Below are positions 1 to 64,000 of a stretch of DNA of 64,000 bases, one piece after another. The notes under the pieces were generated by a model, which had not been told where the DNA came from, made no database searches, and worked only from the letters and a program-made list of their open reading frames with translations. This DNA is from Bacteroidales bacterium (GTDB taxonomy: Bacteria; Bacteroidota; Bacteroidia; Bacteroidales; F082). The stretch is from assembly GCA_045634185.1 (NCBI GenBank), contig JAZQZR010000015.1:5940-69939 (forward strand), read 5' to 3'. Positions within the stretch are counted from its first letter, which is position 1. Each line of letters starts with the position of its first letter. The translations under genes and the position numbers were made by a program.

Positions 1-849
1 GTAGTTAGGTTCGGAAGTGCCTTCTATTACACATTCTAATTCTGCAACGTTAAGTATAGGACGTGATGCTTTGTTGGAGCCGATGAAATTGCCAGTGACG
101 AAGACCAGAAAATGAATGTTGTTCAAATCAACGTCAACGCCATTAGGATTTCCAATCACATCAGGAATTTGATATGTGAATTCTAATGGAATGTATGAGC
201 CTGCAGTAGTAGGAGAGAGGTCGGTGCCAGATGAAGGAGTGATAGCGTCGCGGAATGAGTGCATGTGGCAGTATTCTCCGTTAACATATTGAGAAGGGTT
301 TGTGTTGCCGTTGGCTTGCGGTCCCCAGATGCTGTCTTGCACCATGATTATGTTGTATTGGTTGATATCCCATTCACTGTTTGAAGTATAATAGAATTCA
401 ACTTCGAAATTTGCTGTACGTGTAGCTCTGTTGATGACAACTTTACCGCCTATATTGCATTCTGCTGTTTGAGCAAGTTGTTCGTTGGTATAGCTTTCCC
501 ATAAGTTTCTTGCGAGTCCGTTATCGGTAGTGCGGTTAACGAGCCCTGCTGGATAGCCGGAAATATCGAAGCTGTTGTGTATGTCATTTCCATCATCAGT
601 ATTGAAGTTAGGTGGAGCTATAGGTGCGTAACTTCCAACATGAATGCTCGACACCCATACCTTGCCTGGATTGTCGGCAGCTATCTCATTTGCGATTCTA
701 TGTCCGTCGGGGCAATATCCGCAGTTTATTCCGCCGAAGTGTTCTATTAAGACACCTCTTGTTTGAGGCTGTGTTGAAACATATTCTTGAGCGATTATGT
801 TAAAACTCAGAAATAAAACAACAATTAAAGTTGCAAATAATTTCTTCAT
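1..849 (-). CDS. Omp28-related / thioredoxin-like surface protein, N-terminal part (C-terminus lies outside the window)
   Basis: Manual translation from the ATG at 849-847 gives MKKLFATLIVVLFLSFNIIAQ (signal peptide) followed by LIEHFGGINCGYCPDGH. The frame stays open to position 1. The ORF track misses it because it runs off the window edge. Confidence 0.6.
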   Translation of the reverse strand, partial: MKKLFATLIVVLFLSFNIIAQEYVSTQPQTRGVLIEHFGGINCGYCPDGHRIANEIAADNPGKVWVSSIHVGSYAPIAPPNFNTDDGNDIHNSFDISGYPAGLVNRTTDNGLARNLWESYTNEQLAQTAECNIGGKVVINRATRTANFEVEFYYTSNSEWDINQYNIIMVQDSIWGPQANGNTNPSQYVNGEYCHMHSFRDAITPSSGTDLSPTTAGSYIPLEFTYQIPDVIGNPNGVDVDLNNIHFLVFVTGNFIGSNKASRPILNVAELECVIEGTSEPNY

Positions 850-888
850 AGTATGGTTATTATTATTACGAATATAGTTTTATAAAAC

Positions 889-1473
889 TTATTCTATAGA
901 TTTAGAGTTCAGGAACTCAACGAGTTTTTTCGTTGCTCTTCCTCTGTGAGAAATCTCGTTCTTCACTTCCATTGACATTTCTGCGAAAGTCTGGTCGAAT
1001 CCGTCTGGGAGGAAGATAGGGTCGTATCCGAAGCCCTTTTCGCCGTGTTGTTCTTTAGTGATGACACCTTCTACTTTCCCTTCGAAGAAATGTTGTTCCC
1101 CATTGATGTTAAGAGCTATGACTGTTCTGAAGCGAGCCTTGCGGTTTTCGACGCCTTCTAAGGCTTCTAAAAGTTTGTTAACATTATCCTGGTATGAACA
1201 ACCTTCGCCAGCGTAGCGGGCTGAATAAACGCCAGGAGCGCCGTCGAGAGCATCTACTTCCAGACCAGTGTCGTCAGCGAAGCAATCTACATGGAAGTTG
1301 TTTGTCACAAAGTCAGCTTTAATCTTTGCGTTGCCGTCTAAAGTGTCGGCATCTTCAACGATATCTTCATGACAATTGATGTCGGTAAGACCGATAATAT
1401 CAAAATTCTTTATAATAGCACGAAGTTCTTCTAACTTGTGAGCGTTGTGTGTTGCGAATACTAATTTTTTCAT
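889..1473 (-). CDS. rdgB: dITP/XTP pyrophosphatase (RdgB/HAM1 family)
   Basis: 194 aa. [25 protein letters not shown] and SHRG motifs are typical of RdgB. Confidence 0.9.
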
Positions 1474-1474
1474 A

Positions 1475-1506
1475 CTTGTTGTCTTGTTGTCTTGTTGTCT
1501 TGTTGT
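1475..1506. repeat. Perfect 4 x 8-nt tandem repeat CTTGTTGT filling the ung-rdgB spacer
   Basis: Read directly: CTTGTTGT x4 between the ung stop (1510-1512) and the rdgB start (1471-1473). On the coding strand it reads ACAACAAG x4. Confidence 0.95.
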
Positions 1507-1509
1507 CTT

Positions 1510-2190
1510 TCAAAGACTCCAGTCTATTGGTTTGATATTATTATTTATAAGATATTCATTTGTCTTTGAGAAATGTTTGCATCCGAAGAAGCCTCGTGAA
1601 GCGGAGAGTGGGGAAGGGTGAACAGTTTTCAGTATAAGGTGTTTGTTATGGTCGATGAGGTTTTCTTTAGCGATGGCGTAGTTACCCCAAAGGATGAATA
1701 CGAGGTTCTGCTTCTTGTCGGAGAGCGCTTTGATGGCGGCATCAGTGAAGCGCTGCCATCCTATTTTGGCGTGTGATGCCGCCATATTAGCTCTTACGGT
1801 AAGAGAGGAGTTGAGCAGAAGTACACCTTCTTTAGCCCATTTTTCCAGATTGCCATTAATGGAAATAGGTATGCCTAAATCCTGATTTAATTCTTTGAAG
1901 ATATTGAGAAGACTTGGCGGTCTCTGTATTCCGTCTGGCACCGAGAAAGCCAGGCCATGAGCTTGTCCTATGTTATGGTATGGGTCTTGTCCTATAATCA
2001 CTACTTTTACATCATCGAAGGGTGTGAGGTTAAAAGCATTGAAGATAAGAGGTGCTGGAGGATATACAACAAATTGTTTTTTCTCTTCAATGAGAAATGA
2101 TTTGATGTCAGCAAAATATGAAGATTCAAATTCGTTTTTTAAAGCTTCATACCACTTTTCTTCGATAATAGGTTTTTTAGATATGTTCAT
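1510..2190 (-). CDS. ung: uracil-DNA glycosylase
   Basis: 226 aa. GQDPYH and HPSPLSA motifs are diagnostic of family-1 UDG. Confidence 0.95.
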   Translation of the reverse strand: MNISKKPIIEEKWYEALKNEFESSYFADIKSFLIEEKKQFVVYPPAPLIFNAFNLTPFDDVKVVIIGQDPYHNIGQAHGLAFSVPDGIQRPPSLLNIFKELNQDLGIPISINGNLEKWAKEGVLLLNSSLTVRANMAASHAKIGWQRFTDAAIKALSDKKQNLVFILWGNYAIAKENLIDHNKHLILKTVHPSPLSASRGFFGCKHFSKTNEYLINNNIKPIDWSL

Positions 2191-2279
2191 TAAAAAAATA
2201 ATTTATTAATGTACAAATATCGGCAAAAAATCGTTTATTTTGCATAACGAATTTGAAATAAAATTAATTCTTAAAAATA

Positions 2280-2408
2280 ATGAAAAAATTATTGTATTTA
2301 TTGGTTATCACCTTCATCTTAGGTATAGTTTTAACATCATGTCATCAAAGCAAGCCATGTCCTGCTTATAACAGTTATAAGTATTATCAGAAGGAAAGCG
2401 CATTCTAA
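2280..2408 (+). CDS. small putative lipoprotein (42 aa)
   Basis: Manual translation gives MKKLLYLLVITFILGIVLTSCHQSKPCPAYNSYKYYQKESAF, with a signal peptide and a lipobox Cys. A terminator hairpin follows. It is too short for the ORF track. Confidence 0.4.
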   Translation: MKKLLYLLVITFILGIVLTSCHQSKPCPAYNSYKYYQKESAF

Positions 2409-2440
2409 AAGATTTATTTTTTTTAGTTTCATGTAAAATA

Positions 2441-2472
2441 AAAAAAGAGCATCAATTTGATGCTCTTTTTTC
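2441..2472. terminator. bidirectional intrinsic terminator hairpin
   Basis: The palindrome AAAAAGAGCATCAA/TTGATGCTCTTTTT is flanked by an A-run and a T-run and sits between convergent genes. Confidence 0.75.
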
Positions 2473-2490
2473 TGTTATATGGAGATTTGA

Positions 2491-5400
2491 TTAGTAAACC
2501 AAAATCTTAGCTGTTTCAACTTTTTCACCAGCTTGAACTCTGATGATGTATGTACCTGCTGTGAGGTTTTCAACATTGAAGCTAGCTTTGTGTGAACCTT
2601 GGTCATAGTTGCCTAATACTTGGTTCATCATCATGCGACCTGACAAGTCATAGATTTGATATGAAACTTGTGCTGATTTTTCGATGCTGAAGCTGATTGT
2701 TGCATCGCTAACGATTGGGTTAGGATAGATGCTCATGTCAGATGTGTTAGCAACGATATTTTCTTCAACATTGATTTCGCTATTTTCAACTTTGTAAGTA
2801 TCACATTTGTATAAACCTCTACCGTATGTTGCGATGTAGATAACGCCTTCATTGAAGATGCCAGGATATTCTGTTGTTACAACATCACCAACTTCGTCAA
2901 CGAGGTGGATGTATTTATTGTCGTGGTTAGCTAATATTTGTTGTTTGATATCCATTACAGGGATGTTAGCGATAACTGCATCTTGTGTCCATGTTGACAT
3001 ATTGTCTGATGTGTAGATACCGTTTTCTGTACCGAGGATAACTTTGCCTGTTGTCTTTTCAATGAGACTTGAGTAAACTGGCATTGCTGGTAAGTTACCT
3101 TGTTTTGATGTGAATGATGCACCACCGTTTGTTGAGTAGTATACATAATCTGTATTACCATAGTTACCTAAAGTAACAACAATATTGTCTGAATTTTCTG
3201 GATCGATAGCGATGCTTGTGATAGCGCGGCCTTCGAATTCTGTTGCATCTAATTCAGCTGATGGGATAGCAGATGTTTTGATTGTAGCAACTTTAATAGT
3301 ATCGCTCCAAACATCGTTTTTATCTTTAGCTGTTGAAACTAAGTAGTAGTTTGAACCGAGGCTTAAGTCTTCCCATGTTTTTAATTGATATGTTGTGTAA
3401 AGTTCTTCTGCACTTTGAAGTTCGTCAACGATAGCTTCTAAGCCCATATCTTCGTATTGAGCTTCTGTGTATAAGTTGTAGTTGAAACCACCAACATATT
3501 TATTAGGAGTTACTCTTGTTTTGATGAATGTTCCGCCTAATGCTTCAACTTTGATTGTTGTTTCTGCGATTGAGTCGCCGAGTGAGCTTGTTGATGGGAT
3601 ATCTGTTAAACCTAATGCGAGTTCGCTTGTTACAGCTTCTGATAAACTTTCATATTTGTAGATGTTGCCATCGATAGTACCAACGTAAGCTACGTCGCCG
3701 TCAGCTGAGATTGATAAAGCGTTAGGAATGCCGTTGATTGTACCTATTTTCCACCAATCGACTAATCTGTCGAACATTAAAGCGTCTCTTGTCATATATA
3801 CAGCACCTTCAACTGCTACCATGAATGTAGAAGAGATGATGTCTTGTACTTCGATTGAATCGCCAACTGCTAATGCTTCTGTGAGTTGATATTCGAATGG
3901 ATATTCTGAGTTGTTACTCTTAATCAAAACTGTTGAACCAGCTGGAGCATCGATAGTATCTCTGTTGATATATTTTGCTGTAAGAGGAGATTTTGTATCG
4001 TTATAGTTTTCAAACAATGCGATAGGAGTTCTGAAAGCGTTGCTGTTTGAAATGTATGCTGATGATTCTGTTGCTGAATATGAGAAGTTTTCTTTGTCGT
4101 AGTCAACACCTGCAGTTTGTGTTCTGAAGATTGGAGTACCAATGCTATAACCGCCTGTTACTGTTACGTACATTGCGTTAGGGTTGATTGTTGACATAGC
4201 ACAAGGACCTGCTGCTTTTGTGAAGTCGAATGCTCCATATGTTTCAGCAGCATTTGTTGATGCGTTGTCATTAGGGAATATAGCATTACCAGCTTGTGTT
4301 TCTGCATTGATTGAAGCGTCACCGATAACGTGGATTGTACCATGATCGAGGCTAGCGCCAATACTTGCATTGTTGTCTTTACCTGTGAAAGCAACGCTGA
4401 ACATTCTTGCTACTGATGTGTGGTTTTCAGCATCAAACATATAACGGTTCATGCCTTCGAATTGGTAACCAGTTGCTGCGCTGCATGTGCCTTTGAATAC
4501 ACCGCCTTCGCTACCGACGAAGAATTCGTTAATGTTATTTGGATTGAATGTAATGCTTTGGATACCTGTGTGGATATATGTATAATTGTAGTATGATACA
4601 CCACTTGATTGAGATACCTGGAATGCATTGCCATTTGATAAGCATTCTAATCTGTAGATGCCATCGCCGAATTGGTCATACATAACCCATAAGTTAAGAC
4701 CGCCGATTAAAAGTTTTCTTGGGTCGTTAGGATAAACTGCGATAGCGTTGTCTAATAAACCGCGTGAACCGAAAATGTCATAGATTGTAGTTGCTGTATA
4801 AGCTGTTTGCCATGTTGCACCGTGGTCGCTAGTCATATAGATGTTGCCTGTTCCGTATGTTGATGTGAGGTAAGCAACATATATAATGTTGTGATCTGAT
4901 GGAGCAGCAGCTAACATTTTGTAATTTTCATCTTTTGGCAACATGTTTTCTTCACCTGTTGTAACGATTTCAAAACCGTTAGCTGTTGACATATAAACGT
5001 CTGTACCAACAACAGCGATGATGTCACCGTCTGCACATGTTTCAACACCAAAAGCTTCTCCTTCGATTAATGTTGACCATCCGTTGTCATAACATTTGAC
5101 ACCTTCATTTGTAGCAGCGTAAACTTTGTTGCCATAAACTGCTAAATCATTAACGAATGTTGATGTGCTTTCGATTTGTGTTAATGTTTCACCTTCTAAT
5201 TTGTAGATACCACTACCTACGAAGCTGCTTTCATAGTTAAGGTCTGAGAGACCGTTTTGGTTGTGAGCGCCGCGGCCGTCACCTGTACCAACGTAAATAG
5301 TGCCATCTTCAGTTTGAGCTATGCAGCTAACCATTAAGTTAGAACCGATAGTCTTCCATGTGATACCACCGTTAACTGACTTGAAGACACCGCCACCCAT

Positions 5401-5733
5401 TGTTCCAATGTAAATGGTTTTGTTTGTAGCATCTTGATTGTCATAAACGATACCTCTTGTTAATGAACCATAGTTGTCTGGTCCTAATGATGTCCAGTTT
5501 AATTCACCGTCTCTTGATTGTGAGCCTTTTGTCGCTTCAAGTAACCATGCTGGATCAATTAAGCCAGTCTCTTGGTTGGCGCGAATGCTCTTCATAAATG
5601 ACTGTGCAGTTGGTTGCATAACAGATCTTGGATTGTATTTTCCAGAATCACTGTTTGCATTAACTACAAAACTTGTTTGCGCTAAGATAATGATTGTCAA
5701 AAGCAAACTAATTGGTAAAAATCTTTTTTTCAT
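2491..5733 (-). CDS. T9SS-sorted BNR/Asp-box (sortilin/VPS10-like) repeat protein
   Basis: 1080 aa with a signal peptide. Repeated S-x-D-x-G-x-T-W boxes (SVNGGITW, TSDHGATWQ, STNGGASF, SDNMSTWT). C-terminal YPNP...GTYIIRV sorting domain. Confidence 0.85.
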   Translation of the reverse strand: MKKRFLPISLLLTIIILAQTSFVVNANSDSGKYNPRSVMQPTAQSFMKSIRANQETGLIDPAWLLEATKGSQSRDGELNWTSLGPDNYGSLTRGIVYDNQDATNKTIYIGTMGGGVFKSVNGGITWKTIGSNLMVSCIAQTEDGTIYVGTGDGRGAHNQNGLSDLNYESSFVGSGIYKLEGETLTQIESTSTFVNDLAVYGNKVYAATNEGVKCYDNGWSTLIEGEAFGVETCADGDIIAVVGTDVYMSTANGFEIVTTGEENMLPKDENYKMLAAAPSDHNIIYVAYLTSTYGTGNIYMTSDHGATWQTAYTATTIYDIFGSRGLLDNAIAVYPNDPRKLLIGGLNLWVMYDQFGDGIYRLECLSNGNAFQVSQSSGVSYYNYTYIHTGIQSITFNPNNINEFFVGSEGGVFKGTCSAATGYQFEGMNRYMFDAENHTSVARMFSVAFTGKDNNASIGASLDHGTIHVIGDASINAETQAGNAIFPNDNASTNAAETYGAFDFTKAAGPCAMSTINPNAMYVTVTGGYSIGTPIFRTQTAGVDYDKENFSYSATESSAYISNSNAFRTPIALFENYNDTKSPLTAKYINRDTIDAPAGSTVLIKSNNSEYPFEYQLTEALAVGDSIEVQDIISSTFMVAVEGAVYMTRDALMFDRLVDWWKIGTINGIPNALSISADGDVAYVGTIDGNIYKYESLSEAVTSELALGLTDIPSTSSLGDSIAETTIKVEALGGTFIKTRVTPNKYVGGFNYNLYTEAQYEDMGLEAIVDELQSAEELYTTYQLKTWEDLSLGSNYYLVSTAKDKNDVWSDTIKVATIKTSAIPSAELDATEFEGRAITSIAIDPENSDNIVVTLGNYGNTDYVYYSTNGGASFTSKQGNLPAMPVYSSLIEKTTGKVILGTENGIYTSDNMSTWTQDAVIANIPVMDIKQQILANHDNKYIHLVDEVGDVVTTEYPGIFNEGVIYIATYGRGLYKCDTYKVENSEINVEENIVANTSDMSIYPNPIVSDATISFSIEKSAQVSYQIYDLSGRMMMNQVLGNYDQGSHKASFNVENLTAGTYIIRVQAGEKVETAKILVY

Positions 5734-5830
5734 ATCACCTAATTTAGATATTTATTACTAATATATAATTCACCTTTTAAGGGTGCTAAATTACTATAAT
5801 TTTTGAATACACGCAAGTTATTTTTATAAA

Positions 5831-5868
5831 AAAAACATTAATTTTTTCTTGAAAAAAGAAATGTTTTT
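5831..5868 (-). terminator. AT-rich hairpin downstream of the bat operon
   Basis: AAAAACATT...AATGTTTTT with an inner TTTTTTC/GAAAAAA stem and a T-run on the minus strand. Confidence 0.5.
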
Positions 5869-5906
5869 CGTTATATTTGTAATAATCAAAATATCAAATA
5901 CTTATT

Positions 5907-6680
5907 TTAATACTTGATGGTTGTTGATGATGGTATCCAACCGATGCTTCCGTTTGCGATTTTTATCTTGTCCCAGTTGTCAGCATGGTCCAATATTTTC
6001 ACTTTTGATCCTTCATGTAATACGAATAAATCAACGCTTGATGATGACGGAGAACTTTTGACAGTGATGGTTGGTGTTATTATTATGCCTTCGTTTTGGC
6101 CTTTTATATAGTTTGATTTCTTGATAGTAATGCTAAATGAGCATATCGACGTTATTATTAGTATTAGGCCGATAAAAAACATGCTTTTCTTTAAACCTCG
6201 TGTTCTCGCTGTAAAATAGAAATACAAACTAATCAGTAATAATCCGAAAACAATCAATGTAATTATTGACCATGTGTTAATGCTGAAAGTGTTGCTGATG
6301 TTTTTCCACCATGTTTTAATAAAAAATTCTGGAACACTTTCTATTTTGTCGCTTATGAATGCCTGAGCTATTTCTATATTGTGTTTTGTATCTTCATTCT
6401 TAGGATCAAGCTTCAATGATTTCTCATAGTAATAAATAGCCAATGGATAGTTGCCTATTTTATAATAGGTGTTGCCTAGATTGTAAAATAAAGTCGCTGA
6501 TGAATACCCTTTGTTGATGATGCTTTCATAAACTACAGCAGCAGAGTCGTAGGCGCTCTCATTATATAAGGTGTTGGCCTTGACTAATAAGTCCTCAGGT
6601 TTCTGTGCTTTTGTCTCGGTTGCCATGAAACATATCATGACAAAAAATATTATTCCTATTATGTATGTTCTGTTTTTCAT
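5907..6680 (-). CDS. batE: BatE-like TPR + SH3 domain protein
   Basis: 257 aa with a signal peptide, TPR repeats, TM segments and a C-terminal SH3b-like region (GSIGWIP). It is the last gene of the Bat operon order. Confidence 0.8.
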   Translation of the reverse strand: MKNRTYIIGIIFFVMICFMATETKAQKPEDLLVKANTLYNESAYDSAAVVYESIINKGYSSATLFYNLGNTYYKIGNYPLAIYYYEKSLKLDPKNEDTKHNIEIAQAFISDKIESVPEFFIKTWWKNISNTFSINTWSIITLIVFGLLLISLYFYFTARTRGLKKSMFFIGLILIITSICSFSITIKKSNYIKGQNEGIIITPTITVKSSPSSSSVDLFVLHEGSKVKILDHADNWDKIKIANGSIGWIPSSTTIKY

Positions 6681-6685
6681 GTCTC

Positions 6686-8530
6686 TTATTTTAAAAGTTT
6701 CTCGGCTTTTGTTATTAAATCAAATCCTTTTTGATATAATTCATCCATTTTCTTGCTTGGGTCGCCAGGTGCAAATCTTGCAAATTCACAATTGTGTAAT
6801 ATATCAATGAATTCATTTACAATATCTTCACTAACGTTTTTGTTTAACATCATTTCCTTGACAGTGTCCATCGATAATTGTGAACGAACAATATTCAACT
6901 TATCGGAAATATATCCCCATAATGCTTGTGAGAATTCCTCATAAAAGCCATTTTGGTTGTTGCTCTTCAAATAGTTGGATGCATTTAAAAGTCGTTTCTT
7001 CGCAACTTTTGTAGCTTGTTTGTTTCTGACCAAAACCTGATTCTTGTTCAGTTTGTTCATTTTGTTATTTATGATAATAGCAGCTACAAAAATTATTGCC
7101 ATTAAAACTAAGATAATAATATATGCAGGCGACATGAAGAACATTACACCTGTGATGCTCAACTTGTTGTCGGTGGTATTAATGTGTTGGATGTCTTTGC
7201 CTAAATATTTGATGTCGGCTTGTCCTGGAGTATAAATGGCGCCGCTGCCTGGTGTAGTATCTCCTTTTTTAACTTGTATGTTGTAAGCCTCAGAACTTAA
7301 TGTTTCATATTTATTTAATGATGGATTGAAATATGAAAATAATGTTTCCTTTAAATTGAAATCGCCTGATACTCGTGGTATTATAATGTATTCGGCCTTT
7401 TTACTTCCTGAAATTCCTAAAGCATTGTCTTTTATTGATGATGTGATTTTTGGGTCATAGACTTCAAAATCAGGAGGGAAGACAGGTTTAGGTAATTCTA
7501 ATAATTCGATATTGCCTTTTCCTGATACGGTTAATGTCAAAGTGAAAGCTTCATTTACTTTGAGTTCGTTCTTGTCTATCTTTGATGTGAATGTGAACTG
7601 TCCTACTGCACCTTTGAAACTATCAGGCTTGTTTGTAGTAGGCAATGGCTCGACTTCAATTGTAATAGGCTGTGATTTAATGTCTTTTCTAACGTTTGTA
7701 TATGATGTTCCTAATACATCTCCAAAGAAGTCTTCAAAAGGGTCGTAGCCTTGTGAACGGTTTCTTTGTTGTCTAATTTGTGCTATGCAATTGATGTCTA
7801 ATGGGTCTATTGTTAAACTTCCTGTCTTTTGTGGAAACAAAACAATTTCTTGAATAGTTGCAACATTATATTGTTGTCCATCTCTCATAATAGATGACTG
7901 CTGCAATGTTCCGTTGTTGTCTGTTACGTCTTTTGTCCAAAATCCTGAATATGATGGGGCTTTGGAAACAGATAATTGTGAAATTGGAATGGTGTAATAT
8001 ATTTTATATGTGAGCATTATCTGTTCTCCAAGATATACTTTTTTCTTGTTAGGAATCGCTTCAAGGAAAACTTCTTTGCTTAGGTCTTTTACTTGAGTAT
8101 TTGAATTGTTATTATAGCTGCCATTAGAATATGTGCTGTTGTTTGATGCAACAACGTTTATTTCGCATGGTTCACTTGTGATTTTCTTCTTGTCAACTGT
8201 TATGGAGGCTTGTGGAATTACGAAATTACCTTCCTTAATTGCGCGTAAATGAAAAGAATATGTCTGTATATTTGTCTTTGAAACAGAACCATTTATTATT
8301 TGTACACTTGAACTCGTTGATTTGAATGGGCCTCCGATGATTTCAAAATTGTTGAAATTTGGTGCCTTGAAATCTTTGCCGTCGGCATTTAATTCATAAG
8401 AAACTTGGAATTGTTCTCCTACAGATACTTGTCTTTTGCATATTGTTTTAAATGAGACATCGGTCTGTGCTTCAAGAGAATATGCTGCTGCAAATAAAAA
8501 TGTTATTATATATAAGAGTTTCTTTTTCAT
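6686..8530 (-). CDS. batD: BatD oxygen-tolerance protein
   Basis: 614 aa with a signal peptide, a late TM helix and a C-terminal cytoplasmic domain. Size and operon position match BatD. Confidence 0.8.
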   Translation of the reverse strand: MKKKLLYIITFLFAAAYSLEAQTDVSFKTICKRQVSVGEQFQVSYELNADGKDFKAPNFNNFEIIGGPFKSTSSSVQIINGSVSKTNIQTYSFHLRAIKEGNFVIPQASITVDKKKITSEPCEINVVASNNSTYSNGSYNNNSNTQVKDLSKEVFLEAIPNKKKVYLGEQIMLTYKIYYTIPISQLSVSKAPSYSGFWTKDVTDNNGTLQQSSIMRDGQQYNVATIQEIVLFPQKTGSLTIDPLDINCIAQIRQQRNRSQGYDPFEDFFGDVLGTSYTNVRKDIKSQPITIEVEPLPTTNKPDSFKGAVGQFTFTSKIDKNELKVNEAFTLTLTVSGKGNIELLELPKPVFPPDFEVYDPKITSSIKDNALGISGSKKAEYIIIPRVSGDFNLKETLFSYFNPSLNKYETLSSEAYNIQVKKGDTTPGSGAIYTPGQADIKYLGKDIQHINTTDNKLSITGVMFFMSPAYIIILVLMAIIFVAAIIINNKMNKLNKNQVLVRNKQATKVAKKRLLNASNYLKSNNQNGFYEEFSQALWGYISDKLNIVRSQLSMDTVKEMMLNKNVSEDIVNEFIDILHNCEFARFAPGDPSKKMDELYQKGFDLITKAEKLLK

Positions 8531-8571
8531 TTTTTAAAATTTGATTTGCAAAAATAAGACCTTATTTAATA

Positions 8572-9330
8572 TTACCAATCTTTTTCTGATTTTCTTTTTT
8601 GCATCATAGATGCTTTTTTCTCATTCATTTCTTCCATTGTCTCTTTCTCTTGGTTTTCAAGAGCTTTCAACATTCTTTCAGCATCTTCTTTTGACATTTG
8701 TTGTTGCTGCTGCTGCTGTTGCTGTTGCTGCTGTTGCTGCTGATCTTGTTCTTGATCTTGATTCTGCTGTTGTTCTTGATTTTGTTGTTGCTGTTGATCT
8801 TGATTCTGATCTTGTTCTTGATCCTGATTCTGCTGTTGTTGTTGTTGTTGTTGTTGTTGTTGCTGGTTTTGTTGCTGTTGCTGTTGAATCATTTTCCAGC
8901 GAGCATATTCTAAATTGTATCTGAAGTCTTCGTCATCAGGGTTTATTTTAAGAGCTTTTTTGTATGATTCAAAAGCCTCGCCATATTTTTCTTGTGCCAT
9001 CAATGTGTTGCCAAGGTTGTAATATGCATTGGCTTCAATTTCATTTGAAGTGTTTCGTTCTGTTACACCTGAAAATGCTTTTGATGCTTCTTCGTAATTT
9101 TTTTGTTCGTATAAAGCGTCGCCCAAATTAAATTGTGCTTTTGGACTATACTCCTTATCCAGTGATTTTCTGTAATTTACTTCAGCTTCTGAATAGTTGC
9201 CATTTTTGAATTCTCTGTTGCCATGTCTGATATGGCCTTTGTCTGTCTGAGCTTCTGAAGTCAGCCAGACAAATGTAAACAATATGCTAATGCCTATTTT
9301 AATATTAATTGTTTTCATCTTTTGGCTCAA
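8572..9330 (-). CDS. batC: BatC-like TPR protein with a 63-residue Q/N/D/E-rich tract
   Basis: 252 aa with TPR repeats followed by a poly-Q tract. The start may instead be the MKT codon 12 nt downstream. It overlaps the end of batB. Confidence 0.8.
   Translation of the reverse strand: MSQKMKTINIKIGISILFTFVWLTSEAQTDKGHIRHGNREFKNGNYSEAEVNYRKSLDKEYSPKAQFNLGDALYEQKNYEEASKAFSGVTERNTSNEIEANAYYNLGNTLMAQEKYGEAFESYKKALKINPDDEDFRYNLEYARWKMIQQQQQQNQQQQQQQQQQQQNQDQEQDQNQDQQQQQNQEQQQNQDQEQDQQQQQQQQQQQQQQQMSKEDAERMLKALENQEKETMEEMNEKKASMMQKRKSEKDW
8698..8886. repeat. CAA/CAG-rich low-complexity tract encoding the BatC poly-Q region
   Basis: 189 nt of (CAR)n interspersed with GAT/GAA/AAT codons, containing internally duplicated blocks. 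Confidence 0.9.
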
Positions 9331-10366
9331 AAAAGTTGAACTTATTCTCCCAATCTTTTTTTCCTGAAGAGATTAGGATTTCTATTATTAAAAGAATTAT
9401 TGCAGCTCCAATAAACCATTGGAATTGATCTTCATAATCTGTAAACACTTTAGATTCAATTTCAGATTTTTCAGATTTGTTAATTTCGTTGAATATTTCA
9501 TCGAGGCCAACATTTGAGTTGCTGGCTCTTCTATAGATGCCGTCGCCTATTTCTGCAATTTGTCGTAAAAGGTTGTCATCCAATTTGGTAATAACGATGT
9601 TTCCATCTCTGTCTTTTTTGTAGCCAGTTCTTTTACCATATTGGTTGTAGAGTGGGATTGGGGCACCTTCTTCAAGTCCCATGCCTATTGTATATATCTT
9701 TATTCCTAATTTTGCTGCTTCTTGTGCTGCTTTGATGGCATCGCCGTTGACGTGGTCTTCGCCATCTGAGATTATGACTATTGCCTTGCTATGTTCACTT
9801 GTCCCAAAAGACTTGACAGCCAAATTGATAGCTGCTCCTATCTCTGTACCTTGTGAAGGAATCAAATTTGTGTTAATTGTAGAAAGAAACATTTTTGCAG
9901 CAGCGTAGTCTGTTGTTATAGGTAATTGTACATAAGCGTTACCGGCAAAGATGATGACGCCTATTCTGTCGCCATTTAGTTTGTTTATCAAGTTGTTAAT
10001 GGCTTGTTTTGAGCGTTCGAGACGGTTAGGGGCTATGTCTTCTGCATTCATTGAATTTGAAATGTCAACACAGAAATATAAGTCGATACCTTCTCTTTTT
10101 ACTTCTTCCATCTTTGATCCAGTCTGAAGGTTAGCAGCGGCTATTATACCGAATATTATGACAAACAGGAAGATGACGAATTTTGTGTTGCTTCTTGATT
10201 TAGAAGCCAATGGCACAAGGAAACTTGCAAATTTAGAATCGGCAAATTTCTTGAATTGTCGTTTGTTCAAAATGCGAATCAATATATAGATGGCAATTAA
10301 AATTGGTATTGCCAAAAGCCAATATAAATATTCAGGATGTTCAAATCTTAAAATGTGAGTTTCCAT
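9305..10366 (-). CDS. batB: BatB, von Willebrand factor A domain membrane protein
   Basis: 353 aa with N-terminal TM helices and a VWA MIDAS motif (DISNSM). Confidence 0.85.
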   Translation of the reverse strand: METHILRFEHPEYLYWLLAIPILIAIYILIRILNKRQFKKFADSKFASFLVPLASKSRSNTKFVIFLFVIIFGIIAAANLQTGSKMEEVKREGIDLYFCVDISNSMNAEDIAPNRLERSKQAINNLINKLNGDRIGVIIFAGNAYVQLPITTDYAAAKMFLSTINTNLIPSQGTEIGAAINLAVKSFGTSEHSKAIVIISDGEDHVNGDAIKAAQEAAKLGIKIYTIGMGLEEGAPIPLYNQYGKRTGYKKDRDGNIVITKLDDNLLRQIAEIGDGIYRRASNSNVGLDEIFNEINKSEKSEIESKVFTDYEDQFQWFIGAAIILLIIEILISSGKKDWENKFNFFEPKDENN

Positions 10367-10376
10367 CTTTATAAAA

Positions 10377-11375
10377 TTAATCTGTTAATGATTTGAAAAT
10401 CGTGTTTTTCAATATAAATGCTAATCCTAGCATAATGAGTCCCCAAATTACAAATGGATAAAACTCTTCGTGAAGTCTCTTGTATTCACTTACTTCAATT
10501 TTGGAGCGCTCCATTTTGTCAATTTCGTCATATATCTGTTGTAGTTTTTCTTTAGACTCAGCACGGAAATATTTTCCGCCAGTTTCGTTTGCGATTTGTT
10601 GTAATAATGGCTCGTTGATGTTTACTTCAACTTGTTGATATTTAATGCCTCCGAATGGTGTTTGTACTGGATATGGTGCCGTTCCTCTTGTGCCGGCACC
10701 GATTGTGTAAACTCTTATGCCAAACAGCTTGGCCATTTCTGCTGCTGTTGAGGGGTCAATAGAGCCTGCATTGTTGTCACCATCGGTTAATAAGATTACG
10801 ACTTTTGAAATCGCTTCGCTGTCTTTTAATCTGCTTACAGCAGATGCAAGGCCGTCGCCTATAGCTGTGCCGTCTTCAAGCATTCCACATTTCATGTCTT
10901 TTAACATATTGAGCATCATGCCGTGGTCGGTGGTAAGAGGCACTTGGGTGAATGTCTCTCCGCTGAATACTATCAATCCCATTCTGTCGCCAGGACGTCC
11001 TATGACGAAATCTGATGCTACAGCTTTAGATGCTTCTAATCTGTCTGGCTTTAAGTCAGCTGCCAACATACTGCTGGAAATATCCATCGCTAAAACGATG
11101 TCGATGCCTTCAATGTTGACATTCTGTTTTTTAGTGCTGCTTTGAGGACGAGCTAAAGCTATGATAAACAATGATAATGCGGCCATTTCTAATACGAAGA
11201 CAATATGTCTAAGATACGATTTCCAAGATTTTGGAAGTTTGTCAAAAAATCCAGTGTCTGAAAAACGTACATATGCTTGTTGCTTGTTACAATTGAAAAT
11301 GTACCATACAATAAAAAGAGGTATGATAATCAATCCAAAAAGGAAATGCGGAGATGCAAATTCTAACGAACTCAT
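10377..11375 (-). CDS. batA: BatA, von Willebrand factor A domain membrane protein
   Basis: 332 aa with TM helices, a VWA MIDAS motif (DISSSM) and a C-terminal TM helix. Confidence 0.85.
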   Translation of the reverse strand: MSSLEFASPHFLFGLIIIPLFIVWYIFNCNKQQAYVRFSDTGFFDKLPKSWKSYLRHIVFVLEMAALSLFIIALARPQSSTKKQNVNIEGIDIVLAMDISSSMLAADLKPDRLEASKAVASDFVIGRPGDRMGLIVFSGETFTQVPLTTDHGMMLNMLKDMKCGMLEDGTAIGDGLASAVSRLKDSEAISKVVILLTDGDNNAGSIDPSTAAEMAKLFGIRVYTIGAGTRGTAPYPVQTPFGGIKYQQVEVNINEPLLQQIANETGGKYFRAESKEKLQQIYDEIDKMERSKIEVSEYKRLHEEFYPFVIWGLIMLGLAFILKNTIFKSLTD

Positions 11376-12418
11376 TTTGTTTCCTCCATTTCTTGGTTTT
11401 CAGTTGTTTCTTTTTCAAAATCGTATTTCTTTGCTTTGGCTTCTTCTGCCTTTTTCTTTTCCATTTCTTGATAGAATGAGTAACTGTCTTCAACAAATGA
11501 GTTTATATCGTTGAATGCAGCTTCGTTTTGTGATGGGCTTGGATTAGCTTTTGCAAATTTTACCAAATCAGCAGTTGTAAGAGTGTCCTGTAACTTGGAA
11601 AAAACAGAGTTGTCTAACTGTAATTTTCTTACTTCAGTAAGAATTTCATCGGAAGTCATTTCGACAGCATCAATGTTAAATTGGCCTTCGAGATATTCTC
11701 TTGCAATATCAGTTAAATCAGTATAATATTCTTTAGAATTTCCTGATTGCCAGAGATTTGACTCCTTGAGTTGTGACAGTCTTTCTCTTGCTGTTACAAT
11801 AGCTGGAATTTGTGGCTTGACTTCTTCCTCTTCTATTCTTTCTCTTTTACGGAATTTTTTGATGAGATATATTGCTAATAAAATCAATCCTGCCAGTATA
11901 ATAGCTCCACCAGCATATGGAATCGTTTCTTCAAATGTAATGTTCTGTTTTATAGGTGATTTTATTGGCTTGAATGCCATTGTCGTATCTATAGAAACAG
12001 CTTGCACGTAGATGTCCATGTAGTTGGTGTAGCATGTATGGGAAGTTGTGTCGTTGACCGACTTTGAATATTTTAAGCCGATTTTAGGGATTTCGACGTA
12101 ACCAGTATCAAATGTTGTCATTGTTAAAAGCTGCGACATAATAACATCGTTGCTATTATTAATAGGTGTCTTGGAGATGTCGCTTCTTTTTATCACTTCG
12201 ATACTCTTGCTTAGAGTGTCTTTTAAATCACTCCAGTCGATGATATAATCGCTTGGCATTCTTACGTCTAACTTGTAATTGAAAGTCTGACCTGCAAAAA
12301 TACTGTCCTTGTCGATGCTTCCGTTGGCATAAATGTTTTGTGCAAAACAATGTTTATTTGTTAGAAATAACATTGTAATGATGAAGATTGATTTTATGAA
12401 ACGCAATTTTATTCTCAT
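11372..12418 (-). CDS. Bat-operon membrane protein (DUF4381-like)
   Basis: 348 aa with a signal peptide, one central TM helix and an acidic tail. It overlaps both neighbours (ATGA-type coupling). Confidence 0.7.
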   Translation of the reverse strand: MRIKLRFIKSIFIITMLFLTNKHCFAQNIYANGSIDKDSIFAGQTFNYKLDVRMPSDYIIDWSDLKDTLSKSIEVIKRSDISKTPINNSNDVIMSQLLTMTTFDTGYVEIPKIGLKYSKSVNDTTSHTCYTNYMDIYVQAVSIDTTMAFKPIKSPIKQNITFEETIPYAGGAIILAGLILLAIYLIKKFRKRERIEEEEVKPQIPAIVTARERLSQLKESNLWQSGNSKEYYTDLTDIAREYLEGQFNIDAVEMTSDEILTEVRKLQLDNSVFSKLQDTLTTADLVKFAKANPSPSQNEAAFNDINSFVEDSYSFYQEMEKKKAEEAKAKKYDFEKETTENQEMEETK

Positions 12419-13293
12419 CTTCTTGATTCTCTTTTCTTAAATAACTGCATTAAAGGTTTAACGTAGTCAATGTCTGTGTAAATCAGTGCATTGTCGATAC
12501 CATTGTTGGCAAAAATCTTGTTCAATTTGATGGATTCTGATTGAATGTATTTTTGATAAGCTTCGTTCCATGAGCTCATAGAAGTGTCTACCCATACATC
12601 TTTGTTTGTCTCAGAATCTCTGAATTTCACGAGGCCGACTTTAGGTAAGACAAGTTCTCTTTTGTCGGTTATTCTCAAACAAACCATGTCATGCTTGTTT
12701 GCTGCAATTCTTAATTGTTGGTCGAAAGGTTTTTTAGATATGAAGTCGGAAATTAAGAACGATGTTGTTCTTTTTTTGATAGCGCTTGTTAAGAAGCGTA
12801 ATCCTTCACCGATGTCAGTTCCTTTGTGTTGCGGAGTGAATGTTACAATCTCTCTGATAATACGTAGGATATGACTTGAACCTTTTTTAGGAGGGATGAA
12901 TTTCTCAACTTGATCGCTGAAGAATATCACGCCAACCTTGTCGTTGTTCTGAATTGCTGAAAATGCCAAGACTGCTGCCAATTCAGCAGTGAGGTCTCTT
13001 TTTGAGATATTTACCGAACCAAAGTCGTTTGAACCCGAAACGTCAATAAGCAACATTACTGTCATCTCGCGTTCTTCTTCAAATATCTTTACAAAAGGAC
13101 GGTTGAATCGAGCAGTTACGTTCCAATCAATGTTACGTATGTCGTCGCCATATTGATATTCACGAACTTCACTGAAGGTCATACCACGACCTTTGAAGGC
13201 ACTGTGATACTGACCGGAAAATATATTATTGGTCAAGCCACGTGTCTTGATCTCGATTTTTCTAACCTTTTTAAATAGTTCGTTTGTTTCCAT
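12415..13293 (-). CDS. DUF58 domain protein
   Basis: 292 aa. YQYGDDIRNIDW is the hallmark DUF58 motif. It lies immediately downstream of the MoxR ATPase. Confidence 0.85.
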   Translation of the reverse strand: METNELFKKVRKIEIKTRGLTNNIFSGQYHSAFKGRGMTFSEVREYQYGDDIRNIDWNVTARFNRPFVKIFEEEREMTVMLLIDVSGSNDFGSVNISKRDLTAELAAVLAFSAIQNNDKVGVIFFSDQVEKFIPPKKGSSHILRIIREIVTFTPQHKGTDIGEGLRFLTSAIKKRTTSFLISDFISKKPFDQQLRIAANKHDMVCLRITDKRELVLPKVGLVKFRDSETNKDVWVDTSMSSWNEAYQKYIQSESIKLNKIFANNGIDNALIYTDIDYVKPLMQLFKKRESRR

Positions 13294-13304
13294 GTCTCAA
13301 CAAA

Positions 13305-14297
13305 TCACGGCACTTCTACCATGTTTAAAATTTCGTTGATAATTTCTTCTGTTGTAATGTTCTCTGCTTCAGCTTCGTATGTCAATCCAATACGATGTCT
13401 CATTACGTCTGGTGCTACTGCGCGAACGTCTTCTGGAATAACATAACCGCGGCGTTTGATGAATGCGTAGGCTTTTGCTGCCATTGCAAGGTTTATCGTA
13501 GCACGTGGTGAACCGCCGTAACTGATAAGGTTGGCGAATTTCTTTAATTTATAATCGTTTGGATAACGTGATGCAAATACGATGTCGGTGATGTAGTTCT
13601 GAATCTTTTCGTCGAGATATACTTCACGGCAGACTTTTCTTGCATTCAGGATTTCTTTTGTTGATGTGACAGGTTTTATTTCTGGATAATCCTTGTTTAT
13701 GTTTTGGCGAAGAATAATCTTTTCTTCTTCTTTTTTAGGATAATCGATTATGACCTTGAGCATGAAACGGTCGACCTGTGCTTCTGGAAGTGGATATGTT
13801 CCTTCTTGCTCGATTGGGTTTTGTGTTGCCATTACGAGGAATGGGTCTGGCAATGCAAAAGTGCTCTCTCCAATTGTGACTTGATGTTCCTGCATGGCTT
13901 CAAGCAAAGCACTTTGTACTTTTGCAGGAGAACGGTTGATTTCGTCGGCTAATACGAAGTTAGCGAAAACAGGACCCTTGCGTACTATGAACTCTTCGTT
14001 CTTCTGACTATAAATCATTGTACCGATTAAGTCGGCAGGCAAGAGGTCTGGTGTGAATTGAATACGACTGAAGTCTGCATCAATAATGCTTGATAATGTC
14101 TTGATAGCAAGTGTTTTTGCTAAGCCAGGAACACCCTCAAGAAGAATATGTCCGTTTGATAATAAACCAATTAATAATCTTTCTGTCATGTGTTTCTGTC
14201 CAACAATGACTTTGCTCATTTCAAGATTGATAAGATCAATAAATTGACTTTCTCTCTGGATTCTTTCGTTTAATTCACGAATATCTGTCTCAATCAT
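13305..14297 (-). CDS. MoxR-like AAA+ ATPase
   Basis: 330 aa with Walker A (GVPGLAKT) and Walker B (LADEINR). First gene of the Bat operon. Confidence 0.9.
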   Translation of the reverse strand: MIETDIRELNERIQRESQFIDLINLEMSKVIVGQKHMTERLLIGLLSNGHILLEGVPGLAKTLAIKTLSSIIDADFSRIQFTPDLLPADLIGTMIYSQKNEEFIVRKGPVFANFVLADEINRSPAKVQSALLEAMQEHQVTIGESTFALPDPFLVMATQNPIEQEGTYPLPEAQVDRFMLKVIIDYPKKEEEKIILRQNINKDYPEIKPVTSTKEILNARKVCREVYLDEKIQNYITDIVFASRYPNDYKLKKFANLISYGGSPRATINLAMAAKAYAFIKRRGYVIPEDVRAVAPDVMRHRIGLTYEAEAENITTEEIINEILNMVEVP

Positions 14298-14328
14298 AAT
14301 GTCTTTTTTTGTTATTTATTAATATGTG

Positions 14329-14336
14329 CAAAATTA
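14329..14336 (-). promoter_or_regulatory. Bacteroidota -7 box (TAATTTTG) for the moxR-bat operon
   Basis: The reverse complement of CAAAATTA matches TAnnTTTG and lies about 32 nt upstream of the moxR ATG. Confidence 0.6.
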
Positions 14337-14382
14337 ACAAGATTTTGTCAAATTTATTGCATGCTGACTAACATTTTTGAAA

Positions 14383-14415
14383 AATCAAGGCAAATCGCCA
14401 TGACTTGCCTTGATT
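14383..14415 (-). terminator. intrinsic terminator after the ECF sigma gene
   Basis: 11-bp stem AATCAAGGCAA/TTGCCTTGATT followed by TTTTTC on the minus strand. Confidence 0.7.
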
Positions 14416-14426
14416 AGCAAATGTTA

Positions 14427-14936
14427 TTAGTTAGGACAAAATTCACTTAATTGGTTCATCAGCTTTTTGCGGCTGTAAAAAATTCTGCTTTTTACAGTTC
14501 CTATTGTTAAATGCAAACAATCTGCAATTTCCTTGTATTTATATCCGTCGTTGTACATGTCGAAGGCGCGACGGAAGTCTTCGTCCAACATCTTGATGCC
14601 TCTCTCCAATTCTATTGAATTAATTATTGACTGTGGGTCGGTGTCGGTGTTGATGTTGCTAATGTTCAAATAATAAAGATCTTCACTTTGGTCAATGATG
14701 GTGTTTGCTTTTTTGGTTCTGCGATAATTGTTGATAAAAATGTTTTTCATGATGGTGTAAACCCATGCTTTGAAATTGTTGTGGTTGACATACTTTTCTT
14801 TGTATATCAAAGCCTTGAGGAATGTTTCTTGCATTAGGTCTTTTGCGTCTTCTTCATTTCCTGTCAATTGTCTGGCGAATGCTTCAAGATTTTTCTGAAG
14901 AGCTGTTAAGCTGTTGTTGAACTCGATCGTTGTCAT
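14427..14936 (-). CDS. ECF-type RNA polymerase sigma-70 factor
   Basis: Region 2 (DLMQETFLKA) and region 4 HTH (YKEIADCLHLTIGTVKSRI). I place the start at the internal MTTIEFNN rather than the track start at 15005. Confidence 0.85.
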   Translation of the reverse strand: MTTIEFNNSLTALQKNLEAFARQLTGNEEDAKDLMQETFLKALIYKEKYVNHNNFKAWVYTIMKNIFINNYRRTKKANTIIDQSEDLYYLNISNINTDTDPQSIINSIELERGIKMLDEDFRRAFDMYNDGYKYKEIADCLHLTIGTVKSRIFYSRKKLMNQLSEFCPN

Positions 14937-15100
14937 GATAAATGTTGTTTTTGTGTTTTTAAAATTGATTGTTGTTTGTTGTTGTGCTGCAAAAATAATA
15001 TACAATTTTCTTTTGTCAATACCCTCGAAAGCGGCTTTGAAGGCATGTGCTTATATGTGATTGATTTATTGATAGTTATTAAATGTTAAATAAATGTTAA

Positions 15101-15180
15101 ATTTTAAAAGTAAACGGAAAAATACCAAAAGTTAACGGATTTTAACATAAGTTAACGGAAATTAACATAAGTAATCGGGA
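15101..15180 (+). repeat. Four tandem ~20-bp direct repeats (core AAGTWAWCGGR)
   Basis: Cores start at 15108, 15129, 15149 and 15169, giving 20-21 bp spacing. They sit in the divergent region between the ECF sigma gene and the DUF2520 gene. Confidence 0.8.
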
Positions 15181-15317
15181 TAAAATAAGGCGGTTTTGTG
15201 TCGTTTTTAGACCAAAATATCACATTTTGCTCCGAATTTTAAAACATCCAACATAAATCTATTCTGATACATTAGTAATTGCATTTTTTTTTGTACTTTC
15301 GTAAAAAAATTATTTCA

Positions 15318-16091
15318 ATGATGATTCCATTTGACAAAATTGCTTTGATAGGTTCGGGAAATGTTGCGTATGCTTATAATAAAGCATTGAAAAATAATGG
15401 AATACAACCTTTTTGTATTTATACTCGTTCTTCTGATAAAATTGCTGAAATAGAAGAGAAATTTGGAGTTAAAGCAACTTCAAGTTTTGATACTTTGCTC
15501 GATAGCGATTTGATTATTATTGCAGTGAAAGATGATGCCATTCATGAAGTCTCGCTTAATCTTAAAAATTATAAAGGATTATTGGTGCATACTTCAGGAA
15601 CACAGCCTTCTTCGGTGTTGAGTCACATTGAAAATTATGGCGTTCTTTATCCATTGCAGACATTGACTAAAGATTTTGATGTGGATTTTAAGAAAGTCCC
15701 TCTTTTGATAAATGCTTCATCGTCAATCTATTTGGAAAAAATTAAAATTCTTGCAAAGATAATGTCTGATGTTGTCATTGAATGTAATGATGAAGATAGA
15801 AGATTGATTCATCTGAGCGCAGTCTATGTCTGTAATTTCGTGAATGTAATGCTTCAGATAGGTGATAAACTTCTTGGAGATAAGGGCCTCAATGTTTCAA
15901 TATTTGAGTCTTTGGTAAAGGAAACGGTTGACAAGGCATTTGCTTTAGGGCCAGAAAATGCCATCACGGGTCCTGCTAAACGTGGCGATGTGGAGACAAT
16001 AGAACGTCATAAGAGATTGTTGGAAAATAATCCAGATGAAAAGAAAATCTATGAATTGTTAACGAATTATATAATAAATAAATGTAGATAA
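15318..16091 (+). CDS. Rossmann-like / DUF2520 domain protein
   Basis: N-terminal IALIGSGNVA dinucleotide-binding fold. Start taken at MMIPFD. Confidence 0.7.
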   Translation: MMIPFDKIALIGSGNVAYAYNKALKNNGIQPFCIYTRSSDKIAEIEEKFGVKATSSFDTLLDSDLIIIAVKDDAIHEVSLNLKNYKGLLVHTSGTQPSSVLSHIENYGVLYPLQTLTKDFDVDFKKVPLLINASSSIYLEKIKILAKIMSDVVIECNDEDRRLIHLSAVYVCNFVNVMLQIGDKLLGDKGLNVSIFESLVKETVDKAFALGPENAITGPAKRGDVETIERHKRLLENNPDEKKIYELLTNYIINKCR

Positions 16092-16092
16092 T

Positions 16093-16617
16093 ATGAAAAA
16101 TTATAAAGAACAACTAAAAGATATTACAACTTTTATATTTGATTATGATGGTGTTATGACAAGTGGTGACGTGTTGGTTGATGCTAACGGAGTGCCATTG
16201 CGTAGCACTAATGTTAAAGATGGTTTTGCGCTTCAGCTTGCGGCTCGTCTTGGTTATAATATCGCTATTATTACCGGTGGATATTCTGTTTCAATTGAGA
16301 AGAGAATGGAAATGCTTGGCATTAAAGATGTCTTTGTTCGTTCAGCAAGTAAAGTTGAAGTGCTTCAGAAATATATGGAAACCAAGAATTTGAAGCCTGA
16401 AGAAATTATTTATATGGGTGATGATCTTCCTGATTATCCTGTAATGAAAATGGTCGGCTTGCCTGTATGTCCGGCAGATGCTGTTTCCGAAATAAAAGAT
16501 ATTAGTTTGTATATAAGTCATTGCGGCGGAGGAAAAGGTGCTGTTAGAGATATTATTGAGCAGGTCTTGAAAGCTCAGGATAAATGGATGAAGGATTTTA
16601 CTTTTTATGTTTGGTAA
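16093..16617 (+). CDS. kdsC: 3-deoxy-D-manno-octulosonate 8-phosphate phosphatase (HAD family)
   Basis: 174 aa with the FDYDGVMT HAD motif I and GDDLPD motif. Confidence 0.85.
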   Translation: MKNYKEQLKDITTFIFDYDGVMTSGDVLVDANGVPLRSTNVKDGFALQLAARLGYNIAIITGGYSVSIEKRMEMLGIKDVFVRSASKVEVLQKYMETKNLKPEEIIYMGDDLPDYPVMKMVGLPVCPADAVSEIKDISLYISHCGGGKGAVRDIIEQVLKAQDKWMKDFTFYVW

Positions 16618-16627
16618 ATAAAATATA

Positions 16628-17572
16628 ATGAATAAGATAAAGGCGTTTTTTAAGTTGGTTCGATGGACTAACTTATTGATAATAGCAATGATGATGTGTC
16701 TCGTTAATTATTGCTTGATGTCACCTTTGCATGCATCTGGAATTGTTGGGGCAGTACCATCATCGCCGGCTTTTTTGTTGCTTGTTATCTCGTTGGTTTT
16801 CATAGTCGCTGGCGGCTATGTAATCAATGATTATTTCGATGTTGAAACCGACAAAATAAATAAACCGGATAAACTCATCGCAGGAAATGTCTTTACTGAT
16901 AAAGAATTGAAATTCTTTTATAAGTCGTTGACATTCATAGGCCTGTTGACAGGGTTGATTTCTAGTGTAATGTTGATGGGCGTAAGGTTCGTGACATTGC
17001 TGGCAATATTGTTGTTGCTATCATGTCTTCTTTATTCTTATTCATATATATATAAAAGGAAATTTCTTGTTGGAAATATAATTGTTTCTGTATCAGTTGC
17101 TTTTGCGGTTTTCTTGCCTTGGCTGTTTGAATCATTTCATCTTTCTAATAATGCCTTGATTCTTTCAGCTTGCAAAGAAACAATGATGAATATTCTTCCT
17201 TTTGTATTGATATACACAGCTTTCGCTTTTTTGACAACATTGATAAGAGAAATAGTGAAAGATGCTGAGGATTATAATGGCGATTCGGTAACTAGTTGTA
17301 ATACAATACCTGTTGTTTGCGGAATGTTAAAAACTAAGATAATAGTTGGCGTACTTTCTTTTGTGTTGTATGTTTTTCTAGCTTATTTTCATTGGGTTCT
17401 TGCTAGAATTCAGGCAGATGTAGCCAGATATATATTGATTGTAGCTGAAACACTGGGAATAATGCTTCTGCCAATGCTTTTTAATATAAAAGAATTCGCT
17501 GATTTTCACAGACTTTCTGTCATGCTTAAAATGATAATGGTAGTAGGAATGTTAACAATGTTATTCATATAA
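16628..17572 (+). CDS. UbiA-family prenyltransferase
   Basis: 314 aa, polytopic, with the NDYFDVETDKINKP Asp-rich motif. Confidence 0.85.
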   Translation: MNKIKAFFKLVRWTNLLIIAMMMCLVNYCLMSPLHASGIVGAVPSSPAFLLLVISLVFIVAGGYVINDYFDVETDKINKPDKLIAGNVFTDKELKFFYKSLTFIGLLTGLISSVMLMGVRFVTLLAILLLLSCLLYSYSYIYKRKFLVGNIIVSVSVAFAVFLPWLFESFHLSNNALILSACKETMMNILPFVLIYTAFAFLTTLIREIVKDAEDYNGDSVTSCNTIPVVCGMLKTKIIVGVLSFVLYVFLAYFHWVLARIQADVARYILIVAETLGIMLLPMLFNIKEFADFHRLSVMLKMIMVVGMLTMLFI

Positions 17573-18153
17573 TGTTAGAGAATTTAAAAAAATATAATAT
17601 TATTCTTGCCTCGAAATCACCGAGGAGACAAGAACTTTTGAAAGGTATTGGCTTGCCTTTCTCAATTTTGACTAAAGAAGTCGATGAATCATATTCTCCG
17701 GAAATGCCAGTCTTTGATGTAGCACCTTATTTGAGCTATAAAAAAGCTAAGGCTTTTGAAGAGAATGAACTTCCTGATAATTATATGGTTATAACGGCTG
17801 ATACTGTTGTTATTGTTGGGGATAAGATACTAGGAAAACCAAAGGATTTTGAAGATGCGTGCAATATGTTACGTCTGATTTCTGGAAAAAAACATTCGGT
17901 GGTGACTGGCGTGACAGTTCATACAAAAGAAAAGACCAAGACGTTTTCTGCAACATCTAAAGTTTCGTTCGAGCTTCTTGATGAAGAAGAGATAGAATTT
18001 TACGTTAATACATATAAGCCATTTGATAAGGCAGGATCGTATGGAATTCAAGAATGGATTGGTTATGTTGGAGTTAACAGCGTTGAAGGTTCTTATTTTA
18101 ATGTTATGGGCTTGCCAACGCAGAAGTTGTATCAGATTTTAAAACGTTTTTGA
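17572..18153 (+). CDS. maf: Maf-like nucleoside triphosphate pyrophosphatase
   Basis: 193 aa with LASKSPRR, TADTVV and GAYGIQ-like (GSYGIQ) motifs. Confidence 0.9.
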   Translation: MLENLKKYNIILASKSPRRQELLKGIGLPFSILTKEVDESYSPEMPVFDVAPYLSYKKAKAFEENELPDNYMVITADTVVIVGDKILGKPKDFEDACNMLRLISGKKHSVVTGVTVHTKEKTKTFSATSKVSFELLDEEEIEFYVNTYKPFDKAGSYGIQEWIGYVGVNSVEGSYFNVMGLPTQKLYQILKRF

Positions 18154-18240
18154 TTTTTAATGATGAATAAAAGTCTTTGTCGCTATTTCGAATGACGTCT
18201 TATTCATCTTTGGAAATGTTAAAAGAATGAAATTTATAAT

Positions 18241-18507
18241 ATGTTAAAAAAAGATAACTTTTATTTAGGTTTTATAGCTGCTATAGTGATATTTTTTGTC
18301 ATTTACAGCTTGTTGAATCTTTTTACTGATTTTTCATATTTCTCGAGAGATCGTGATTCTCTTTGGGTTTACATGTTGTCAATAATCCCGACTTTGTTGT
18401 TGTCACGTTTTATGCTTGTGAAATGGGGTATGGAAAAAACAGGTAGAGGGATGATGTTCGTTTCTTTGTTGGGTGTTTTATTTATAATGTATTGGGTGTT
18501 GAAATGA
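18241..18507 (+). CDS. small membrane protein (3 TM helices)
   Basis: 88 aa and hydrophobic. Its stop overlaps the lpxB start (ATGA). Confidence 0.5.
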   Translation: MLKKDNFYLGFIAAIVIFFVIYSLLNLFTDFSYFSRDRDSLWVYMLSIIPTLLLSRFMLVKWGMEKTGRGMMFVSLLGVLFIMYWVLK

Positions 18508-19625
18508 AATATTATATTATAGCAGGGGAGGCGTCAGGTGATCTTCATGGCGCGAATTTGATAGCATCGATTAAGAAAAAAGATCCGCGTGCAAAAATAC
18601 GTGCATGGGGCGGAGATTTGATGAAAAAACAAGGAGCGATATTGGCAAAACATTATCGTGACCTTGCATTTATGGGTTTTGTTGAGGTCTTGCTTCACCT
18701 TAAAACTATATTGAAAAATTTTAGTTTCTGTAAAAAAGACATTAAGAAATTTGAACCTGATGCAATCATTCTTATTGATTATCCCGGCTTTAATATAAAA
18801 GTGGCAAAATTTGCTCGCAAATTAGGTATCAAGGTTTATTATTATATCTCACCTCAGGTATGGGCTTGGAAAAAACGTCGTGTTCACACTTTGAAGAAAG
18901 TTGTTGATAAGATGCTCGTTATCTTGCCGTTCGAGAAAAACTTCTATGATGAATATGATGTGGAATCTCATTTTGTTGGACATCCGCTGCTTGATGAATT
19001 GTCTAAAGTCAAAAGTATTAGCAAGAAACTTTTTGCGAAACAGAACAATCTCGATCCCAAAAAAGAGATAATCGCTCTTATGCCTGGAAGTCGTAAACAG
19101 GAAGTGTCTAGGATGATGGAAACTATGTTGAAAGTCGTTAAGATGTTCCCTGATTATCAATTTGTTGTGGGTTGTGCGCCATCGCTTCCTGAAGAATATT
19201 ATAAGGAATTGGTCGGTGATGAGAATGTGAATCTTGTCTTTAATAAAACATATCAGCTGCTGCAAGTTTCAAGTGCCGCTGTGGTTACTTCTGGAACTGC
19301 GACATTGGAAACAGCATTGTTTTATGTGCCAGAGGTGGTATGCTATAAAGGAAATCCTATTTCATATCATATAGCTAAGAGACTTATTAAGGTTAAATAT
19401 ATTTCACTTGTAAATCTTATTATGAATAAACCAGTTGTGAAGGAGTTGATACAGAACGACTTGACAGCTGAGAATATTTCTATGGAATTGAGAAGTATGT
19501 TGTCTGATTCGAAGAGACAGCGTGCCTTGCTTGAAGATTACGAAGAGTTGAGATTTTTGTTGGGTAATGCTGGCGCATCAGATAATGCTGCTTCAATCAT
19601 AATTAATGATATGAAGAATCAATAG
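18504..19625 (+). CDS. lpxB: lipid-A-disaccharide synthase
   Basis: N-terminus YIIAGEASGDLHGANL. Start taken at MKYY. Confidence 0.9.
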   Translation: MKYYIIAGEASGDLHGANLIASIKKKDPRAKIRAWGGDLMKKQGAILAKHYRDLAFMGFVEVLLHLKTILKNFSFCKKDIKKFEPDAIILIDYPGFNIKVAKFARKLGIKVYYYISPQVWAWKKRRVHTLKKVVDKMLVILPFEKNFYDEYDVESHFVGHPLLDELSKVKSISKKLFAKQNNLDPKKEIIALMPGSRKQEVSRMMETMLKVVKMFPDYQFVVGCAPSLPEEYYKELVGDENVNLVFNKTYQLLQVSSAAVVTSGTATLETALFYVPEVVCYKGNPISYHIAKRLIKVKYISLVNLIMNKPVVKELIQNDLTAENISMELRSMLSDSKRQRALLEDYEELRFLLGNAGASDNAASIIINDMKNQ

Positions 19626-19714
19626 GCAATTCTTAATTATTTTTAACATAAATTATTGTAATTCATAGTTTTACGTATTGGATTTATTGTTATCTTGCAG
19701 CACTGTAGAAAGAT

Positions 19715-21847
19715 ATGTGCTGTGTGATGATATGTTGGTTTAAATATCCTTTTATCAGACTTTTAATTCCTTTTGCAACGGGGATTTGGCTGGCTTTTTT
19801 CAAAGGAAATGTCTGTGTTTCCGAAAAATTCGTCGTTTATTTGTTAATAATTCTTTTGGTTTTATTAACGTCTTTAATTCTTACTTCTGTTTTAATTAAA
19901 AACTATCGATATAGATACGTTTTTTCCGTATTATTAAATATATTCTTGTTATTGACGGGCTTCTCGTATGTGAGAATTCATGATTATAAATTGAAAGTCA
20001 ATGATTTGTCCAATATTGAAATTACTCCAAAATATTATGTCGCTAGATTATGTGAATGTTCTTCTGTTAAGGATAATTCTGTTAAGGTGATGATGGAACT
20101 GATTGAAATAGAGGATGAGTCATCGATAAAACATGAATTTAAGTCTAAAATAATTGCGTATTTCGAGAAAGATGAAAGTTCGATGTCGCTTAAATATGGA
20201 GATTGTATAATTTTTCTTGCTAATCCTGAGGAAGTCAAGAAACCTCCTAATCCAGAGCAATTCGATTATAAGGATTATTTATATAAAAAAGGTGTCACGC
20301 ATCAGGTTTATCTTAAGTCAGATAAATGGCTTAGTTTGAATTACAATAAATCTAATATGATATATGAACTTTCATATTCTTTGCGTGATTTCCTTTTGTT
20401 GACTATGCAGCGTCTTGGCGTTAAGGATGAAGAGTATGCTGTTGCTGCGGCGATATTGTTGGGCTATGATGACAGCCTTCCAATGGATTTGCGCCAGAAA
20501 TATGTGGCAGCAGGAGCGATGCATATCTTATGTGTTTCCGGACTTCACGTTGGTGTGATATTTATGGTGTTTTCTTATCTTCTGTTTTTCCTTAATGACA
20601 GAAAGAAGACGCAGCGGCTGCTGAAACATCTGCTGTTGCTTTTGCTTGTATGGCTTTATGCTTTGCTCGCAGGATTGGCGCCATCTATTTTGAGAGCTAC
20701 GATAATGTTGTCGTTTGTGGTGATTGGAAATGTTGTCAATAGAAAAGGTGTTTTGCTGAACTCGCTCGCTGCTTCTGCCTTAATATTGTTATGCATAAAT
20801 CCAGCAAATCTTTTTGATATAGGATTTATGCTGTCGTATGTTGCTGTTATTGGCATTGTCGTTTTACAGAAACCTATTTCCAAATTGGTTTATTCAAGAT
20901 ATAAAATAGTGAATAAAATATGGGAGATAACTTCTGTTACAATTGCAGCTCAGATCGCAACAGTTCCTTTTACTATTTATTATTTTCATCAGTTCCCGAC
21001 ATATTTCTGGTTGAGCAACCTTTTTATGACGCCTATTTCGTCGGTCGTTATAATTGGCGGAATGATGATGCTGTTGGTTTTCTTTATACCTTATATTAAT
21101 ACAATGGTAGCATTCTTCGTATCTAAAATGATTTATGTTATGAATCTTGGCGTCGAATGGATTGAAGGTTTGCCGTTTTCTATAATAAAAGGTCTTTATA
21201 TCGACACGAGCCAATTTGTGATTCTTTTGTTGATATTGCTTTCGCTTCTTTTGTTTGTTGAATTAAAAGAAAAAAGATTGTTTTTTTGTATGATGATACT
21301 ATCATCTTTGTTCTTATTTGTAAATCTTAACAATGTTTTAAAGCAAAAGAATCAAAAAGAGATGGTGATTTATTCGATTAATAATGCGACTGCCATCGAT
21401 TTTTTATGTGGAAGAGAGCATTTTCTTTTGTCGGATAGTGCTTTTTTTAATGATAAATCATCTTTTTCTTACAATATTGAGAATTTTTTAGTCAAAAAAG
21501 GTGTTTTTTTCAATGGAAAAACGATTCGATTTTGTGATAATTTTGACGATAATTTCGTGAAAAAGAGAAAAAGTGTCGTCATTTTTGGTGAAAAAGCGCT
21601 TGGGATGTCCGATGGAAGTGATCTTATAAGTGATACGCTTTCGTATAAAATTCCGCTTGATTTTATGTTCGTTTATGGAAAAAAGAGACAATCTCTCTCA
21701 TTATTGTTGAATGTGTATAATTTTGATTATCTGATAATTGATAGAACTGTTCCGGCATATTTATCTTCTAGATTGATTGAAGAATCGGAGAAATTAGGCA
21801 TAAAATATCACTCGATTAGAGAAAAAGGTGCTTTTGTTGTAAAATAA
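19715..21847 (+). CDS. comEC: ComEC/Rec2 family competence membrane protein
   Basis: 710 aa, polytopic, with the competence-domain motif GAMHILCVSGLHVG. Confidence 0.85.
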   Translation: MCCVMICWFKYPFIRLLIPFATGIWLAFFKGNVCVSEKFVVYLLIILLVLLTSLILTSVLIKNYRYRYVFSVLLNIFLLLTGFSYVRIHDYKLKVNDLSNIEITPKYYVARLCECSSVKDNSVKVMMELIEIEDESSIKHEFKSKIIAYFEKDESSMSLKYGDCIIFLANPEEVKKPPNPEQFDYKDYLYKKGVTHQVYLKSDKWLSLNYNKSNMIYELSYSLRDFLLLTMQRLGVKDEEYAVAAAILLGYDDSLPMDLRQKYVAAGAMHILCVSGLHVGVIFMVFSYLLFFLNDRKKTQRLLKHLLLLLLVWLYALLAGLAPSILRATIMLSFVVIGNVVNRKGVLLNSLAASALILLCINPANLFDIGFMLSYVAVIGIVVLQKPISKLVYSRYKIVNKIWEITSVTIAAQIATVPFTIYYFHQFPTYFWLSNLFMTPISSVVIIGGMMMLLVFFIPYINTMVAFFVSKMIYVMNLGVEWIEGLPFSIIKGLYIDTSQFVILLLILLSLLLFVELKEKRLFFCMMILSSLFLFVNLNNVLKQKNQKEMVIYSINNATAIDFLCGREHFLLSDSAFFNDKSSFSYNIENFLVKKGVFFNGKTIRFCDNFDDNFVKKRKSVVIFGEKALGMSDGSDLISDTLSYKIPLDFMFVYGKKRQSLSLLLNVYNFDYLIIDRTVPAYLSSRLIEESEKLGIKYHSIREKGAFVVK

Positions 21848-21950
21848 TTTTTTTTTGATTTTATTTTCTTGATAATCAATGTAATGAAAATTTTTTTTCA
21901 AAAAAGTGAATTTTTTTTGAAAAAATGCTTGCAGATATGAAAAAAGGTCG

Positions 21951-21958
21951 TATCTTTG
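21951..21958 (+). promoter_or_regulatory. -7 box TATCTTTG upstream of tRNA-Asp
   Basis: Perfect TAnnTTTG, with a TTG about 20 nt upstream, lying 48 nt before the tRNA. Confidence 0.6.
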
Positions 21959-22005
21959 CACTCGTAATCAATAACACAAAAGGTTACGAAAAAATAAAAA
22001 AAGCA

Positions 22006-22080
22006 GGTGCTGTAGTTCAGTTTGGTTAGAATGCCTGCCTGTCACGCAGGAGGTCGCGAGTTCGAGTCTCGTCAGCACCG
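22006..22080 (+). tRNA. tRNA-Asp (anticodon GUC)
   Basis: Hand-folded cloverleaf. Acceptor GGTGCTG/CAGCACC, anticodon stem CCTGC/GCAGG with loop CTGTCAC, T-arm GCGAG-TTCGAGT-CTCGT. No CCA is encoded. Confidence 0.9.
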
Positions 22081-22083
22081 CAG

Positions 22084-22111
22084 AAAGTCTCTCAGAAATG
22101 GGAGACTTTTT
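22084..22111 (+). terminator. intrinsic terminator after tRNA-Asp
   Basis: Stem AAAGTCTC/GAGACTTT followed by a T-run. Confidence 0.7.
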
Positions 22112-22160
22112 CGTTTTATATATTTCCACGTATCGACACGTATCTTCATGTATATTTCTT

Positions 22161-22194
22161 ACTTGTAGTCTTGTAGTCATGTTGTCTTGTAGTC
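22161..22194. repeat. 34-nt CTTGTAGT-type stutter block
   Basis: ACTTGTAGTCTTGTAGTCATGTTGTCTTGTAGTC followed by T8. It has the same length and the same ends as the block at 63474-63507. Confidence 0.9.
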
Positions 22195-22204
22195 TTTTTT
22201 TTCC

Positions 22205-22212
22205 TATCTTTG
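22205..22212 (+). promoter_or_regulatory. -7 box TATCTTTG for the M20 amidohydrolase gene
   Basis: Perfect TAnnTTTG 18 nt upstream of the ATG at 22230. Confidence 0.65.
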
Positions 22213-22229
22213 CATAAACATCTTTCGTT

Positions 22230-23405
22230 ATGATAAATAAGATAAAATCTCTTGCCAAGGAACTTAAAGCTGACATTATTGACGTGAGACGTCATTTGCA
22301 TCAGTTTCCTTGCTTGAGCTTTGAGGAATATGAGACTGCTATGTTTATTCATGCTTTGCTGGATTCATGGAATATCGAGCATGAATTCTTGACAGAGACT
22401 GGAATCGTCGCAACTATAAAAGGCATAAATCCTGAAAAGAAAACAATAGCGCTTCGTGCAGATATCGATGCTCTTCCTATTCAAGAGAGAAACGAATGTC
22501 AATATAAATCAACTGTCGATGGCGTGATGCATGCATGCGGTCATGATGCGCACGCTGCGATGTTACTCGGCGCAGCGAAGATTCTCAATCAGATGAAAGA
22601 TGATTTTGAAGGAACCATAAAACTTGTTTTTCAGCCCGGAGAAGAGAAACTACCAGGCGGAGCGTCTGTTATGATAGAAGAAGGCGTTTTGAAAGATGTC
22701 GATTTGATTATTGCGCAACATGTATATCCTGAACTTCCATGCGGCGAAGTTGGCTTTCATGCCGGTGAATTCATGGCTTCCTGCGATGAGATAAATATCA
22801 CGATAAAAGGTAAAGGCGGACATGCTGCCAAGATAAATGAACGCTCCAACACCACGGTGGCAGCTGCTAAAATATTATGCGCCATCTCAGAACTCAGCTC
22901 CGAGTTTAACAAAGAAGAAAGAAAAAATCCTATCATAATAGCTTTCGGCAGTTTCATCGCCGACGGCACTTACAACGTGATTCCTGATAAGGTAAGTCTC
23001 AAAGGAACGATGAGAACCTTCAGTGAGGACGACAGAAAATCTATCAAAAATGAGATAAAGAAAATCTGTGCTGAAGTCGCGGCTTCTTTCGATGTACATG
23101 CAGAACTCTTTATCGAAGAAGGTTATCCTGTCTTGATAAATGACGTTAATTTGACTAACAACCTGATGTTGTGTGCAAAAGAATTTATGGGAGAAGATAA
23201 AGTCAAGGCGATACCACAGCTGATGACAGCGGAAGACTTCGCTTGGTATTCGCATAAGACCAAAGCTTGCATGTATAGAATTGGAACCTCCAATGTGAAA
23301 AAAGGCATCGTTTCAAAACAGCATACTCCGACCTTCGACATCGACGAAGACGCCTTGGAAATAGGAGTGGGACTGATGGCGTGGTTGGCGGTTTGCAATT
23401 TATAA
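22230..23405 (+). CDS. M20D-family amidohydrolase (N-acyl-L-amino-acid amidohydrolase-like)
   Basis: 391 aa with HACGHDAH and the metal-binding GEE motif (QPGEE). Confidence 0.85.
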   Translation: MINKIKSLAKELKADIIDVRRHLHQFPCLSFEEYETAMFIHALLDSWNIEHEFLTETGIVATIKGINPEKKTIALRADIDALPIQERNECQYKSTVDGVMHACGHDAHAAMLLGAAKILNQMKDDFEGTIKLVFQPGEEKLPGGASVMIEEGVLKDVDLIIAQHVYPELPCGEVGFHAGEFMASCDEINITIKGKGGHAAKINERSNTTVAAAKILCAISELSSEFNKEERKNPIIIAFGSFIADGTYNVIPDKVSLKGTMRTFSEDDRKSIKNEIKKICAEVAASFDVHAELFIEEGYPVLINDVNLTNNLMLCAKEFMGEDKVKAIPQLMTAEDFAWYSHKTKACMYRIGTSNVKKGIVSKQHTPTFDIDEDALEIGVGLMAWLAVCNL

Positions 23406-23431
23406 TTAACAGCTAAATTTCAGTTTGTCTT

Positions 23432-23519
23432 GGGCGTTCCGGCAAAGCCGTCGGGCTTTCCGCTATATCTTTTTCCGCTTCGCTCCAAAAGGATGCCGCT
23501 CCAATCCCTAACGCATTGG
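23432..23519 (+). repeat. GC-rich interspersed element, copy A
   Basis: GGGCGTTCCGGCAAAGCCGTCGGGCTTTCCGCTATATCTTTTTCCGCTTCGCTCCAAAAGGATGCCGCTCCAATCCCTAACGC. It matches three other copies in the window. Confidence 0.9.
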
Positions 23520-23577
23520 TGGCGACGAGTCCCAAACTGCTAGCAATGAAAAATGGTCGCTGCTACAGCAAAAAAAT

Positions 23578-23607
23578 CTGTTGTCCGTTGTCCGTTGTCC
23601 GTTGTCT
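23578..23607. repeat. GTTGTCC stutter (x3-4)
   Basis: CTGTTGTCCGTTGTCCGTTGTCCGTTGTC followed by a T-run, immediately upstream of a -7 box. Confidence 0.9.
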
Positions 23608-23612
23608 TTTTT

Positions 23613-23620
23613 TATCTTTG
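23613..23620 (+). promoter_or_regulatory. -7 box TATCTTTG for the nucleosidase-ygiQ pair
   Basis: Perfect TAnnTTTG 15 nt upstream of the ATG at 23635. Confidence 0.65.
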
Positions 23621-23634
23621 TAAAAAATATCTCT

Positions 23635-24177
23635 ATGAAAATTTTAGTGACATACGCTTTTGATGAGGAGATAATTCCTTTTGAAATACAAGGCATTGAT
23701 ATCACGTTCCTTAAGACGGGAATGGGTAAGGTGCTATCGGCGTTTAACTTGACAAAAGCTCTTTGTGAAGAGAAATATGATTTGGTGCTAAATGTCGGTA
23801 CTGCTGGCACTCTCAATCATGAGGTGGGTGATATTTTCGTATGTCATCGTTTTGTTGACAGAGACATGGAGAAGATAGAACTTCCTGATGTATGTTCTGA
23901 TATATCTTTCCCTGAAAAAGTAGGGATAGGAACTATTGACGAATATAATAAAATTGGTGTTTGTAATACAGGCGACAGCTTCGTGACAAAGGCAGCTCAT
24001 TTCAATGGCGATGTCGTTGATATGGAGGCTTTCGCTCAGGCTATGGTCTGCAAAGAGATGAATGTTGATTTCGTCTCTGTAAAATATATCACTGACATAA
24101 TCGGTCAGAACTCAGGTGAGATATGGTTGGACGAGCTTCGTGACGCTCGCGAGGCCTTAAAAGAATTTTTCGCATGA
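23635..24177 (+). CDS. short PNP/UDP-family nucleosidase (MTA/SAH or 5'-deoxyadenosine nucleosidase-like)
   Basis: About 180 aa. MKILVTYAFDEE..., GMGKV, VGTAG and DMEAFA motifs. Start taken at MKILV. Confidence 0.7.
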   Translation: MKILVTYAFDEEIIPFEIQGIDITFLKTGMGKVLSAFNLTKALCEEKYDLVLNVGTAGTLNHEVGDIFVCHRFVDRDMEKIELPDVCSDISFPEKVGIGTIDEYNKIGVCNTGDSFVTKAAHFNGDVVDMEAFAQAMVCKEMNVDFVSVKYITDIIGQNSGEIWLDELRDAREALKEFFA

Positions 24178-25988
24178 ACTTATTAGATTGGCTTCCGATA
24201 ACAAAGAAAGAGACCGACTTGCGCGGATGGAGCGAAGTCGATATAGTTATTATCACCGGCGATGCTTACGTCGATCATCCTGCTTTCGGTGCTGCTGTGA
24301 TAGGACGCGTCCTCGAACATCATGGCTACAAGGTGGCGCTGATTCCGCAGCCTAACTGGCGCGACGACCTCCGCGATTTTAAAAAATTCGGCAAGCCTCG
24401 TCTTTTCTTCGGCATCTCCGCCGGCGCTATGGACTCGATGGTGAATCATTATACTGCCAACAAACGCCTGCGCTCCAACGATGCCTACACTCCAGGAGGC
24501 GAAGCAGGCTTCCGCCCTGATTACGCTACAATAACGTATTCCAATATACTTAAGAAATTATATCCAGACACGCCTGTCATAATCGGTGGCATTGAAGCTT
24601 CTTTGCGAAGAGTGACACATTATGACTATTGGGCAGATGAACTGAAACCTTCTATAATGCTTGATTCTAAAGCTGACCTCGGCGTATATGGAATGGGAGA
24701 ACTTGGCATAGTGGAAATCGCTAGAGCTTTGGATGAAGGTAAAAAGATTGAAGAGATAACGAATGTTCCTCAGACTTTCTTCCTTAAGAAAAAGTCACAG
24801 AATGTGAAGTGTGAATGGAACGACTTGCGTTTGGCTTCTCACGAGGAATGTCTGAAAGATAAGAAGACATATGCTTCTAACTTCAAAAATGTGGAGATAG
24901 AATCGAATAAGAAGAAAGCGAATCGTCTGCTTCAAGATGTAGGCGATTATACCTTATATATTAATCCTCCTTATCCAACGATGACGGAAGCACAGATTGA
25001 TGCTTCTTTCGATTTGCCTTACACTCGTCTGCCGCATCCTAAGTATGCAAAACGTGGCGTGATTCCGGCATACGAGATGATACGTCATTCTGTTAACATT
25101 CATCGCGGCTGTTTCGGAGGATGTGCTTTCTGTACTATCTCGGCGCATCAGGGCAAGTTCGTGGCTTCACGTAGTAAGGCTTCTATCATGAAAGAAGTGA
25201 AGCAGGTTACTGAGATGGAAGACTTCAAAGGTTATATCTCCGACCTCGGCGGTCCTTCTGCCAATATGTATCGCATGAAAGGAAAGGATGAGAGTCTTTG
25301 CGAGAAATGTATTCGTCCGACTTGTATACAACCGAATGTATGCAAGAATTTAGACACCAATCATCATCCATTGATTGAATTATATAAGGAAGTGGATAAG
25401 ATTCCGGCTGTGAAAAAAGCTACCATAGGTTCGGGAATACGTTACGACTTGTTCTTGACTAATGAAGACCCATCAGGAAAATTGGGTTACGATGAATATT
25501 TCGAACAGCTGATGAAACGTCATGTGAGCGGCCGTCTCAAGGTAGCTCCAGAACATTCCAGCGACGAAGTCTTGAAATTGATGAGAAAGCCATCGTTCAA
25601 TCTTTTTGTCAAACTGAAAAAGAAATTCGACAAGGTCAATGAGAAGCATCATCTCAACCAGCAGCTGATACCTTATTTCATATCAAGCCATCCTGCATGT
25701 ACTTTGACTGATATGGCAGAACTTGCGGTGAAGACGAAGGAATTAGGATATAAATTGGAGCAGGTTCAAGATTTCACTCCAACACCGATGACATTGGCTA
25801 CGGAGATTTATTATTCCGGTTATGATCCATATAGCTTGAAGCCTGTTTTCGTTGCTAAGACAAAACAAGAGAAGTTGGATCAGCAGAGATTCTTCTTCTG
25901 GTACAAGCCTGAGAACCGTCAGTATGTGAAAAACGCCTTGCGTAAAATAGGAAAGGCGGTGTGGATAGATAAACTTTTTAGAAATTAA
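24174..25988 (+). CDS. ygiQ: YgiQ-family radical SAM protein
   Basis: 604 aa with the CFGGCAFC radical-SAM cluster motif and the N-terminal UPF0313 region. The start overlaps the upstream stop (ATGA). Confidence 0.9.
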   Translation: MNLLDWLPITKKETDLRGWSEVDIVIITGDAYVDHPAFGAAVIGRVLEHHGYKVALIPQPNWRDDLRDFKKFGKPRLFFGISAGAMDSMVNHYTANKRLRSNDAYTPGGEAGFRPDYATITYSNILKKLYPDTPVIIGGIEASLRRVTHYDYWADELKPSIMLDSKADLGVYGMGELGIVEIARALDEGKKIEEITNVPQTFFLKKKSQNVKCEWNDLRLASHEECLKDKKTYASNFKNVEIESNKKKANRLLQDVGDYTLYINPPYPTMTEAQIDASFDLPYTRLPHPKYAKRGVIPAYEMIRHSVNIHRGCFGGCAFCTISAHQGKFVASRSKASIMKEVKQVTEMEDFKGYISDLGGPSANMYRMKGKDESLCEKCIRPTCIQPNVCKNLDTNHHPLIELYKEVDKIPAVKKATIGSGIRYDLFLTNEDPSGKLGYDEYFEQLMKRHVSGRLKVAPEHSSDEVLKLMRKPSFNLFVKLKKKFDKVNEKHHLNQQLIPYFISSHPACTLTDMAELAVKTKELGYKLEQVQDFTPTPMTLATEIYYSGYDPYSLKPVFVAKTKQEKLDQQRFFFWYKPENRQYVKNALRKIGKAVWIDKLFRN

Positions 25989-26015
25989 TAACTGACAAAT
26001 AACATTGATGGAAAT

Positions 26016-26049
26016 AAAAAAAGGATGGTTTTAAGCCATCCTTTTTTTT
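26016..26049. terminator. bidirectional intrinsic terminator
   Basis: AAAAAAGGATGG-loop-CCATCCTTTTTT between convergent genes. Confidence 0.8.
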
Positions 26050-26065
26050 ATTTGTATATTGTCGA

Positions 26066-26923
26066 TTATTCTATGACCAATCTGAATCCAGTGTTGTAGT
26101 CGCGGTAGTGGATGCCTTGTTGGTAGCGTGCTGTGACTCTTGCTTGTTGAGCGTTGGTGTTCCAGCTGCCGCCGCGGAATACGTGGTATCCTGTGTAATA
26201 TTCGCCTACAGGGTCTGTGACAGCGCCTTCTGAATATTGGTAGTACCAGTCTTGGCACATTTCCCAAACGTTGCCGCTCATGTCGTAGAGACCTAAAGTG
26301 TTAGGGTTTTTCTTTCCGACTTCGCTGCATTTGTCGCTATTGCTGTCAATCCAAGCGAATTCAAGTACGTTGTCGCCACCTGCGTATAAAGCGTAATTAG
26401 TGTTAGCGCCGCCTCTTGCTGCATATTCCCATTGAGCTTCTGTTGGAAGAGCGAAATTCAAACCTGTGAGTTCGTTCAATTTGCCGATGAAAGTCTCAAC
26501 TTCATTGAAAGACATTCTGTAAGCAGGGTATTTGTCGCCTTTGCCGAATTCGTCTTCCCATTGCATATCGTTTTCATCGTTAGGAGTAGCGTTCATCACA
26601 GCTTTCCAGAGACTTTGTGTCACTTCGTATTTGTTGATATAGAAAGGACTTACTGTAACTTGGTGGACTGGAGATTCCCAGCTTGTTGCGTTTTCGTCGT
26701 AGTTGTAATATTCAACGGAATCTTTTTGTGCGCCCATATAGAATGTGCCGCCGTCAACTTTAACCATATTGCTAATCATTTCTCTGATAGCGTCTTTTTC
26801 GTTCTTGTTCAAGTCGCCAGTCCAGTTGATGTCGAAACCGTTGATGGTTTCATTCTTGGTATTGTCATTGTTGCATGATTGTAATGCTAAAAAGCAACAT
26901 AAAACTATTAATAATTTTTTCAT
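26066..26923 (-). CDS. formylglycine-generating-enzyme (SUMF1) family lipoprotein
   Basis: 285 aa with a lipobox (LQSC), plus NVWEW-like (NVWEMC) and RGGSW motifs. Confidence 0.85.
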   Translation of the reverse strand: MKKLLIVLCCFLALQSCNNDNTKNETINGFDINWTGDLNKNEKDAIREMISNMVKVDGGTFYMGAQKDSVEYYNYDENATSWESPVHQVTVSPFYINKYEVTQSLWKAVMNATPNDENDMQWEDEFGKGDKYPAYRMSFNEVETFIGKLNELTGLNFALPTEAQWEYAARGGANTNYALYAGGDNVLEFAWIDSNSDKCSEVGKKNPNTLGLYDMSGNVWEMCQDWYYQYSEGAVTDPVGEYYTGYHVFRGGSWNTNAQQARVTARYQQGIHYRDYNTGFRLVIE

Positions 26924-27054
26924 AATGATATGATAATAAATGATTTGTCAAAATGATAAAAATGAAAATACAATAGTGTCATCACACTTTCTTTTCGATT
27001 GTAAATATACAATATTTTTTAATTATATAAAGATGTAAGAAATTTTTATTTTTC

Positions 27055-27062
27055 TATCTTTG
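27055..27062 (+). promoter_or_regulatory. -7 box TATCTTTG
   Basis: Perfect TAnnTTTG 20 nt upstream of the ATG at 27082. Confidence 0.65.
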
Positions 27063-27081
27063 TGATTCAAATTTCGAAATA

Positions 27082-27657
27082 ATGAAAAAGCTTTTCTATA
27101 TTGATTCTTGTTTGAGATCGGGCTCAAATACAAAGGTAATTGCCGATGCATTGATTGACAGACTTTCTGAAAGATATGAAGTTGAGACGATAAAATTGTC
27201 AGATTATGATTTCCCTGTTGTTAAAGACGATATTTTAAATGAAAGAAGCAGCGGTTATGTTCCAGAGGAATATGTTCGGATTGCAAGGAAAATTGCGGAC
27301 GCCGACCGACTTGTCATTGCTGCTCCTTTCTGGGATATGAGTTTTCCTAGTGCACTGAAGGTCTTTTTCGAAAATATGTCGTTGTTCAACGTGACTTTCG
27401 CTAGCAATGAAAAAGAATGTTACGGATTATGCAAGGCCGAGAAAGTGCTTTATATCACAACGCGAGGTATGAATATCAAGACGGGTGACGAGATGGAGCA
27501 GGCTACTCCTTATATCAAAGCGATTAGTAAATTGTGGGGACTCGGCGAGTTGCATGTGATAGCAGCGGAAAATATGGATTATAGCTCAGAAGAACAGAAA
27601 GCGGAGAAAATCCAAAGCGCCATAAAAGAAGGTAAAGATTTGTGTGACATTTTTTAA
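27082..27657 (+). CDS. flavodoxin-fold NAD(P)H-dependent oxidoreductase (azoreductase-like)
   Basis: 191 aa. N-terminal S-rich FMN loop (SCLRSGSNT) and the AAPFWDMSFP motif. Confidence 0.75.
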   Translation: MKKLFYIDSCLRSGSNTKVIADALIDRLSERYEVETIKLSDYDFPVVKDDILNERSSGYVPEEYVRIARKIADADRLVIAAPFWDMSFPSALKVFFENMSLFNVTFASNEKECYGLCKAEKVLYITTRGMNIKTGDEMEQATPYIKAISKLWGLGELHVIAAENMDYSSEEQKAEKIQSAIKEGKDLCDIF

Positions 27658-27729
27658 GGCTAAAGACAAAAGGTAAAAGACAACTACTTTAGTCGTTAGA
27701 CATTTGCCATTAGACTAAAACTAATATTT

Positions 27730-28179
27730 ATGGAACGTGATGTTGCTTTGAAGAAGATTCTGCATTACTGCGACTATCAGGACAGATGCAGGAAAGAGAT
27801 TTTTACTAAACTGAATTCTTTCGAACTTGAAGTTGATGACAGAGATTTCATCATTGATTTTCTTAACGATGAAGGCTACATCAACGACGAACGATATTGT
27901 CGTTCTTATGTGAAAAGCAAACTGAATCTGAAAAAATGGGGCGTCAATAAGATAAAGCTTTCCTTGATGACTAAAGGTGTCGACAAAGAAATCATTGATG
28001 ATGTTCTCTCGGAAATTGACAGAGATTCTTATAAGGAAGAACTTGTCAATCTTTTGAAAAATAAAAAGATAAACGAAGATGACCCTTACAAGCGCAAGGC
28101 TAAGCTGATACGATATGCCGTCTCGAAAGGATATTCGATAAGCGAAGTTATGGAAATAGTTAATGGCAATAAGTTTTGA
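27730..28179 (+). CDS. recX: RecX-family regulatory protein
   Basis: 149 aa with three-fold helical repeats and the YCDYQDRC and DERY signatures. Confidence 0.8.
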   Translation: MERDVALKKILHYCDYQDRCRKEIFTKLNSFELEVDDRDFIIDFLNDEGYINDERYCRSYVKSKLNLKKWGVNKIKLSLMTKGVDKEIIDDVLSEIDRDSYKEELVNLLKNKKINEDDPYKRKAKLIRYAVSKGYSISEVMEIVNGNKF

Positions 28180-28289
28180 GCAACGAACTCATTTCTCAAG
28201 GCTCGTAACTTGAGACGTAAAAAAACTTGTGTTTTTAAATAATAATCTCTAAATTCGCAACTGAATTTTCACATTAAAACTATATTGTT

Positions 28290-29582
28290 ATGTTAAACAA
28301 ACTATTCGGATTTGATCCACAGAAACACAATGTCCGTACGGAGATAGTCGCGGGCATCACCACTTTCCTCACTATGTCGTATATTCTTGCAGTCAACCCT
28401 GGTATGTTTGGTATTCTTGAAGGAATGCCTGCCGGTGCTGTCTTCACGACAACTGCTCTTGCCGCCATCATCGGTACTCTCGCAATGGCGTTTTTTGCCA
28501 AGTTGCCTTTCGGTCTTGCTCCTGGTATGGGACTTAATGCGTTCTTCGTCTTCTCTGTTTGTCTCGGTATGGGATATTCGTGGCAGTTCGCTTTGACCGC
28601 TGTATTTATCGAAGGTATTTTGTTTATTCTCATGACTATAACCAATATCCGAGAAGCTATTGTCAACGCTATTCCTAAGAATCTGCGTTATGCTATAGGC
28701 GGCGGTATTGGTCTTTTCATCGCGTTCATCGGTATGCAGAACGCTGGTATTATCGTTAATGATGACGCCACTTTGGTTGCGCTCGGAGATATTACTTCAG
28801 GCTCTGCTCTTCTCGCAGTTATTGGTTTGGTTATCACAGGCGTTTTGTTTGCTTTGAATGTTAAAGGAGCTATGTTGATTGGCATCCTCGCAACAACATT
28901 GATAGGCATTCCAATGGGCATCACCGAATTTAAAGGTGTCGTCTCAATGCCTGAATCCATTGAACCTATCTTCTGCAAATTTGAATGGGATAAAATATTC
29001 ACACTCGATATGCTGGTCGTAGTATTTACATTCTTGTTTATCGATATGTTTGACACAGTAGGAACTCTCATCGGTGTTAGCACAAAAGCCAAGATGGTTG
29101 ACGAAAAAGGCAATATTCCACATTTGAAACAAGCTTTTATGGCAGACGCTATCGCTACTACTGCTGGCGCTGTACTTGGCACATCAACGACGACAACATA
29201 CGTTGAGAGTGCTTCAGGTGTTGCACAAGGCGGCCGTACAGGTCTCACAGCATTTACTATTGCAGTATGTTTTGCAGTGGCATTGTTCTTCTCTCCATTG
29301 TTCCTTTCAGTGCCAGGCGCAGCAACAGCACCGGTTCTTATCCTTGTCGGTATGCTCATGATGGAACCTGTAAGAAATATCGATTTTGATGACGCAACAG
29401 AAGCGATACCAAGTTTCATCTGTTTGGTTATGATGCCTCTCGCGTATTCAATCTCTGCAGGTATCCTCCTCGGTATGATTGCTTATGTCGTTATCAATGT
29501 ATGCTGCGGCAAATTCAAGAAGATAACACCTACAATGTACATACTTGCGATATTGTTTATTTTGAAATACATCTTTATATAG
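28290..29582 (+). CDS. NCS2/AzgA-family purine (adenine/guanine/hypoxanthine) permease
   Basis: 430 aa, polytopic, with EIVAGITTFLTMSYILAVNP typical of the AzgA family. Confidence 0.9.
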   Translation: MLNKLFGFDPQKHNVRTEIVAGITTFLTMSYILAVNPGMFGILEGMPAGAVFTTTALAAIIGTLAMAFFAKLPFGLAPGMGLNAFFVFSVCLGMGYSWQFALTAVFIEGILFILMTITNIREAIVNAIPKNLRYAIGGGIGLFIAFIGMQNAGIIVNDDATLVALGDITSGSALLAVIGLVITGVLFALNVKGAMLIGILATTLIGIPMGITEFKGVVSMPESIEPIFCKFEWDKIFTLDMLVVVFTFLFIDMFDTVGTLIGVSTKAKMVDEKGNIPHLKQAFMADAIATTAGAVLGTSTTTTYVESASGVAQGGRTGLTAFTIAVCFAVALFFSPLFLSVPGAATAPVLILVGMLMMEPVRNIDFDDATEAIPSFICLVMMPLAYSISAGILLGMIAYVVINVCCGKFKKITPTMYILAILFILKYIFI

Positions 29583-29616
29583 ACTAAAGGCGAATGACTA
29601 AGGTCTAAAGGATTAA

Positions 29617-29667
29617 GTCGTATCAACATTATTATGTTTTAAAAAGTATTGTTGGTACGGCTTTTTT
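29617..29667 (+). terminator. long hairpin plus T-run after the permease gene
   Basis: 12-bp stem GTCGTATCAACA/TGTTGGTACGGC (two G-U pairs) followed by TTTTTT. Confidence 0.6.
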
Positions 29668-29785
29668 GTTGTTAGTTGAAAAGTTTTAACTAAGGGATGT
29701 TGAATCATAGTTCAAAAGCCAATAGCCAAAGTTTTTGGTTAAAAAAAACTTTTGCCATTTGCCTTTAGCCTTTAGCCAATTTTCT

Positions 29786-29793
29786 TATCTTTG
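29786..29793 (+). promoter_or_regulatory. -7 box TATCTTTG for prfB
   Basis: Perfect TAnnTTTG 27 nt upstream of the ATG at 29820. Confidence 0.65.
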
Positions 29794-29819
29794 CAAATCA
29801 CAAATTTAATTTCAATATA

Positions 29820-30933
29820 ATGATAACAATAGAAAACTGTAAAGAGTTAAGTAAGAGGATTGAATCCTTGAGGAGGTATCTTTGACATCGACGGTAAGTT
29901 GATGCAGATTAAAGAATTAGACGAACAGACCAATGCCGACGGTTTCTGGGATGACCCTAAGAATGGCAAGATTATCATGCGCAAGATGCGTGACGTGAAG
30001 AGTTGGGTTACTGCCTACGATGACATCGTAAAAGCTAACGAAGACCTTGGCGTGTTGTTCGATTTCGCTAAAGAAGGCGAAGCAGAAGAAGAGGAAGTCG
30101 ATAAACAATATGAAGAGACAGTACGTCTCGTAGAAGAACTCGAGTTCAGAAATATGCTTCATGAAGAAGCTGACCAGATGAGCTGCGTCTTGAAGATTAA
30201 CTCAGGCGCCGGCGGTACAGAGTCACAAGACTGGGCACAGATGCTCATGCGTATGTATCTCCGTTATGCAGAGTCTCATGGTTATAAGGTAAGAATAAGC
30301 AACTTGCTCGAAGGCGATGAAGCTGGTATCAAGACAGTGACAATGGAAATCGATGGCGATTACGCTTACGGTTATCTCAAAGGCGAAAACGGCGTTCACC
30401 GTCTCGTCCGCGTCTCTCCTTACAACGCACAAGGCAAACGTATGACTTCATTCAGCTCTGTATTCGTCACACCTCTCGTCGACGATTCTATCGAAGTCGT
30501 TATCGACCCTTCAAAAATCTCTTGGGATACATTCCGTAGCGGCGGCGCAGGCGGACAAAACGTTAACAAAGTCGAGTCTGGCGTTCGTCTCCGTTATCAA
30601 TATAAAGACCCTTACACAGGCGAAGAAGAAGAAATCCTCATCGAAAATACAGAGAGCCGCGACCAGCCTAAGAACAGAGAGAATGCTCTCCGTCTCTTGA
30701 AATCTCAACTCTACGATAAAGAACTTCAACATCGTATGGAAGAGAAAAACAAAATCGAGGCCGGCAAGAAAAAAATCGAATGGGGCTCTCAAATCAGAAG
30801 CTACGTCTTCGATGACCGCCGCGTGAAAGACCACAGAACAAACTTCCAGTCAAGTAACGTACAAGGCGTTATGGACGGCAAGATAGACGAATTCATCAAA
30901 GCATATCTGATGGAGTTCGGACAACAAAGTTAA
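29820..30933 (+). CDS. prfB: peptide chain release factor 2, with a programmed +1 frameshift (join 29820..29882, 29884..30933)
   Basis: Frame 0 gives MITIENCKELSKRIESLRRYL and then TGA. The site AGGAGG TAT CTT TGA C is the canonical RF2 recoding signal. The +1 frame continues DIDGKLMQIKEL... and contains the SPF (SPY here) and GGQ motifs. Confidence 0.9.
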
Positions 30934-31060
30934 TTAAAGTTTAGAGTGTAAAGTTTAGAGTGTAGAGTAGTTGAAAGTTTATATAAATTCAAAGACTCTA
31001 CACTTTATTCTATAAACTCTACACCCTACACCCTACACTCTACACCATAAACACTACACT
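30934..31060. repeat. stutter palindrome, TAGAGTGTA / TACACTCTA word family
   Basis: The left arm is repeated AGTTTAGAGTGTA and the right arm is repeated CTCTACAC/CCTACAC. The arms are imperfect reverse complements of each other. Confidence 0.85.
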
Positions 31061-31063
31061 AAA

Positions 31064-32476
31064 ATGATAACATTCTCAATAGCCTTAATAATCCTCGTCT
31101 TAGGATATTTCATCTACGGAAGATATATCAGCCGTATGTTCGGCGTTGACGAGAAACGTGCTACTCCGGCAGTGACAAAAAACGACGGCGTCGATTATAT
31201 CGAGATGCCTACATGGAAAATCTTCATGATACAATTCCTTAACATCGCTGGACTTGGTCCAATCTTCGGAGCTATCATGGGAGCGAAGTTCGGAACGTCG
31301 TCATATCTCTGGATTGTGCTGGGAACTATATTCGCCGGCGCCGTCCACGATTACCTCTCTGGAATGGTGTCGCTGCGTAACGACGGCGCCAGTCTCCCTC
31401 AGATAGTTGGTAAATATCTAGGAAAGAAGACAGAAAGAGTGATGATAATATTCACCTTGTTATTGATGGTGCTTGTCGTAGCTGTCTTTGTATTGCAGCC
31501 GGCGCAGCTCATTGCGGGAATGACACCTACTAATCTCAACGTATATTTCTGGGTGATTGTGATATTCGCTTATTATCTCATCGCTACCATTTTGCCAATA
31601 GACAAAGTCATCGGAAATGTATATCCTCTCTTCGGCGGAGCCTTGATGTTTATGGCGATAGGAATACTCGTCGTTCTTTTTATCAAACAACCGGAACTCC
31701 CAGAGATGTGGAACAGCTTCGGAACGAAATATGAATCGGGACCGATATTCCCTATGATGTTCATATCCATCGCCTGCGGCGCTATCAGCGGATTCCATGC
31801 CACACAGTCGCCTCTCATGGCTCGCTGCCTCAAGAATGAGAGACACGGACGTCCTGTCTTCTACGGCGCTATGGTGGTAGAAGGCATAGTCGCTTTGATA
31901 TGGGCTGCTGCTGCAACGACATTTTTCCAGGAACATGGTAGCAACTTCACCGCAGCGCAGGTGGTTGACTTCTTGTGTAAAGACTGGCTCGGCGCACTCG
32001 GCGGAATACTAGCCATCTTAGGTGTCATCGCTGCTCCTATCACTTCGGGCGATACCGCGATGCGTTCTGCACGTCTCATACTTGCCGATATGCTGCACAT
32101 GGAACAGAAGAGCATCTCTAAACGCTTGTTGCTCTGCGCTCCTTTGTTTGTGGTATCCCTCGGATTGCTTGTCTTCAGCATCGTCAACGCTAACGGATTC
32201 ACAATAATATGGCGTTATTTCTCATGGTGCAACCAGACACTCTCGGTGTTCACTCTATGGGCATTGACGGTATATCTCGTCCTTGAAAAGAAAAATTATT
32301 TCGTGACATTATTGCCGGCACTCTTTATGACTTGTGTCGTCACGACATATATCTGCATCGCGCCAGAAGGATTCCAAATCAATCCTACAATCTCTTATGT
32401 GTTTGGCGGCGTTGTGACATTGGCAGCGATGTTTCTTTTCGCAAGATGGGAAAAAAGCTTAAAGCTTAAAGTTTAG
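31064..32476 (+). CDS. cstA: carbon starvation protein CstA family transporter
   Basis: 470 aa, polytopic, with the HDY and GFH motifs of the CstA family. Confidence 0.85.
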   Translation: MITFSIALIILVLGYFIYGRYISRMFGVDEKRATPAVTKNDGVDYIEMPTWKIFMIQFLNIAGLGPIFGAIMGAKFGTSSYLWIVLGTIFAGAVHDYLSGMVSLRNDGASLPQIVGKYLGKKTERVMIIFTLLLMVLVVAVFVLQPAQLIAGMTPTNLNVYFWVIVIFAYYLIATILPIDKVIGNVYPLFGGALMFMAIGILVVLFIKQPELPEMWNSFGTKYESGPIFPMMFISIACGAISGFHATQSPLMARCLKNERHGRPVFYGAMVVEGIVALIWAAAATTFFQEHGSNFTAAQVVDFLCKDWLGALGGILAILGVIAAPITSGDTAMRSARLILADMLHMEQKSISKRLLLCAPLFVVSLGLLVFSIVNANGFTIIWRYFSWCNQTLSVFTLWALTVYLVLEKKNYFVTLLPALFMTCVVTTYICIAPEGFQINPTISYVFGGVVTLAAMFLFARWEKSLKLKV

Positions 32477-32514
32477 AGTTCAGAGTTCAAGGTTCAGAGT
32501 TCAAAGTTCAAAAA
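32477..32514. repeat. CAGAGTTCA stutter
   Basis: AGTTCAGAGTTCAAGGTTCAGAGTTCAAAGTTCAAAAA starts directly after the cstA stop codon. Confidence 0.9.
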
Positions 32515-32523
32515 TTATGCATT

Positions 32524-34338
32524 ATGAATTATGAATTATGCATTAACGACAATGTTAAGGATTTTATAAAAAAACATCTGAAAGACGATGTCAACAAATT
32601 GGCGTTGTCGAAGTTCCCGGAAGGCATCGACAGGGAATTTGTCATCCGACAGATTCATGCGCGTCAGGTGTTGGACAAGAAGTTGCCATCATGGGCGGGA
32701 AACGATGAACTCATTTTCCCTAAAAAACTGTCGTTGGAACAATGTTCGTCCGAACTCACCGCAAAATATAAAACGACTCTGTTATCCACGAAAGCACACG
32801 AAACCACACGAAAAGAATTTAGTGCCAATTCGTGCGATTTAGTGGATGAAGAAAAATCCACGAATCTTCACGAATCTTCACGAAAAGAATTTAGTGCCAA
32901 TTCGTGCGATTTAGTGGATGAAAAAATATCCACGAAAGCACACGAAACCACACGAAAAGAATTTAGTGGCAATTCGTGCGATTTAGTGGATGAAGAAAAA
33001 TCCACGAAACCACACGAAACTTCACGAAAAGGATTTAGTGCAGATTCGTGCAATTTAGTGGATGAAGATTTAGTGGAAGAAAAGTTATCCACGAATCTTC
33101 ACGAATCTTCACGAAAAGAATTTAGTGCCAATTCGTGCAATTTAGTGGATGAAAAGTTGTCTACGAAATCACACGAAATCACACGAAAAGAATTTAGTGC
33201 CAATTCGTGCAATTTAGCGGATGAAAAAATATCCACGAAACCCCACGAAACTTCACGAAAAGAATTTAGTGCCGATTCGTGCAATTTAGTGGATGAACAT
33301 TTAGTGGATGAAAAGAGAATATTAGTGGACCTCACTGGCGGCATGGGTGTCGACACGGCTTTTCTATCTGATGATTTTGATAAGGCATATTACGTGGAGA
33401 TGCAGGAGGAACTATGCGAGATAGCAAAGCATAATTTTAAGATTCTCAATAAAAATATTGAAGTCGTCAACGATAACGCTGAGCATTTCCTAACAATATG
33501 CGACAAAGCAGATTGCATCTATCTCGACCCCGCTCGTCGCGACGAATACGGTCGTAAGATGGTCTCGCTTCATGATTGCTCGCCTGATACTGCTGAACTA
33601 CAAGACATCTTATTAGAGAAGGCGAAGACTGTCATAGTGAAACTTTCTCCTATGCTCGATATTGATATTGTCAAGAAAGAGTTAAAGAATATTAAGGAAA
33701 TACATGTCGTCGCTGTTAGAAATGAATGTAAAGAACTTGTTGTGGTTCTTGGTCAACAGACAACAGACAACGGACAACAGACTTCTTTCACGGCTCACGG
33801 ACCGAAGTTCATGGCAATAGATTTACGTGAGGGATGGAATTTCTCTTTCACTGAAGACGAAGAACAAAATGCTGAATGGACATTGGCTGATACTGTCGGG
33901 AAATATCTCTATGAACCTGGCGTGGCTTGCATGAAAGCCGGATGCTTCAAGCTTTTGTCGCAAAAATATAATCTGGATAAACTGCATAGAAACAGTCATT
34001 TATATACTTCTGACGAATTGATGCACGATTTTCCAGGAAGAATATTTGAAGTTATAAATGCTGTTCCTTTTGATAAGAAAACGAAGAAAAACATTTGGAC
34101 TTTAAGTTTTGAAGACGCAAAGATACCAAGACACCAAAACGCAAAGAATGACTCTGCGACTCTGAGTCTCTGCGACTCTGCGACCTTAAAAAAAGCAAGC
34201 GTAGCGACTCGTAATTTCCCTCTCTCGGCAGAAGAACTGAAAAAGAACCTGGGATTACAAGACGGCAACAATTTCTATATCTTCGGCACCACGATGAAAG
34301 GCGAGAAGAAGATAGTTGTCCTGACGAAGAAAATATGA
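32524..34338 (+). CDS. class I SAM-dependent methyltransferase with a THUMP-like C-terminal domain, interrupted by repeat insertions
   Basis: 604 aa. Motif I DLTGGMGVD, then YLDPARR, and a C-terminal LYEPGVACMKAGCFK...NSHLYTSD...FPGR region. Residues ~88-265 are tandem repeats. Confidence 0.85.
   Translation: MNYELCINDNVKDFIKKHLKDDVNKLALSKFPEGIDREFVIRQIHARQVLDKKLPSWAGNDELIFPKKLSLEQCSSELTAKYKTTLLSTKAHETTRKEFSANSCDLVDEEKSTNLHESSRKEFSANSCDLVDEKISTKAHETTRKEFSGNSCDLVDEEKSTKPHETSRKGFSADSCNLVDEDLVEEKLSTNLHESSRKEFSANSCNLVDEKLSTKSHEITRKEFSANSCNLADEKISTKPHETSRKEFSADSCNLVDEHLVDEKRILVDLTGGMGVDTAFLSDDFDKAYYVEMQEELCEIAKHNFKILNKNIEVVNDNAEHFLTICDKADCIYLDPARRDEYGRKMVSLHDCSPDTAELQDILLEKAKTVIVKLSPMLDIDIVKKELKNIKEIHVVAVRNECKELVVVLGQQTTDNGQQTSFTAHGPKFMAIDLREGWNFSFTEDEEQNAEWTLADTVGKYLYEPGVACMKAGCFKLLSQKYNLDKLHRNSHLYTSDELMHDFPGRIFEVINAVPFDKKTKKNIWTLSFEDAKIPRHQNAKNDSATLSLCDSATLKKASVATRNFPLSAEELKKNLGLQDGNNFYIFGTTMKGEKKIVVLTKKI
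32785..33318 (+). repeat. Seven tandem units (5 x 72 nt, 2 x 87 nt) inside the methyltransferase CDS
   Basis: Unit starts are 32785, 32857, 32929, 33001, 33088, 33160 and 33232. Consensus: TCCACGAAAnCACACGAAAnCACACGAAAAGAATTTAGTGCCAATTCGTGCnATTTAGTGGATGAA. Confidence 0.95.
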
Positions 34339-34491
34339 ACTTTGAACTCAGACACTGATGGCTGATAGCTGACAGCTTTCAGCTAATCCGGGCGTTCCGG
34401 CGAAGCCGTCGGGCTTTCCGCTATATCTTTGCTCGCTCCGCTTACGCCTCCGCTCGCAAAGGATGCCGCTTCAATCCCTAACGCGGTGGGG
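34337..34491 (+). repeat. Left composite arm: TGAACTC and GACAGCT stutters plus GC-rich element copy B (34390-34491)
   Basis: It aligns by eye, as a reverse complement, with 35467-35602. Confidence 0.9.
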
Positions 34492-34561
34492 TGATACTAA
34501 AAAAATAGATTTTTTTATTCTGAATTTTTGAATTTCTGAGTTTTTGAGTTTCAAAAAAATA

Positions 34562-34569
34562 TATCTTTG
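34562..34569 (+). promoter_or_regulatory. -7 box TATCTTTG for the T9SS cargo gene
   Basis: Perfect TAnnTTTG 35 nt upstream of the ATG at 34604. Confidence 0.6.
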
Positions 34570-34603
34570 TCATGTTTCAATTTATTAACTAAAATTATAC
34601 AAT

Positions 34604-35395
34604 ATGAAAACAAGATTACTATTGGCATTTTGCCTTTTCGCTTTATTCACAACTGTTAAAGCTCAAGAAATTACATTCAAATATGACTTCAACGACAACT
34701 CTTTCAACGGATGGGTCGGTTACGATGCAGACGGCGACGGACATCAATGGGAGCTGCACAACTCGACAGTATCAGGCGGCATGGATGGCACTTACGGCGT
34801 TTATTCTTCATGTTACAACGCCGGAGAATTGACACCGGAAAATTATCTATATACAGCAGATACATATCTGATTACCGAGACGTCAAAATTGCATTTCTAT
34901 CATTGTCAGTCCGACTTGGTATATTTCGCTGAGAAATTCGGTGTGATAGTGTCAGAAGATGGAATCAACTTCTTGATAGTATGGCATACTACATACACCG
35001 AACCACATGCTGACGGCAAATGGGGAGAAGAATTCATCGACCTCAGCGAATTCGCAGGTAAGAATATGTATATCGGATTCCTTCACTACGACTGCAGCGG
35101 AGCTACAGCTAACGGCATCAGAATCGACAATGTCGAGTTGATGTCTGATGGCGTTTCAATAGCAGAGAACAACATTTCTTTTGAAGTGTATCCAAACCCA
35201 GTGGAAAACAGCCTTCTCATCACCAGCGATGTTGAAGTAGAAAATGTAAGCATCATAGCGATGAATGGCGCTGTCATCTACGAAGGAGCATACAACAAGA
35301 ACGGAATAGACGTTTCTGAATTAAATGCTGGAGTTTACTTCGTTAATGTTAAAAAAGGAAACGAAACAATAGTTAGACGTTTCGTTAAGAAATAA
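34604..35395 (+). CDS. T9SS-sorted secreted protein with an N-terminal choice-of-anchor-J/MAM-like domain
   Basis: 263 aa with a signal peptide. C-terminal YPNPVENSLLI...GVYFVNV sorting domain. Confidence 0.8.
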   Translation: MKTRLLLAFCLFALFTTVKAQEITFKYDFNDNSFNGWVGYDADGDGHQWELHNSTVSGGMDGTYGVYSSCYNAGELTPENYLYTADTYLITETSKLHFYHCQSDLVYFAEKFGVIVSEDGINFLIVWHTTYTEPHADGKWGEEFIDLSEFAGKNMYIGFLHYDCSGATANGIRIDNVELMSDGVSIAENNISFEVYPNPVENSLLITSDVEVENVSIIAMNGAVIYEGAYNKNGIDVSELNAGVYFVNVKKGNETIVRRFVKK

Positions 35396-35417
35396 ACATC
35401 TTATTACAAGAGACACC

Positions 35418-35450
35418 AAGACGCGGGGATTACACTCTGCGTCTTTTTTT
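35418..35450 (+). terminator. intrinsic terminator
   Basis: Stem AAGACGC/GCGTCTT followed by T8. Confidence 0.7.
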
Positions 35451-35466
35451 TATTTGCGGGGAGGAT

Positions 35467-35622
35467 GCGTTAGGGATTGGAGCGGCATCCTTTTGAAGCG
35501 GAGCGGAAAAAGATATAGCGGAAAGCCCGACGGCAGAGCCGGAACGCCCAAATTAGCTGTCAGCTGTCAGCTGTCAGCCATCAGTGTCAGAGTTCATAGT
35601 TCAGAATTCAGAGTTCAAAAAA
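35467..35622 (-). repeat. Right composite arm: GC-rich element copy C (35467-35549, inverted) plus AGCTGTC and CAGAGTTCA stutters
   Basis: Its reverse complement matches the left arm block for block. Confidence 0.9.
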
Positions 35623-35660
35623 TAATTCCTCATTCCTAACTCCAAATTCCTAATTTTTCA

Positions 35661-35668
35661 TATATTTG
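35661..35668 (+). promoter_or_regulatory. -7 box TATATTTG for hisS
   Basis: Perfect TAnnTTTG 24 nt upstream of the ATG at 35692. Confidence 0.65.
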
Positions 35669-35691
35669 TACGTTTTAATAAAATTTAACAA

Positions 35692-37050
35692 ATGGCTCAG
35701 AAACCTTCAATACCGAAAGGAACACGTGACTTCTTGCCTGAAGTCATGGTCCGTCGTAATTATATCTTCGATACTATAAAAGGCGTTTTTAAACGTTTTG
35801 GTTTTCAACCTATTGAGACTCCATCTATGGAGAATCTCTCTACACTCCTCGGCAAATATGGAGAGGAAGGCGACAAACTTTTGTTCCGTATCCTCAACTC
35901 AGGCGATTTTATGTCGGGCGTGGAACAGAATGGCGAAGCACTGCAGTCAGAGAAAATCGCGGGCAAGATTTGCGAGAAAGGGCTCCGTTATGACCTCACC
36001 GTGCCATTCGCACGTTTCGTGGTGCAATATCGCGACCAGATAGCATTCCCATTCCGTCGCTATCAGATTCAACCAGTATGGCGTGCCGACCGTCCTCAGA
36101 AAGGTCGCTACCGTGAGTTCTATCAATGCGATGTCGACATTGTCGGAAGCAACTCAATACTCAACGAAGCTGAACTCGTTCAGATAGTCGATGAGGTTTT
36201 CAACGCATTGAAAATTAACGTAGTCTTAAAGATAAACAATAGAAAAGTCCTTGCTGGTATAGCAGAATATATCGGCAAGCCAGACGCTCTCGTCGACATC
36301 ACTGTCGCTATCGACAAACTTGATAAGATAGGCATCGACGCTGTCAATGCAGAACTCGCACAAAAAGGTCTTGACGCAGCAGCGATAGAAAAGTTACAGC
36401 CAATACTCTTCATGAAAGGCGACGCACGCGAGAAATTCGCACAGCTCAAGTCATTGATGAGCGGCATCGAAGTAGGAGAGAAAGGTATTGAAGAACTTGA
36501 GACATTGTTCGACTACATCGACGACATGAACGTCGGCATCGAATATGAACTCGACCTCACACTTGCTCGCGGATTGAATTATTACACAGGAGCTATCTTT
36601 GAAGTTAAGGCTAAAGACGTGGCTATGGGCAGCATCTCAGGCGGCGGTCGTTATGACAACCTCACCGGCATCTTCGGCTTGCAAGGCGTCTCTGGCGTCG
36701 GCATCAGCTTCGGCGCTGACCGTATCTACGACGTTCTCACAGAGTTGAACCTCTTCCCAGAAAAGAACGGCGACATAACAGAAGTCATTTTCCTCAACTT
36801 CGGTCCAAAAGAAGAGCGTTATTGCTTGCCATATCTCCAACAGCTGAGAAGAAACGGCATCAACGCAGAAATATATCCTGACTCAGCAAAACTTCAAAAA
36901 CAAATGAAATACGCCGACCAACGCGGAATACCGGTTGTAGTCATGGCAGGTGAAGACGAAATGAATAACAAGACATTCACCGTCAAATTCATGAAAGAAG
37001 GACGTCAGGAAAAAATATCAGCAGAAAATTTAATTGAAATAATCAAATAA
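35692..37050 (+). CDS. hisS: histidine--tRNA ligase
   Basis: 452 aa with class II motifs ([18 protein letters not shown]). Confidence 0.95.
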
Positions 37051-37061
37051 TAATATCACAA

Positions 37062-38555
37062 ATGAATACACATTATATTTCAGCAGAAACATTAACATTT
37101 GAAAGAGTTAATGAGATTATCACAAAAGGTTACAAACTCGCTTTGTCAGAAGACGCTAAGGCTCGCATTCAAAAATGCCGCGACTACTTAGACAAGAAGA
37201 TGGAGACACAGACAACTCCAATCTATGGTATCACAACAGGTTTCGGTTCATTATGCAACCATAACATCTCTAAAGAAGACCTCAGCACTCTTCAAAAGAA
37301 CCTCGTGATGTCACACGCTTGCGGTACAGGTGAATTCGTTCCAAAAGAAATCATCCGTATCATGATTTTATTGAAAGTTCAAAGCTTGTCATATGGTAAC
37401 TCTGGCGTTCAAGTTGTTACAGTACAACGTCTCATCGACTTCTTCAACAACGATGTTCTTCCAGTAGTTTACAACCAAGGCTCACTCGGCGCATCAGGCG
37501 ACTTGGCACCATTGGCAAACTTGATGTTACCTTTACTCGGTTTAGGTGAAGTACATTATAAAGGAGAAATCGTTCCTGCTGAAGTAGTCATGAAAGAATT
37601 TGGTTGGGAACCTATCACACTCCAATCAAAAGAAGGTTTAGCACTTCTCAACGGTACACAGTTCATGAGTTCATACGGTACTTACGTATTGCTCAAGGCA
37701 TTCCGTCTCTCATATCTCGCCGACCTCATCGGTGCTGTTTCATTAGACGCTTTCGACGGCCGTATCGAGCCATTCTTCGATCAAGTACACCAAATCCGTC
37801 ATCACGAAGGACAAATCAAGACAGCTGAGAGATTCCGTAACTTATTAAAAGGCAGTGAATTGATTGCACGTGAAAAGAAACACGTACAAGATCCTTATTC
37901 ATTCCGCTGCATCCCACAAGTACACGGTGCATCAAAAGACGCTATCAAATATGTAGCTTCTGTCTTTATGAATGAAATCAATGCTGTTACCGACAACCCA
38001 ACAATTTTCCCAGATGAAGATTTAGTTATCTCAGCAGGTAACTTCCACGGTCAGCCACTCGCTATCACATTAGATTTCTTAGCAATAGCAATGGCAGAAC
38101 TCGGCAACATCAGTGAAAGAAGAGTTTACCAACTCATCGGTGGCAAACGTGAGCTCCCTTCATTCTTGGTAGCAGAACCAGGTCTCAACTCAGGTTTCAT
38201 GATTCCTCAATATGCAGCAGCTTCAATCGTAAGCCAAAGCAAACAATTATGCTCACCAGCATCAGTCGACAGCATCGAATCATCACAAGGTCAAGAAGAC
38301 CACGTAAGTATGGGTGCTAATGCAGCAACAAAAGTATTACGCGTAGCTGACAACTTGGAAAGAGTACTCGCTATCGAGTTGTTCAACGCAGCACAAGCAT
38401 TAGACTTCAGAAGACCACTCAAGTCATCAGAAGCAATCGAAGCATTCGTAGCAGAATATCGCAAACACGTTGAATTTGTCAAGACTGACAAAGTTATGTA
38501 CACAGAAATCGCTAAGTCGGTGAACTTCTTACAACAATACGAAGTTAATATTTAA
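37062..38555 (+). CDS. hutH: histidine ammonia-lyase
   Basis: 497 aa with the GSLGASGDLAPL MIO-forming motif. Confidence 0.9.
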   Translation: MNTHYISAETLTFERVNEIITKGYKLALSEDAKARIQKCRDYLDKKMETQTTPIYGITTGFGSLCNHNISKEDLSTLQKNLVMSHACGTGEFVPKEIIRIMILLKVQSLSYGNSGVQVVTVQRLIDFFNNDVLPVVYNQGSLGASGDLAPLANLMLPLLGLGEVHYKGEIVPAEVVMKEFGWEPITLQSKEGLALLNGTQFMSSYGTYVLLKAFRLSYLADLIGAVSLDAFDGRIEPFFDQVHQIRHHEGQIKTAERFRNLLKGSELIAREKKHVQDPYSFRCIPQVHGASKDAIKYVASVFMNEINAVTDNPTIFPDEDLVISAGNFHGQPLAITLDFLAIAMAELGNISERRVYQLIGGKRELPSFLVAEPGLNSGFMIPQYAAASIVSQSKQLCSPASVDSIESSQGQEDHVSMGANAATKVLRVADNLERVLAIELFNAAQALDFRRPLKSSEAIEAFVAEYRKHVEFVKTDKVMYTEIAKSVNFLQQYEVNI

Positions 38556-38655
38556 TAGTGTAAAGTTGAGAGAGTAGAGTTTAGAGTAGTTAGATGTGTA
38601 TACTATCAACTGCTTTAAACTCTACACTTTACACTCTACACTTTAAACTAATAAT
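38556..38655. repeat. stutter palindrome, TAGAGT/ACTCTA word family
   Basis: The left arm is GTGTAAAGTTGAGAGAGTAGAGTTTAGAGTAG and the right arm is CTTTAAACTCTACACTTTACACTCTACACTTTAAAC. Confidence 0.85.
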
Positions 38656-38658
38656 AAT

Positions 38659-39162
38659 ATGGAATATCAAGAAGATTACAATTTAGGACAGGAAGAGCCA
38701 GACAGAAGACCGGAAATGTTAACGGTTTTATGTATTCTATCTTTTATCAATGCTGTTTATAATGGCATTGCCAATTTCATTTCTTTTGCATTTTATGATA
38801 CTTTTCAAAATATTTTTGAACAGATGAGAAATGGAGAAGGTATGTTTGCGGATATGGCAGAACAGATGGGCGATAGTTGGACTACAATGGCTGAAACATC
38901 AGCATTGGCTTTTTCTGTAGGCAGAGGCTATTATTTCATTGAGATGATTCTTTTCATCGCCTCATTTGTAGGAGTATTGATGATGTGGCGTCTGCAAAAG
39001 AGAGGCTTCCATGTCTATACTATTTCACAGATATTGATGCTTATCGCGACATCAATATGTGTAGTAAGCAAAATTGGCGGAGGATTCCCATTCGGCCCTG
39101 TTTTGTGGACAGCCTTGTTTGTGATGATGTATTTCTCTCATTATAAAAGAGTCATGAAATGA
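38659..39162 (+). CDS. hypothetical membrane protein
   Basis: 167 aa with 4 predicted TM helices. I recognise no family. Confidence 0.5.
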   Translation: MEYQEDYNLGQEEPDRRPEMLTVLCILSFINAVYNGIANFISFAFYDTFQNIFEQMRNGEGMFADMAEQMGDSWTTMAETSALAFSVGRGYYFIEMILFIASFVGVLMMWRLQKRGFHVYTISQILMLIATSICVVSKIGGGFPFGPVLWTALFVMMYFSHYKRVMK

Positions 39163-39620
39163 TAAATATGAAGCAAGAATTACCAGATATATTCATTAGA
39201 GGAAGAAAACTGACATTAGGAGTAAAACTTGTCGGTACTTTCGCTATTACCTTTTATTCGTTGTATTTCTTGCTTCTTACTATCTTTGGTTTCTTCTACA
39301 GAAGCGTCTATGACCCAGCATATTCCGAAGAGACATTGTTCAAGACCATGTTGATGTCCGCTATCCTTTGGTTTATTGTCGGAATGATAGTGGTGAGTCT
39401 TATACTTCTTTTCAGAAGAAAACGATACGGAAAATATCTGTTTATGATATTTACCATAATACTTATCGTATATCAGTTTGTTACATCTGCTAACCATGTA
39501 TGGCTGATATATTTCCTTGAAGTGATGATGCTGGTTATAATGGCTCCTTTAAAAGTTTTTGTCACTATTAACAAGAAGATAATGGAAGAGGTGACAGACG
39601 TATCTAAAGTTGAAGAATAA
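39159..39620 (+). CDS. hypothetical membrane protein
   Basis: 153 aa with 4 predicted TM helices. It overlaps the upstream gene (ATGA). Confidence 0.5.
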   Translation: MINMKQELPDIFIRGRKLTLGVKLVGTFAITFYSLYFLLLTIFGFFYRSVYDPAYSEETLFKTMLMSAILWFIVGMIVVSLILLFRRKRYGKYLFMIFTIILIVYQFVTSANHVWLIYFLEVMMLVIMAPLKVFVTINKKIMEEVTDVSKVEE

Positions 39621-39639
39621 AAATTAAAAACAAATAAAG

Positions 39640-40377
39640 ATGATTAATATTACAATTGCCGGTGATTTAGGAAGTGGCAAGAGCACTGTTGCCAATCATT
39701 TGATAAACAATATTAACTATAGAATAGAATCAGCAGGATTGATTTTCAGAAGATTGGCTGAGCAACATGGAATGTCGGCTAAGGAATTTAATCAGTTTAT
39801 CGAATCGAATCCTAAATACGACAATATGGTTGATGATACCATCAAAGAGATGGGTGAGAAGGAAGAGAACATCATCTTCGACTCACGTCTTGCATGGTAT
39901 TTCGTGCCAAAGTCATTCAAGATTTATATGTATGTCGATGTTGATACAGCAACAGAACGTATCTTCAACGACACAGGCCGCGTCAGTGAATCATATTCCG
40001 ACATGGCTACAGCCAAGAAGGAAATTATCGAGAGAAGAGAAAGCGAAGTGTTGAGATACAAGACTTTCTATAATATCGATATCAATAATTACAGCAATTA
40101 CGATTTCATCATCGACACAAGTCACGCTACCAAAGACGAAGTCAATGAAGCTGTTTTAAGCAATTTCAAAGCCTTTGAACAAGGTAAGGAATACGACAGA
40201 ATATTGCTTTCACCAAAGAACCTCATCATTGAGAATGATGCAGAAAATGCAGATTCAGATGACATTGAAATAGAAAAGAGAGAAGGCAAGTTTTATGTAC
40301 TGAAAGGCTTCGCTAAAGTAAAAGCTGCATTGCAAGAAGGAAAGAACTTGGTTGCAGTGAAGAAGATGGTGGAATAA
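39640..40377 (+). CDS. cytidylate-kinase-like P-loop protein with a ~55-aa C-terminal extension
   Basis: 245 aa with Walker A GDLGSGKST at the N-terminus and an (d)CMP-kinase-like layout. Confidence 0.65.
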   Translation: MINITIAGDLGSGKSTVANHLINNINYRIESAGLIFRRLAEQHGMSAKEFNQFIESNPKYDNMVDDTIKEMGEKEENIIFDSRLAWYFVPKSFKIYMYVDVDTATERIFNDTGRVSESYSDMATAKKEIIERRESEVLRYKTFYNIDINNYSNYDFIIDTSHATKDEVNEAVLSNFKAFEQGKEYDRILLSPKNLIIENDAENADSDDIEIEKREGKFYVLKGFAKVKAALQEGKNLVAVKKMVE

Positions 40378-40514
40378 GAAGACTACAAGACTACAAGTTA
40401 AAGCCTTAAAGTTTCAAAATCTCAGGATGTGATTCTAAATACATGTCTCGTAATGGTATGCTTAAAATAAAGCAGACATCTATTAGACTGAGGTTGTATT
40501 TTCTATCACATCCT

Positions 40515-40667
40515 TTATTGTCTTTGACATTGTATTCTGGTGAGTTGTAAATGAAATTCTTGATGCCATCGAATTTTTCGTTGTGCTTTGTAAAGTATGA
40601 ACCATACTCCACCGAGAATTGTCGCGATGCTGCCGACAATGATTCCGATTAATTCGATAATATTCAT
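40515..40667 (-). CDS. possible small membrane ORF (50 aa), which may be the 5' part of a frameshifted gene
   Basis: Manual translation gives MNIIELIGIIVGSIATILGGVWFILYKAQRK... The ORF at 40406-40639 in another frame continues past an A5 run. Confidence 0.3.
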   Translation of the reverse strand: MNIIELIGIIVGSIATILGGVWFILYKAQRKIRWHQEFHLQLTRIQCQRQ

Positions 40668-40740
40668 GTTGTATACCATTTATTTTGGTATTTGATATTG
40701 CAGAGATATAAATATTTTTTTTTGTTTTTATCAAAAATAT

Positions 40741-40748
40741 TATCTTTG
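40741..40748 (+). promoter_or_regulatory. -7 box TATCTTTG
   Basis: Perfect TAnnTTTG 20 nt upstream of the ATG at 40768. Confidence 0.65.
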
Positions 40749-40767
40749 AAATCCAAATTTAGCATAT

Positions 40768-41445
40768 ATGAAAAAGGTGTTTTTGTTATTTATGATGTTG
40801 TCGGTGGCGATTCTGCATTCGTGTAAGGAAGATGTAATAATGGTTAAGAACGGTGAGTTGGTGCAGTTGAATCATGGTGGCACTCATCAGATAGATGCGG
40901 AATCTGTTTCAATGATTCGTTATGAATCATCTGACGAATACCATGCACAGGTAACTCAATATGGTTTGGTGCAAGCCAACTATGTAGGAACTGCTAATAT
41001 TTTGTTGAATAATGATATCGAGGAAAAGATAGTAAGAGTTGAAGTTAAAGCAACAAGTAATTTATATGAAGAACCAGACATTGCATTTGGCGACACCAAG
41101 GCATCTGTCATAAATAAATTAGGAATACCATCAGAGGATAATGATAATACTTTCCTTTATCATGATTATTCTTCTACTGTCTCACATCTTATGATTTTGT
41201 TTGAAGATGACAGAGTGTTGTCGTATGCCGTTATGTTTGACCATAGTTATGCCTCTGAGCTGATGACATTTATAGGAGAACGCTACCGTTCATTGGGTGT
41301 CATTGATAAATATTTCTGTTATATCAACTCTTTGCGACTGGCTGATGCTACGATGATGGTAGGACTTGGGACATATAGTTACAATCAAGAAGTTTATGAT
41401 GTGGCGGTTTATATGTCTGGAGAGGAAGTCGGAAAATTAGAATAA
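40768..41445 (+). CDS. lipoprotein with an Ig-like (Big_2-like) N-terminal domain
   Basis: 225 aa with a lipobox (LHSC). Confidence 0.6.
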   Translation: MKKVFLLFMMLSVAILHSCKEDVIMVKNGELVQLNHGGTHQIDAESVSMIRYESSDEYHAQVTQYGLVQANYVGTANILLNNDIEEKIVRVEVKATSNLYEEPDIAFGDTKASVINKLGIPSEDNDNTFLYHDYSSTVSHLMILFEDDRVLSYAVMFDHSYASELMTFIGERYRSLGVIDKYFCYINSLRLADATMMVGLGTYSYNQEVYDVAVYMSGEEVGKLE

Positions 41446-41450
41446 AAAGA

Positions 41451-41477
41451 AAAATCTCAGAATTCTGAGATTTTTTT
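41451..41477. terminator. bidirectional terminator built from the CTCAGAAT word
   Basis: Perfect palindrome AAAATCTCAGAATTCTGAGATTTT between convergent genes. Confidence 0.8.
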
Positions 41478-41499
41478 ATTTGAGATACTTAGTTTCTAT

Positions 41500-42756
41500 T
41501 TAAAATTCAATAGTTTTTACAAACTCTTCAAATGCCGCTTTATTAGCTTCGCTGATTGGTTCGGCTGATGGCGATTCAAATGTCAGCGGGTTGATATATG
41601 TTCCGTTTTTGCAAAGTCTGAAGTCGAGGTGAGGACCTGTTGACATGCCGGTGCTTCCAACGTAGCCTATCAAATCGCCTTGTTTTACCTTGCTGCCTTT
41701 TTGTATTCCTTTGGCGAAGCCGTTAAGGTGCATGTAAGTCGTTGTGTATGTGCTGTTATGTTTAATTTTAAGGTAGTTGCCGCCGCCTTTTTTGTCCCAT
41801 CCTTTTTCTATGACAGTGCCGTCGCCGATGGTGACGACAGGAGTTCCTGTAGCAGCTGCGTAATCCACTCCATGATGCGGGCGGACAACCTTGGTGACAG
41901 GATGTCTTCTTGCGTTGGTGAATGTGGAGCTGATACGGCGGTAGTTAAGAGGCGCTTTCAAGAATGCCTTGCGCAGGTTGGCGCCGTCTTCATCGAAGTA
42001 TTCTCCTTTGCCGTTTTGTTCGAAATAATAGGCGTAATGTTCTGAACCAGCATTGTTGAGATAAGCAGCTATGATTTTGCTTATGCCTATCGACTCGCCG
42101 TCAACATATTGGTTTTCATAATAAACCTTGAAGGCATCGCCTTGTTGTATGCCGAAGAAATCTACTGTCCATGCGTAGATGTCTGATAGTTTCAATGTGA
42201 GGTAAGGGTCGCCGCCGTCAGCAGCTATGGCGTCCCATAATGATGTGGTTATCACGCCTTCTGTCATTTCCATCTTGGTTGTAACTTCTTTATGTCCAAC
42301 CCATGCAGGCAATGAATCTGTGAGGCCGAAAACTGCGTAATCTACTTTGTTGATTTCATAAATCCAATATAATGGTGTAGCAACGCTGTCGCGTTTTATT
42401 AAAAAGGTGTGTCGTTGTCCTGGTTTTATCTTTCTTATGTCGAAGGTCTTTCTGTGGTTTTTCTCGATATGAGTTATCACATTGTAGCTGATGTTTTTCT
42501 TCAGCATGATGTTAGAAAGGAATTGGTTCTTTTTTATTGTATCTATCTCGACATCCAGTGAGTCGATGCAGATGCCGTAAAGATATTCAGGTTCTTTGAA
42601 TTTCTTGGTTTCTTTTTTCTCTATATCTTCGTTGCCGCGAGGTATAACTAAAGCAATAATGATGAAAAGGAATAATCCGCCCAGAACACTTAGGTAGGTG
42701 CTAGTGTTATTTTTGAAATTATTCTTTAAGAAATCAATTATACCGCGGAAGTTCAT
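41500..42756 (-). CDS. M23-family metallopeptidase
   Basis: 418 aa with an N-terminal TM helix and the HHGVDYAA...GSTGMSTGPHLDF LytM-type motifs. Confidence 0.9.
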   Translation of the reverse strand: MNFRGIIDFLKNNFKNNTSTYLSVLGGLFLFIIIALVIPRGNEDIEKKETKKFKEPEYLYGICIDSLDVEIDTIKKNQFLSNIMLKKNISYNVITHIEKNHRKTFDIRKIKPGQRHTFLIKRDSVATPLYWIYEINKVDYAVFGLTDSLPAWVGHKEVTTKMEMTEGVITTSLWDAIAADGGDPYLTLKLSDIYAWTVDFFGIQQGDAFKVYYENQYVDGESIGISKIIAAYLNNAGSEHYAYYFEQNGKGEYFDEDGANLRKAFLKAPLNYRRISSTFTNARRHPVTKVVRPHHGVDYAAATGTPVVTIGDGTVIEKGWDKKGGGNYLKIKHNSTYTTTYMHLNGFAKGIQKGSKVKQGDLIGYVGSTGMSTGPHLDFRLCKNGTYINPLTFESPSAEPISEANKAAFEEFVKTIEF

Positions 42757-42805
42757 GATGATATTTTTTAAGGTTTAAGGAAGATGACAGATTCCTATAT
42801 TAATT

Positions 42806-42841
42806 AAAAAGAACAAGAGAGAGAAATAATCCCTCTCTTGT
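42806..42841 (-). terminator. intrinsic terminator after iorAB
   Basis: Stem ACAAGAGAG/CTCTCTTGT with a T-run on the minus strand. Confidence 0.6.
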
Positions 42842-42858
42842 CTCAATATTTTTTCACA

Positions 42859-43434
42859 TTATTTATTTAATGCTTGTTTGTAGCCAGCTTCAACAGCTTT
42901 GAGGTTGAGGTTAACAACTTCTTCACCTTTTCTGCCGAATTGTTCGCGGATACTGTTTTCTATTGTTTCCATTTCGAAGCCGAGGAAAGGAACAGCAGCG
43001 CCGAAGATAACCATGTTAGCAGCGCGGACGTTACCGCATTCTTTAGCGATGTTGTCGGCGTCGATGATGATAGCGTTGTGTTTTTTCAATTCTGCGTAAA
43101 CCTCTTCAACTTCAGGATAGTTGTTGATGTTGATGAAAGGTTCGCTAGCTGTAATGATGACGCCGTCTTTAGCGAGCATTGGCAAGTAGCGGAGAGCTTC
43201 CATTGGTTCTACAGAGATGATGAGGTCGGCTTTGCCTTCTGGAATCAAGTCTGATGCTATTTCATTGTCTGAAAGACGGAGGTGTGACTGAACGTCGCCG
43301 CCTCTTTGGCTCATGCCGTGTACTTCAGCTTGTTTGAGATACATGTTTTTCTCAACAGCAGCGATGCCTATACAAGAAGCGATACTAAGGATACCTTGAC
43401 CGCCAACACCGGCTAATATAATATCTTTTTTCAT
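42859..43434 (-). CDS. iorB: indolepyruvate:ferredoxin oxidoreductase subunit beta
   Basis: 191 aa. N-terminal GVGGQGILS. Adjacent to iorA. Confidence 0.85.
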   Translation of the reverse strand: MKKDIILAGVGGQGILSIASCIGIAAVEKNMYLKQAEVHGMSQRGGDVQSHLRLSDNEIASDLIPEGKADLIISVEPMEALRYLPMLAKDGVIITASEPFININNYPEVEEVYAELKKHNAIIIDADNIAKECGNVRAANMVIFGAAVPFLGFEMETIENSIREQFGRKGEEVVNLNLKAVEAGYKQALNK

Positions 43435-43457
43435 GATAGTCTTTTATTTAATGTTAA

Positions 43458-45062
43458 TTAATTTGCTGCTTTTTTTGCACGCATCTTTCTACTTAATGTT
43501 TGGATACATTCACGACGTGGGATGATGACAGATACGCCTTCGTAAGCCAACTCTTCTTTAATTACCTGAACATTGATTTCGTGTTGGTTTGGAAGAGGTT
43601 TGATAACTCTTACGTGGTCAGGGTCAACGCCTAAGCCTTTACAGATGCTTTCGAGGCGACCTTCTGCTGAAGATTTCTGACCGCCTGTCATACCTGTTGT
43701 TGAGTTGTCGAGAATCATGACGACGATGTTGTTGTTGTTGTTAACAGCGTCGAGCAATCCTGTCATACCTGAGTGAGTGAATGTTGAGTCGCCGATACAA
43801 GCTACTGCTGGGTAGAGGCCTGCTTCAGAAGCGCCGATAGCCATAGTGATACTTGCGCCCATGTCGACTGTACTGTTGATAGAATTGAGAGGAGGAGTAG
43901 CGCTGAGTGTGTAGCAGCCGATGTCGCCGAATACTCTGCCCTTTTCATATTCTGACATAGCTTCGTTGAGAGCTCTGAAAGAATCCCAGTGAGGACATCC
44001 GTCGCACAATTTTGGAGGACGAGCCTGTACTAATTCTGGAATAGGAGCGCCTACTTCGAATGGTCTGCCAACAGCTTTAGCAGCGATGTTAGGATTGAGT
44101 TCTCCGTCGCGTGGCAATGTTCCGTCTAAACGGCCGTGGATTGGCTTGCCTGTTGCCAAGAGACCTTTTAATAATTCTTCAACGATTGGATAGCCTTCTT
44201 CCATGACTAAGATTTCGTCGCATTCGTCATAGATTTTTTGAATCATGGCGATTGGAAGTGGATATTGGCTTATCTTGAGAACTGGGTAAGGAATAGTTTC
44301 ATTGTTGTAGTTTTCTTTCAAATAGTTGTAAGCCAAACCGCAAGCGATGATACCTAATTTCTTGTCTGTTCCTTCGAAATATTTATTGAAACCGCTCTCG
44401 TTGCTGTCTTGTTCCATAACAGCTTGTTTTTCGAGCAATTGTTTGTATTGTCTTCTAGCGATAGCTGGAAGCAAAACGAATTGACGTAAGTTTGATGGGA
44501 GAGCTACTTCATTTTGTGCGCGTTTTTCTGTACATACAACGCCAGCGCGTGAGTGAGCCAAACGAGTAGTTACGCGTAACATAACAGGAGTTCCGATCTT
44601 TTCTGAGAGGTCGAAAGCGTAACGTGCCATGTCGTAAGCTTCTTGTTGGTTTGATGGCTCGAGCAATGGGATGAGAGCAAACTTAGCGTAAGTACGTGAG
44701 TCTTGCTCGTTTTGTGAAGAGTGCATTGATGGGTCGTCGGCTGCCAAAACAACCATACCGCCGTTAACGCCTGTCACTGCTGAGTTGATGAATGGGTCAG
44801 CTGCAACGTTAACACCAACGTGTTTCATACATACGAGTGAACGTTTGCCTGCATAAGACATACCGATGGCACTTTCCATAGCTGTCTTTTCGTTAGCTGA
44901 CCATAAAGCACGGATGCCTAATTCTTTAGCTTCTTTTGAGCCTTGGATGAATTCCATGATCTCTGTTGATGGTGTGCCTGGATAAGCGTAAACACCTGAA
45001 AGACCAGCGTCAATAGCGCCTTGTGCGATGGCTTCATCTCCAAGTAATAAAATCTTCTTCAT
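43458..45062 (-). CDS. iorA: indolepyruvate:ferredoxin oxidoreductase subunit alpha
   Basis: 534 aa with the TPP-binding GDSTFTHSG motif and N-terminal LLGDEAIAQGA. Confidence 0.9.
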   Translation of the reverse strand: MKKILLLGDEAIAQGAIDAGLSGVYAYPGTPSTEIMEFIQGSKEAKELGIRALWSANEKTAMESAIGMSYAGKRSLVCMKHVGVNVAADPFINSAVTGVNGGMVVLAADDPSMHSSQNEQDSRTYAKFALIPLLEPSNQQEAYDMARYAFDLSEKIGTPVMLRVTTRLAHSRAGVVCTEKRAQNEVALPSNLRQFVLLPAIARRQYKQLLEKQAVMEQDSNESGFNKYFEGTDKKLGIIACGLAYNYLKENYNNETIPYPVLKISQYPLPIAMIQKIYDECDEILVMEEGYPIVEELLKGLLATGKPIHGRLDGTLPRDGELNPNIAAKAVGRPFEVGAPIPELVQARPPKLCDGCPHWDSFRALNEAMSEYEKGRVFGDIGCYTLSATPPLNSINSTVDMGASITMAIGASEAGLYPAVACIGDSTFTHSGMTGLLDAVNNNNNIVVMILDNSTTGMTGGQKSSAEGRLESICKGLGVDPDHVRVIKPLPNQHEINVQVIKEELAYEGVSVIIPRRECIQTLSRKMRAKKAAN

Positions 45063-45122
45063 TTGTTTATCGGATTTTGTTATTATATTTTACACTAAAT
45101 TTTCATAAAATTTCTAATTTTG

Positions 45123-45130
45123 CAAATGTA
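45123..45130 (-). promoter_or_regulatory. -7 box TACATTTG for iorAB
   Basis: The reverse complement of CAAATGTA matches TAnnTTTG. It lies about 60 nt upstream of the iorA ATG. Confidence 0.5.
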
Positions 45131-45277
45131 ACAAATTCTTTTATTCAAACGTACACCTTTAATTAAAAAAAAACTCAAAATCTCAGAATCTCATAAACTC
45201 ATATTAAGAACTTTCGGACCTTTATGTCTTTATGCCTTTTTTTGATTTTTTTGAATTCTGTTATTTTAAAAAAGTCT

Positions 45278-45285
45278 TATATTTG
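45278..45285 (+). promoter_or_regulatory. -7 box TATATTTG
   Basis: Perfect TAnnTTTG 14 nt upstream of the ATG at 45299. This argues against the longer track start at 45224. Confidence 0.6.
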
Positions 45286-45298
45286 CAGATTCGATATA

Positions 45299-47086
45299 AT
45301 GATTATGAGAAAACTTGTAAGTAGAGAGGATGTCGTTAAAGTTATTGGAAAAGATAATTTCCTTACTAGAGGCGTCGCATCTATGGCGATGGGCATCCTG
45401 GGTTTGAATAAGATAAACAGATTGTATTCGCCTTCTGCAGATTTATACGGCCAGCCGTTTACAGAACATATGTTAAATATGTATGGAACGACTTACGACA
45501 ACAATGTTGCTGAACTCAACGCAATACCTAAAGAAGGCCCTTTCATTGTGGTCGCAAATCATCCTTTTGGTGGAATAGAAGGCGTTATTCTCTTTGATAT
45601 TATAGCTAAGGTTCGTCCCGACTTCAAGTTGATGGCTAATTTCATCTTGTCGCATGTCCCTAATCTTAAGGATGTCGTCATACCTGTCAATCCATTCTCA
45701 GATAATCCGGAATGGGGCAGCAGCGTGGCAGGAATAAAACATGCAATGCAGTATCTTTCGGAAGGCCACGGACTCGGTGTCTTCCCAGCTGGTGAGGTGT
45801 CACGTTACAATGGCAACGATTTCCCTGAAGATATAGAATGGTCTGTGACAATAGCCAAGCTGGCCAAGAAAACAGGAGCGCCTGTAATACCGCTATATAT
45901 CGATGGAAGAAACTCAAAGAGATTCTACCGTATGGCAAAAATGCATCCTATGTTGGGAACTGCAATGTTGCCTCACGAACTCGTCAACAAATGCAACAAG
46001 CATATCGTCATGAAGATGGGAAAACCTATAGTGCCTTCCGAATTGACACCTTATGACGACCCTAAGAAACTAGCAGCCTATCTGCGCGCTCGTACTTACG
46101 CCCTAGAGGCTAATATAAATAATGAAGAGGCTAAGACATCGTCTTCCAAATTGGAACAGCTTCCTCCTCCGCTGAAGTCAGAGACGCTGCTCAACGAACT
46201 GAACAAGATACGCGAGAAATCATATCTCTTCACTTGCGCTCAGTATGAGTGCTTCTTTGCAGAATATAACGACATCCCGAATCTTATGTATGAACTCGGA
46301 CGTCGCCGCGAAGAGGCTTTCCGCGCCATAGGTGAGGGTAGCGGAAAACAACTGGATACCGACAATTACGACACATATTATCGCCATCTCATCCTTTGGG
46401 ATAAAGAAGAGAATCGTCTTGTAGGCGGCTACCGCCTAGGAATAGGAAAAGAAATAGTCGAACAAAAAGGCATCGATGGCTTTTATATCAGCTCATTGTT
46501 CAAATTGAAAGATTCTTTCAAGGATGTATTGAAAAAATCTATAGAGCTTGGACGTTCTTTCGTTACGGTCGATTATCAAAAAGACATTCTTCCTCTCATG
46601 CTTCTCTTGAAAGGCCTTATGATTGTTGCATACAATTATAAAGATGTAGAGTGCTTTATCGGACCTGTAAGTATAAGCAACTGGTACCCTAAGTTCTACA
46701 AGAGTATGATGGTCAAATATATCTCAAGTGAATTTTCTTGTGATGAACTTAAGGATATGGTCGAGGCCCGCACTCCTTTCAAGGTCGATTTCTTGAGAGC
46801 CGACGCCGATATCTTGCTCGAAAACAATATGTCTTCCGTCGAGAAGTTCGACCGTTATATGATGAAGCTTAGCAATGGCGACTACCGTCTCCCGACTCTG
46901 TTCAAGAAATATCTTAAGATGCAGTCGAAGTTCTTGTGCTTCAATATCGACCCTGATTTCCACGACGCTCTCGACGGCCTTCTTCTCCTCGAATTTAAAA
47001 ACATCCCTGAGTCGGAATTGCTCATGCTCATGAAAGACAGCAGCGATGAAGAAAGAGAAATGCTTATAAAGAGATTTTTGAAATAA
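45299..47086 (+). CDS. fused lysophospholipid (PlsC-like) O-acyltransferase / GNAT-like N-acyltransferase (OlsF-like aminolipid synthase)
   Basis: The N-terminal half has the NHPFGGIEG and FPAGE acyltransferase motifs. The C-terminal half has the OlsB/hemolysin-like ELGRSFV motif. Confidence 0.75.
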   Translation: MIMRKLVSREDVVKVIGKDNFLTRGVASMAMGILGLNKINRLYSPSADLYGQPFTEHMLNMYGTTYDNNVAELNAIPKEGPFIVVANHPFGGIEGVILFDIIAKVRPDFKLMANFILSHVPNLKDVVIPVNPFSDNPEWGSSVAGIKHAMQYLSEGHGLGVFPAGEVSRYNGNDFPEDIEWSVTIAKLAKKTGAPVIPLYIDGRNSKRFYRMAKMHPMLGTAMLPHELVNKCNKHIVMKMGKPIVPSELTPYDDPKKLAAYLRARTYALEANINNEEAKTSSSKLEQLPPPLKSETLLNELNKIREKSYLFTCAQYECFFAEYNDIPNLMYELGRRREEAFRAIGEGSGKQLDTDNYDTYYRHLILWDKEENRLVGGYRLGIGKEIVEQKGIDGFYISSLFKLKDSFKDVLKKSIELGRSFVTVDYQKDILPLMLLLKGLMIVAYNYKDVECFIGPVSISNWYPKFYKSMMVKYISSEFSCDELKDMVEARTPFKVDFLRADADILLENNMSSVEKFDRYMMKLSNGDYRLPTLFKKYLKMQSKFLCFNIDPDFHDALDGLLLLEFKNIPESELLMLMKDSSDEEREMLIKRFLK

Positions 47087-47144
47087 TTAGGAATTAGGTT
47101 TTTATTGCCATGTTATTTCTAAAGTCCTAAAATTATAAAGTTCT

Positions 47145-47169
47145 AAAAAAGCGCTTAGCGCTTTTTTTT
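47145..47169 (+). terminator. intrinsic terminator
   Basis: AAAAAAGCGC-TTA-GCGCTTTTTTTT. Confidence 0.75.
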
Positions 47170-47239
47170 ATGCAGCATTTTGGGTTTTTTGTACGTTGTT
47201 TTATCAAAATGAAATAATAATTGTTATTTTTGATGTTGA

Positions 47240-47247
47240 TATTTTTG
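47240..47247 (+). promoter_or_regulatory. -7 box TATTTTTG for pspC
   Basis: Perfect TAnnTTTG 32 nt upstream of the ATG at 47279. A second match lies at 47225-47232. Confidence 0.55.
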
Positions 47248-47278
47248 AGTTTGAAAAACAGTAAATTTTATTGATATT

Positions 47279-47725
47279 ATGAATGGAAATAAAAAACTAG
47301 AACGTAATCCGATGAACAAAGTCCTGGGCGGCGTTTGTTCCGGATTGGCTGATTATTTTAATCTTGATGTAGCTCTCGTAAGAGTGCTTTTTGTAATAGC
47401 TCTTTTATTCGCCAGTTTTGGATTCTGGCTATACATTATTTTGTGGATGGTGCTTCCGGAAAATAATGTCAGCTTTGACTTTGAACAGCAGCCGTCAGGC
47501 GAGACTAAACAGGCAGCAAGTGACATACAACAGCCTGATGATGACGACAAGAAAAAACTTACTGCCATAGTGTCGGGTGTTATAGTGATTCTTATTGGCT
47601 TGATTTTCTTGATAAATAATTTCATACCAATTGCTTGGGTATGGAAACTCTGGCCTTTGATTCTTGTTGCAATAGGTGCTGTTATGATTTATAAAGCTGT
47701 CAAGAAAGGGGGCGACAATGAATAA
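47279..47725 (+). CDS. PspC domain membrane protein
   Basis: 148 aa. The sequence NKVLGGVCSGLADYFNLDVALVRVLFV is a PspC domain. Confidence 0.85.
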   Translation: MNGNKKLERNPMNKVLGGVCSGLADYFNLDVALVRVLFVIALLFASFGFWLYIILWMVLPENNVSFDFEQQPSGETKQAASDIQQPDDDDKKKLTAIVSGVIVILIGLIFLINNFIPIAWVWKLWPLILVAIGAVMIYKAVKKGGDNE

Positions 47726-48641
47726 GGAAGACAACAAAGACAATGGCCTCATCGGTGGCATCATTCTTATTACAATAGGAATAATAGCGTTGATGGTCAC
47801 ATTCTTCGATTTGGAAATAGTATGGTCTGAACTCGCTAAATTCTGGCCTGTATTCCTGATAATTTTCGGCATCTCCATTCTTCCTTTAAATAAATTGTTT
47901 AAATCTGTTTCAGTCATATTATTGATATTGTTGTCATGCATTTTGTATTCTAATAATGTCAAGGATAATGTTGAAACACAGACTTCTTTCAATTATGAAT
48001 TGATAGAGGATGATGTGAATGTGCAGGAGTTTTCTGAGCCTTATAATCCGGGCATCAAGACGGCAGATGTTGAAATGAATTATGGCGCCGGAAATGTATT
48101 CTTGTCATCTCCAGTTGATTACTTGGTTAAAGCTACTAATGCGAGCAATTATATCGTCCAGGATTTCTCTGTTAAATATGAAAAAAACAATGCCGAAATA
48201 GACTTTGAAGGAGGAAATAATGTCAATATTAATGGCAAGGATTTCAAATCCAATAATTTCAATATTGCATTGAATGAAAGCCCAATATATGATTTTGAGA
48301 TAAATCTCGGCGCTTGTAATGCGAACCTGGATTTTTCAGAATATAAGGTGTCGGAAATCAACGTGAACGGCGGAGCATGTGACATCAATATCAAGCTAGG
48401 AGATTTGTATGGCACTACTGATGTCGATTTAGAGACAGGCGTTTCTGATATAAAGATAGGAATACCATCTTCATCAGGATGCCGCATAGAATGTGAGACA
48501 GTGTTGAGCAACAAAGATTTCCCGGGATTCGATAAAAAATCAGGCAAGGTTTACGAAACAACAAACTATCTTTCGGCCAGCAGACATATCAACATAAAAC
48601 TAGAAGGAGCAATCTCGGATTTTGAGATTTACCAGTATTAA
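47718..48641 (+). CDS. LiaF-like/toastrack-type membrane protein
   Basis: 307 aa with N-terminal TM helices and a beta-rich C-terminal domain. It overlaps the PspC gene by 8 nt. Confidence 0.6.
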   Translation: MNKEDNKDNGLIGGIILITIGIIALMVTFFDLEIVWSELAKFWPVFLIIFGISILPLNKLFKSVSVILLILLSCILYSNNVKDNVETQTSFNYELIEDDVNVQEFSEPYNPGIKTADVEMNYGAGNVFLSSPVDYLVKATNASNYIVQDFSVKYEKNNAEIDFEGGNNVNINGKDFKSNNFNIALNESPIYDFEINLGACNANLDFSEYKVSEINVNGGACDINIKLGDLYGTTDVDLETGVSDIKIGIPSSSGCRIECETVLSNKDFPGFDKKSGKVYETTNYLSASRHINIKLEGAISDFEIYQY

Positions 48642-48745
48642 TTAGAGTCGAGTTATCTTAATTTTTTTTGAACAATTTAAAAACCTATTTGTTAAAAATA
48701 CACTCTACACTATAAACTCTACACTCTGCAAAAAACTTTTTTAAA

Positions 48746-49645
48746 ATGGAATACAAAGATTACTACAAAATATTAGGAGTGGAGCGTTCTGCTTCGCAGG
48801 ATGACATCAAGAAGGCTTATCGTAAGCTGGCGGTGAAATATCATCCCGACAAAAATCCTGACGATAATGTAGCTGAAGAAAAATTCAAGGAGATTTCAGA
48901 GGCCTATCAGGTTATAGGCAACCCAGACTCTCGCAAGAAGTATGATGAACTCGGCGCTAACTGGAAACAGTATGAGAACGCAGGCTTCGGCGGTGGTGCG
49001 CATGGCTTCAACGCGAGCGGCTTCTCCGACTTCTTCGATATGTTCTTCGGTGGACAAGGCGGCGGTGCAGGTTTTGATTTCAGTAACTTCATGGGCGGAA
49101 TGGGCGGCGGCCGTCGTTCCACACGTCCTGCTAAAGGCAGCGATATCAATGCAACGATAAATCTTACCTTATTGGAAGCGTATCAGGGTTCGCAGCGTCT
49201 CATCGACGTGGGCGGCAGCTCGATTAAAATAACAATAAAAGAAGGCGTACGCGACGGACAGATACTTCGTCTCAAAGGAAAAGGAAACCCTGGAAGAAAC
49301 GGAGGCGAAAACGGCGACCTTCTCATAAAAGTCGTCATTATGAACGACCCTGTCTATCAACGCGACGGCGACGACCTCATAAGAAATGTCAACATTGACG
49401 TTTATACCGCGATACTCGGTGGCAAGATAACTATCACCACACTCAAAGGTGATGTCAATGTGCCGATAAAAGCACAGACACAGAATAACAGCACTTTGCG
49501 ACTCAAAGGCCTGGGAATGCCGCATTACGGAAAAGAAGGCGCAGGAGCATTGCTGCTTAAAGTGCAGATACTGCTGCCTGAACACTTCTCGGCAAAAGAA
49601 CTGGAACTTATAAAGGAAGCATACGAGAAATCAATAAATCAATAA
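48746..49645 (+). CDS. cbpA: J-domain co-chaperone (CbpA-like; no zinc finger)
   Basis: 299 aa with a J domain (HPD motif), a G/F-rich linker and a DnaJ C-terminal domain. Confidence 0.85.
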
Positions 49646-49664
49646 ATTATAACTTAATAAGTGA

Positions 49665-49698
49665 TTAGCTTTGGGCTTGTCTCAGAGCTAATTTTTTT
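49665..49698 (+). terminator. intrinsic terminator
   Basis: Stem TTAGCTTTG/CAGAGCTAA followed by T8. Confidence 0.65.
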
Positions 49699-49817
49699 TA
49701 ACTATTTTGTTGAAAAAAATCATTCTTTTTCTGACTTTTTTTTCGTTAATTTGCATTTAATTGTAAAATGCCTAAATGGGCATATTTTATTGTTGAATTT
49801 ATTGAGAGATAATTGGA

Positions 49818-52154
49818 ATGCAAACGAGATTTAGTCTTACTACTTTTATAATAACTTTAATAATTCTTTTCTCAAATGTAGAGCTTTTTGCGCAAAACGA
49901 CAACAATGTAAAAGGTTTTGTCTATGAGAAAGCATCAGGCGAACCGATGATGTTCTGTAATGTCTATTTCAAAGGAACTACAATAGGCGCATCAACAGAT
50001 ATCAACGGTTTTTTTAACATCACCAGAATACCTGACGGCGATTATACAATTCTCGTCACCAACCTCGGTTACGATACCATCGCGGAAAATATTTCTCTCA
50101 AAGGCAATCAGGTCGTAAATAAAAAATATTATCTGGATGAGTCATCTGTCGTCCTTCAGGCTGTTAGCATCACTGCTGATAAGATAGAAGCGCAGACCGA
50201 GACCAAGACTTCTGTCGTAAACATCACACCAAAGACCATCACCAAGATTCCTTCTATGGGCGGACAGGCCGACTTGGCACAGTATCTCCAGGTGCTTCCA
50301 GGTGTGGTCTTCACCGGTGACCAAGGCGGACAGCTATATATCAGAGGTGGCTCTCCAATACAAAACAAGGTGCTCCTCGACGGAATGGTCATCTATAATC
50401 CTTTCCACTCCATCGGTCTCTTCTCCGTCTTCGATACCGATATCATCAGAAATGCTGAGATTTATACTGGCGGTTTCGGCGCTGAATATGGCGGACGTAT
50501 CTCTTCAGTGATGGACATCACCACTCGCGACGGTAACAAAAAACGTATAGCTGGTAAAGTGGGTGCAAGTACTTTCGGCGCAAAACTCACTCTCGAAGGT
50601 CCTCTGAAAAAAGCTAAGAATCCTGATGATATGACTGCCTCTTTCATATTCTCAATGAAAAACTCATATCTCGAAAAAACAAGCCAGACATTATATAAAG
50701 GTATTCTTAAAGGCGAGACTTTGCCTTATAACTATAATGACATATATGGTAAGGTGTCTCTTAATTCAACAAACGGAAGTAAGATTAACTTCTTCGGTTT
50801 CAACTTCAATGATGATGTAAATAATTATAAGTCAATATCCAAATTCGGTTGGGATTCTTATGGCGGCGGAACCAACTTCGTTGTCATTCCTGGAAAATCA
50901 CCTGTCCTTATCGAAGGTAACATCGCTTTCTCTGAATATAAAGCCGTTTTGGAAGAACAAAACAATCCTAACAGAGAGAGTTCTATAAATGGATTCAATG
51001 CTGGTTTTGCCTTCACATATTTCCTCGGCAAAAACACATTGAAATATGGTATCGAGATGCTCGGATTTAAGACTGTTTTCGATTATACCAAAGCAAACGG
51101 AATTAATATCAGCCAGGTCGAAAATACAACAGAATTAGGTGCCTACCTTAAGTATAAGGCTCAATTCAACAATCTTATCTTCGAACCTAGCTTGAGAGTT
51201 CAGGCTTACGCTTCCATATCAGAAGTATCGCCAGAACCTCGTCTCGCTTTGAAATACAATGTGACAGAATGGTTCCGTCTCAAAGCTGCTGGCGGCTTCT
51301 ACTCTCAAAACCTCATTGCAGCCAACAGCGACCGCGACGTCGTGAACCTTTTCTACGGATTCTTGTCGGGCCAGACTAATGTGCCTACATATTTCAATGG
51401 AGAAAAAGTGACGACAAAACTTCAGAAGGCTGTTCATTATATCTTTGGAACTGAGTTCGACGTGTTTAGTAATACAACACTTAATGTTGAAGGATATTAT
51501 AAGGACTTCCAACAGTTGACAAGCATGAACAGAAACCAGATATATAGCGAAAATGACGCTCCTCCTGGAACTCCACAGATAGAGAAGAAAGACTTTATGA
51601 TTGAGACAGGCGATGCTTATGGCGTTGACTTCTCCTTGAAATATGAAGATAAAAGATGGTATTTGTGGGCTGCTTATTCTTTGGCTTATGTTAATAAAGA
51701 TTATGAAAACGCTGAAGGCGAGTTGGTCACATATCGTACTCACTATGACCGCCGTCATAATGTGAATCTCATCGCGACATATACTGCAGGAAGCAAGAAC
51801 CAATGGGAACTCAGCGCCAGATGGAACTTCGGAACAGGATTCCCATTTACTAAGGTAAGCGGATTCTACGAAGAACTTCCTTACGACAATATCTATTTCG
51901 ACCCTTATACAGAAAGCGGTAACGTCGGTATCATCTACGGCGATCTTAACACCGGTCAGCTGCCAACTTATCACCGCCTCGACTTCGACGTTAAGCGTAA
52001 ATTCTATTTCTCAGAATCAGTCATACTCGAAGCAGATTTCAGCATCACTAACGTCTATAATAGAAAAAATATATTCTATATCGACATCATAACTGCTGAC
52101 TTGATTTACCAATTGCCGTTGATGCCAAGTCTCGGCTTAACATTGTCATTCTAA
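49818..52154 (+). CDS. TonB-dependent receptor with a carboxypeptidase-regulatory-like N-terminal domain
   Basis: 778 aa with a signal peptide, a CarbopepD_reg-like region (VKGFVYEK..G), a plug, and a beta-barrel ending in F. Confidence 0.85.
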   Translation: MQTRFSLTTFIITLIILFSNVELFAQNDNNVKGFVYEKASGEPMMFCNVYFKGTTIGASTDINGFFNITRIPDGDYTILVTNLGYDTIAENISLKGNQVVNKKYYLDESSVVLQAVSITADKIEAQTETKTSVVNITPKTITKIPSMGGQADLAQYLQVLPGVVFTGDQGGQLYIRGGSPIQNKVLLDGMVIYNPFHSIGLFSVFDTDIIRNAEIYTGGFGAEYGGRISSVMDITTRDGNKKRIAGKVGASTFGAKLTLEGPLKKAKNPDDMTASFIFSMKNSYLEKTSQTLYKGILKGETLPYNYNDIYGKVSLNSTNGSKINFFGFNFNDDVNNYKSISKFGWDSYGGGTNFVVIPGKSPVLIEGNIAFSEYKAVLEEQNNPNRESSINGFNAGFAFTYFLGKNTLKYGIEMLGFKTVFDYTKANGINISQVENTTELGAYLKYKAQFNNLIFEPSLRVQAYASISEVSPEPRLALKYNVTEWFRLKAAGGFYSQNLIAANSDRDVVNLFYGFLSGQTNVPTYFNGEKVTTKLQKAVHYIFGTEFDVFSNTTLNVEGYYKDFQQLTSMNRNQIYSENDAPPGTPQIEKKDFMIETGDAYGVDFSLKYEDKRWYLWAAYSLAYVNKDYENAEGELVTYRTHYDRRHNVNLIATYTAGSKNQWELSARWNFGTGFPFTKVSGFYEELPYDNIYFDPYTESGNVGIIYGDLNTGQLPTYHRLDFDVKRKFYFSESVILEADFSITNVYNRKNIFYIDIITADLIYQLPLMPSLGLTLSF

Positions 52155-52159
52155 AAAAT

Positions 52160-54187
52160 ATGGAAAAACCTATAGCAAAGAAATCTCCTCGTGAACTCGT
52201 GAATCACGGGGAGATTCGTGTTGATAACTACTACTGGCTTAATGAACGCGAAAACCCTGAAGTGATTGAATATCTCGAACAGGAGAATCTCTATCAGGAG
52301 ACGATGATGAAAGATACTGAAGAACTTCAGAATAAAATTTATGATGAGATAGTGGGACGCATCAAACAGGACGACGTCTCTTATCCTATCAAAAGAAACG
52401 GCTACTATTACTATTCTCGCTACGAGGAAGGTCAGGAATATCCTGTCTATTGCCGTCGCAAGGACAATATGGATAACCCGGAAGAGATTCTCCTCGATGG
52501 CAACAAAATGGCTGAAGGTCATCATTACTTCGATATTGGTGCGTATAGCATAAGTCCCGACAATAAGCTTATAGCTTACAGCGTCGATATGGTCAGCCGT
52601 CGTCAGTATCATATCTTCATTAAAGAGATAGCGACAGGTAAGATGTTTGCCGAAGATATCGAAAACACTACCGGAAATATGGTGTGGGCTAACGATAATA
52701 GCACTCTCTTCTATAGCATGAAAGATGAGTCGTTGCGTTCATGCAAGATTATGCGCCATAAACTCGGCGATAGCCCTTCTAATGATGAACTCGTCTATTT
52801 TGAAGAAGACACAGCTTTCAGCTGTTATGTCTCTAAGACAAAGTCGAGACGTTATATCATGATAATATCCGACAGCACTATGTCGTCGGAAGTGCGTTAT
52901 GTCGATGCCGACAATCCTTATGATGAGTTTAAGGTATTCCAGAAACGTGAATATGACCATCTTTATGGCATCGGTCATTATGGAGATCATTTTTATATTC
53001 TGACTAATGTTGATGGCGCAAAGAACTTCAAGATTATGAAGACTCCTATCGACAAGACAGAGAAGGAAAACTGGACCGAACTGCTCGCACACCGCGACGA
53101 TGTCTTGATTGAAGACTTCGACTTGTTCGCTGATTTTCTTGTCATAGAAGAACGTAAGGAAGGTCTCATTAAATTGAGAATCAGGACATGGGACGGCGCT
53201 ACCGATTATTATATCGATTTCGGTGAGCCTACCTATACCGCATATTCTTCTGCTAACCCTGATTTTGATTCGCATCTCTTGAGATATGGATACAACTCCA
53301 TGACGACACCTGCTTCTCTTTATGAATATGATATGATAAAAAGAGAGTCGGTCTTGCTGAAACGTCAGGAAATCATAGGCGGCTACGACCCCAACGATTA
53401 CGTCACTGAACGTCATTATGCGCCTTCGCATGATGGTGTCTTGGTTCCTATTTCTTTGGTATATAAAAAAGGTATGAAGAAAGACGGAACGAACCCTTTG
53501 GTGCTTTATGGCTATGGCTCGTATGGCAGCAGCATGGACGCTTATTTCTCAACAGCACGTCTGTCGCTCTTAGGCAGAGGCTTCGTGTGGGCTGTCGCTC
53601 ATATCAGAGGCGGCGAGGAGATGGGTCGCCAGTGGTACGAAGACGGCAAACTCTTGAAGAAGAAAAATACCTTCCTCGATTTCATCTACTGCGGAAAATA
53701 TCTCGTCAACGAAGGCTTCACCAATAACGACAAGATGTTCGCTATGGGCGGAAGCGCCGGAGGCCTGCTCGTAGGTGCGGTCGCTAATATGGCGCCGGAG
53801 ATGTGGAAAGGCATAGTGGCTCAGGTGCCTTTCGTCGATGTCGTTACTACAATGCTCGACGATACTATACCTTTGACAACAGGCGAATACGACGAATGGG
53901 GCAACCCTAACGAAAAAGAATATTACGACTATATGATGTCTTATTCTCCATACGATAACGTGGAACGCAAAGACTATCCAGCGATGCTGGTGACGACAGG
54001 ATTGCACGACAGTCAGGTGCAATATTGGGAACCAGCTAAATGGGTCGCTAAATTGAGAGAAATGAAGACCGACGACAATCCGTTGTATCTCAAGACTAAT
54101 ATGGACTTCGGTCACGGCGGTGCTTCAGGACGCTTCGAAGGAATAAAGGAGATAGCCCTGGAATATGCTTTTATTCTGAGTTTGTAA
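52160..54187 (+). CDS. ptrB: oligopeptidase B (S9A prolyl oligopeptidase family)
   Basis: 675 aa with the catalytic GGSAGGLL motif and a C-terminal D...H triad context. Confidence 0.9.
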   Translation: MEKPIAKKSPRELVNHGEIRVDNYYWLNERENPEVIEYLEQENLYQETMMKDTEELQNKIYDEIVGRIKQDDVSYPIKRNGYYYYSRYEEGQEYPVYCRRKDNMDNPEEILLDGNKMAEGHHYFDIGAYSISPDNKLIAYSVDMVSRRQYHIFIKEIATGKMFAEDIENTTGNMVWANDNSTLFYSMKDESLRSCKIMRHKLGDSPSNDELVYFEEDTAFSCYVSKTKSRRYIMIISDSTMSSEVRYVDADNPYDEFKVFQKREYDHLYGIGHYGDHFYILTNVDGAKNFKIMKTPIDKTEKENWTELLAHRDDVLIEDFDLFADFLVIEERKEGLIKLRIRTWDGATDYYIDFGEPTYTAYSSANPDFDSHLLRYGYNSMTTPASLYEYDMIKRESVLLKRQEIIGGYDPNDYVTERHYAPSHDGVLVPISLVYKKGMKKDGTNPLVLYGYGSYGSSMDAYFSTARLSLLGRGFVWAVAHIRGGEEMGRQWYEDGKLLKKKNTFLDFIYCGKYLVNEGFTNNDKMFAMGGSAGGLLVGAVANMAPEMWKGIVAQVPFVDVVTTMLDDTIPLTTGEYDEWGNPNEKEYYDYMMSYSPYDNVERKDYPAMLVTTGLHDSQVQYWEPAKWVAKLREMKTDDNPLYLKTNMDFGHGGASGRFEGIKEIALEYAFILSL

Positions 54188-54202
54188 GATTCAAGATAAA
54201 TG

Positions 54203-54245
54203 AAAAAGACGTGCCAATGAAATTTTATTGACACGTCTTTTTTTA
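54203..54245. terminator. bidirectional intrinsic terminator
   Basis: AAAAGACGTG-loop-CACGTCTTTTTTT between convergent genes. Confidence 0.75.
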
Positions 54246-54268
54246 TGGTATTTTGATTTTATGAATCT

Positions 54269-56299
54269 TTATTCAATCATGAGTTTCTTTGTGATATTGC
54301 CTTCTGCACTTTCGATGTTGATGAAGTAAACACCGCTCTTATATCCTGAAACATTGATTTCTACGTCGTTGGCATTGACTTCAATTTCTTCGATTATCAT
54401 TCCTAAGCAGTTGTAAATTTTAACAACTGATAACTGACCGCTGACCGCCGACAGCTTGACAAAGTCATTCGCTGGATTAGGATATATGCTGAACTCATTG
54501 ACTTCGTTTTCATCGATGTCGATAACAAAGTCGATAAAATCAATGATGCCTATTGATGACTTGTCGCCATATTTTGCAACAACTTCCACAGTCTTCATTC
54601 CTGATTCATCGAAGATGATGTCGTGCGACAAGGCGGTTGTGTTTTCTTCAACCAATATGTTGTTGATGTAGATGTCGTATCCTGAAGGATTACCATTCTG
54701 AGGTGCTTCCCATGAGGCCTTGAGTTTGTTGACGCCATCATATTCAAATTGAAGGTTTTCGATAGGATAGACGTGCTCGCTATATTCGTAAGCGAAGCGG
54801 CTGTTGAAGACTTTTTTGCTTTCCTTGTCTTGAATCCATAACGCTACTTCTAGGTCGTTGATATCTTCGACGTCGGTCTGCGACATATCGTAAGAGAATT
54901 CGAAACGTTGGTATTCGCCAGCATTGATGTTAAGGTCGTTGCCTTCTGCGTTGTCGAACATCTTCATCATAATATGGTGGAATTCTGTCTCGCCGTTGCT
55001 GCCGGTATTTTCTGTCGTTGTCTTTTCATTGACAGAGATGAATGCGCTTAAATTTTGCAAGTCGATATATGACATGAAGTCGGCAATGATATTGATTGTG
55101 TTGCCGTCTGTTGTGAATGAGCCTCTGATATCTGCGATAGAAGGTGCGTTGATAGCAGCGTCGATGTCTTCTTGTGTTACTATGCCGCTGATGGTTGTGA
55201 ATCCGTCAACGAAAATGGTAGGGACGGCGCTGACGTTATAGAATGACTTTTTGGTATCGCCATCGTTGTTGAAATAAGGGTCGCCTATTGCAGGCCAGTT
55301 CATGGCGTATTTGACGTAAGTGTATTTGTTTGGGTTGGCTTCTGTCAGAGCATGCATTGTGGCGTTCACCTCGACGCAAGGTCCGCAGGTCGAGCTGGAG
55401 AAATGCTCTATCATAGGAATCTTTGGTGCGAGACCTGCTGCAGCGACTATCTCTTTGTTCAAGATGTTGTTGGTGCTGTTCTCGTCGGCGTTGCCGTTTG
55501 CTGTGTTAATCTCGATGCTGAGTTCGTAGTTGCCCAATGGCAGCGGCTGTTTTGTCTCGAAGGAGAAGCTTTCGCTTTCCATAGGTCCCAAATCGGTTGT
55601 GAATGATTCTGTGACAGTCTCACCGTTGATGGTATATGTAGCTTCAAAAGATTCAATGACGACTTCGCCCATATTCTGTATTGTGAAACTTATTTCGTTC
55701 TCGCCGTAAAGCACGTAATCGTGGTTGTTGATATTGGTGAGGCTGATGTCAACTTGGTTTTGACTGTTGATGTAAAAATCGTCGAAGAACCAGAAGTTGA
55801 TGTTGTATGAGTTGCCTTCGAAGAAGATGCAAATTTTGACATTGTCTTTTCCGAGGTCTGGACTTTCGAAGATTTCTAACACTTCGTAAGTGCCGTCTGT
55901 GTCGTAATGTTTGCTCCATGCGGTGTTCCATGTGTTGCCGTTGTCGCTGGATGTTGCGACACCGATGGTTCCGCCTTCGGTAGAGCCATCATAGATATCG
56001 ACATTATGTTTCAATGACAATGTAGCAGAAGTGATGCCAGAGAAATTGACGGAAGAGTAAATCGCTCTGGTGATGCCTTCGTATGGTGGTGTCCATCCGA
56101 ACTGCAGTTCGTTTGGCGTTCCGCCAGCTATGGCGCTTTTGGCTATCATCCAGTTGGATGCACCGTTGTCAATTAAAGACCAGCCTGCTGGCAACTCGTT
56201 GGAATCGAATGTCTCCTGAAAAACAATGCCGGAACCTTGACCGAATAAATTAAAAGCTGTGAATAATGCAATAAATGTAAAAAGTAAGGATTTTCTCAT
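54269..56299 (-). CDS. T9SS-sorted surface protein with a thioredoxin-like/Omp28-related central domain
   Basis: 676 aa with a signal peptide, a choice-of-anchor-J-like N-terminus, a HFSSSTCGPCV motif and a C-terminal YPNPANDFV...GVYFINI sorting domain. Confidence 0.85.
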   Translation of the reverse strand: MRKSLLFTFIALFTAFNLFGQGSGIVFQETFDSNELPAGWSLIDNGASNWMIAKSAIAGGTPNELQFGWTPPYEGITRAIYSSVNFSGITSATLSLKHNVDIYDGSTEGGTIGVATSSDNGNTWNTAWSKHYDTDGTYEVLEIFESPDLGKDNVKICIFFEGNSYNINFWFFDDFYINSQNQVDISLTNINNHDYVLYGENEISFTIQNMGEVVIESFEATYTINGETVTESFTTDLGPMESESFSFETKQPLPLGNYELSIEINTANGNADENSTNNILNKEIVAAAGLAPKIPMIEHFSSSTCGPCVEVNATMHALTEANPNKYTYVKYAMNWPAIGDPYFNNDGDTKKSFYNVSAVPTIFVDGFTTISGIVTQEDIDAAINAPSIADIRGSFTTDGNTINIIADFMSYIDLQNLSAFISVNEKTTTENTGSNGETEFHHIMMKMFDNAEGNDLNINAGEYQRFEFSYDMSQTDVEDINDLEVALWIQDKESKKVFNSRFAYEYSEHVYPIENLQFEYDGVNKLKASWEAPQNGNPSGYDIYINNILVEENTTALSHDIIFDESGMKTVEVVAKYGDKSSIGIIDFIDFVIDIDENEVNEFSIYPNPANDFVKLSAVSGQLSVVKIYNCLGMIIEEIEVNANDVEINVSGYKSGVYFINIESAEGNITKKLMIE

Positions 56300-56325
56300 A
56301 AGTGTAGATTTAATTTATCAACGTA

Positions 56326-56333
56326 CAAAAATA
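56326..56333 (-). promoter_or_regulatory. -7 box TATTTTTG
   Basis: The reverse complement of CAAAAATA lies 27 nt upstream of the ATG at 56299. Confidence 0.6.
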
Positions 56334-56358
56334 AGAAAAATCCTCACTATATGAACTG

Positions 56359-56811
56359 TTAATCTAGATAAAGATCGTTGAAGAATGTCTCTGCCTCATG
56401 AATTGCACTTTGGTAACAGTCGGAGCTATGTATGACATTGCGCAAAGTGTCGATGCCGTAACGTCGTCTGTATTTTATCTTCAGGTGGTTGAGCGCCTCG
56501 GTAGCGCTGACTCTGTCGGAAAAAGGCGATTGTAATGCGACTCCAATACAAGGTCCTTCAGTCATATATTCTATCAGTTCGTTAAAGAAGTCCTTGTCTT
56601 TGTGACAGCTGTAAATGGTCTCCGCCTCCTCGCGTGTCAAGGTCTTTTCTTCAGCCTCGATGACGACGAAGTCGCGACGATGTAACTCATTGATGATTTC
56701 GTCTGTGTGTTTTAAAAAACCAGGTTTTATGATGATGAATCCATCGTAATTAGGAAGCATAGATGAGCTGTAACCATAACCGTCGTTTTGTTTTATAAAT
56801 GCAGATTTCAT
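56359..56811 (-). CDS. divergent nucleoside-diphosphate-kinase-like protein
   Basis: About 150 aa from the internal MKSAF start. IIIKPG, FF..L..YM..GP and RNVIHSSD align with NDK motifs. The Kpn-loop region is not recognisable. Confidence 0.6.
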   Translation of the reverse strand: MKSAFIKQNDGYGYSSSMLPNYDGFIIIKPGFLKHTDEIINELHRRDFVVIEAEEKTLTREEAETIYSCHKDKDFFNELIEYMTEGPCIGVALQSPFSDRVSATEALNHLKIKYRRRYGIDTLRNVIHSSDCYQSAIHEAETFFNDLYLD

Positions 56812-56904
56812 AACTTTTATTTTATGAATGAAACAAACTACATCCATAAAAGTTTCTAAATGATTTTTAAGAATTTTATCCTTTGAAAAAAATAAACTAA
56901 TCAT

Positions 56905-56912
56905 TATCTTTG
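56905..56912 (+). promoter_or_regulatory. -7 box TATCTTTG for the amylase-glgB pair
   Basis: Perfect TAnnTTTG 57 nt upstream of the ATG at 56969. Confidence 0.5.
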
Positions 56913-56968
56913 CGCTATAGTTGAGAGCCTCTGTGTCTTTGAGACTTTGCGACATTAAGACTTTTAAT

Positions 56969-58663
56969 ATGAATATATATCAACTTTTTGTAAGAACATT
57001 CGGAAATAAAAATAAAGACATCGTCTTCGATGGCGACAAGTCTCAAAATAAATGCGGCACTTTCGCTGATATTAACGACAATGCCTTAGACGCTCTCAAG
57101 ACTTTGGGTATCACTCATATCTGGCTGACAGGCGTGATTCGCCATTCGAGTATGACGGCATATCCTGAGCTGGGGATAAAATCCAGCAATCCTCTCATCA
57201 CCAAAGGCAAGGCGGGTTCTCCTTATTCTATCATGGATTATTATGACATCGACCCAGACCTCGCTGTCAATCCGCAGAATAGGATGGAGGAGTTTGAAGA
57301 CGTCATGCAACGCATCCATGATAAAGGCATGAAGGTTATTATCGACTTTATCCCAAACCATCTCGCACGTGAATATAAGTCGCTGTGCAAACCGATGTAT
57401 GTGGAAGACTTCGGCGTCAATGATAATAAAAATGTCGTTTTTGCCAAAGACAATAATTTCTATTACTGTCCTGACCAACAACTTGTAATTCCTGGACAAC
57501 AGACAACTGAACTCCAGAATTCCTCAAATGCTGAATTCCTTGAATATCCTGCCAAGGCTTCAGGTAATGACGTCTTCTCTCCACAACCATCTGTCAACGA
57601 TTGGTACGACACAGTGAAGTTGAACTATGGCGTCGATTATCAAAATGGCAGCCGTTGCTTTGAACCTATACCGAATACTTGGTATAAGATGCTGGACATC
57701 ATGACATATTGGTGCGAGAGAGGCGTCGATGGATTTCGCGTCGATATGGCGGAGATGGTGCCTGTGGAGTTCTGGCGTTGGTCTATCAATATGCTTCGTG
57801 AGAACTACGAGCCTATCATGATTGCGGAGATTTATCAGCCGCATCTTTATAAGGAGTTTGTCTATGCCGGCTTCGACTATCTCTATGACAAGGTCGGACT
57901 TTATAACACTTTGGAAAATATTTATCGTTATGGTCAGCGTGCCGACAGCATCACTAACGTATGGAATGACCTTCAAGGACTTGGTGATGTGATGCTGCGT
58001 TTCATGGAGAATCATGATGAGCTGCGTCTTGCTTCGGAACATTTTGTAGGCGATGCTTTCAAGGCGCTCCCCGCAGTGACGATGGCAGCGCTTATGAACC
58101 GCGGACCTTTTATGATTTACAACGGACAGGAGAGCGGCGAAGATGCACAAGGCGCTCCTGGCTTCAGCGGCGACGACGGCAGAACCTCAATATTCGACTA
58201 TGCCGTAATGCCTAAACATCAGAACTGGATGGCTGACGGCAGATTCGACGGAAGCGACTTCACCGATGAACAAAAACGTCTCTTCGGTTTTTATTCAAAA
58301 CTGCTTAACTTCCGACTTAACAGCAGCGCTATTAATAAAGGTGCGTTCTACGACCTGATGTGGGTCAATCCTTGGTATTCCAACTTCGACCCTCAGTATG
58401 TCTACGCCTTCCTCCGTTATCATGATGAAGACAGACTGCTAGTAGTTGTCAATTTTAATCAAAACGAAAGCCGCTACTGTGAGATGAAAATCTCTGAAGA
58501 CGCAGTGGAATATATGGGGTTAAGGCCAACAGCCAATGGTCAACAGCTCACAGCAACTGATGTCTTTACTGGCGAGAAGATAGAATATAATTTTGATGAG
58601 GTCAGCACTCGTGGTATTGCGATGACACTTGAACCTTGTGGAATTAAAATTTTGAAATTATGA
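56969..58663 (+). CDS. GH13 alpha-amylase family protein
   Basis: GH13 conserved regions DFIPNH, GFRVDMAE and FMENHDE. Start taken at MNIYQLF. Confidence 0.85.
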   Translation: MNIYQLFVRTFGNKNKDIVFDGDKSQNKCGTFADINDNALDALKTLGITHIWLTGVIRHSSMTAYPELGIKSSNPLITKGKAGSPYSIMDYYDIDPDLAVNPQNRMEEFEDVMQRIHDKGMKVIIDFIPNHLAREYKSLCKPMYVEDFGVNDNKNVVFAKDNNFYYCPDQQLVIPGQQTTELQNSSNAEFLEYPAKASGNDVFSPQPSVNDWYDTVKLNYGVDYQNGSRCFEPIPNTWYKMLDIMTYWCERGVDGFRVDMAEMVPVEFWRWSINMLRENYEPIMIAEIYQPHLYKEFVYAGFDYLYDKVGLYNTLENIYRYGQRADSITNVWNDLQGLGDVMLRFMENHDELRLASEHFVGDAFKALPAVTMAALMNRGPFMIYNGQESGEDAQGAPGFSGDDGRTSIFDYAVMPKHQNWMADGRFDGSDFTDEQKRLFGFYSKLLNFRLNSSAINKGAFYDLMWVNPWYSNFDPQYVYAFLRYHDEDRLLVVVNFNQNESRYCEMKISEDAVEYMGLRPTANGQQLTATDVFTGEKIEYNFDEVSTRGIAMTLEPCGIKILKL

Positions 58664-60666
58664 TGAAACTTGTAGAAAACGATTCATGGCTGGAACCTGT
58701 CGCCGATGAGGTGGAGGCTCGTTATCAGCGTTATGAGTCAAAATTGAAATATATTGAAAGTCAATACGGAAGCCTGAAGTCATTTGCCTCGGCGCATGAG
58801 TTCTTCGGTTTTACGTACGACAGCTTGCGCCGAGGCTGGTGGTACCGCGAGTGGGCGCCGGCAGCTCATTATCTGTCGCTCTTCGGCGATTTCAACAACT
58901 GGGACAGATATGCCAATCCTCTTGAAAGAGAAGAAGATGGCGTGTGGAGTATCTTCCTTCCTGACTCACAATATAAGAACCGCCTTACTCATGGTAGTCT
59001 CCTTAAGGTCTTGGTGCAGTCGAGCATTGGAGAACAGGAACGCATCCCTGTCTATATCAAAAGAGTCATTCAAAATGAGGATAATAAAGACTTCGCTGGA
59101 CAATTCTGGATTGGAAAACGGACAACAGATAGTAATAAGAAAAATTCCACATTCATAATTCCTAATTCCTCATTATTTATATATGAGTCGCATATTGGAA
59201 TGGGTCAGGAGAAAGAAGACGTCGGCACTTATAAAGAGTTCGCCGAGAATGTCTTGCCTAGAATTAAGAAACTGGGATATAATGCGATACAACTGATGGC
59301 AGTGGCTGAGCATCCTTATTACGGCTCATTCGGATATCATGTGTCTAATTTCTTCGCGGCGAGCTCGCGCTTCGGTACGCCTGAAGATCTTAAGGATTTG
59401 ATTGATAAAGCCCATGAGATGGGAATAGTGGTTATCATGGACTTAGTCCATTCTCATACTGTGAAAAACACTTACGAGGGCATCAATCTCTTCGATGGAA
59501 CTGAGACGCAATATCTCGTTGGCGGTCATGAAGGCCATCATCCTCAATGGGATTCCAAACTGTTTAACTATGGAAAGACCGAGACATTACGACTGCTTCT
59601 TTCTAATGTAAGATTCTGGCTCGAGGAGTTCGGCTTCGACGGATTCCGCTTCGACGGCGTGACATCTATGTTGTATAAGAATCATGGCATCGGTGCCACT
59701 TTTGAGACTCAGACGGATTATTTCGGTGATAATGTTAACGATGATGCTGTGACATATCTCCAGCTTGCAAATACGTTAATACATCAGCTTAATAAAGATT
59801 ATATCACTATCGCGGAAGACGTTAGCGGTATGCCTGGAATATGCGCTCCTGTAGCAGACGGCGGCATTGGCTTCGACTATCGTCTCGGAATGGGTCTCCC
59901 TGACTTCTGGATTAAGGTGCTTAAAGACCAAAAAGAGGAAGACTGGAATATGCATGAATTCTTCTTCACCATGACGAACAGACTTTATAATGTGAAGACG
60001 ATAGCATACGCCGAATCACACGACCAGGCTTTGGTGGGAGATAAGACATTGGCATTCCGGCTGATGGATAAGGAGATGTATAGCTCGATGTCGAAGATGA
60101 CTCCTAGTATTGTCGTCGATAGAGGCATAGCGCTTCATAAGATGATACGACTTTTCACCATCTGTCTTGGCGGAAATGCGTGGCTGAATTTTATGGGAAA
60201 TGAGTTCGGCCATCCGGAGTGGATAGATTTTCCTCGCAAGGATAATGACTGGAGCTATAAGCACGCACGTCGTCAGTGGTCGTTGGCAGATGACGAGAAT
60301 CTGAAGTACCATTTCATGAGTGATTTCGATAAGGAAATGTTAATGTTTGTTAAGGAAAACGACATTATGAACTCAGAGCCGGCATGGCTTATGGACGCCG
60401 ATGAAGAGAACAAAACGATAGTTTTTGAGAGAAATAATCTGATGTTTGTCTTCAATTGGGGAACGAAATCTATCAGCGACTATGAAATAAACGTTAAAAA
60501 CACGGGAGATTATGAAATAATATTCAGCACTGACGACAGAGCGTTCGGTGGTTTTGAGAATATCGACAAGGATACAATCTTTCCATCTGAACAAAGGGAT
60601 AATCAAGTGTTTATGAATATATATAATGTAAGCAGGACAGCGGTAGTTTATAAAGTGAAAAGATAA
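58660..60666 (+). CDS. glgB: 1,4-alpha-glucan branching enzyme (eukaryote-type GH13)
   Basis: 668 aa with DLVHSH, GFRFDGVTSM, IAEDVSGMP and YAESHDQALVGDK motifs. It overlaps the amylase stop codon. Confidence 0.9.
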   Translation: MMKLVENDSWLEPVADEVEARYQRYESKLKYIESQYGSLKSFASAHEFFGFTYDSLRRGWWYREWAPAAHYLSLFGDFNNWDRYANPLEREEDGVWSIFLPDSQYKNRLTHGSLLKVLVQSSIGEQERIPVYIKRVIQNEDNKDFAGQFWIGKRTTDSNKKNSTFIIPNSSLFIYESHIGMGQEKEDVGTYKEFAENVLPRIKKLGYNAIQLMAVAEHPYYGSFGYHVSNFFAASSRFGTPEDLKDLIDKAHEMGIVVIMDLVHSHTVKNTYEGINLFDGTETQYLVGGHEGHHPQWDSKLFNYGKTETLRLLLSNVRFWLEEFGFDGFRFDGVTSMLYKNHGIGATFETQTDYFGDNVNDDAVTYLQLANTLIHQLNKDYITIAEDVSGMPGICAPVADGGIGFDYRLGMGLPDFWIKVLKDQKEEDWNMHEFFFTMTNRLYNVKTIAYAESHDQALVGDKTLAFRLMDKEMYSSMSKMTPSIVVDRGIALHKMIRLFTICLGGNAWLNFMGNEFGHPEWIDFPRKDNDWSYKHARRQWSLADDENLKYHFMSDFDKEMLMFVKENDIMNSEPAWLMDADEENKTIVFERNNLMFVFNWGTKSISDYEINVKNTGDYEIIFSTDDRAFGGFENIDKDTIFPSEQRDNQVFMNIYNVSRTAVVYKVKR

Positions 60667-60746
60667 AGTGTAAAAGCTTTTTTCGTTGATGAAAAAGATT
60701 TTTATAGAATGATAAAAAAAGTGTTCGTTAAAATATTTTTTTTCAT

Positions 60747-60754
60747 TATCTTTG
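60747..60754 (+). promoter_or_regulatory. -7 box TATCTTTG
   Basis: Perfect TAnnTTTG 29 nt upstream of the ATG at 60783. Confidence 0.65.
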
Positions 60755-60782
60755 TAGCAAATTCTGAAGAATACTATTTGAA

Positions 60783-61076
60783 ATGGCAGATTTAAGTGTA
60801 ACACTTTCGGAAATAGAGTTAAAGATAAGAAAGCTTATTGCGCTTAAGAATCAGCTTGAAGAAGAGAATAGTAAGTTAGTTCAAAGGAATGAGGATTTGC
60901 AATTGGAAATTGAGATGCTCATGACGGAGAATTCAGAATTGAAGGATAAAATAAATAAATTAGTTATTGTTAACGTACTCGATAACGATAAAGAGGTAGG
61001 AGAAAGTAGGCAGTTAATAAAGACACTTGTTAAGGAAATCGATAGGTGTGTTGCAATGTTGAATGCTGAGCAGTAA
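60783..61076 (+). CDS. small coiled-coil protein (ZapB-like architecture)
   Basis: 97 aa with heptad-rich sequence (LKIRKLIALKNQLEEEN...), immediately upstream of zapA. Confidence 0.6.
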   Translation: MADLSVTLSEIELKIRKLIALKNQLEEENSKLVQRNEDLQLEIEMLMTENSELKDKINKLVIVNVLDNDKEVGESRQLIKTLVKEIDRCVAMLNAEQ

Positions 61077-61097
61077 TATATATAAAATCAGGCGAAG

Positions 61098-61397
61098 ATG
61101 AACGATAATGAAATTAAGATAAGCGTAAAAATCGCAGAACGTACTTATCGTCTGACTATAGATAAAGCTGATGAAGAAAAAGTGATGAAGGCAGTAACGA
61201 TGCTCAATGAAAGAGTTCAGTTATATAAGCAGGCATACGATTATAAAGATTATCAGGACTTATTGTCGATGGTATGCTTGCAGCTGGCAACTCTTAATGT
61301 GAAGTATGAATCGGATGCCGCATATAAAGATCAATGTTTGGAACAGAAACTCGATGAGATTAGTGTTTTATTAAGTGAAAACATAGAATCTAAATGA
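61098..61397 (+). CDS. zapA: cell division protein ZapA
   Basis: 99 aa. The pattern I.V.I..R.Y.L....DEE is typical of ZapA. Confidence 0.8.
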   Translation: MNDNEIKISVKIAERTYRLTIDKADEEKVMKAVTMLNERVQLYKQAYDYKDYQDLLSMVCLQLATLNVKYESDAAYKDQCLEQKLDEISVLLSENIESK

Positions 61398-61414
61398 TGT
61401 TCTTTGAAAGATAT

Positions 61415-61598
61415 ATCTGTCTGTCCGTCGCTTGATGTAAACCTAACAATTAATTTACCATAATTCCGGTTTGCTCATGGGTACAAAAACAGGCCTCAAC
61501 CTGCAAAGGTGCTTTAACGCCAGTGGACGTTTGCGTATCGTGGCAGCCATAAACGTGACTTTTCGGGTTTACTATCCCGGGGCAGGCAGATTTTTTTC
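61415..61598 (+). ncRNA. ssrS: candidate 6S RNA (about 184 nt)
   Basis: Structured, relatively GC-rich non-coding gap. 5' ATCTGTCTGTCCG pairs with 3' GGGGCAGGCAGAT, extended by GTAAACC/GGTTTAC. A T7 run follows. A partial -7 box GTTCTTTG lies at 61399-61406. The zapA-downstream position is shared with E. coli ssrS. Confidence 0.55.
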
Positions 61599-61632
61599 TC
61601 TTTCCGTTTTCGAGTCTAATCGAATTTAAAAA

Positions 61633-63204
61633 ATGATTTTACTAACATTAAGTCACACAGCAGCATACATTCTCTTAGGAGTGGCTGCTCTCGTAGTAGG
61701 CGGTGGTATCGGCGTGTTATTATCTTCAACAGTGATGCGCAACGCCCTCACAAAAAAAAGCAATGAACTTTTAGAAGAAGCTAAAGAAAAAGCAGAAGTA
61801 ATCAAAAAAGACAAAATCCTTCAGGCTAAAGAGAAATTCTTACAGATGAAAGCCGAATACGAGAAGGAAACTAATGAACGCAAACGCGAAATCCAAAAAC
61901 TCGAATCACGCGTTCAACAACAACAACAACAAGCTAACCAACGCGAAGAAGAACTCCGCAAGAAGGCTAACGAAGTGAAAAGCCAACAACAAAGCGTTAG
62001 CGCTCAACAAGAAAATCTCCACAAACGTCAAGCAGAATTGGATAAAATCCAAGACGAACAAAAGAAACTCCTCGAGTCAATCTCTGGCCTCTCAGCATTA
62101 GAAGCTAAAGAACAACTTAAGGAAATGATGAAAGATGAGGCTGTCTCTGAAGCTATGGTCATCTCAAGAGAAATCGTTGAAGAAGCTAAGATGTCGGCTA
62201 ACCAAGAAGCTAAGAAAATCGTTCTTGAGACAATACAACGTACAGCAGCAGAACACGCTATCGAAAATACAGTATCAGTATTTAATATTGAAAACGACGA
62301 AATAAAAGGTCGTATCATCGGACGTGAAGGTAGAAACATCCGTACTTTGGAATCTCTTACAGGCGTTGAAATCATTATCGACGACAGCCCTGACGCTATC
62401 TTGCTCTCTGGCTTCGACCCAATCCGCCGCGAAATAGCTCGCCTTTCTTTACAAAAACTCGTTACAGACGGTCGTATCCACCCAGCTCGTATCGAAGAAG
62501 TCGTTAAGAAAGTTGAGAAACAAGTTGAACAAGAAATCATCGAAACAGGTAAACGTACAGTCATCGACCTCGGCATCCATAACCTCAGCCCTGAACTCAT
62601 CAGAATGATAGGTCGTATGAAATATCGTTCATCATACGGTCAAAACTTATTGCAACACTCTATTGAAGTAGCTAAACTCAGTTCTTCAATGGCTGCTGAA
62701 CTCGGTCTTAATCCTAAGACAGCTAAACGTGCCGGTCTCCTCCACGATATCGGTAAAGTGGCTGAAAACGACGAAGAATTGCCACACGCAATCTTAGGTA
62801 TGAAGACAGCTGAGAAATATAAAGAAAAAGCTGACGTATGCAACGCTATCGGTGCTCACCACGACGAAATTGAAATGGAAACACTTATCGCTCCTATCGT
62901 TCAAGTGTGTGACGCTATCTCAGGCGCTCGTCCAGGCGCTCGCCGTGAAGTCGTTGAGGCTTACATCCAACGTCTTAACAAACTCGAAGAAATGGCAATG
63001 GCATTCCCTGGCGTCGTCAAGACTTACGCTATCCAAGCAGGCCGCGAATTGCGCGTCATCGTTGCTGCTGATAAAGTAAGCGATACAGAAGCCGACCGCA
63101 TCTCATTCGACCTCTCTAAACAAATCCAGACAGAGATGACTTATCCAGGTCAAATTAAAATCACTGTCATCAGAGAAACAAGAGCTGTTAGCTTCGCGAA
63201 ATAA
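61633..63204 (+). CDS. rny: ribonuclease Y
   Basis: 523 aa with an N-terminal TM helix, a coiled coil, a KH domain ([12 protein letters not shown]) and an HD domain (LLHDIGK). Confidence 0.95.
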
Positions 63205-63207
63205 AAA

Positions 63208-63241
63208 GACTACAAGTCTACAAGACAACAAGACTACAAGT
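63208..63241 (+). repeat. 34-nt ACTACAAG stutter block, left copy of an inverted pair
   Basis: GACTACAAGTCTACAAGACAACAAGACTACAAGT. The reverse complement of 63474-63507 matches at 32 of 34 positions. Confidence 0.95.
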
Positions 63242-63288
63242 AGAGACGTATCAAAATTCTTTGAATTTTGCTGCGTCTCTCTTTTTTT
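63242..63288 (+). terminator. intrinsic terminator after rny
   Basis: Outer stem AGAGACG/CGTCTCT, inner stem AAAATTC/GAATTTT, then a T-run. Confidence 0.75.
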
Positions 63289-63473
63289 GTCTATTATACC
63301 TTTTTTTAAATCTCAGAAACTCAAAACCTCAGAATCTCAGAAGAACTTTGAACTCTAAACCTTTTTAGTAATGAAGTGATGTGAAAAATTTCTCAACCCT
63401 GAAATCCTCCATCCACGAAATCGCACGAAACTACACGAAATTTTTTTTCTGTGAAAACCACATCACCCCAACA

Positions 63474-63507
63474 ACTTGTAGTCATGTAGTCTTGTAGACT
63501 TGTAGTC
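63474..63507 (-). repeat. 34-nt CTTGTAGT stutter block, right copy of the inverted pair
   Basis: ACTTGTAGTCATGTAGTCTTGTAGACTTGTAGTC. Confidence 0.95.
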
Positions 63508-63517
63508 TTCTTTCTTT

Positions 63518-63610
63518 GGGCGTTCCGTCTCCGCTTCGCTCCGCCGTCGGGCTTTCCGCTATATCTTTTTCCGCTGCGCTCCAAAAGGATGCCGCTCCAA
63601 TCCCTAACGC
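63518..63610 (+). repeat. GC-rich interspersed element, copy D
   Basis: GGGCGTTCCG-TCTCCGCTTCGCTCC-GCCGTCGGGCTTTCCGCTATATCTTTTTCCGCTGCGCTCCAAAAGGATGCCGCTCCAATCCCTAACGC. Confidence 0.9.
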
Positions 63611-63655
63611 ACTGGAGAATTCTAGAACTTTAGAATTCTAGAACCTCAGAAAATT

Positions 63656-64000
63656 CTAAAGTTCACTCTCTGCGTCTCTGCGACTTTGCGACTCTGTGTC
63701 TTTCTTAATCTCAACAAAAAACGTTGTTCCTTTCCCGACTTCGCTTTCGAAAGTGATGTTTCCTCCTAATGTCTCCAAAATGTCGTAAACGATGGAAAGT
63801 CCTACTCCCATTCCGCTGGATTTAGTGGTGAAGTTAGGCATGAAGATTTTCTTCTTCTCCTCCTCGCCTATTCCGCATCCGTTGTCACTAATCTCAATTC
63901 TATATCTGCCTCCATTATCCGTTATCCTAAATTCAATGTGGCCGTCTTCTTTTTTGCCGATGGCTTGTATTGCGTTCTTCAGAATGTTTCCAAAGACGAT
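63656..64000 (-). CDS. sensor histidine kinase, C-terminal HATPase_c part (N-terminus outside the window)
   Basis: The frame is open from 64000. N-box NILKNAIQA, G1 DNGCGI, G2 GMGVGLSIV. The tail KKDTESQSRRDAESEL is encoded by a stutter repeat. Confidence 0.85.
   Translation of the reverse strand: MVFGNILKNAIQAIGKKEDGHIEFRITDNGGRYRIEISDNGCGIGEEEKKKIFMPNFTTKSSGMGVGLSIVYDILETLGGNITFESEVGKGTTFFVEIKKDTESQSRRDAESEL

Follow-up and report, generated by a model that had tools for sequence, protein, structure and literature searches.

Flavo-1 elements of an uncultured ruminant-gut Bacteroidales species: comparative structure, turnover between strains and association with intergenic tandem arrays

Short GC-rich elements of similar sequence that recur in both orientations between bacterial genes raise the question of whether they are mobile repeats, structured RNAs or binding sites for a protein. 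Four such copies were noticed in a 64,000-nt stretch of a Bacteroidales contig (JAZQZR010000015.1), here called the window, and a preliminary description made from the sequence alone proposed a REP/BIME- or MITE-like element, a small structured RNA or a protein-binding module, with no assignment to a named family. All four copies were recovered at their reported positions. The conserved block GCCGTCGGGCTTTCCGCTATATCTTT has four exact matches in the window (three on the plus strand, one on the minus strand) and the block AAAGGATGCCGCTYCAATCCCTAACGC also has four, with 0 matches expected for each from 100 dinucleotide shuffles. The two variable segments that had been delimited between the blocks were found as described, V1 being GCAAA, GCGAA, GCTCT or TCTCCGCTTCGCTCC, and so was the pyrimidine-rich strand. 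All copies are indeed intergenic and more GC-rich than the surrounding spacer: G+C content is 56-62% in the copies, compared with 39% in the window and 16-45% in the 100-nt flanks.

The four copies lie among housekeeping genes. Copy 1 is found between genes for an M20 peptidase and a nucleosidase, copy 2 between a THUMP-type methyltransferase and a T9SS-sorted adhesin-like protein, copy 3 between the same adhesin-like protein and HisRS, and copy 4 downstream of RNase Y. Coordinates of the refined full units, with leader and tail counted in, are listed in Table 1. Sense is given throughout as on the Rfam strand, the reverse of the orientation originally assigned.

Table 1. Positions of the Flavo-1 units, their parts and the abutting arrays in the window
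Feature	Position	Strand	Score or source
Flavo-1 copy 1, full unit	23429-23526	-	Rfam RF01705 42.0 bits; extended model R1 106.4 bits
Copy 1, tail CCAAG	23429-23433	-	
Copy 1, P1 3' strand	23434-23438	-	
Copy 1, P1 5' strand	23510-23514	-	
Copy 1, leader	23515-23526	-	
Flavo-1 copy 2, full unit, 33-nt P2 terminal insert	34387-34496	-	Rfam 43.6 bits; R1 90.0 bits
Flavo-1 copy 3, full unit	35455-35552	+	Rfam 40.3 bits, slightly below cut-off 42; R1 105.4 bits
Copy 3, leader	35455-35466	+	
Copy 3, P1	35467-35471 pairing with 35543-35547	+	
Copy 3, P2 arms	35473-35494 and 35508-35528	+	
Copy 3, P2 loop	35495-35507	+	
Copy 3, P3	35531-35534 pairing with 35538-35541	+	
Copy 3, tail CCAAA	35548-35552	+	
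Flavo-1 copy 4, full unit, long P3 loop (GGAGCGAAGCGGAGA)	63515-63622	-	Rfam 42.1 bits; R1 92.7 bits
Tandem arrays (GCTGTCA)n and (AGAGTTC)n, abutting copy 3 on its 3' side	35553-35617	+	TRF
Array and linker abutting copy 2, 3' in element sense; homologous to copy 3 flank	34336-34386	-	Alignment
(AAGACTAC)n array (minus-strand reading), begins 6 nt past copy 4 tail	63475-63509	-	TRF

All four elements belong to the Flavo-1 motif of Rfam (RF01705), whose model matches each of them, three at or above its gathering score of 42 bits; copy 3 falls below this score, with the same cores present. The hairpin of the model, with its conserved internal loops (GAUUGnAGCGG ... UAGCGGAAAGC) and variable tip, is present in the window copies, and phylum and multi-copy intergenic habit are also the same. 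No Rfam family besides Flavo-1 was detected over the elements, matches with E values up to 10 included, and no ribozyme family matched. ARAGORN detected tRNA-Asp (22006-22081) alone in the window, and the elements were thus not detected as tRNA or tmRNA. The element thus belongs to a named family, and its novelty, for which the preliminary description had set a clear Rfam hit as the refuting result, has to be given up. The copies should be labelled as Flavo-1 in the annotation and the spurious open reading frames across them disregarded.

The Flavo-1 motif goes back to a computational definition of 2010 based on 239 instances, of which nearly all come from Flavobacteria and a few from other Bacteroidetes or Spirochaetes, and it was graded a likely RNA (Weinberg et al., 2010; PMC2864571). 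It is among the most abundant Rfam entries (PMC9029176), and a review lists it with the most abundant sRNA families having no function. The family is thus already catalogued, and its function is unexplained.

An exact 20-mer from the 3' arm was found in at least 110 stretches of species-representative genomes. Among the matches listed, the carriers were ruminant-gut Bacteroidales MAGs, many Flavobacteriaceae genera, Lentimicrobiaceae, a Cytophagales MAG and a Chryseobacterium MAG, and the core sequence is nearly invariant across Bacteroidota orders. Copies from Flavobacteriaceae score 49-63 bits with RF01705 and Bacteroidales-type copies 43-46 bits (window copies 40.3-43.6); some Bacteroidales copies fall short of the cut-off and are hence missed. 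Since the Bacteroidales copies lie near or below the cut-off, the window copies can be regarded as members of a peripheral, under-annotated Flavo-1 subfamily. A phage-borne element was rejected, as 2.9 million viral contigs contained one Flavo-1 match. The host is an abundant, heavily sampled uncultured Bacteroidales species: the HisRS of the window belongs with more than 120 database clusters at 97-99% identity, any names given being 'MAG: Bacteroidales bacterium', and its RNase Y is identical to a protein of a yak-caecum MAG.

The layout of the unit was obtained from 118 instances set in the Rfam sense. It reads 5'-leader (~12 nt)-P1-A-P2-GA-P3-G/U-P1'-CCAAA-3', with the consensus 5'-(leader)-U-GCGUU-A-GGGAUUGnAGCGGCAUCCUUU-[variable tip, 10 to >110 nt]-AAAGAUAUAGCGGAAAGCCC-GA-[variable hairpin]-G/U-AACGC-CCAAA-3'. 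The RF01705 model spans P2 alone with unpaired flanks, and the unit of the window is longer than this hairpin. To the P2 of the Rfam model it adds P1 as closing stem, P3 as third hairpin and the CCAAA tail, which together make up a predicted three-way junction of ~80-170 nt; the Bacteroidales copies also add a 12-nt leader and AGCGG-stutter loops. P2 contains conserved purine-rich internal loops with AGCGG on either arm, and the tips of P2 and P3 vary freely and take inserts. The inverted GCGTT...AACGC ends of the preliminary description are real and correspond to the covarying stem P1. The variable segments V1 and V2 turn out to be the P3 loop and the P2 tip, respectively; in the Bacteroidales copies these loops are built of further AGCGR words.

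The extended covariance model R1, which combines P2 with P1 and P3, recovered 101 instances, including some without the 20-mer used for fishing. In the covariation alignment, which was fitted to the model, 95.7% of the pair cells of 98 distinct sequences were standard, compared with 43-53% when the partners were slid by 1-3 columns. Both-side changes were observed at 16 of the 24 pairs, and the observed pairing values were attained by none of 500 shuffles. P1 covaries at all five pairs, from GCGUU/AACGC to GCAUU/AAUGC, GCGCA/UGCGC, CGGUU/AACCG and so on, and P3 alternates between G-C (52) and C-G (44). The invariance of the P2 3' arm follows from ascertainment; the 5' arm, which lay outside the selection criteria, is at least 90% conserved with the exception of one position. 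At paired positions G.U (32) outnumbers A.C (12), which modestly favours the Rfam-sense strand as the folding strand. This strong covariation supports the earlier suggestion of a structured element and indicates that the Rfam-sense strand is constrained toward a three-way junction.

The copies form hairpins of low thermodynamic stability. The z-scores of minimum free energy (MFE) range from -1.08 to +0.90 and MFE folds of single copies do not give the conserved junction, so that the structure rests on comparative evidence and not on stability. The purine-rich AGCGG internal loops probably need non-canonical pairs or a partner. A stable terminator-like hairpin was rejected on the basis of the z-scores near 0 and of the missing U-tract after the element. 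It was also considered that the leader might act as an anti-P2 strand; this was rejected because in 63 copies its complementarity did not exceed that of shuffled or upstream controls, though MFE folds pair the leader with the 5' arm.

The placement of Flavo-1 relative to genes is mixed. Among the parsed instances with both neighbours visible, 29 lay in tandem-sense and 17 in tandem-antisense position, 18 in convergent and 12 in divergent spacers. The Bacteroidota -7 box TAnnTTTG was found within 60 nt upstream of 3 of 98 copies (1/67 and 2/31). A U at position -1 and CCAAA past P1 are common to both lineages, and the Bacteroidales copies carry a semi-conserved leader (uAGCCnCCaaU or AUCGCCGCCAAU) with a T-rich run before it. 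Several copies, including copy 3, lie directly after an intrinsic terminator. In an independent transcriptome study of F. psychrophilum, Flavo-1 matches were sense, antisense or outside transcribed regions (PMC9723704). The mixed orientation and the rarity of the promoter box argue against a 5' leader, a 3'-UTR element of fixed polarity and a gene with its own canonical promoter. Within 8 kb, seven pairs of copies were arranged head to head and none in the opposite arrangement. The genes between the head-to-head pairs encode KAS, BioB, PheS, a class II aaRS, AsnC and HolA; as these are housekeeping genes, an autonomous master element between the pairs was rejected.

Orthologous spacers were compared across strains of this heavily sampled species. 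Flavo-1 copies were found to be gained, lost, truncated or remodelled among strains whose flanking proteins are 88-100% identical, and the proposal that the element is interspersed and possibly mobile is thereby supported in behaviour. Four strains (L112, L113, L115 and L120) keep the adhesin gene and hisS but do not have the 98-nt block of copy 3. The absent block is TGCGGGGAGGAT-GCGTT...AACGC-CCAAA, from between ...GCGTCTTTTTATT and TTA(T/G)CT..., and the empty junction lies directly after the intrinsic terminator. Target duplication was not seen there, except that 1-3 nt within a T/A run might be duplicated. Copy 3 provides the sole clean junction (TTTTTATT^TTA), with hairpins present and no duplication; from this one site, no conserved tetra- or pentanucleotide target of the kind used by IS200/IS605-type PATEs could be defined. 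The arrays downstream of copy 3 differ between the filled and empty alleles, part of them looking inverted, and over ~57 nt its 3' flank shows homology with that of copy 2. At copy 3, insertion can therefore not be distinguished from precise excision or from block replacement.

The remaining copies vary in other ways. The copy 2 spacer of the P0108 strains and of the four strains that lack copy 3 contains a different, oppositely oriented Flavo-1 upstream of the adhesin gene, and the closest strains (L160 and L161) have the arrangement of the window with a much longer P2 insert. Copy 1 is present in L141-L144 (peptidase 92-96% identical) and absent in the 88%-identity lineage L146-L148, in which the spacer is ~90 nt shorter and otherwise diverged. 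Copy 4 is kept in strains with identical RNase Y; among its variants, L132 differs by a 10-nt unit in P3 and L131 has a P2 insert that is 68 nt longer. Truncated copies were found with breaks after ...GGATGCCG (an array abutting the break), after GGGATTGAAGC (~330 nt deleted) and after GCCGGG (~170 nt deleted). Two of the three breakpoints are no more than 1 nt apart, in the AGCGG word of the 5' arm; with n=2, this shared breakpoint may reflect microhomology or chance.

Other candidate empty sites were rejected: sites A and B proved to be deletions starting inside the element, and the spacer downstream of cytidylate kinase was too rearranged. Synteny of the window with species-representative loci was not found at useful identity. 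The spacer between the methyltransferase gene and hisS is a cassette hotspot, where the adhesin gene and other genes, an IS and a 116-bp array are variably present. In L111, an IS3-family element abuts the 3' arm of Flavo-1. Many contigs end at or just past Flavo-1, as expected of a dispersed repeat, and contig breaks at this element are to be expected in metagenome assemblies.

The stutter words that were described as bordering each copy are intergenic arrays of period 7-8 with a recurring vocabulary. Many distinct words are used here, often alternating with reverse-complement variants, and MAGs of different species have words in common. The reported adjacency holds, with two qualifications: the arrays also occur without the element, and the adjacency is polar. 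TRF detected period-7/8 arrays in many spacers of the window that have no Flavo-1. In Bacteroidales-type loci, arrays were present in 57 of 69 element-bearing spacers compared with 54 of 157 others, and in Flavobacteriaceae loci in 4 of 29 compared with 9 of 104, spacer lengths not being matched in either comparison. Of the 66 non-redundant Bacteroidales copies, 45 have an array that begins no more than 20 nt 3' of P1, mostly at an offset of 7-10, directly past CCAAA; in 11, an array ends within 20 nt 5' of P1. The array at 63475-63509 beside copy 4, which varies in copy number among strains, repeats the array at 63206-63240 in inverted orientation.

The empty allele of copy 3 already carries a related array. 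Together with the arrays that have no element and the Flavobacteriaceae copies that have no array, this suggests that the element comes to array edges, and we favour the view that Flavo-1 comes to lie there rather than generating the arrays. After masking of arrays, unique flank sequence was shared between loci in 7 pairs on the 3' side, as opposed to 37 on the 5' side. The 5' sharing probably represents a leader family; a co-mobilised unique 3' flank or a long 3' cargo is not supported by 7 pairs, the exceptions being copies 2 and 3 and the pair L097/L100.

Comparable short-period intergenic arrays are the STRR of cyanobacteria. Intergenic heptamer arrays of no known function have also been described as TAACTGA repeats in Beggiatoaceae, Cyanobacteria and a few Bacteroidetes (PMC4679880). 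Like the stutter words, these repeats are intergenic and variable between relatives. No link between heptamer arrays and Flavo-1 was found described in this literature, and in this the TAACTGA arrays differ from the present ones, which have a polar tie to Flavo-1 tails.

These observations were compared with known repeat systems. ERIC (IRU) of Enterobacteria is an imperfect palindrome of ~100 nt or more, conserved across genera and intergenic in either orientation. Like Flavo-1 it has insert variants at fixed internal positions; it differs in being a two-armed palindrome of unrelated sequence from another phylum, not a three-way junction. To our knowledge, no transposase is known for ERIC, and we know of no association of ERIC with arrays, unlike Flavo-1. 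The PATEs of IS200/IS605 resemble Flavo-1 in having folded single-strand ends, no duplication (one clean junction in Flavo-1) and a strand-specific structure signal, but the two hairpins of Flavo-1 are unlike each other and no TnpA or TnpB was found near Flavo-1 loci. Assignment to the MITEs, one of the original proposals, is not supported: the terminal inverted repeat is the 5-bp P1, as against ~10 bp or more in these DDE-transposase derivatives, and no target-site duplication is visible at the one clean junction. By behaviour, REPINs and ERIC are the closest analogues.

The most likely reading is that Flavo-1 is a non-autonomous, REPIN/ERIC-like interspersed module and not a dedicated sRNA gene. 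In its full form, as a non-autonomous, trans-propagated, recombining intergenic module that acts via a folded single strand, we give this reading a probability of about 0.55. Copies would be propagated and homogenised in trans by a sequence- and structure-specific enzyme, encoded by the host or by an element, that acts on the folded single strand, and recombination between copies would add to the spread in the manner of REPINs and ERIC. Flavo-1 would accordingly represent neither an independently transcribed sRNA gene family nor a cis-regulatory leader. In the Bacteroidales lineage, the element would preferentially be flanked on one side by a T-rich run, in many cases a terminator, and on the other by the edge of a heptamer or octamer array, which its 3' tail would face. 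Several observations speak against such a mobile module. No partner enzyme was found in a scan of 1.2 Mb for HUH/Y motifs, the genes between paired copies are housekeeping genes, and the REPs beside Bacteroidetes RAYT genes are unrelated. The strain comparison yielded one clean junction, at which the downstream arrays differ between alleles and the event may have run in either direction, and two more 'absent' alleles are the deletions mentioned above. Conserved non-Watson-Crick loops and near-identity across orders would also fit a functional RNA or a protein-binding site.

It is possible, though on balance somewhat unlikely, that Flavo-1 is a functional structured RNA, active wherever it is transcribed, whose copies are spread by recombination. 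Through its repeated AGCGG words, of which the P2 and P3 loops of Bacteroidales copies contain extra ones, such an RNA could serve an RNA-binding protein as a sponge or as a docking site. Alternatively, the U at -1, the G-C first pair and the CCA after P1 would suit a processing signal resembling a tRNA acceptor, the U and the CCAAA being present in both lineages. Covariation together with conserved purine-rich internal loops agrees with this explanation, as does the classification as a likely RNA by Weinberg et al. (PMC2864571), and the weak fold suggests the need of a partner. The excess of G.U over A.C on the Rfam strand points in the same direction, but G.T pairs form in single-stranded DNA too, so that this signal is no proof of RNA. 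A functional RNA is also difficult to reconcile with gene orientation that is not fixed, the missing promoter box upstream, the many copies just downstream of terminators, the sense, antisense or untranscribed matches of F. psychrophilum (PMC9723704) and the dispensability of single copies between strains.

A site that works at the level of DNA seems quite unlikely. Flavo-1 would then be a cruciform-prone or protein-bound module, as BIMEs bind IHF, gyrase and Pol I, and would serve nucleoid organisation, supercoiling insulation between transcription units or recombination of cassettes at hotspots. The strictly intergenic, orientation-free placement is consistent with such a role, and so are the mosaics with other repeat modules and arrays, the cassette hotspot between the methyltransferase gene and hisS, where Flavo-1 is present, and the abutting IS3-family element of L111. 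Binding of double-stranded DNA, though, needs no compensatory changes that preserve intrastrand pairing in three stems and would not yield an asymmetry of G.U over A.C, and the stems have too many interruptions to extrude easily as a cruciform.

Membership in REP/BIME, suggested at the outset, is not supported. REP/REPIN-RAYT systems and BIME mosaics share with Flavo-1 the high-copy intergenic occurrence, single-strand structure and presence or absence between strains, as well as short-repeat mosaics, the head-to-head tendency and the role of IS insertion target. REPs are palindromes of 20-40 nt, whereas Flavo-1 is an interrupted three-way junction with a weak fold; Flavo-1 contains no stable short palindrome and no GT[AG]G or GCTAG foot. 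CGTC-tagged REPs, with stems of 8-9 bp and loops of 4-5 nt, have been reported in Bacteroidetes and Spirochaetes too; an identity of Flavo-1 with these was rejected, since they resemble sequences nested in the P2 loops of some Flavobacteriaceae copies.

That Flavo-1 serves a RAYT (TnpA_REP) transposase as its cognate REP, and thus forms a true REP/REPIN system, is very improbable. A Bacteroidetes-specific RAYT subclass (2.6) exists whose REPs are reported to have 'atypical secondary structures', and high copy number, hairpin content, the absence of a visible target duplication and the seven head-to-head pairs would all suit such a system. In the published table, however, the REPs of subclass 2.6 are each specific to a species; they are 24-49 nt hairpins whose foot is in most cases of the GCTAG/GCTGG type, and the core words of Flavo-1 are absent from the table. 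Flavo-1 as an 'atypical REP' of this subclass was accordingly rejected. REPs co-evolve with each RAYT and are species-specific, whereas the sequence of Flavo-1 is conserved across orders. The suggested search for a RAYT/TnpA(REP)-type gene gave, in a crude HUH/Y-motif scan of the 1.2 Mb around 160 loci, no RAYT-like ORF. Local duplication or chance similarity limited to the window, to which the 3' flank common to copies 2 and 3 and nothing else would point, is practically untenable, as the exact 20-mer recurs in stretches from many genera and no chance match was expected in the window.

Returning to the non-autonomous module, a bolder and rather doubtful version sees in Flavo-1 the visible half of a mobile system that extends across the phylum and has so far escaped description. 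A conserved non-RAYT enzyme would move its three-way junction in the form of a folded single strand, recognise the AGCGG loops, cut near the step between AG and CGG (two independent truncations break there) and integrate the element in one orientation at the edges of heptamer or octamer arrays in gut Bacteroidales. If true, this system would join two long-unexplained intergenic features, Flavo-1, described in 2010, and the heptamer arrays.

Since 2010, no function, mechanism or full structure has been assigned to Flavo-1. No earlier description of the three-way-junction extension, the strain-level dynamics or the polar link to arrays was found in the literature consulted. The junction model, the gain, loss and truncation of copies between strains and the directional array link turn a static motif into a testable system. 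Our results suggest that the intergenic DNA of ruminant-gut Bacteroidales is hypervariable in a way that escapes comparisons centred on genes.

The intergenic spacers throughout the window abound in imperfect tandem arrays of period 7-8 (see table). Their recurring vocabulary comprises AAGACTAC, GTTGTCC, GCTGTCA, AGAGTTC, AATTATG, CTCAGAA, GTGTAGAG, TAGAATTC, and CACGAAA, and the same words were found again in MAGs of other species. Reverse-complement variants of the units often alternate (AGACT/AGTCT, TGACAG/CTGTCA); the arrays can therefore form small hairpins. Related heptamer arrays without known function have been described (PMC4679880).

Among strains in which the proteins encoded on either side match fully or at 88-96% identity, the arrays were hypervariable. 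Comparison of window positions 23580-23606 with seven loci from other strains (L142-L148, alignment A7) and of positions 63206-63440 with five (L131-L134 and L138, alignment A2) revealed both the presence or absence of entire blocks and differences in the number of units. One promoter-proximal position is occupied by (GTTGTCC)n in the window, whereas other strains carry (CTTGTAGT)n. An ORF (32524-34338, 604 aa) whose Pfam domains begin only at residue 258 contains, in frame and towards its 5' end, a 72-nt tandem repeat that was also detected as 159/231-nt super-units. The repeat combines CACGAAA words with ATCCAC/GTGGAT segments in inverted orientation. The orthologue of this ORF in other strains is 426-473 aa long, and compared with locus L160 the window carries about 370 additional nt here.

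Gene content varies as well between the methyltransferase gene and hisS. Presence of the T9SS-sorted adhesin-like gene (Cleaved_Adhesin and Por_Secre_tail domains) in this interval is strain-variable (L111-L126, L150-L161); some strains have other genes (79 aa and 528 aa) in its place, and in some an IS3-family element lies alongside it. P0108-type strains carry a ~116-bp tandem array that the window lacks. The adhesin-like gene of the window is bracketed by copies 2 and 3 of Flavo-1 (Rfam RF01705), arranged head-to-head.

The same arrangement was observed in all seven inverted Flavo-1 pairs separated by no more than 8 kb (L013, L027, L052, L063, L064, L087, and window 34387-35552), with the 5' ends facing inward and no pair tail-to-tail (p ~0.016, uncorrected for multiple looks). 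The genes enclosed by these pairs are housekeeping genes. The consensus of all Flavo-1 copies has a conserved U at position -1, G-C as the first pair of the closing stem P1, and CCA(AA) directly following the 3' strand of P1. This combination is reminiscent of the determinants at -1/+1 and CCA in RNase P substrates. Flavo-1 has been truncated independently in two cases (L121/L122/L124/L126 at ~3650-3720; L153, L155, L157, and L159; alignment A10), with breakpoints no more than 1 nt apart, within a conserved word of the 5' arm (AG|CGGC, AGC|GGC). Such near-coincident breakpoints could reflect either a cleavage site or microhomology-mediated deletion.

Further short repeat modules were seen inside or adjoining Flavo-1, at the tips of the long arm P2 at many loci (for example L001, L002, L009, L018, and L035 in Bacteroidales; L004 and L016 in Flavobacteriaceae) and in some 3' flanks (L018, L026, L041, L059). 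The hairpins of the GTCATTRCGAG type resemble CGTC-type REPs.

Repeat features of the window and of compared loci (L-numbers)
Feature	Location	Context or sequence
Adhesin-like gene	window 34604-35395	methyltransferase gene/hisS interval
~116-bp tandem array, 5 copies	L112 2100-2620	methyltransferase gene/Flavo-1 copy interval
Period-7/8 arrays	window 1475-1509, 22162-22196, 23580-23606, 30935-31060, 32468-32545, 34355-34377, 34518-34552, 35555-35655, 38560-38649, 40379-40397, 45171-45203, 48698-48727, 49628-49660, 63206-63240, 63309-63342, 63414-63441, 63475-63509, 63616-63701	
72-nt tandem repeat, ~7 copies	window 32784-33316	ORF 32524-34338
G-rich stutters	in/beside Flavo-1	GGGAACGRGAUUUGGGGACG
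Hairpin	in/beside Flavo-1	GGTCACTGAGCCTGTCGAAGTGNC
Hairpins	in/beside Flavo-1	GTCATTRCGAG...CTTCGCAATGAC
Module	in/beside Flavo-1	GTAGAGACG...ATCAACGACAT
Contig end	L141	inside Flavo-1 copy 1
Contig ends	L132-L140	300-530 nt past RNase Y

Metagenome contigs often end at or near regions containing Flavo-1 and arrays. These repeats break up assemblies of the Bacteroidales species from which the window derives.

Follow-up and report, generated by a model that had tools for sequence, protein, structure and literature searches.

The locus described here raises the question of how seven tandem units, each able to fold as a hairpin, came to lie in frame inside the gene of a conserved enzyme, and at which level, DNA or protein, they are conserved. 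The window, that is, the whole stretch of DNA analyzed, comprises 64,000 nucleotides of a contig from a rumen Bacteroidales bacterium. A preliminary description of it had proposed that a palindromic element of intergenic type entered the coding sequence and was amplified there with preservation of the reading frame. The following features of the host gene were identified.

32524..34338, + strand: host coding sequence, a 604-aa SAM-dependent methyltransferase of the PG_1098 type (THUMP-like), assigned by Pfam, the match to PDB 3LL7 and synteny
32513..32545, + strand: heptamer array AATTATG x4.7 (TRF), which gives the start codon and the first residues, MNYELCIN
32524..32784, + strand: N-terminal helical region, aa 1-87, with TAKYKTTLL as its last residues; aligns to 3LL7 42-91
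33328..33354, + strand: motif I, DLTGGMGVD, start of the Rossmann fold; aligns to VVDLTGGLGID of 3LL7
33754..33782, + strand: in-frame heptamer array CAACAGA x4 (QQTTDNGQQT; TRF), second variable loop of the protein
34112..34184, + strand: in-frame octamer arrays, AAGACACC-type and then GACTCTGC x4.4 (TRF), linker before the THUMP-like domain

In Pfam, PG_1098_Fer (PF22013) matched aa 461-504 of the host protein (E 6e-23; 80.9 bits against a cutoff of 27) and Thump_like (PF18096) matched the C-terminus at aa 549-602 (E 2.8e-14; 53.2 bits against a cutoff of 26), with profile positions 1-19 displaced by the octamer-array linker. Matches to Rossmann methyltransferase families at aa 258-340 were weak and lay under their cutoffs. 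PDB 3LL7, deposited under the name 'putative methyltransferase', matched with an E-value of 1.3e-55, host aa 263-523 aligning with chain residues 93-355 and DLTGGMGVD with DLTGGLGID. This PG_1098 structure (PF22013 + PF18096) shares domain order and motif I with the host and is a relative at the level of orthologues, whereas the host carries three repeat-array loops: one of 175 aa, one that replaces an existing loop, and the octamer-array linker, an insertion of about 27 aa. Judged by sequence, the product is an RNA-methyltransferase-like enzyme with putative activity and substrate. One source labels a fragment RsmD, a putative assignment.

The N-terminal helical region was conserved in all orthologues, motif I was invariant across 31 of them, and synteny (RF-1/CstA/MTase/.../HisRS) was maintained. 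The methyltransferase evolves much faster than its neighbors, with 76-89% amino acid identity compared to 97-99% for HisRS. The second variable loop holds AATTCAG-type arrays in one orthologue (L131) and GGAATTCA + GACTCTGC in another (L127), and the linker before the THUMP-like domain contains (CAACAGA)n+(CTCAAAG)n in L001, L002, L131 and L135 and nothing in L134. The two octamer arrays at 34112..34184 are imperfect inverse complements of each other, and the octamer array recurs in non-coding DNA at 63667-63701. A metagenome locus search with the host protein returned 5 loci only, and the protein had no exact entry in an assembly index.

The repeat array itself consists of the following features, in which the hairpin cores are those delimited by the covariance model R1 introduced below.

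32785..33318, + strand: array of seven hairpin units in frame, aa 88-265 (178 aa), absent from 3LL7 and from 0-copy orthologues
32785-32856, + strand: unit 1, hairpin core 32784..32847
32857-32928, + strand: unit 2, hairpin core 32856-32919
32929-33000, + strand: unit 3, hairpin core 32928-32991
33001-33087, + strand: unit 4, hairpin core 33000-33063
33088-33159, + strand: unit 5, hairpin core 33087-33150
33160-33231, + strand: unit 6, hairpin core 33159-33222
33232-33318, + strand: unit 7, hairpin core 33231-33294
33053..33081, + strand: nested 15-nt duplication (ATTTAGTGGAAGAAG-type; TRF period 15, 1.9 copies), with a second at 33284-33312
32836..33316, + strand: higher-order 231-nt repeat, units 2-4 resembling units 5-7 (TRF, 2.1 copies, 90% matches)

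The seven head-to-tail units were recovered with the starts reported before and with lengths of 72, 72, 72, 87, 72, 72 and 87 nt. They run in frame through ORF 32524..34338(+), as claimed, with motif I right after them. For the whole array, TRF gave a period of 72, 6.9 copies and a score of 606, and the proposed internal periodicity of about 10 nt appeared in each unit as sub-arrays of period 10. When up to 2 mismatches were allowed, the pattern CACGAAAnnnCACGAAAnnnCACGAAA had 8 matches in the window compared to 0 expected from 100 shuffles, and the second half of the unit had 7 compared to 0. The 87-nt unit is a 72-nt unit with a nested 15-nt duplication (ATTTAGTGGATGAAS); orthologues carry 0, 1 or 2 such extra 15-mers. 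The final 6 nt of the array (AAGAGA) may belong to the flank instead of the unit.

All seven units start with (A/T)(A/T/G)TC-CACGAA or a one-mismatch variant of it. The first arm reads ATC-CACGAA-N4-CACGAA-N4-CACGAA and the second TTAGTG-N4-TTCGTG-N4-TTAGTGGAT, with a fixed G.A mismatch (TTAGTG) in two of the three second-arm hexamers, a variant also present in other phyla (L038, L083). The predicted hairpin folding was borne out for each unit, as an imperfect hairpin of about 62 nt with -8.6 to -13.6 kcal/mol under DNA parameters and z-scores of -2.1 to -5.2 against shuffles. In orthologue units, 95% of the proposed pairs were formed, compared to 22-42% when the partner was slid.

Comparison with orthologues revealed the gap that an inserted array would leave. 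Both they and 3LL7 are gapped exactly between ...AKYKxxLL and (I/L)(V/I)DLTGGMGVD; 3LL7 aligns to host aa 38-87 and 263-523, and the 175 aa between its chain residues 91 and 93 are unmatched. The empty site has the sequence AKYKASLLKGKTLIDLTGG and was found (as KGKTL) in 10 of the 120 best orthologues, while an outgroup reads EGTKV there. Copy-number variation, suggested earlier as a check, was also evident: at this one site, with synteny conserved, the number of units in relatives ranges from 0 to 7, one-copy alleles included. Carriers were not spread over unrelated genera with a repeat conserved as protein, the pattern against which the preliminary description had set its proposal; they form one group of closely related ruminant-gut Bacteroidales species (HisRS identity of 97-99% at the amino acid and 90-95% at the nucleotide level), and the conservation is that of DNA.

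Three allele pairs with 100% identical flanks (399-421 aa) differed by 1-2 whole units, and 25 pairs with at least 97% identical flanks differed by at least 15 aa; these differences come from short-read metagenome assemblies, in which 72-nt repeats can collapse. Unit variants of 27, 63, 66, 69, 72, 81, 87 and 102 nt were observed, all of them (42/42) multiples of 3, and the translated insert ranged from 24 to 183 aa across carriers. Since alleles with identical flanks differ by whole units, the array is a coding minisatellite (VNTR), with a unit length that is a multiple of 3 and a polymorphic copy number. Empty alleles occur at four places within the carrier tree and have a fixed 4-aa haplotype, KGKT, compared to EKRI in carriers. 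Because they are nested among carriers, the history of gain and loss was not simple, and interspecies recombination or a more complex history is needed. The direction of the change was probably insertion and not loss.

The level of conservation was determined by codon position, with CACGAA, TTCGTG and TTAGTG taken as hexamer cores. Column entropy was 0.10 in the cores at codon positions 1, 2 and 3 alike, and 0.53-0.81 in the spacers. Between the window and four orthologues (L004, L131, L132, L134), third-position identity reached 0.90-0.99 in the cores compared to 0.55-0.62 in the gene flanks. In the 4-nt spacers, which vary freely and non-synonymously, identity at codon positions 1 and 2 was only 0.62-0.76. 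The repeat is thus conserved at the DNA level and not at the protein level.

The repeat peptide had only 3 matches among 1.84 billion representatives, two of them fragments of the host methyltransferase, and it occurred in no other protein family of that set; therefore, capture at a single site resembling that of Rickettsia palindromic elements (RPEs) or PARCEL repeats, followed by local amplification, is suggested. No repeat family in Pfam or NCBIfam matched the unit peptide. The notion that the insert forms a disordered loop received partial support: it was predicted as coil, with pLDDT values of 21-26 in an AF2 model that was itself poor (mean pLDDT 36, built on a 31-sequence alignment), and these values weakly suggest that the peptide is disordered.

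The unit is a member of a hairpin family present in over 15 phyla, normally between genes. This family, defined in the present analysis, has the form A(A/T)C-CACGAA-N4-CACGAA-N4-CACGAA followed by an inverted arm. Raw matches to three CACGAA hexamers were rejected as family evidence, as permuted-hexamer controls were about as frequent in viral contigs. The case for the family rests instead on the inverted arm, the flank consensus, the presence of exactly three units, covariation and model R1. Among 159 CACGAA triplets from other phyla, C stood at position -1 in 139 and A at position -3 in 113, both positions lying outside the search pattern. The inverted arm was present in 63/159, compared to 0/127 and 0/84 for permuted-hexamer controls. 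Compensatory changes were found in 10 of 29 pairs of the other-phyla hairpins, whose covariation score was 0.189 compared to 0.076 when shuffled (0/500) and at most 0.07 in slid controls.

Model R1 was built solely from other-phyla hairpins. It matched all seven window units over their full length (positions 1-62) with 39.6-50.9 bits and E-values of 1.6e-11 to 2.9e-8, which are rough values from a short calibration, and every methyltransferase unit was recovered full length. The units have the three CACGAA hexamers phased at 10 nt after A(A/T)C and the inverted arm, forming a hairpin of about 29 bp. The unusual point is their location inside a coding sequence, in frame. Complete hairpins between genes occur in many other phyla, and many of these copies follow one gene's stop codon and precede the start codon of the next (L011 and L086, for example). 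A test of the coding status of other-phyla copies by stop-free stretches was discarded as uninformative in high-GC genomes.

At the gathering threshold, Rfam returned tRNA and Flavo-1 only for the window and seven hairpin loci, and its E-value mode on 32700-33400 gave chance miRNA-type matches only. A literature search on the hexamer strings and 18-mers found nothing relevant, and broader searches turned up only analogues, namely RPE, PARCEL, BrickBuilt and TAACTGA arrays. Resemblances to the DnaA box, parS, MuA sites, attC and the tRNA T-arm were dropped as unsupported. Tentatively, and with somewhat less than even odds, the CACGAA-triplet hairpin may be an uncatalogued element of more than 15 phyla and of viral contigs that is read by a putative conserved trans-acting factor, whose recognition would still constrain the array, which would be a rare case of coding capture. 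If so, recognition would explain why synonymous sites are fixed in the hexamers while the rest of the gene is nearly saturated.

Copies outside the methyltransferase were also considered, and one lies in the window.

63412..63440, + strand: intergenic half-element TCCACGAAATCGCACGAAACTACACGAAA, three CACGAA hexamers without a clear inverted arm

This non-coding copy of the word string, reported earlier, is real. It is flanked on one side by the stop of ORF 61633-63204 and on the other by the end of a histidine-kinase ORF on the minus strand, and R1 does not detect it as a full hairpin. Half-elements were also found directly 3' of the methyltransferase stop in L001, L126 and L135. An R1 scan of 201,681 nt of the genus detected no complete hairpin beyond the methyltransferase, where only half-elements were found; therefore, no donor copy was seen. 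The GH13 branching-enzyme ORF (58660-60666) was considered as a second invaded gene; its array-like stretch is only about 3 aa longer than in human GBE1 and is no clear insertion.

Several known systems resemble the array in part. Rickettsia palindromic elements are intergenic palindromes that also occur in frame in housekeeping genes, where they are translated as extra segments compatible with the fold (PMC10969869, PMC1779305). Like the methyltransferase unit, they are palindromic, otherwise intergenic and translated in frame. However, RPEs are about 100-150 bp long, confined to Rickettsia and scattered one copy at a time over dozens of unrelated genes, whereas the present unit is 63-72 nt long with 10-nt sub-repeats, occupies one site of one gene in tandem and in variable copy number, and belongs to a family of many phyla. 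Dispersed in-frame insertions of the RPE kind were not found: the peptide was confined to the methyltransferase orthogroup, and R1 detected no copy in another gene in 201 kb.

PARCEL repeats (2010, PMC2996958) are similar: they are coding repeats of about 25 aa (75 nt) whose DNA shows dyad symmetry, they form tandem arrays of variable number, and their distribution across phyla is punctate. The methyltransferase units have the same symmetry in their coding DNA and likewise vary in the number of tandem copies. PARCEL is defined by a protein HMM and makes up whole ORFs of uncharacterized membrane or surface proteins (PMC2996958), whereas the methyltransferase repeat is inserted into an enzyme, shows its conservation in the DNA and has non-coding relatives in other phyla. 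Neither DUF285 (Pfam) nor TIGR02167 (NCBIfam), the HMMs for PARCEL, matched at E <= 0.1.

REP/BIME/REPIN sequences and MITEs (Correia, ERIC, BOX, BrickBuilt) share with the unit the short imperfect palindrome or inverted half-sites and are usually intergenic, often within an operon. Some MITEs are occasionally found inside genes as in-frame fusions (PMC4596501, PMC10969869, PMC3184786). BrickBuilt, a MITE of Porphyromonas gingivalis (Bacteroidota), includes a minisatellite and has been reported as an exclusively intergenic element (PMC10969869); it was the only related report for Bacteroidota found in the literature, so the earlier remark that coding capture had not been described in this phylum is not contradicted. 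The methyltransferase unit has inverted arms. It has no identified transposase or RAYT partner, and comparison of the empty site (L002) with a 1-copy site (L004) did not reveal a target-site duplication. REP sequences are lineage-specific, whereas the CACGAA hexamers are common to many phyla.

Units of the mycobacterial MIRUs are multiples of 3, and close relatives differ in their copy number through slippage or unequal recombination. Coding VNTRs and MIRUs thus resemble the array in unit length and in copy number varying between close relatives. Classical coding VNTRs are located in surface proteins, where it is the peptide that is conserved, and MIRUs are found between cistrons. In the present case, a captured hairpin element serves as the unit, and the host is predicted from its sequence to be an RNA-methyltransferase-like enzyme of the cytoplasm. 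Short-period intergenic arrays (long simple sequence repeats, TAACTGA heptamer arrays, cyanobacterial STRR) have units of 7-10 nt in spacers and at gene ends, and one and the same unit can be common to distant phyla without a known vehicle (MacGregor 2015, PMC4679880, citing Mrazek 2007). Arrays of this kind form the general background of the window. Unlike such simple direct arrays, the unit has a fixed architecture of exactly three phased hexamers, a defined 5' flank and an inverted arm.

The gap in relatives, the graded copy numbers, the DNA-level conservation and the non-genic copies all support the original proposal. In-frame capture of a hairpin element in the methyltransferase linker, followed by the behavior of a coding minisatellite, is the explanation preferred here, with a probability of roughly 70%. 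One element of about 63-72 nt, consisting of two inverted half-sites, would have become fixed, with the reading frame preserved, in the linker that joins the N-terminal helical domain to strand beta-1 (motif I), either in an ancestor of the ruminant-gut Bacteroidales species group or through recombination among its members. Replication slippage and unequal recombination, promoted by hairpin formation and by the near-identity of the units, would then gain and lose 15-nt sub-repeats, 27-nt half units, 63-72-nt units and 231-nt blocks, while selection on the downstream catalytic domain would purge frame-breaking changes. Most likely, the translated insert is tolerated as a disordered linker whose particular sequence matters little. 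As the hexamer cores are constant at the nucleotide level, continued recognition by the putative family-wide factor, or templated correction from other copies, is suggested. Covariation within methyltransferase units was not significant, because their pairs are mostly invariant, so that selection on the hairpin inside the gene is putative.

The most serious competitor, though an unlikely one at perhaps one chance in a few, is that the array is a working nucleic-acid element, whose hairpins or phased CACGAA hexamers are bound or processed in mRNA or DNA and whose copy number tunes expression or a local DNA transaction. Hexamer third positions at 0.90-0.99 identity between species, with other synonymous sites at 0.55-0.62, would fit this, as would the retention across phyla of hexamers, phasing and the closing A(A/T)CC...GG(A/T)T, the compensatory changes in stems, and the many other-phyla copies placed between stop and next start like mRNA elements of the REP/BIME type. 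However, the gene is intact in sister species with 0 or 1 copies, and copy number varies between alleles with identical flanks, for which drift is a better fit than tuning; moreover, covariation was not seen within the methyltransferase units, the TTAGTG mismatch is fixed in two of three second-arm hexamers, and there is neither a known binding factor nor an Rfam family. Selection on amino acids, with the repeat (STKxHExxRKxFSxxSCxLVDE) as an adjustable spacer or a His/Cys/acidic metal- or RNA-binding module, is disfavored by the codon-position test and appears improbable. The residues that are conserved are exactly those encoded by the hexamers, where synonymous sites are conserved too, while spacer-encoded residues change freely and non-synonymously. 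About 110 carriers are all in frame and stop-free, nearly every unit has His, Cys and an acidic tail, and the interdomain position would suit a tether; yet 0-copy orthologues exist, the insert is predicted as coil with the lowest confidence of the AF2 model, and neither the 1.84 billion representatives nor the Pfam and NCBIfam repeat families place the motif elsewhere.

Growth of the array out of local sequence through slippage and inverted duplication, without insertion of a pre-existing element, is very improbable. The native flank after the array, ATATTAGTGGAC (ILVD), does resemble the 3' end of the unit, ATTTAGTGGAT, short-period arrays are found everywhere in the genome, including two other loops of this gene, and a complete donor copy was not found in about 200 kb of the genus. 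Nevertheless, all 62 positions match a model derived from hairpins of unrelated phyla, with the flanking ATC and the closing GGAT in common; identical half-elements lie in non-coding DNA of the same genomes; and the empty-site flank, CTTATTGAT, is unlike the unit. Least probable of all is creation of the array or its copy number by misassembly of repeats: at 534 nt the array does exceed short reads, its units are 80-100% identical and metagenome assemblies of relatives give many different copy numbers, but more than 100 independent assemblies have units at the same site and in frame, the 231-nt blocks share no more than 90% identity, and differences among units fall at defined positions. The exact count of seven is provisional.

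With in-frame capture as the preferred reading, the locus represents a natural experiment, in which 0 to 7 translated copies occupy one site of one enzyme in closely related species. It permits direct tests of the tolerance of bacterial proteins toward captured DNA, whether selfish or structural, and of the origin of coding minisatellites. It also brought to light a hairpin family absent from Rfam, whose phased hexamers are conserved and whose stems show compensatory changes in many phyla; if truly undescribed, this family would be a candidate for a widespread cis-element between cistrons, or for a mobile element, with a putative protein partner. For annotation, it follows that normally intergenic repeats can occur inside conserved enzymes of Bacteroidales, where they inflate and diversify protein length.

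The seven head-to-tail, in-frame units of 72 or 87 nt proposed in the preliminary description were confirmed by the sequence, by TRF (period 72, 6.9 copies, score 606) and by the enclosing ORF 32524..34338(+) of 604 aa, in which aa 88-265 are encoded by the array:

32785-33318, plus strand: seven-unit array, head-to-tail units of 72, 72, 72, 87, 72, 72 and 87 nt

Each unit contains three CACGAA hexamers in 10-nt phase, followed, in the opposite sense, by TTAGTG, TTCGTG and TTAGTG. The first-half pattern was matched eight times in the window and the second-half pattern seven times, with 0 expected for each from dinucleotide-preserving shuffles; the eighth first-half match is the non-coding copy reported at 63412-63440, which is real. 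As had been proposed from the inversely complementary halves, an imperfect hairpin of ~62 nt was predicted for every unit (-8.6 to -13.6 kcal/mol with DNA parameters, z-scores -2.1 to -5.2). The 87-nt units are 72-nt units with a nested 15-nt duplication, and units 2-4 recur as units 5-7 with 90% identity, giving a higher-order repeat of 231 nt (TRF).

The host protein matched the Pfam families PG_1098_Fer (6e-23) and Thump_like (2.8e-14), with weak Rossmann methyltransferase matches at aa 258-340. 3LL7, the structure of Porphyromonas gingivalis PG_1098, aligns to host residues 38-87, 263-523 and 555-603, so that host residues 88-262 form an insertion of 175 aa, placed between residues 91 and 93 of the 3LL7 chain. 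By this alignment, the insertion point is the link from the N-terminal helical region to strand beta-1 and motif I. The gap anticipated before motif I (DLTGGMGVD) was thereby found, and some orthologues have an empty site. In the structure prediction suggested as a check for a disordered loop, the insert was modelled as coil with the lowest confidence (pLDDT 21-26), but the AF2 model, with 31 close homologues, was poor overall (mean pLDDT 36).

Among the 120 best database relatives (418 to 588 aa), between 0 and 6 or 7 units were found between AKYK..L and (I/L)(V/I)DLTGGMGVD; the empty-site allele reads AKYKASLLKGKTLIDLTGG and the one-unit allele ...LLSTKSHEITRREFSEDSCSLADEKRILIDLTGG. The relatives are catalogued as 'Bacteroidales bacterium' MAGs, with record names suggesting ruminant gut samples, and the neighbourhood of RF-1, CstA, methyltransferase and HisRS is common to twelve loci with DNA. 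In one related locus, L001, a DpnII-type restriction-modification cassette (MethyltransfD12, DpnII, N6_N4_Mtase) lies at 4523-7173, with the xanthine/uracil permease gene on one side and the RF-1 gene on the other; the window and the related loci L002 and L004 lack the cassette there.

Judged by nucleotide identity of HisRS (90-95%) and CstA (81-93%), and by amino-acid identity of HisRS (97-99%), the organisms are closely related. The methyltransferase flanks were 76-89% identical to relatives at the amino-acid level, compared to 90-97% for CstA; the genes compared lie in the window at 32524-34338 (methyltransferase) and at 31064-32476 and 35692-37050 (neighbours). The host gene evolves fast, well above the rate of its neighbours, and its low identity relative to CstA and HisRS indicates relaxed constraint.

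One or two whole units separate the members of three allele pairs whose flanks are 100% identical, and in 25 pairs with flank identity of 97% or more the lengths differ by at least 15 aa, so copy number shifts faster than point substitution, with the caveat that repeats of this kind can be collapsed in short-read assemblies. Empty alleles were nested at four places among the carriers of a neighbour-joining tree. The site haplotype is KGKT in empty alleles, EKRI in carriers and EGTKV in the outgroup. The sequences point to an ancestral empty state with recombination among species rather than repeated clean excision; the nested KGKT alleles suggest allele exchange between species by recombination, not one single gain or loss.

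A pattern scan for CACGAA-N4-CACGAA-N4-CACGAA was performed with one genome per species. Among the matches listed, the family spans more than 15 phyla on genome contigs (L006-L125), in addition to IMG/VR viral contigs (L136-L255), and includes Verrucomicrobiota, Planctomycetota, Acidobacteriota, Chloroflexota, other Bacteroidota, Proteobacteria, Firmicutes, Spirochaetes, an archaeon and others. Raw match counts were rejected as evidence of a family, as viral contigs contained two permuted hexamers at about the same frequency. Nearly all CACGAA matches listed have exactly three hexamer units, and outside the search pattern C stands at -1 in 139 and A at -3 in 113 of the 159 listed. An inverted arm was present within 300 nt in 63/159 listed matches (17/139 in viral contigs), compared to 0/127 and 0/84 in the permuted-hexamer controls. 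Of the 29 stem pairs compared across 39 distinct compact hairpins, 10 were changed on both sides; both-side change cells numbered 77 versus 31.4 ± 5.7 in shuffles (0/500), and the covariation score of 0.189 exceeded that of shuffles (0.076) and of slid partners (at most 0.07).

Several copies sit between a stop codon and the following start, e.g., on contigs L011 and L086. The family architecture is A(A/T)C-CACGAA-N4-CACGAA-N4-CACGAA, a loop or cargo of 3-130 nt and the inverted arm. Two sub-types can be told apart, AACCACGAATGRA... and ATCCACGAAG..., and some contigs (L038, L147, L202) carry 3-5 copies within 8 kb. No family in Rfam 15 matches the hairpin. Non-coding half-elements were found in the same genomes as the arrays, in the window (63412-63440) and directly 3' of the methyltransferase stop in related loci L001, L126 and L135.

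The preferred explanation, with a probability of about 0.7, is in-frame capture of a widespread hairpin element in the inter-domain linker, followed by copy change through slippage or recombination. A member of the family would have been captured in frame in the linker of the methyltransferase, and slippage and unequal recombination would then have made the array grow and shrink, with only those changes kept that leave the catalytic domain in frame. The peptide encoded by the array is probably a flexible linker that the enzyme tolerates. Model R1, a covariance model built from hairpins of other phyla without methyltransferase copies, detects every methyltransferase unit at full length (39.6-50.9 bits and E 1.6e-11 to 2.9e-8 for the seven window units), and all 76 of its matches in 201,681 nt of this genus lie inside methyltransferase arrays; origin of the array in place is disfavoured as very improbable. 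Unit lengths were 27, 63, 66, 69, 72, 81, 87 or 102 nt, multiples of three in 42/42 units from twelve genes despite natural sub-periods of 10 and 15 nt. An assembly artefact is the most remote of the explanations.

Across 36 distinct units, column entropy tracked DNA architecture, not codon position: it was 0.10 at all three codon positions of the hexamer cores, and 0.53-0.81 in spacers. Between the window and its most divergent compared lineages (L004, L131, L132, L134), third codon positions were 0.55-0.62 identical in the flanking gene and 0.90-0.99 in hexamer cores, while spacer codon positions 1+2 were only 0.62-0.76 identical, lower than the flanks. This is the reverse of the pattern expected from protein-level selection. 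Conservation of protein but not DNA had been named in advance as the observation that would count against capture; the hexamer third positions show the opposite, and with synonymous sites kept and spacers below the flanks, a protein-level domain is unlikely. The repeat peptide had only three protein matches among 1.84 billion representatives, two being N-terminal fragments of the same methyltransferase and the third resembling a translated hairpin array from elsewhere. Protein P0128 of the representative library (171 aa) has tandem ~31-aa units (…TTNSHKGTRNSFRVVSCDLVVPVPKRLKPE…) resembling a reverse-strand reading frame of CACGAA hairpins; it is probably a tandem array of such hairpins from an unrelated organism, either translated or miscalled. 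Since the hexamers are constant at the nucleotide level, an array still active in cis is the main rival, a possible but clearly less probable reading than capture. This constancy argues that a putative factor recognises the hexamers, or that other copies serve to correct them. Within methyltransferase units, 95% of hairpin pairs are formed, and no significant covariation was detected there because the pairs are almost invariant.

Nearly all intergenic spacers of the window are largely 7-8-nt arrays in which the same unit types come back:

1475-1509, 22162-22196, 23580-23606, 30935-31060, 32454-32545, 35555-35655: array-built spacers (examples)
38560-38649, 40379-40397, 45171-45254, 48699-48727, 63206-63701: further array-built spacers
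22162, 40379, 63206, 63475: AAGACTAC/CTTGTAGT unit type
34150, 63667: GACTCTGC-type unit
34518, 35623, 59143, 63616: AATTC-type unit
33754-33782 and 34112-34184: in-frame 7/8-nt arrays in methyltransferase loops, between NECKE/DLRE and FDKKTKK/RNFPL
32454-32476: CstA tail ...KSLKLKV*, from (AAAGCTT)n
32513-32545: methyltransferase start MNYELCIN, from (AATTATG)n
about 63660-63700, minus strand: histidine-kinase C-terminal tail ...DTESQSRRDAESEL*, from GACTCTGC-type array
34403-34502, minus strand: Flavo-1 RNA motif (RF01705), 43.6 bits (gathering score 42), directly downstream of the methyltransferase
63541-63621, minus strand: Flavo-1 RNA motif (RF01705), 42.1 bits (gathering score 42)

The spacer arrays have 3-6 copies of 7-8-nt units from a limited set of types, often as inverted pairs bracketing other arrays. 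These unit types also adjoin CACGAA hairpins in other phyla (e.g., CTCTGCG in L090, an Opitutae contig; AATTC-type in L102). Both Flavo-1 motifs lie in repeat-rich spacers and fit a Bacteroidota origin.

The arrays of both methyltransferase loops are exchanged among orthologues (L001, L002, L004, L127, L131, L134), the contents being CAACAGA, AATTCAG, GGAATTCA, GACTCTGC, AAGACGCA, CTCAAAG or no array, which suggests rapid turnover or replacement in coding loops. Because loops, a gene start and gene tails consist of arrays, repeat arrays commonly enter coding sequence in this genome. In the GH13 glucan-branching enzyme ORF (58660-60666), an in-frame (AATTCCT)n-like stretch at 59143-59174, preceded by CAACAGA, fills a loop (…RTTDSNKKNSTFIIPNSS…); it was rejected as a clear insertion, being only ~3 aa longer than in human GBE1 (4BZY). 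A Q/N/D/E-rich low-complexity tract at 8698-8886, in the 248-aa ORF 8572-9318 (minus strand), with (GCAACA)n and periods 6 and 24, is an ordinary coding microsatellite of another kind than the hairpin array.

The proposed likeness to Rickettsia palindromic elements held in that the array is also a palindromic element translated within an enzyme (PMC10969869), but it lacks their hallmark, dispersal across many genes. PARCEL elements have a similar unit size, dyad symmetry and a variable number of tandem copies (PMC2996958), whereas the present repeat has no DUF285 or TIGR02167 match. REP/REPIN and MITE elements resemble the hairpin unit in architecture, but no partner enzyme was identified, and no target-site duplication is visible between the empty and one-unit sites. 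For BrickBuilt, a Bacteroidota MITE, strictly intergenic copies are reported (PMC10969869, PMC4596501), in contrast to the methyltransferase units in the CDS. TAACTGA repeats provide a precedent for short arrays common to several phyla without a known vehicle (PMC4679880).

Of the arrays reaching into coding sequence here, the most elaborate is that of the CACGAA hairpin, and the hairpin family itself may be the part of the finding that is new.

Follow-up and report, generated by a model that had tools for sequence, protein, structure and literature searches.

Long inverted repeats on either side of a single gene raise the question of whether the gene belongs to a unit that can be flipped or moved, or whether copies of a dispersed repeat have come to lie around a gene that is resident at its locus. 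Such a gene, encoding a T9SS cargo protein, lies between a methyltransferase gene and hisS in the stretch of Bacteroidales DNA analysed here (64,000 nucleotides, hereafter the window). An earlier note on this DNA described the repeat arms as a REPIN-like doublet or a MITE pair which could invert or mobilise the enclosed cassette by recombination. The features on which the analysis is built are the following:

23432 to 23514, plus strand: third core, in the spacer between an M20 peptidase gene and a nucleoside phosphorylase gene (pattern searches and alignment)
32468 to 32512, plus strand: AGTTCA-type stutter array in the CstA-methyltransferase spacer (repeat search), one of four such sites in the window
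34337 to 34389, plus strand: outer flank of the left arm, with a reverse AGTTCA-type stutter (34337-34351), GACA, four GCTGAnn heptamers (34355-34384) and CTAATCC
34390 to 34484, plus strand: left core, long-apex form, with helices P1 (34392-34396 / 34480-34484), P2 (34398-34401 / 34405-34408) and P3 (34411-34432 / 34456-34478)
34562 to 34569, plus strand: -7 promoter box TATCTTTG of the cargo gene, which fits the Bacteroidota consensus TAnnTTTG and also precedes the cargo gene in relatives
34604 to 35395, plus strand: T9SS cargo gene, an open reading frame of 263 aa with Cleaved_Adhesin and Por_Secre_tail domains (Pfam E-values 2.4e-18 and 4.2e-13)
35418 to 35450, plus strand: intrinsic terminator of the cargo gene (stem 35418-35445, 11 bp with six GC pairs, then a T-run), conserved in the relatives L238 and L242
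35467 to 35549, minus strand: right core (RF01705), in the short-apex form of the copies at 23432 and 63518
35550 to 35622, plus strand: outer flank of the right arm, with AATT, nnTCAGC heptamers (35555-35584), TGTC and an AGAGTTC-type stutter (35587-35617)
63518 to 63610, plus strand: fourth core, in the spacer of rny and a convergent gene (pattern searches and alignment; RF01705 match at 63541-63621, minus strand, 42.1 bits)

The inverted arms and the gene between them

The inverted arms of about 150 nt are real. That they correspond block for block, as the earlier note had it, is borne out by a repeat search, a global alignment and direct reading. Aligned over their whole length (34331-34484 and 35467-35608, inverted), they give 126 matches, 16 mismatches and one 12-nt indel in the apical part, with a score of 169 as compared to 1.8 +/- 2.2 for mononucleotide shuffles. 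The repeat search returned two segment pairs, 34331-34443 / 35496-35608 (113 nt, 87% complementary) and 34448-34484 / 35467-35503 (37 nt, 89% complementary). Read directly, the blocks are GAACT(T/A)TGAACTC.GACACTGATGGCT, the GCTGAnn heptamers, AAT(CC/TT)GGGCGTTCCGGC and a GC-rich element; GACACTGATGGCTGA is confined to the two arms. The arms lie 982-1052 nt apart, with the 792-nt gene inside, and are the longest inverted repeat at a spacing of up to 4 kb in the window. Reading of the sequence outside the arms revealed no direct duplication of the target-site type. The longest exact block between the arms measures 26 nt. In E. coli, an identity of this length is about the lower limit for RecA-dependent exchange, an observation that weighs against arm recombination as proposed below.

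The -7 box, the cargo gene and the terminator were all found where they had been placed before (by sequence reading, ORF and Pfam analysis, and a terminator scan, respectively). As the whole transcription unit is inside the arms, we agree that this is not a classic Bacteroides invertible promoter.

Flavo-1 cores and stutter arrays

Covariance-model comparison identifies the GC-rich blocks of both arms as Flavo-1 elements, a motif described as an RNA (Rfam RF01705; Weinberg et al. 2010, PMC2864571). With the 76-nt Rfam model and its gathering threshold of 42 bits, the left arm matches at 34403-34502 on the minus strand with 43.6 bits and is above the threshold, as is the copy at 63541-63621; the right arm matches at 35448-35536 on the plus strand with 40.3 bits, slightly below the threshold, and is alignable throughout. 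Four core copies are present in the window, those at 23432 and 63518 as singletons. The arms have the conserved GGGAUUG.AGCGG...AGCGGAAAGCCC helix of Flavo-1 and are, like Flavo-1, multi-copy, intergenic and from Bacteroidota. Unlike the Rfam model, the copies found here and in phage contigs add a closing, covarying P1 helix (GCGTT/AACGC) and a small covarying P2 hairpin, both outside the 76 modelled nucleotides, and their P3 apex carries insertions of 1-226 nt.

Comparison of 20 distinct copies from chromosomes and phage contigs revealed an invariant lower stem and covariation in P1 and upper P3: 94% of cells are paired, nine pairs changed on both sides, and none of 500 shuffles reaches the observed values. 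This covariation backs a long hairpin with symmetric internal loops. Folding energies of the four cores are on neither strand better than those of shuffled sequences (Z -0.2 to +1.7), so that the structural support for the cores comes from covariation only. Two further possibilities were considered. Reading of the sequence for a promoter such as a stand-alone sRNA gene would need found no TAnnTTTG box upstream of either arm on the Rfam strand. Pairing of the two arms within one read-through RNA was set aside because the cargo terminator precedes the right arm.

The outer blocks of the arms consist of imperfect tandem units of 7-8 nt (GCTGAnn, AGAGTTC). TRF reports a period of 7 at 34355-34377, 35555-35590, 35587-35617 and in many other spacers, and stutters of 7-8 nt occupy most intergenic spacers of the window; some stutter units are also expanded in frame within a gene. 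A direct repeat between the right arm and the CstA-methyltransferase spacer, from which a joint bracketing of the methyltransferase and cargo genes had been deduced, does exist (32480-32517 and 35587-35624, 87% over 38 nt). The bracketing itself carries little weight, because the AGTTCAnAGTTCA stutter occurs at four separate sites of the window and stutters of this period, being non-specific, fill most spacers.

The heptamer block is likewise generic, since a 23-mer of the arm heptamers is found in more than 120 unrelated metagenome contigs (35-71% GC) that carry GCTGAnn arrays and in none of which a core follows the heptamers; the same scan yielded no further composite arm and no orthologous locus. 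Elsewhere, GCTGAnn arrays usually occur as inverted pairs, with about 38 nt between the two members and a constant polarity (43 versus 1, of 120); in the window, the two members are separated by 1.17 kb and their polarity is reversed. Searching the literature for the heptamer sequence retrieved unrelated primers only. Another heptanucleotide simple-sequence array is the cyanobacterial STRR. MacGregor 2015 (PMC4679880) describes long simple sequence repeats (LSSRs; Mrazek et al. 2007) and intergenic TAACTGA repeats, the latter in spacers by stop and start codons and including some Bacteroidota. The outer arm blocks resemble both in being imperfect tandem units in spacers at gene ends, and the arm unit nnGCTGA is one base different from TAACTGA in its core; they differ in that here many distinct units coexist, filling nearly all spacers.

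The methyltransferase-hisS interval in relatives

Cargo homologues (59-88% identical) adjoin the methyltransferase gene in all relatives whose context could be recovered, and wherever both flanks were recovered the cargo gene is enclosed by this gene on one side and by hisS on the other. The arrangement CstA - methyltransferase - cargo - (0 to 4 genes) - hisS - hutH was found in L001/L002, L005, L006, L225-L228, L229-L230, L235-L236, L238-L239 and most of L242-L251. The cores are arranged as follows at the two spacers, plus denoting GGGCG->CCCTAACGC on the gene strand:

Window and L238: plus in the methyltransferase-cargo spacer, minus 3' of the cargo gene
L001, L005, L225 and L242: minus in the methyltransferase-cargo spacer, none 3' of the cargo gene
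L006: none in the methyltransferase-cargo spacer, none 3' of the cargo gene
L229: none in the methyltransferase-cargo spacer, plus 3' of the cargo gene

No right core was found 3' of the cargo gene in L001, L005, L006, L225-L228 and L242-L251. Relatives have none, one or both cores, in either orientation, and cores, which are 83-170 nt long, are polymorphic for presence and absence at orthologous spacers. The left core of the window appears flipped as compared to its apparent orthologue in L001, L005, L225 and L242, which has the same long apex; this flip weighs against the explanation favoured below. Because the cargo gene is resident in relatives with none, one or both cores, the cassette was not delivered by the arms. 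As far as gene order tells, the cargo gene is a resident of the locus, and the methyltransferase-hisS interval is a hot spot with gain and loss of genes, repeats and an IS.

A composite transposon, here a MITE pair which moves the cargo gene, would likewise have one gene flanked by inverted copies of a multi-copy repeat, and the position of the cargo gene relative to a DUF3667 and 212-aa gene pair does differ between L001 and L235/L003. We nevertheless regard such a mobile cassette as most improbable. The cargo gene is kept in the methyltransferase-hisS interval, arms or not, its divergence between relatives is similar to that of its neighbours, and no target-site duplication was found outside the arms. 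The earlier note had proposed a search for relatives with an empty site and one arm; none was found among the relatives, and the arm-less and one-armed ones keep the cargo gene. The single cores resemble MITEs in being small, non-coding, multi-copy (four per 64 kb) and polymorphic for presence, but their only terminal complementarity is the 5-bp P1 (GCGTT/AACGC), and no direct duplication accompanies any of the four copies.

A REPIN consists of two REPs a few tens of nucleotides apart which fold as one hairpin, and REP/BIME elements as well as REPIN doublets have RAYT transposases. The suggested kinship holds insofar as the arms contain copies of a dispersed REP/MITE-like intergenic repeat that, as REP/BIME elements do, is short, GC-rich, structured and multi-copy, lies in spacers near gene ends in both orientations and might serve as a substrate for recombination. 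It fails in its geometry: the copies in the arms are separated by about 1 kb that includes a 792-nt gene, the two other cores in these 64 kb of the genome and the cores at the loci of relatives are singletons instead of doublet units, and the window is without a RAYT gene.

The history of the arms can be traced with L238, the closest relative (95% nucleotide identity from the cargo gene to hutH), in which both cores are arranged as in the window. The right core is identical in L238 at 83 of 83 positions and the left core at 94 of 94 aligned positions, plus a 77-nt apex indel. The flanks behave differently. The left flank of L238 is without heptamers, and the left flank of the window is 71% identical to this positional orthologue, i.e. 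essentially unrelated, versus 87% for the right flank of the window itself and 91% for that of L238. The left arm is a mosaic of a locus-specific long apex (found in L001, L005, L225, L238 and L242) and a right-arm-type flank. In L242, nnTCAGC heptamers follow the cargo terminator even though the right core is missing, so the array is older than the right-core insertion. The left flank of the window was most likely copied from the right arm, which would mean that the arms have probably recombined with each other. The direction of copying is read from one close relative, the alternative being a loss of the heptamer flank in L238.

The same picture would result from two separate insertions, without any exchange of sequence between arms, if a composite unit of stutter, heptamers and core were copied as a whole and two members of one subfamily had landed in opposite orientation around the cargo gene. 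A stutter array lies directly 5' of GGGCG in every chromosomal core. Moreover, the core at 63518 has a 5' flank similar to the left flank of L238 and a 3' flank similar to that of the L001/L242 core, and flanks may therefore travel with cores. Nevertheless, we consider independent insertions unlikely, since the left arm, as a mosaic, is not a single inserted unit, GACACTGATGGCTGA has no occurrence beyond the two arms, and no other composite copy was seen at any locus.

We favour as the probable explanation that dispersed repeats have accumulated in a recombination hot spot: two Flavo-1 copies and ordinary stutter would lie in opposite orientation around a resident T9SS cargo gene, with a flank copied later, and there would be neither a dedicated switch nor a mobile cassette. 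Two Flavo-1 copies, each joined to stutter arrays of 7-8 nt, would by chance have come to lie opposite to each other in the two spacers that flank the cargo gene, and both cores would have been in place before the split from the closest sequenced relative. The similarity between the arms would have grown later, from about 85-95 nt to about 150 nt, when the left arm received a copy of the right-arm flank (AGTTCA stutter, GACA, GCTGA heptamers). We infer gene conversion as the most likely route, with the shared stutter as its anchor on one side and the conserved core on the other. We assume a passive role of the arms as substrates of homologous recombination, which over evolutionary time could flip or reshuffle the cassette. 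Selection may nonetheless act on the double-core geometry, as the arms are the longest inverted repeat of the window and their arrangement is kept in two lineages.

Taken alone, the feature is ordinary: two copies of an abundant intergenic repeat have given rise to a long inverted repeat that encloses a surface-protein gene. It is of value as a worked example of fast turnover of the methyltransferase-hisS interval in an uncultured clade of gut and rumen Bacteroidales, with a single-gene inversion in one lineage and an apparent exchange between arms in the window.

Inversion and possible roles of Flavo-1

In L232-L234, the cargo gene alone is inverted versus both neighbours, relative to L229. 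L232 has no cores and no flanking inverted repeat, and at the breakpoints of its inversion neither inverted repeats nor core remnants were found beyond 10-nt matches at chance level; any part that dispersed repeats like the arms had in this inversion would be hypothetical. In all other recovered contexts, namely 28 loci besides the window, the cargo gene points the same way as hisS or the methyltransferase gene. These contexts include both double-armed lineages and 10 places with one identical hisS allele. When the cargo protein, HisS and the proteins of two small neighbouring genes were looked up by exact match, no record of the same strain was returned, and the available sequences gave no sign of ongoing switching. 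No gene for a recombinase, integrase, transposase or RAYT (Y1 transposase) was found among the genes scanned in the 64-kb window.

Invertons have repeats of about 10-30 bp around a promoter only, depend on a site-specific recombinase and occur in both orientations within populations. The locus in the window shares with those of Bacteroidales the inverted repeats around a segment linked to a surface or secreted protein, but here the arms enclose an entire transcription unit and are themselves generic dispersed elements, the window has no recombinase gene, and a single orientation was found in the arm-bearing lineages and at the places with one hisS allele. A programmed or frequently inverting cassette, in which recombination between the arms flips promoter, gene and terminator within populations, is on this evidence very unlikely. 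It would be in keeping with arms of about 150 nt and 87-89% identity which enclose exactly one transcription unit, with the likely past exchange between them, with the inversion in L232-L234 and with the many cargo-bearing contigs of only 1-2.5 kb. Against this, flipping would not switch expression as the promoter is inside, and short contigs are expected from any dispersed repeat; the orientation of the cargo gene is uniform in all other contexts, and the one inverted lineage is devoid of arms. Of the proposal that the arms invert or mobilise the cassette, there remain the apparent exchange of flank sequence and the inversion in a related lineage; mobilisation is contradicted by a cargo gene that stays in place with one arm or none. 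Core presence and orientation vary freely at both spacers, which comes close to what the earlier note had named as refuting its proposal.

Apart from recombination, the Flavo-1 modules could be functional cis elements, acting as RNA or DNA structures (insulator, 3'-end or stability element, protein-binding site) that isolate expression of the cargo gene from that of the methyltransferase gene and hisS, and their inverted symmetry would be a by-product. Cores lie near stop codons (27 nt after the M20 gene and 52 nt after the methyltransferase gene), the core of L229 follows the cargo gene after 9 nt and is itself followed by a T-run, and the conserved structure with covariation and an invariant lower stem would suit such a role, as would the fixed place of the core in phage contigs, where at 13 distinct loci it comes immediately after the 3' end of a TerL-like gene. 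Still, we find this rather doubtful. In chromosomes, cores face either way relative to the flanking genes, a canonical terminator of the cargo gene itself precedes the right core, one or both cores are missing in close relatives, and folding energies are no better than shuffled on either strand. Orientation versus transcripts was also reported as indifferent or mixed in Flavobacterium psychrophilum (PMC9723704).

More speculatively, the Flavo-1 module might be a structure-dependent mobile or copy-prone element and not an sRNA gene, namely a three-helix junction with an invariant recognition helix and an insertion-tolerant apex, common to Bacteroidales chromosomes and phages (in the latter immediately behind terL). 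If so, gene conversion, inversion of single genes and turnover of genes at hot spots for T9SS cargo would be driven by inverted pairs such as these arms, by way of a putative trans-acting enzyme. Flavo-1 is among the most abundant Rfam 'sRNA' families, and the two extra covarying helices, the variable apex and the fixed post-terminase position in phage contigs are added here; they could guide the choice between an RNA, a protein-binding DNA site and a mobile element. In the 13 phage loci, the Rfam-modelled strand is antisense to the neighbouring genes. For the phage genes that adjoin the core, Pfam gave no matches, and PHROGs identified three of seven as terminase large subunit, plus a weak portal match.

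Inverted repeats around the cargo gene and their components

Inverted repeats of ~140-155 nt, proposed in an earlier note to enclose the gene of a T9SS cargo protein, are borne out at the position claimed, both by a repeat search and by alignment of the whole arms. The repeat search reveals two arm pairs, 34331-34443 with 35496-35608 (113 nt, 87% complementary) and 34448-34484 with 35467-35503 (37 nt, 89% complementary). Aligned globally over their full length, the arms match at 126 positions, mismatch at 16 and differ by one 12-nt indel; GCCGTCGGGCTTTCCGCTATATCTTT (26 nt) is the longest exact block, and the score lies ~75 standard deviations above mononucleotide shuffles. The arm pair is by far the longest inverted repeat found by scanning the whole window at spacings of up to 4 kb. 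The -7 box, the cargo ORF and the terminator lie inside the arms as previously placed.

Features of the cassette and related repeats in the window
34331-34484, left arm; GC-rich core at 34390-34484
34562-34569, -7 box TATCTTTG, fitting the Bacteroidota consensus TAnnTTTG
34604-35395, plus strand, cargo ORF, 263 aa, with Cleaved_Adhesin and Por_Secre_tail domains
35418-35445, cargo terminator, stem-loop and T-run (terminator scan)
35467-35608, right arm; GC-rich core at 35467-35549
23432-23514 and 63518-63610, further Flavo-1 core copies
38545-38654, 30933-31065 and 63203-63512, examples of inverted stutter pairs within one spacer
1475, 22162, 23580, 30935-31059, 32454-32545, 38560-38649, 40379, 45171-45239, 48699 and 63206-63701, stutter sites

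The GC-rich block of each arm matches Flavo-1 (Rfam RF01705, gathering score 42 bits), with 43.6 bits on the minus strand in the left arm and 40.3 bits, below the gathering score, on the plus strand in the right arm. Among the core copies of the window, only the two arms have an extra 53-nt outer flank in common, and GACACTGATGGCTGA is confined to them in the window. Their flank is made of two kinds of imperfect 7-nt tandem unit, AGAGTTC-type and GCTGAnn-type. According to Tandem Repeats Finder, hardly any intergenic spacer of the window is free of 7-8-nt stutter arrays; these consist of many different imperfect units and often make up short, hairpin-forming inverted pairs inside a single spacer. 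The 'CAGAGTTCA' direct repeat between the right arm and 32477-32514, formerly taken to bracket the methyltransferase and cargo genes jointly, does exist but is not unique, as the stutter is present at four sites in the window. A Por_Secre_tail domain (T9SS C-terminal sorting domain) is encoded by three window genes (2491-5733, minus; 34604-35395, plus; 54269-56299, minus), of which only the small one has Flavo-1 cores on either side.

A public metagenome collection (JGI contigs, L084-L203) was scanned for exact matches to a 23-mer of the arm heptamers. More than 120 contigs of 35-71% GC contain it, the matches listed being GCTGAnn arrays in unrelated contexts throughout, none of them with a Flavo-1 core beside the 23-mer. 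The outer arm blocks therefore are generic simple-sequence DNA. Sequence of this class has been described as heptanucleotide long simple sequence repeats (LSSR) and as TAACTGA-type arrays (PMC4679880). GCTGAnn arrays as such prove extremely widespread. An inverted (nnTCAGC)n partner lies upstream of the GCTGAnn array in 43 of the 120 matches listed (median gap 38 nt) and downstream in one. The pair of the window (34355-34384 and 35555-35584) has the opposite polarity to the metagenome pairs. In the metagenome arrays the GCTGAnn/nnTCAGC pairing is a fixed-polarity, hairpin-like element, of which we found no published description in the literature.

Gene order, arm geometry and rearrangement in relatives

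The source organism is an uncultured member of the Bacteroidales from gut or rumen samples, and among GTDB representatives the closest to it are metagenome-assembled genomes (MAGs) whose HisS is 95-97% identical. The gene neighbourhoods of cargo and HisS homologues come from about 30 contigs. Wherever both flanks were recovered, the order is RF - CstA - methyltransferase - cargo - (variable) - hisS - hutH.

Genes between cargo gene and hisS (L numbers, recovered contig loci)
Nothing: window, L238/L239, L242-L251
DUF3667 gene and 212-aa gene: L001/L002
464-aa gene: L006, L225-L228
CNNM gene: L229-L230
Four genes: L005
M20 peptidase gene: L235-L237

Flavo-1 cores beside the cargo gene
Core on each side, inverted orientation: window, L238/L239
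Single core upstream, opposite to the left arm of the window: L001, L005, L225-L228, L242-L251
No core on either side: L006
Core downstream only, opposite to the right arm of the window: L229/L230

In all close relatives homology to the window starts again at 35654. It follows from this, together with the constant position between methyltransferase and hisS, that the cargo gene is resident and vertically inherited and was not brought by the arms; mobilisation of the cassette by the arms, as formerly suggested, disagrees with a gene that stays at this site in the relatives with both flanks. Presence and orientation of the core are near-random across relatives, a pattern which the earlier note itself had named as speaking against a special arm geometry.

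In the window and 28 loci, the cargo gene points the same way as hisS or, on contigs lacking hisS, as the methyltransferase gene; both double-armed lineages and ten places with one identical hisS allele are among them. The sole exception among the recovered contexts is one lineage from three samples (L232-L234). Its methyltransferase and CNNM genes are colinear with those of L229, only the cargo gene being inverted. A search for a core or a significant inverted repeat at the breakpoints found none left, and nothing in the breakpoint evidence links this inversion to the Flavo-1 arms. The clade has thus undergone at least one single-gene inversion. Moreover, the cargo gene lies right of the 212-aa gene in L235/L237 and L003 and left of the DUF3667/212-aa pair in L001, and in L245 an IS3-family element (5070-5760, HTH_Tnp_1 and rve ORFs) is inserted into the core upstream of the cargo gene. 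Inversion, shifted cargo position and IS3 insertion mark the methyltransferase-hisS interval as a rearrangement hot spot.

Further observations concern the same interval. Upstream synteny in L245 is replaced by unrelated genes. The methyltransferase-cargo spacer contains 2 to 5 tandem ~100-nt units in L001 (4410-4620) and L242 (5110-5620), with a hairpin resembling a terminator (GTCGCACGGTCGTGCGAC, then Ts) at the end of the unit. Another MITE-like element, ~200 nt long and with ACTTCTATAAA...TTTATAGAAGT-type ends, occupies the hot spot in other lineages (L235 1545-1740 and 2875-3070; L232 5848-5943; L236 4000-4200), and in L235 it brackets a 296-aa gene as direct repeats.

Pfam analysis of 48 window ORFs, nearly all of the larger ones, yields housekeeping functions only and no recombinase, integrase or transposase. 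That the cassette is not a classic invertible promoter was correctly recognised: the promoter lies inside the arms and moves with the gene. Flipping therefore would not switch expression, and the advantage for which invertons are usually selected would be missing. The REPIN-like doublet or MITE pair suggested instead did not withstand its defining tests; applied to REPIN, classic MITE pair and composite transposon, these went against all three, and an inverton is improbable. Each arm combines a Flavo-1-family repeat with generic stutter DNA, and the two lie inverted around a resident gene. They would behave as any inverted pair of dispersed repeats does, occasionally undergoing homologous exchange.

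Probable past exchange between the arms

L238/L239 are the closest relatives recovered: over the stretch spanning the cargo gene to hutH they share 95% nucleotide identity with the window, and both cores are arranged as there. Between window and L238, the right cores are identical (83/83), as are all 94 aligned positions of the left cores, apart from a 77-nt apex indel. The left flank of L238 consists of (GAACTCT)n followed by TAGAATAGTCTTGTGGTCTTCCTTT, without GCTGA heptamers. Identity of the window's left flank to it is only 71%, compared with 87% to the right flank of the window and 91% to that of L238. The left core of the window has a locus-specific long apex, present also in L001, L005, L225, L238 and L242; the apex of its right core is short, as in the dispersed copies. 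Relative to its apparent orthologues in L001, L005, L225 and L242, the left core of the window is flipped. Long apex and right-type flank together indicate that the left arm is a mosaic of resident core and right-arm flank. The L242 group, despite having no right core, already has an nnTCAGC array after the cargo terminator, and the heptamers are thus old on the right side. The simplest reading, drawn from one close relative, is a non-reciprocal copy from right to left arm, which may have been anchored outside in the shared GAACTCT/AGAGTTC stutter and inside where the core is conserved towards its 5' end; alternatively, L238 may have lost the flank. Copying of this kind probably came later and made the arms longer.

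The Flavo-1 core and its contexts

Two IMG/VR scans gave 21 further core loci. We aligned 20 distinct copies, swapping the variable apex for a linker, and counted pairs against the core structure read from the sequences. Standard pairs occupy 94% of cells versus 84% in shuffles, none of 500 shuffles reaching the observed pairing values; shifting the partners by 1-3 columns lowers the share to 43-49%. Both-side changes occur at nine pairs. One pair of the closing helix P1 (GCGTT/AACGC) is split AU 9 / UA 9, and the pair beside it occurs as four pair types; in the long helix P3 the upper part covaries and the lower part is invariant in 20/20 copies. The 76-nt Rfam model covers neither P1 nor the small P2 hairpin, whose loop is cUUCGg in two copies; these two are additional covarying helices of the Flavo-1-type module. 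P3 apex insertions range from 1 to 226 nt. Free-energy folding alone of the core gave no structural signal on either strand. The core at 34390-34484 of the window is an example of this module.

No function is assigned to Flavo-1 in the literature (PMC2864571, PMC9029176). In 13 distinct dsDNA-phage loci (IMG/VR: L204-L207, L210, L212, L214, L215, L218, L219, L221, L223, L224) the core follows the stop codon of a TerL-like gene of 530-570 aa by 0-120 nt; three of seven such proteins tested match the PHROG terminase large subunit (phrog_2). All 13 have GGGCG->CCCTAACGC on the sense strand, and Rfam scores these cores as Flavo-1 on the opposite, antisense strand (43-52 bits). The core of microvirus contig L213 and a second core in phage contig L208 are placed elsewhere. 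Chromosomal cores show mixed orientation to adjoining genes, in agreement with the only transcriptome study mentioning the motif, in which hits are sense or antisense to transcribed regions, many lying outside (PMC9723704).

Stutter arrays are also found inside the methyltransferase ORF (32524-34338). A 72-nt unit of CACGAAA-type stutters and internal palindromes is present in 6.9 in-frame copies (32784-33297), bringing the THUMP-like/PG_1098 methyltransferase up to a length of 604 aa, against 421-455 aa in relatives; the closest relative L238 has a single copy. Other stutters in this ORF are CAACAGA x4 at 33754 and GACTCTGC x4 at 34150.
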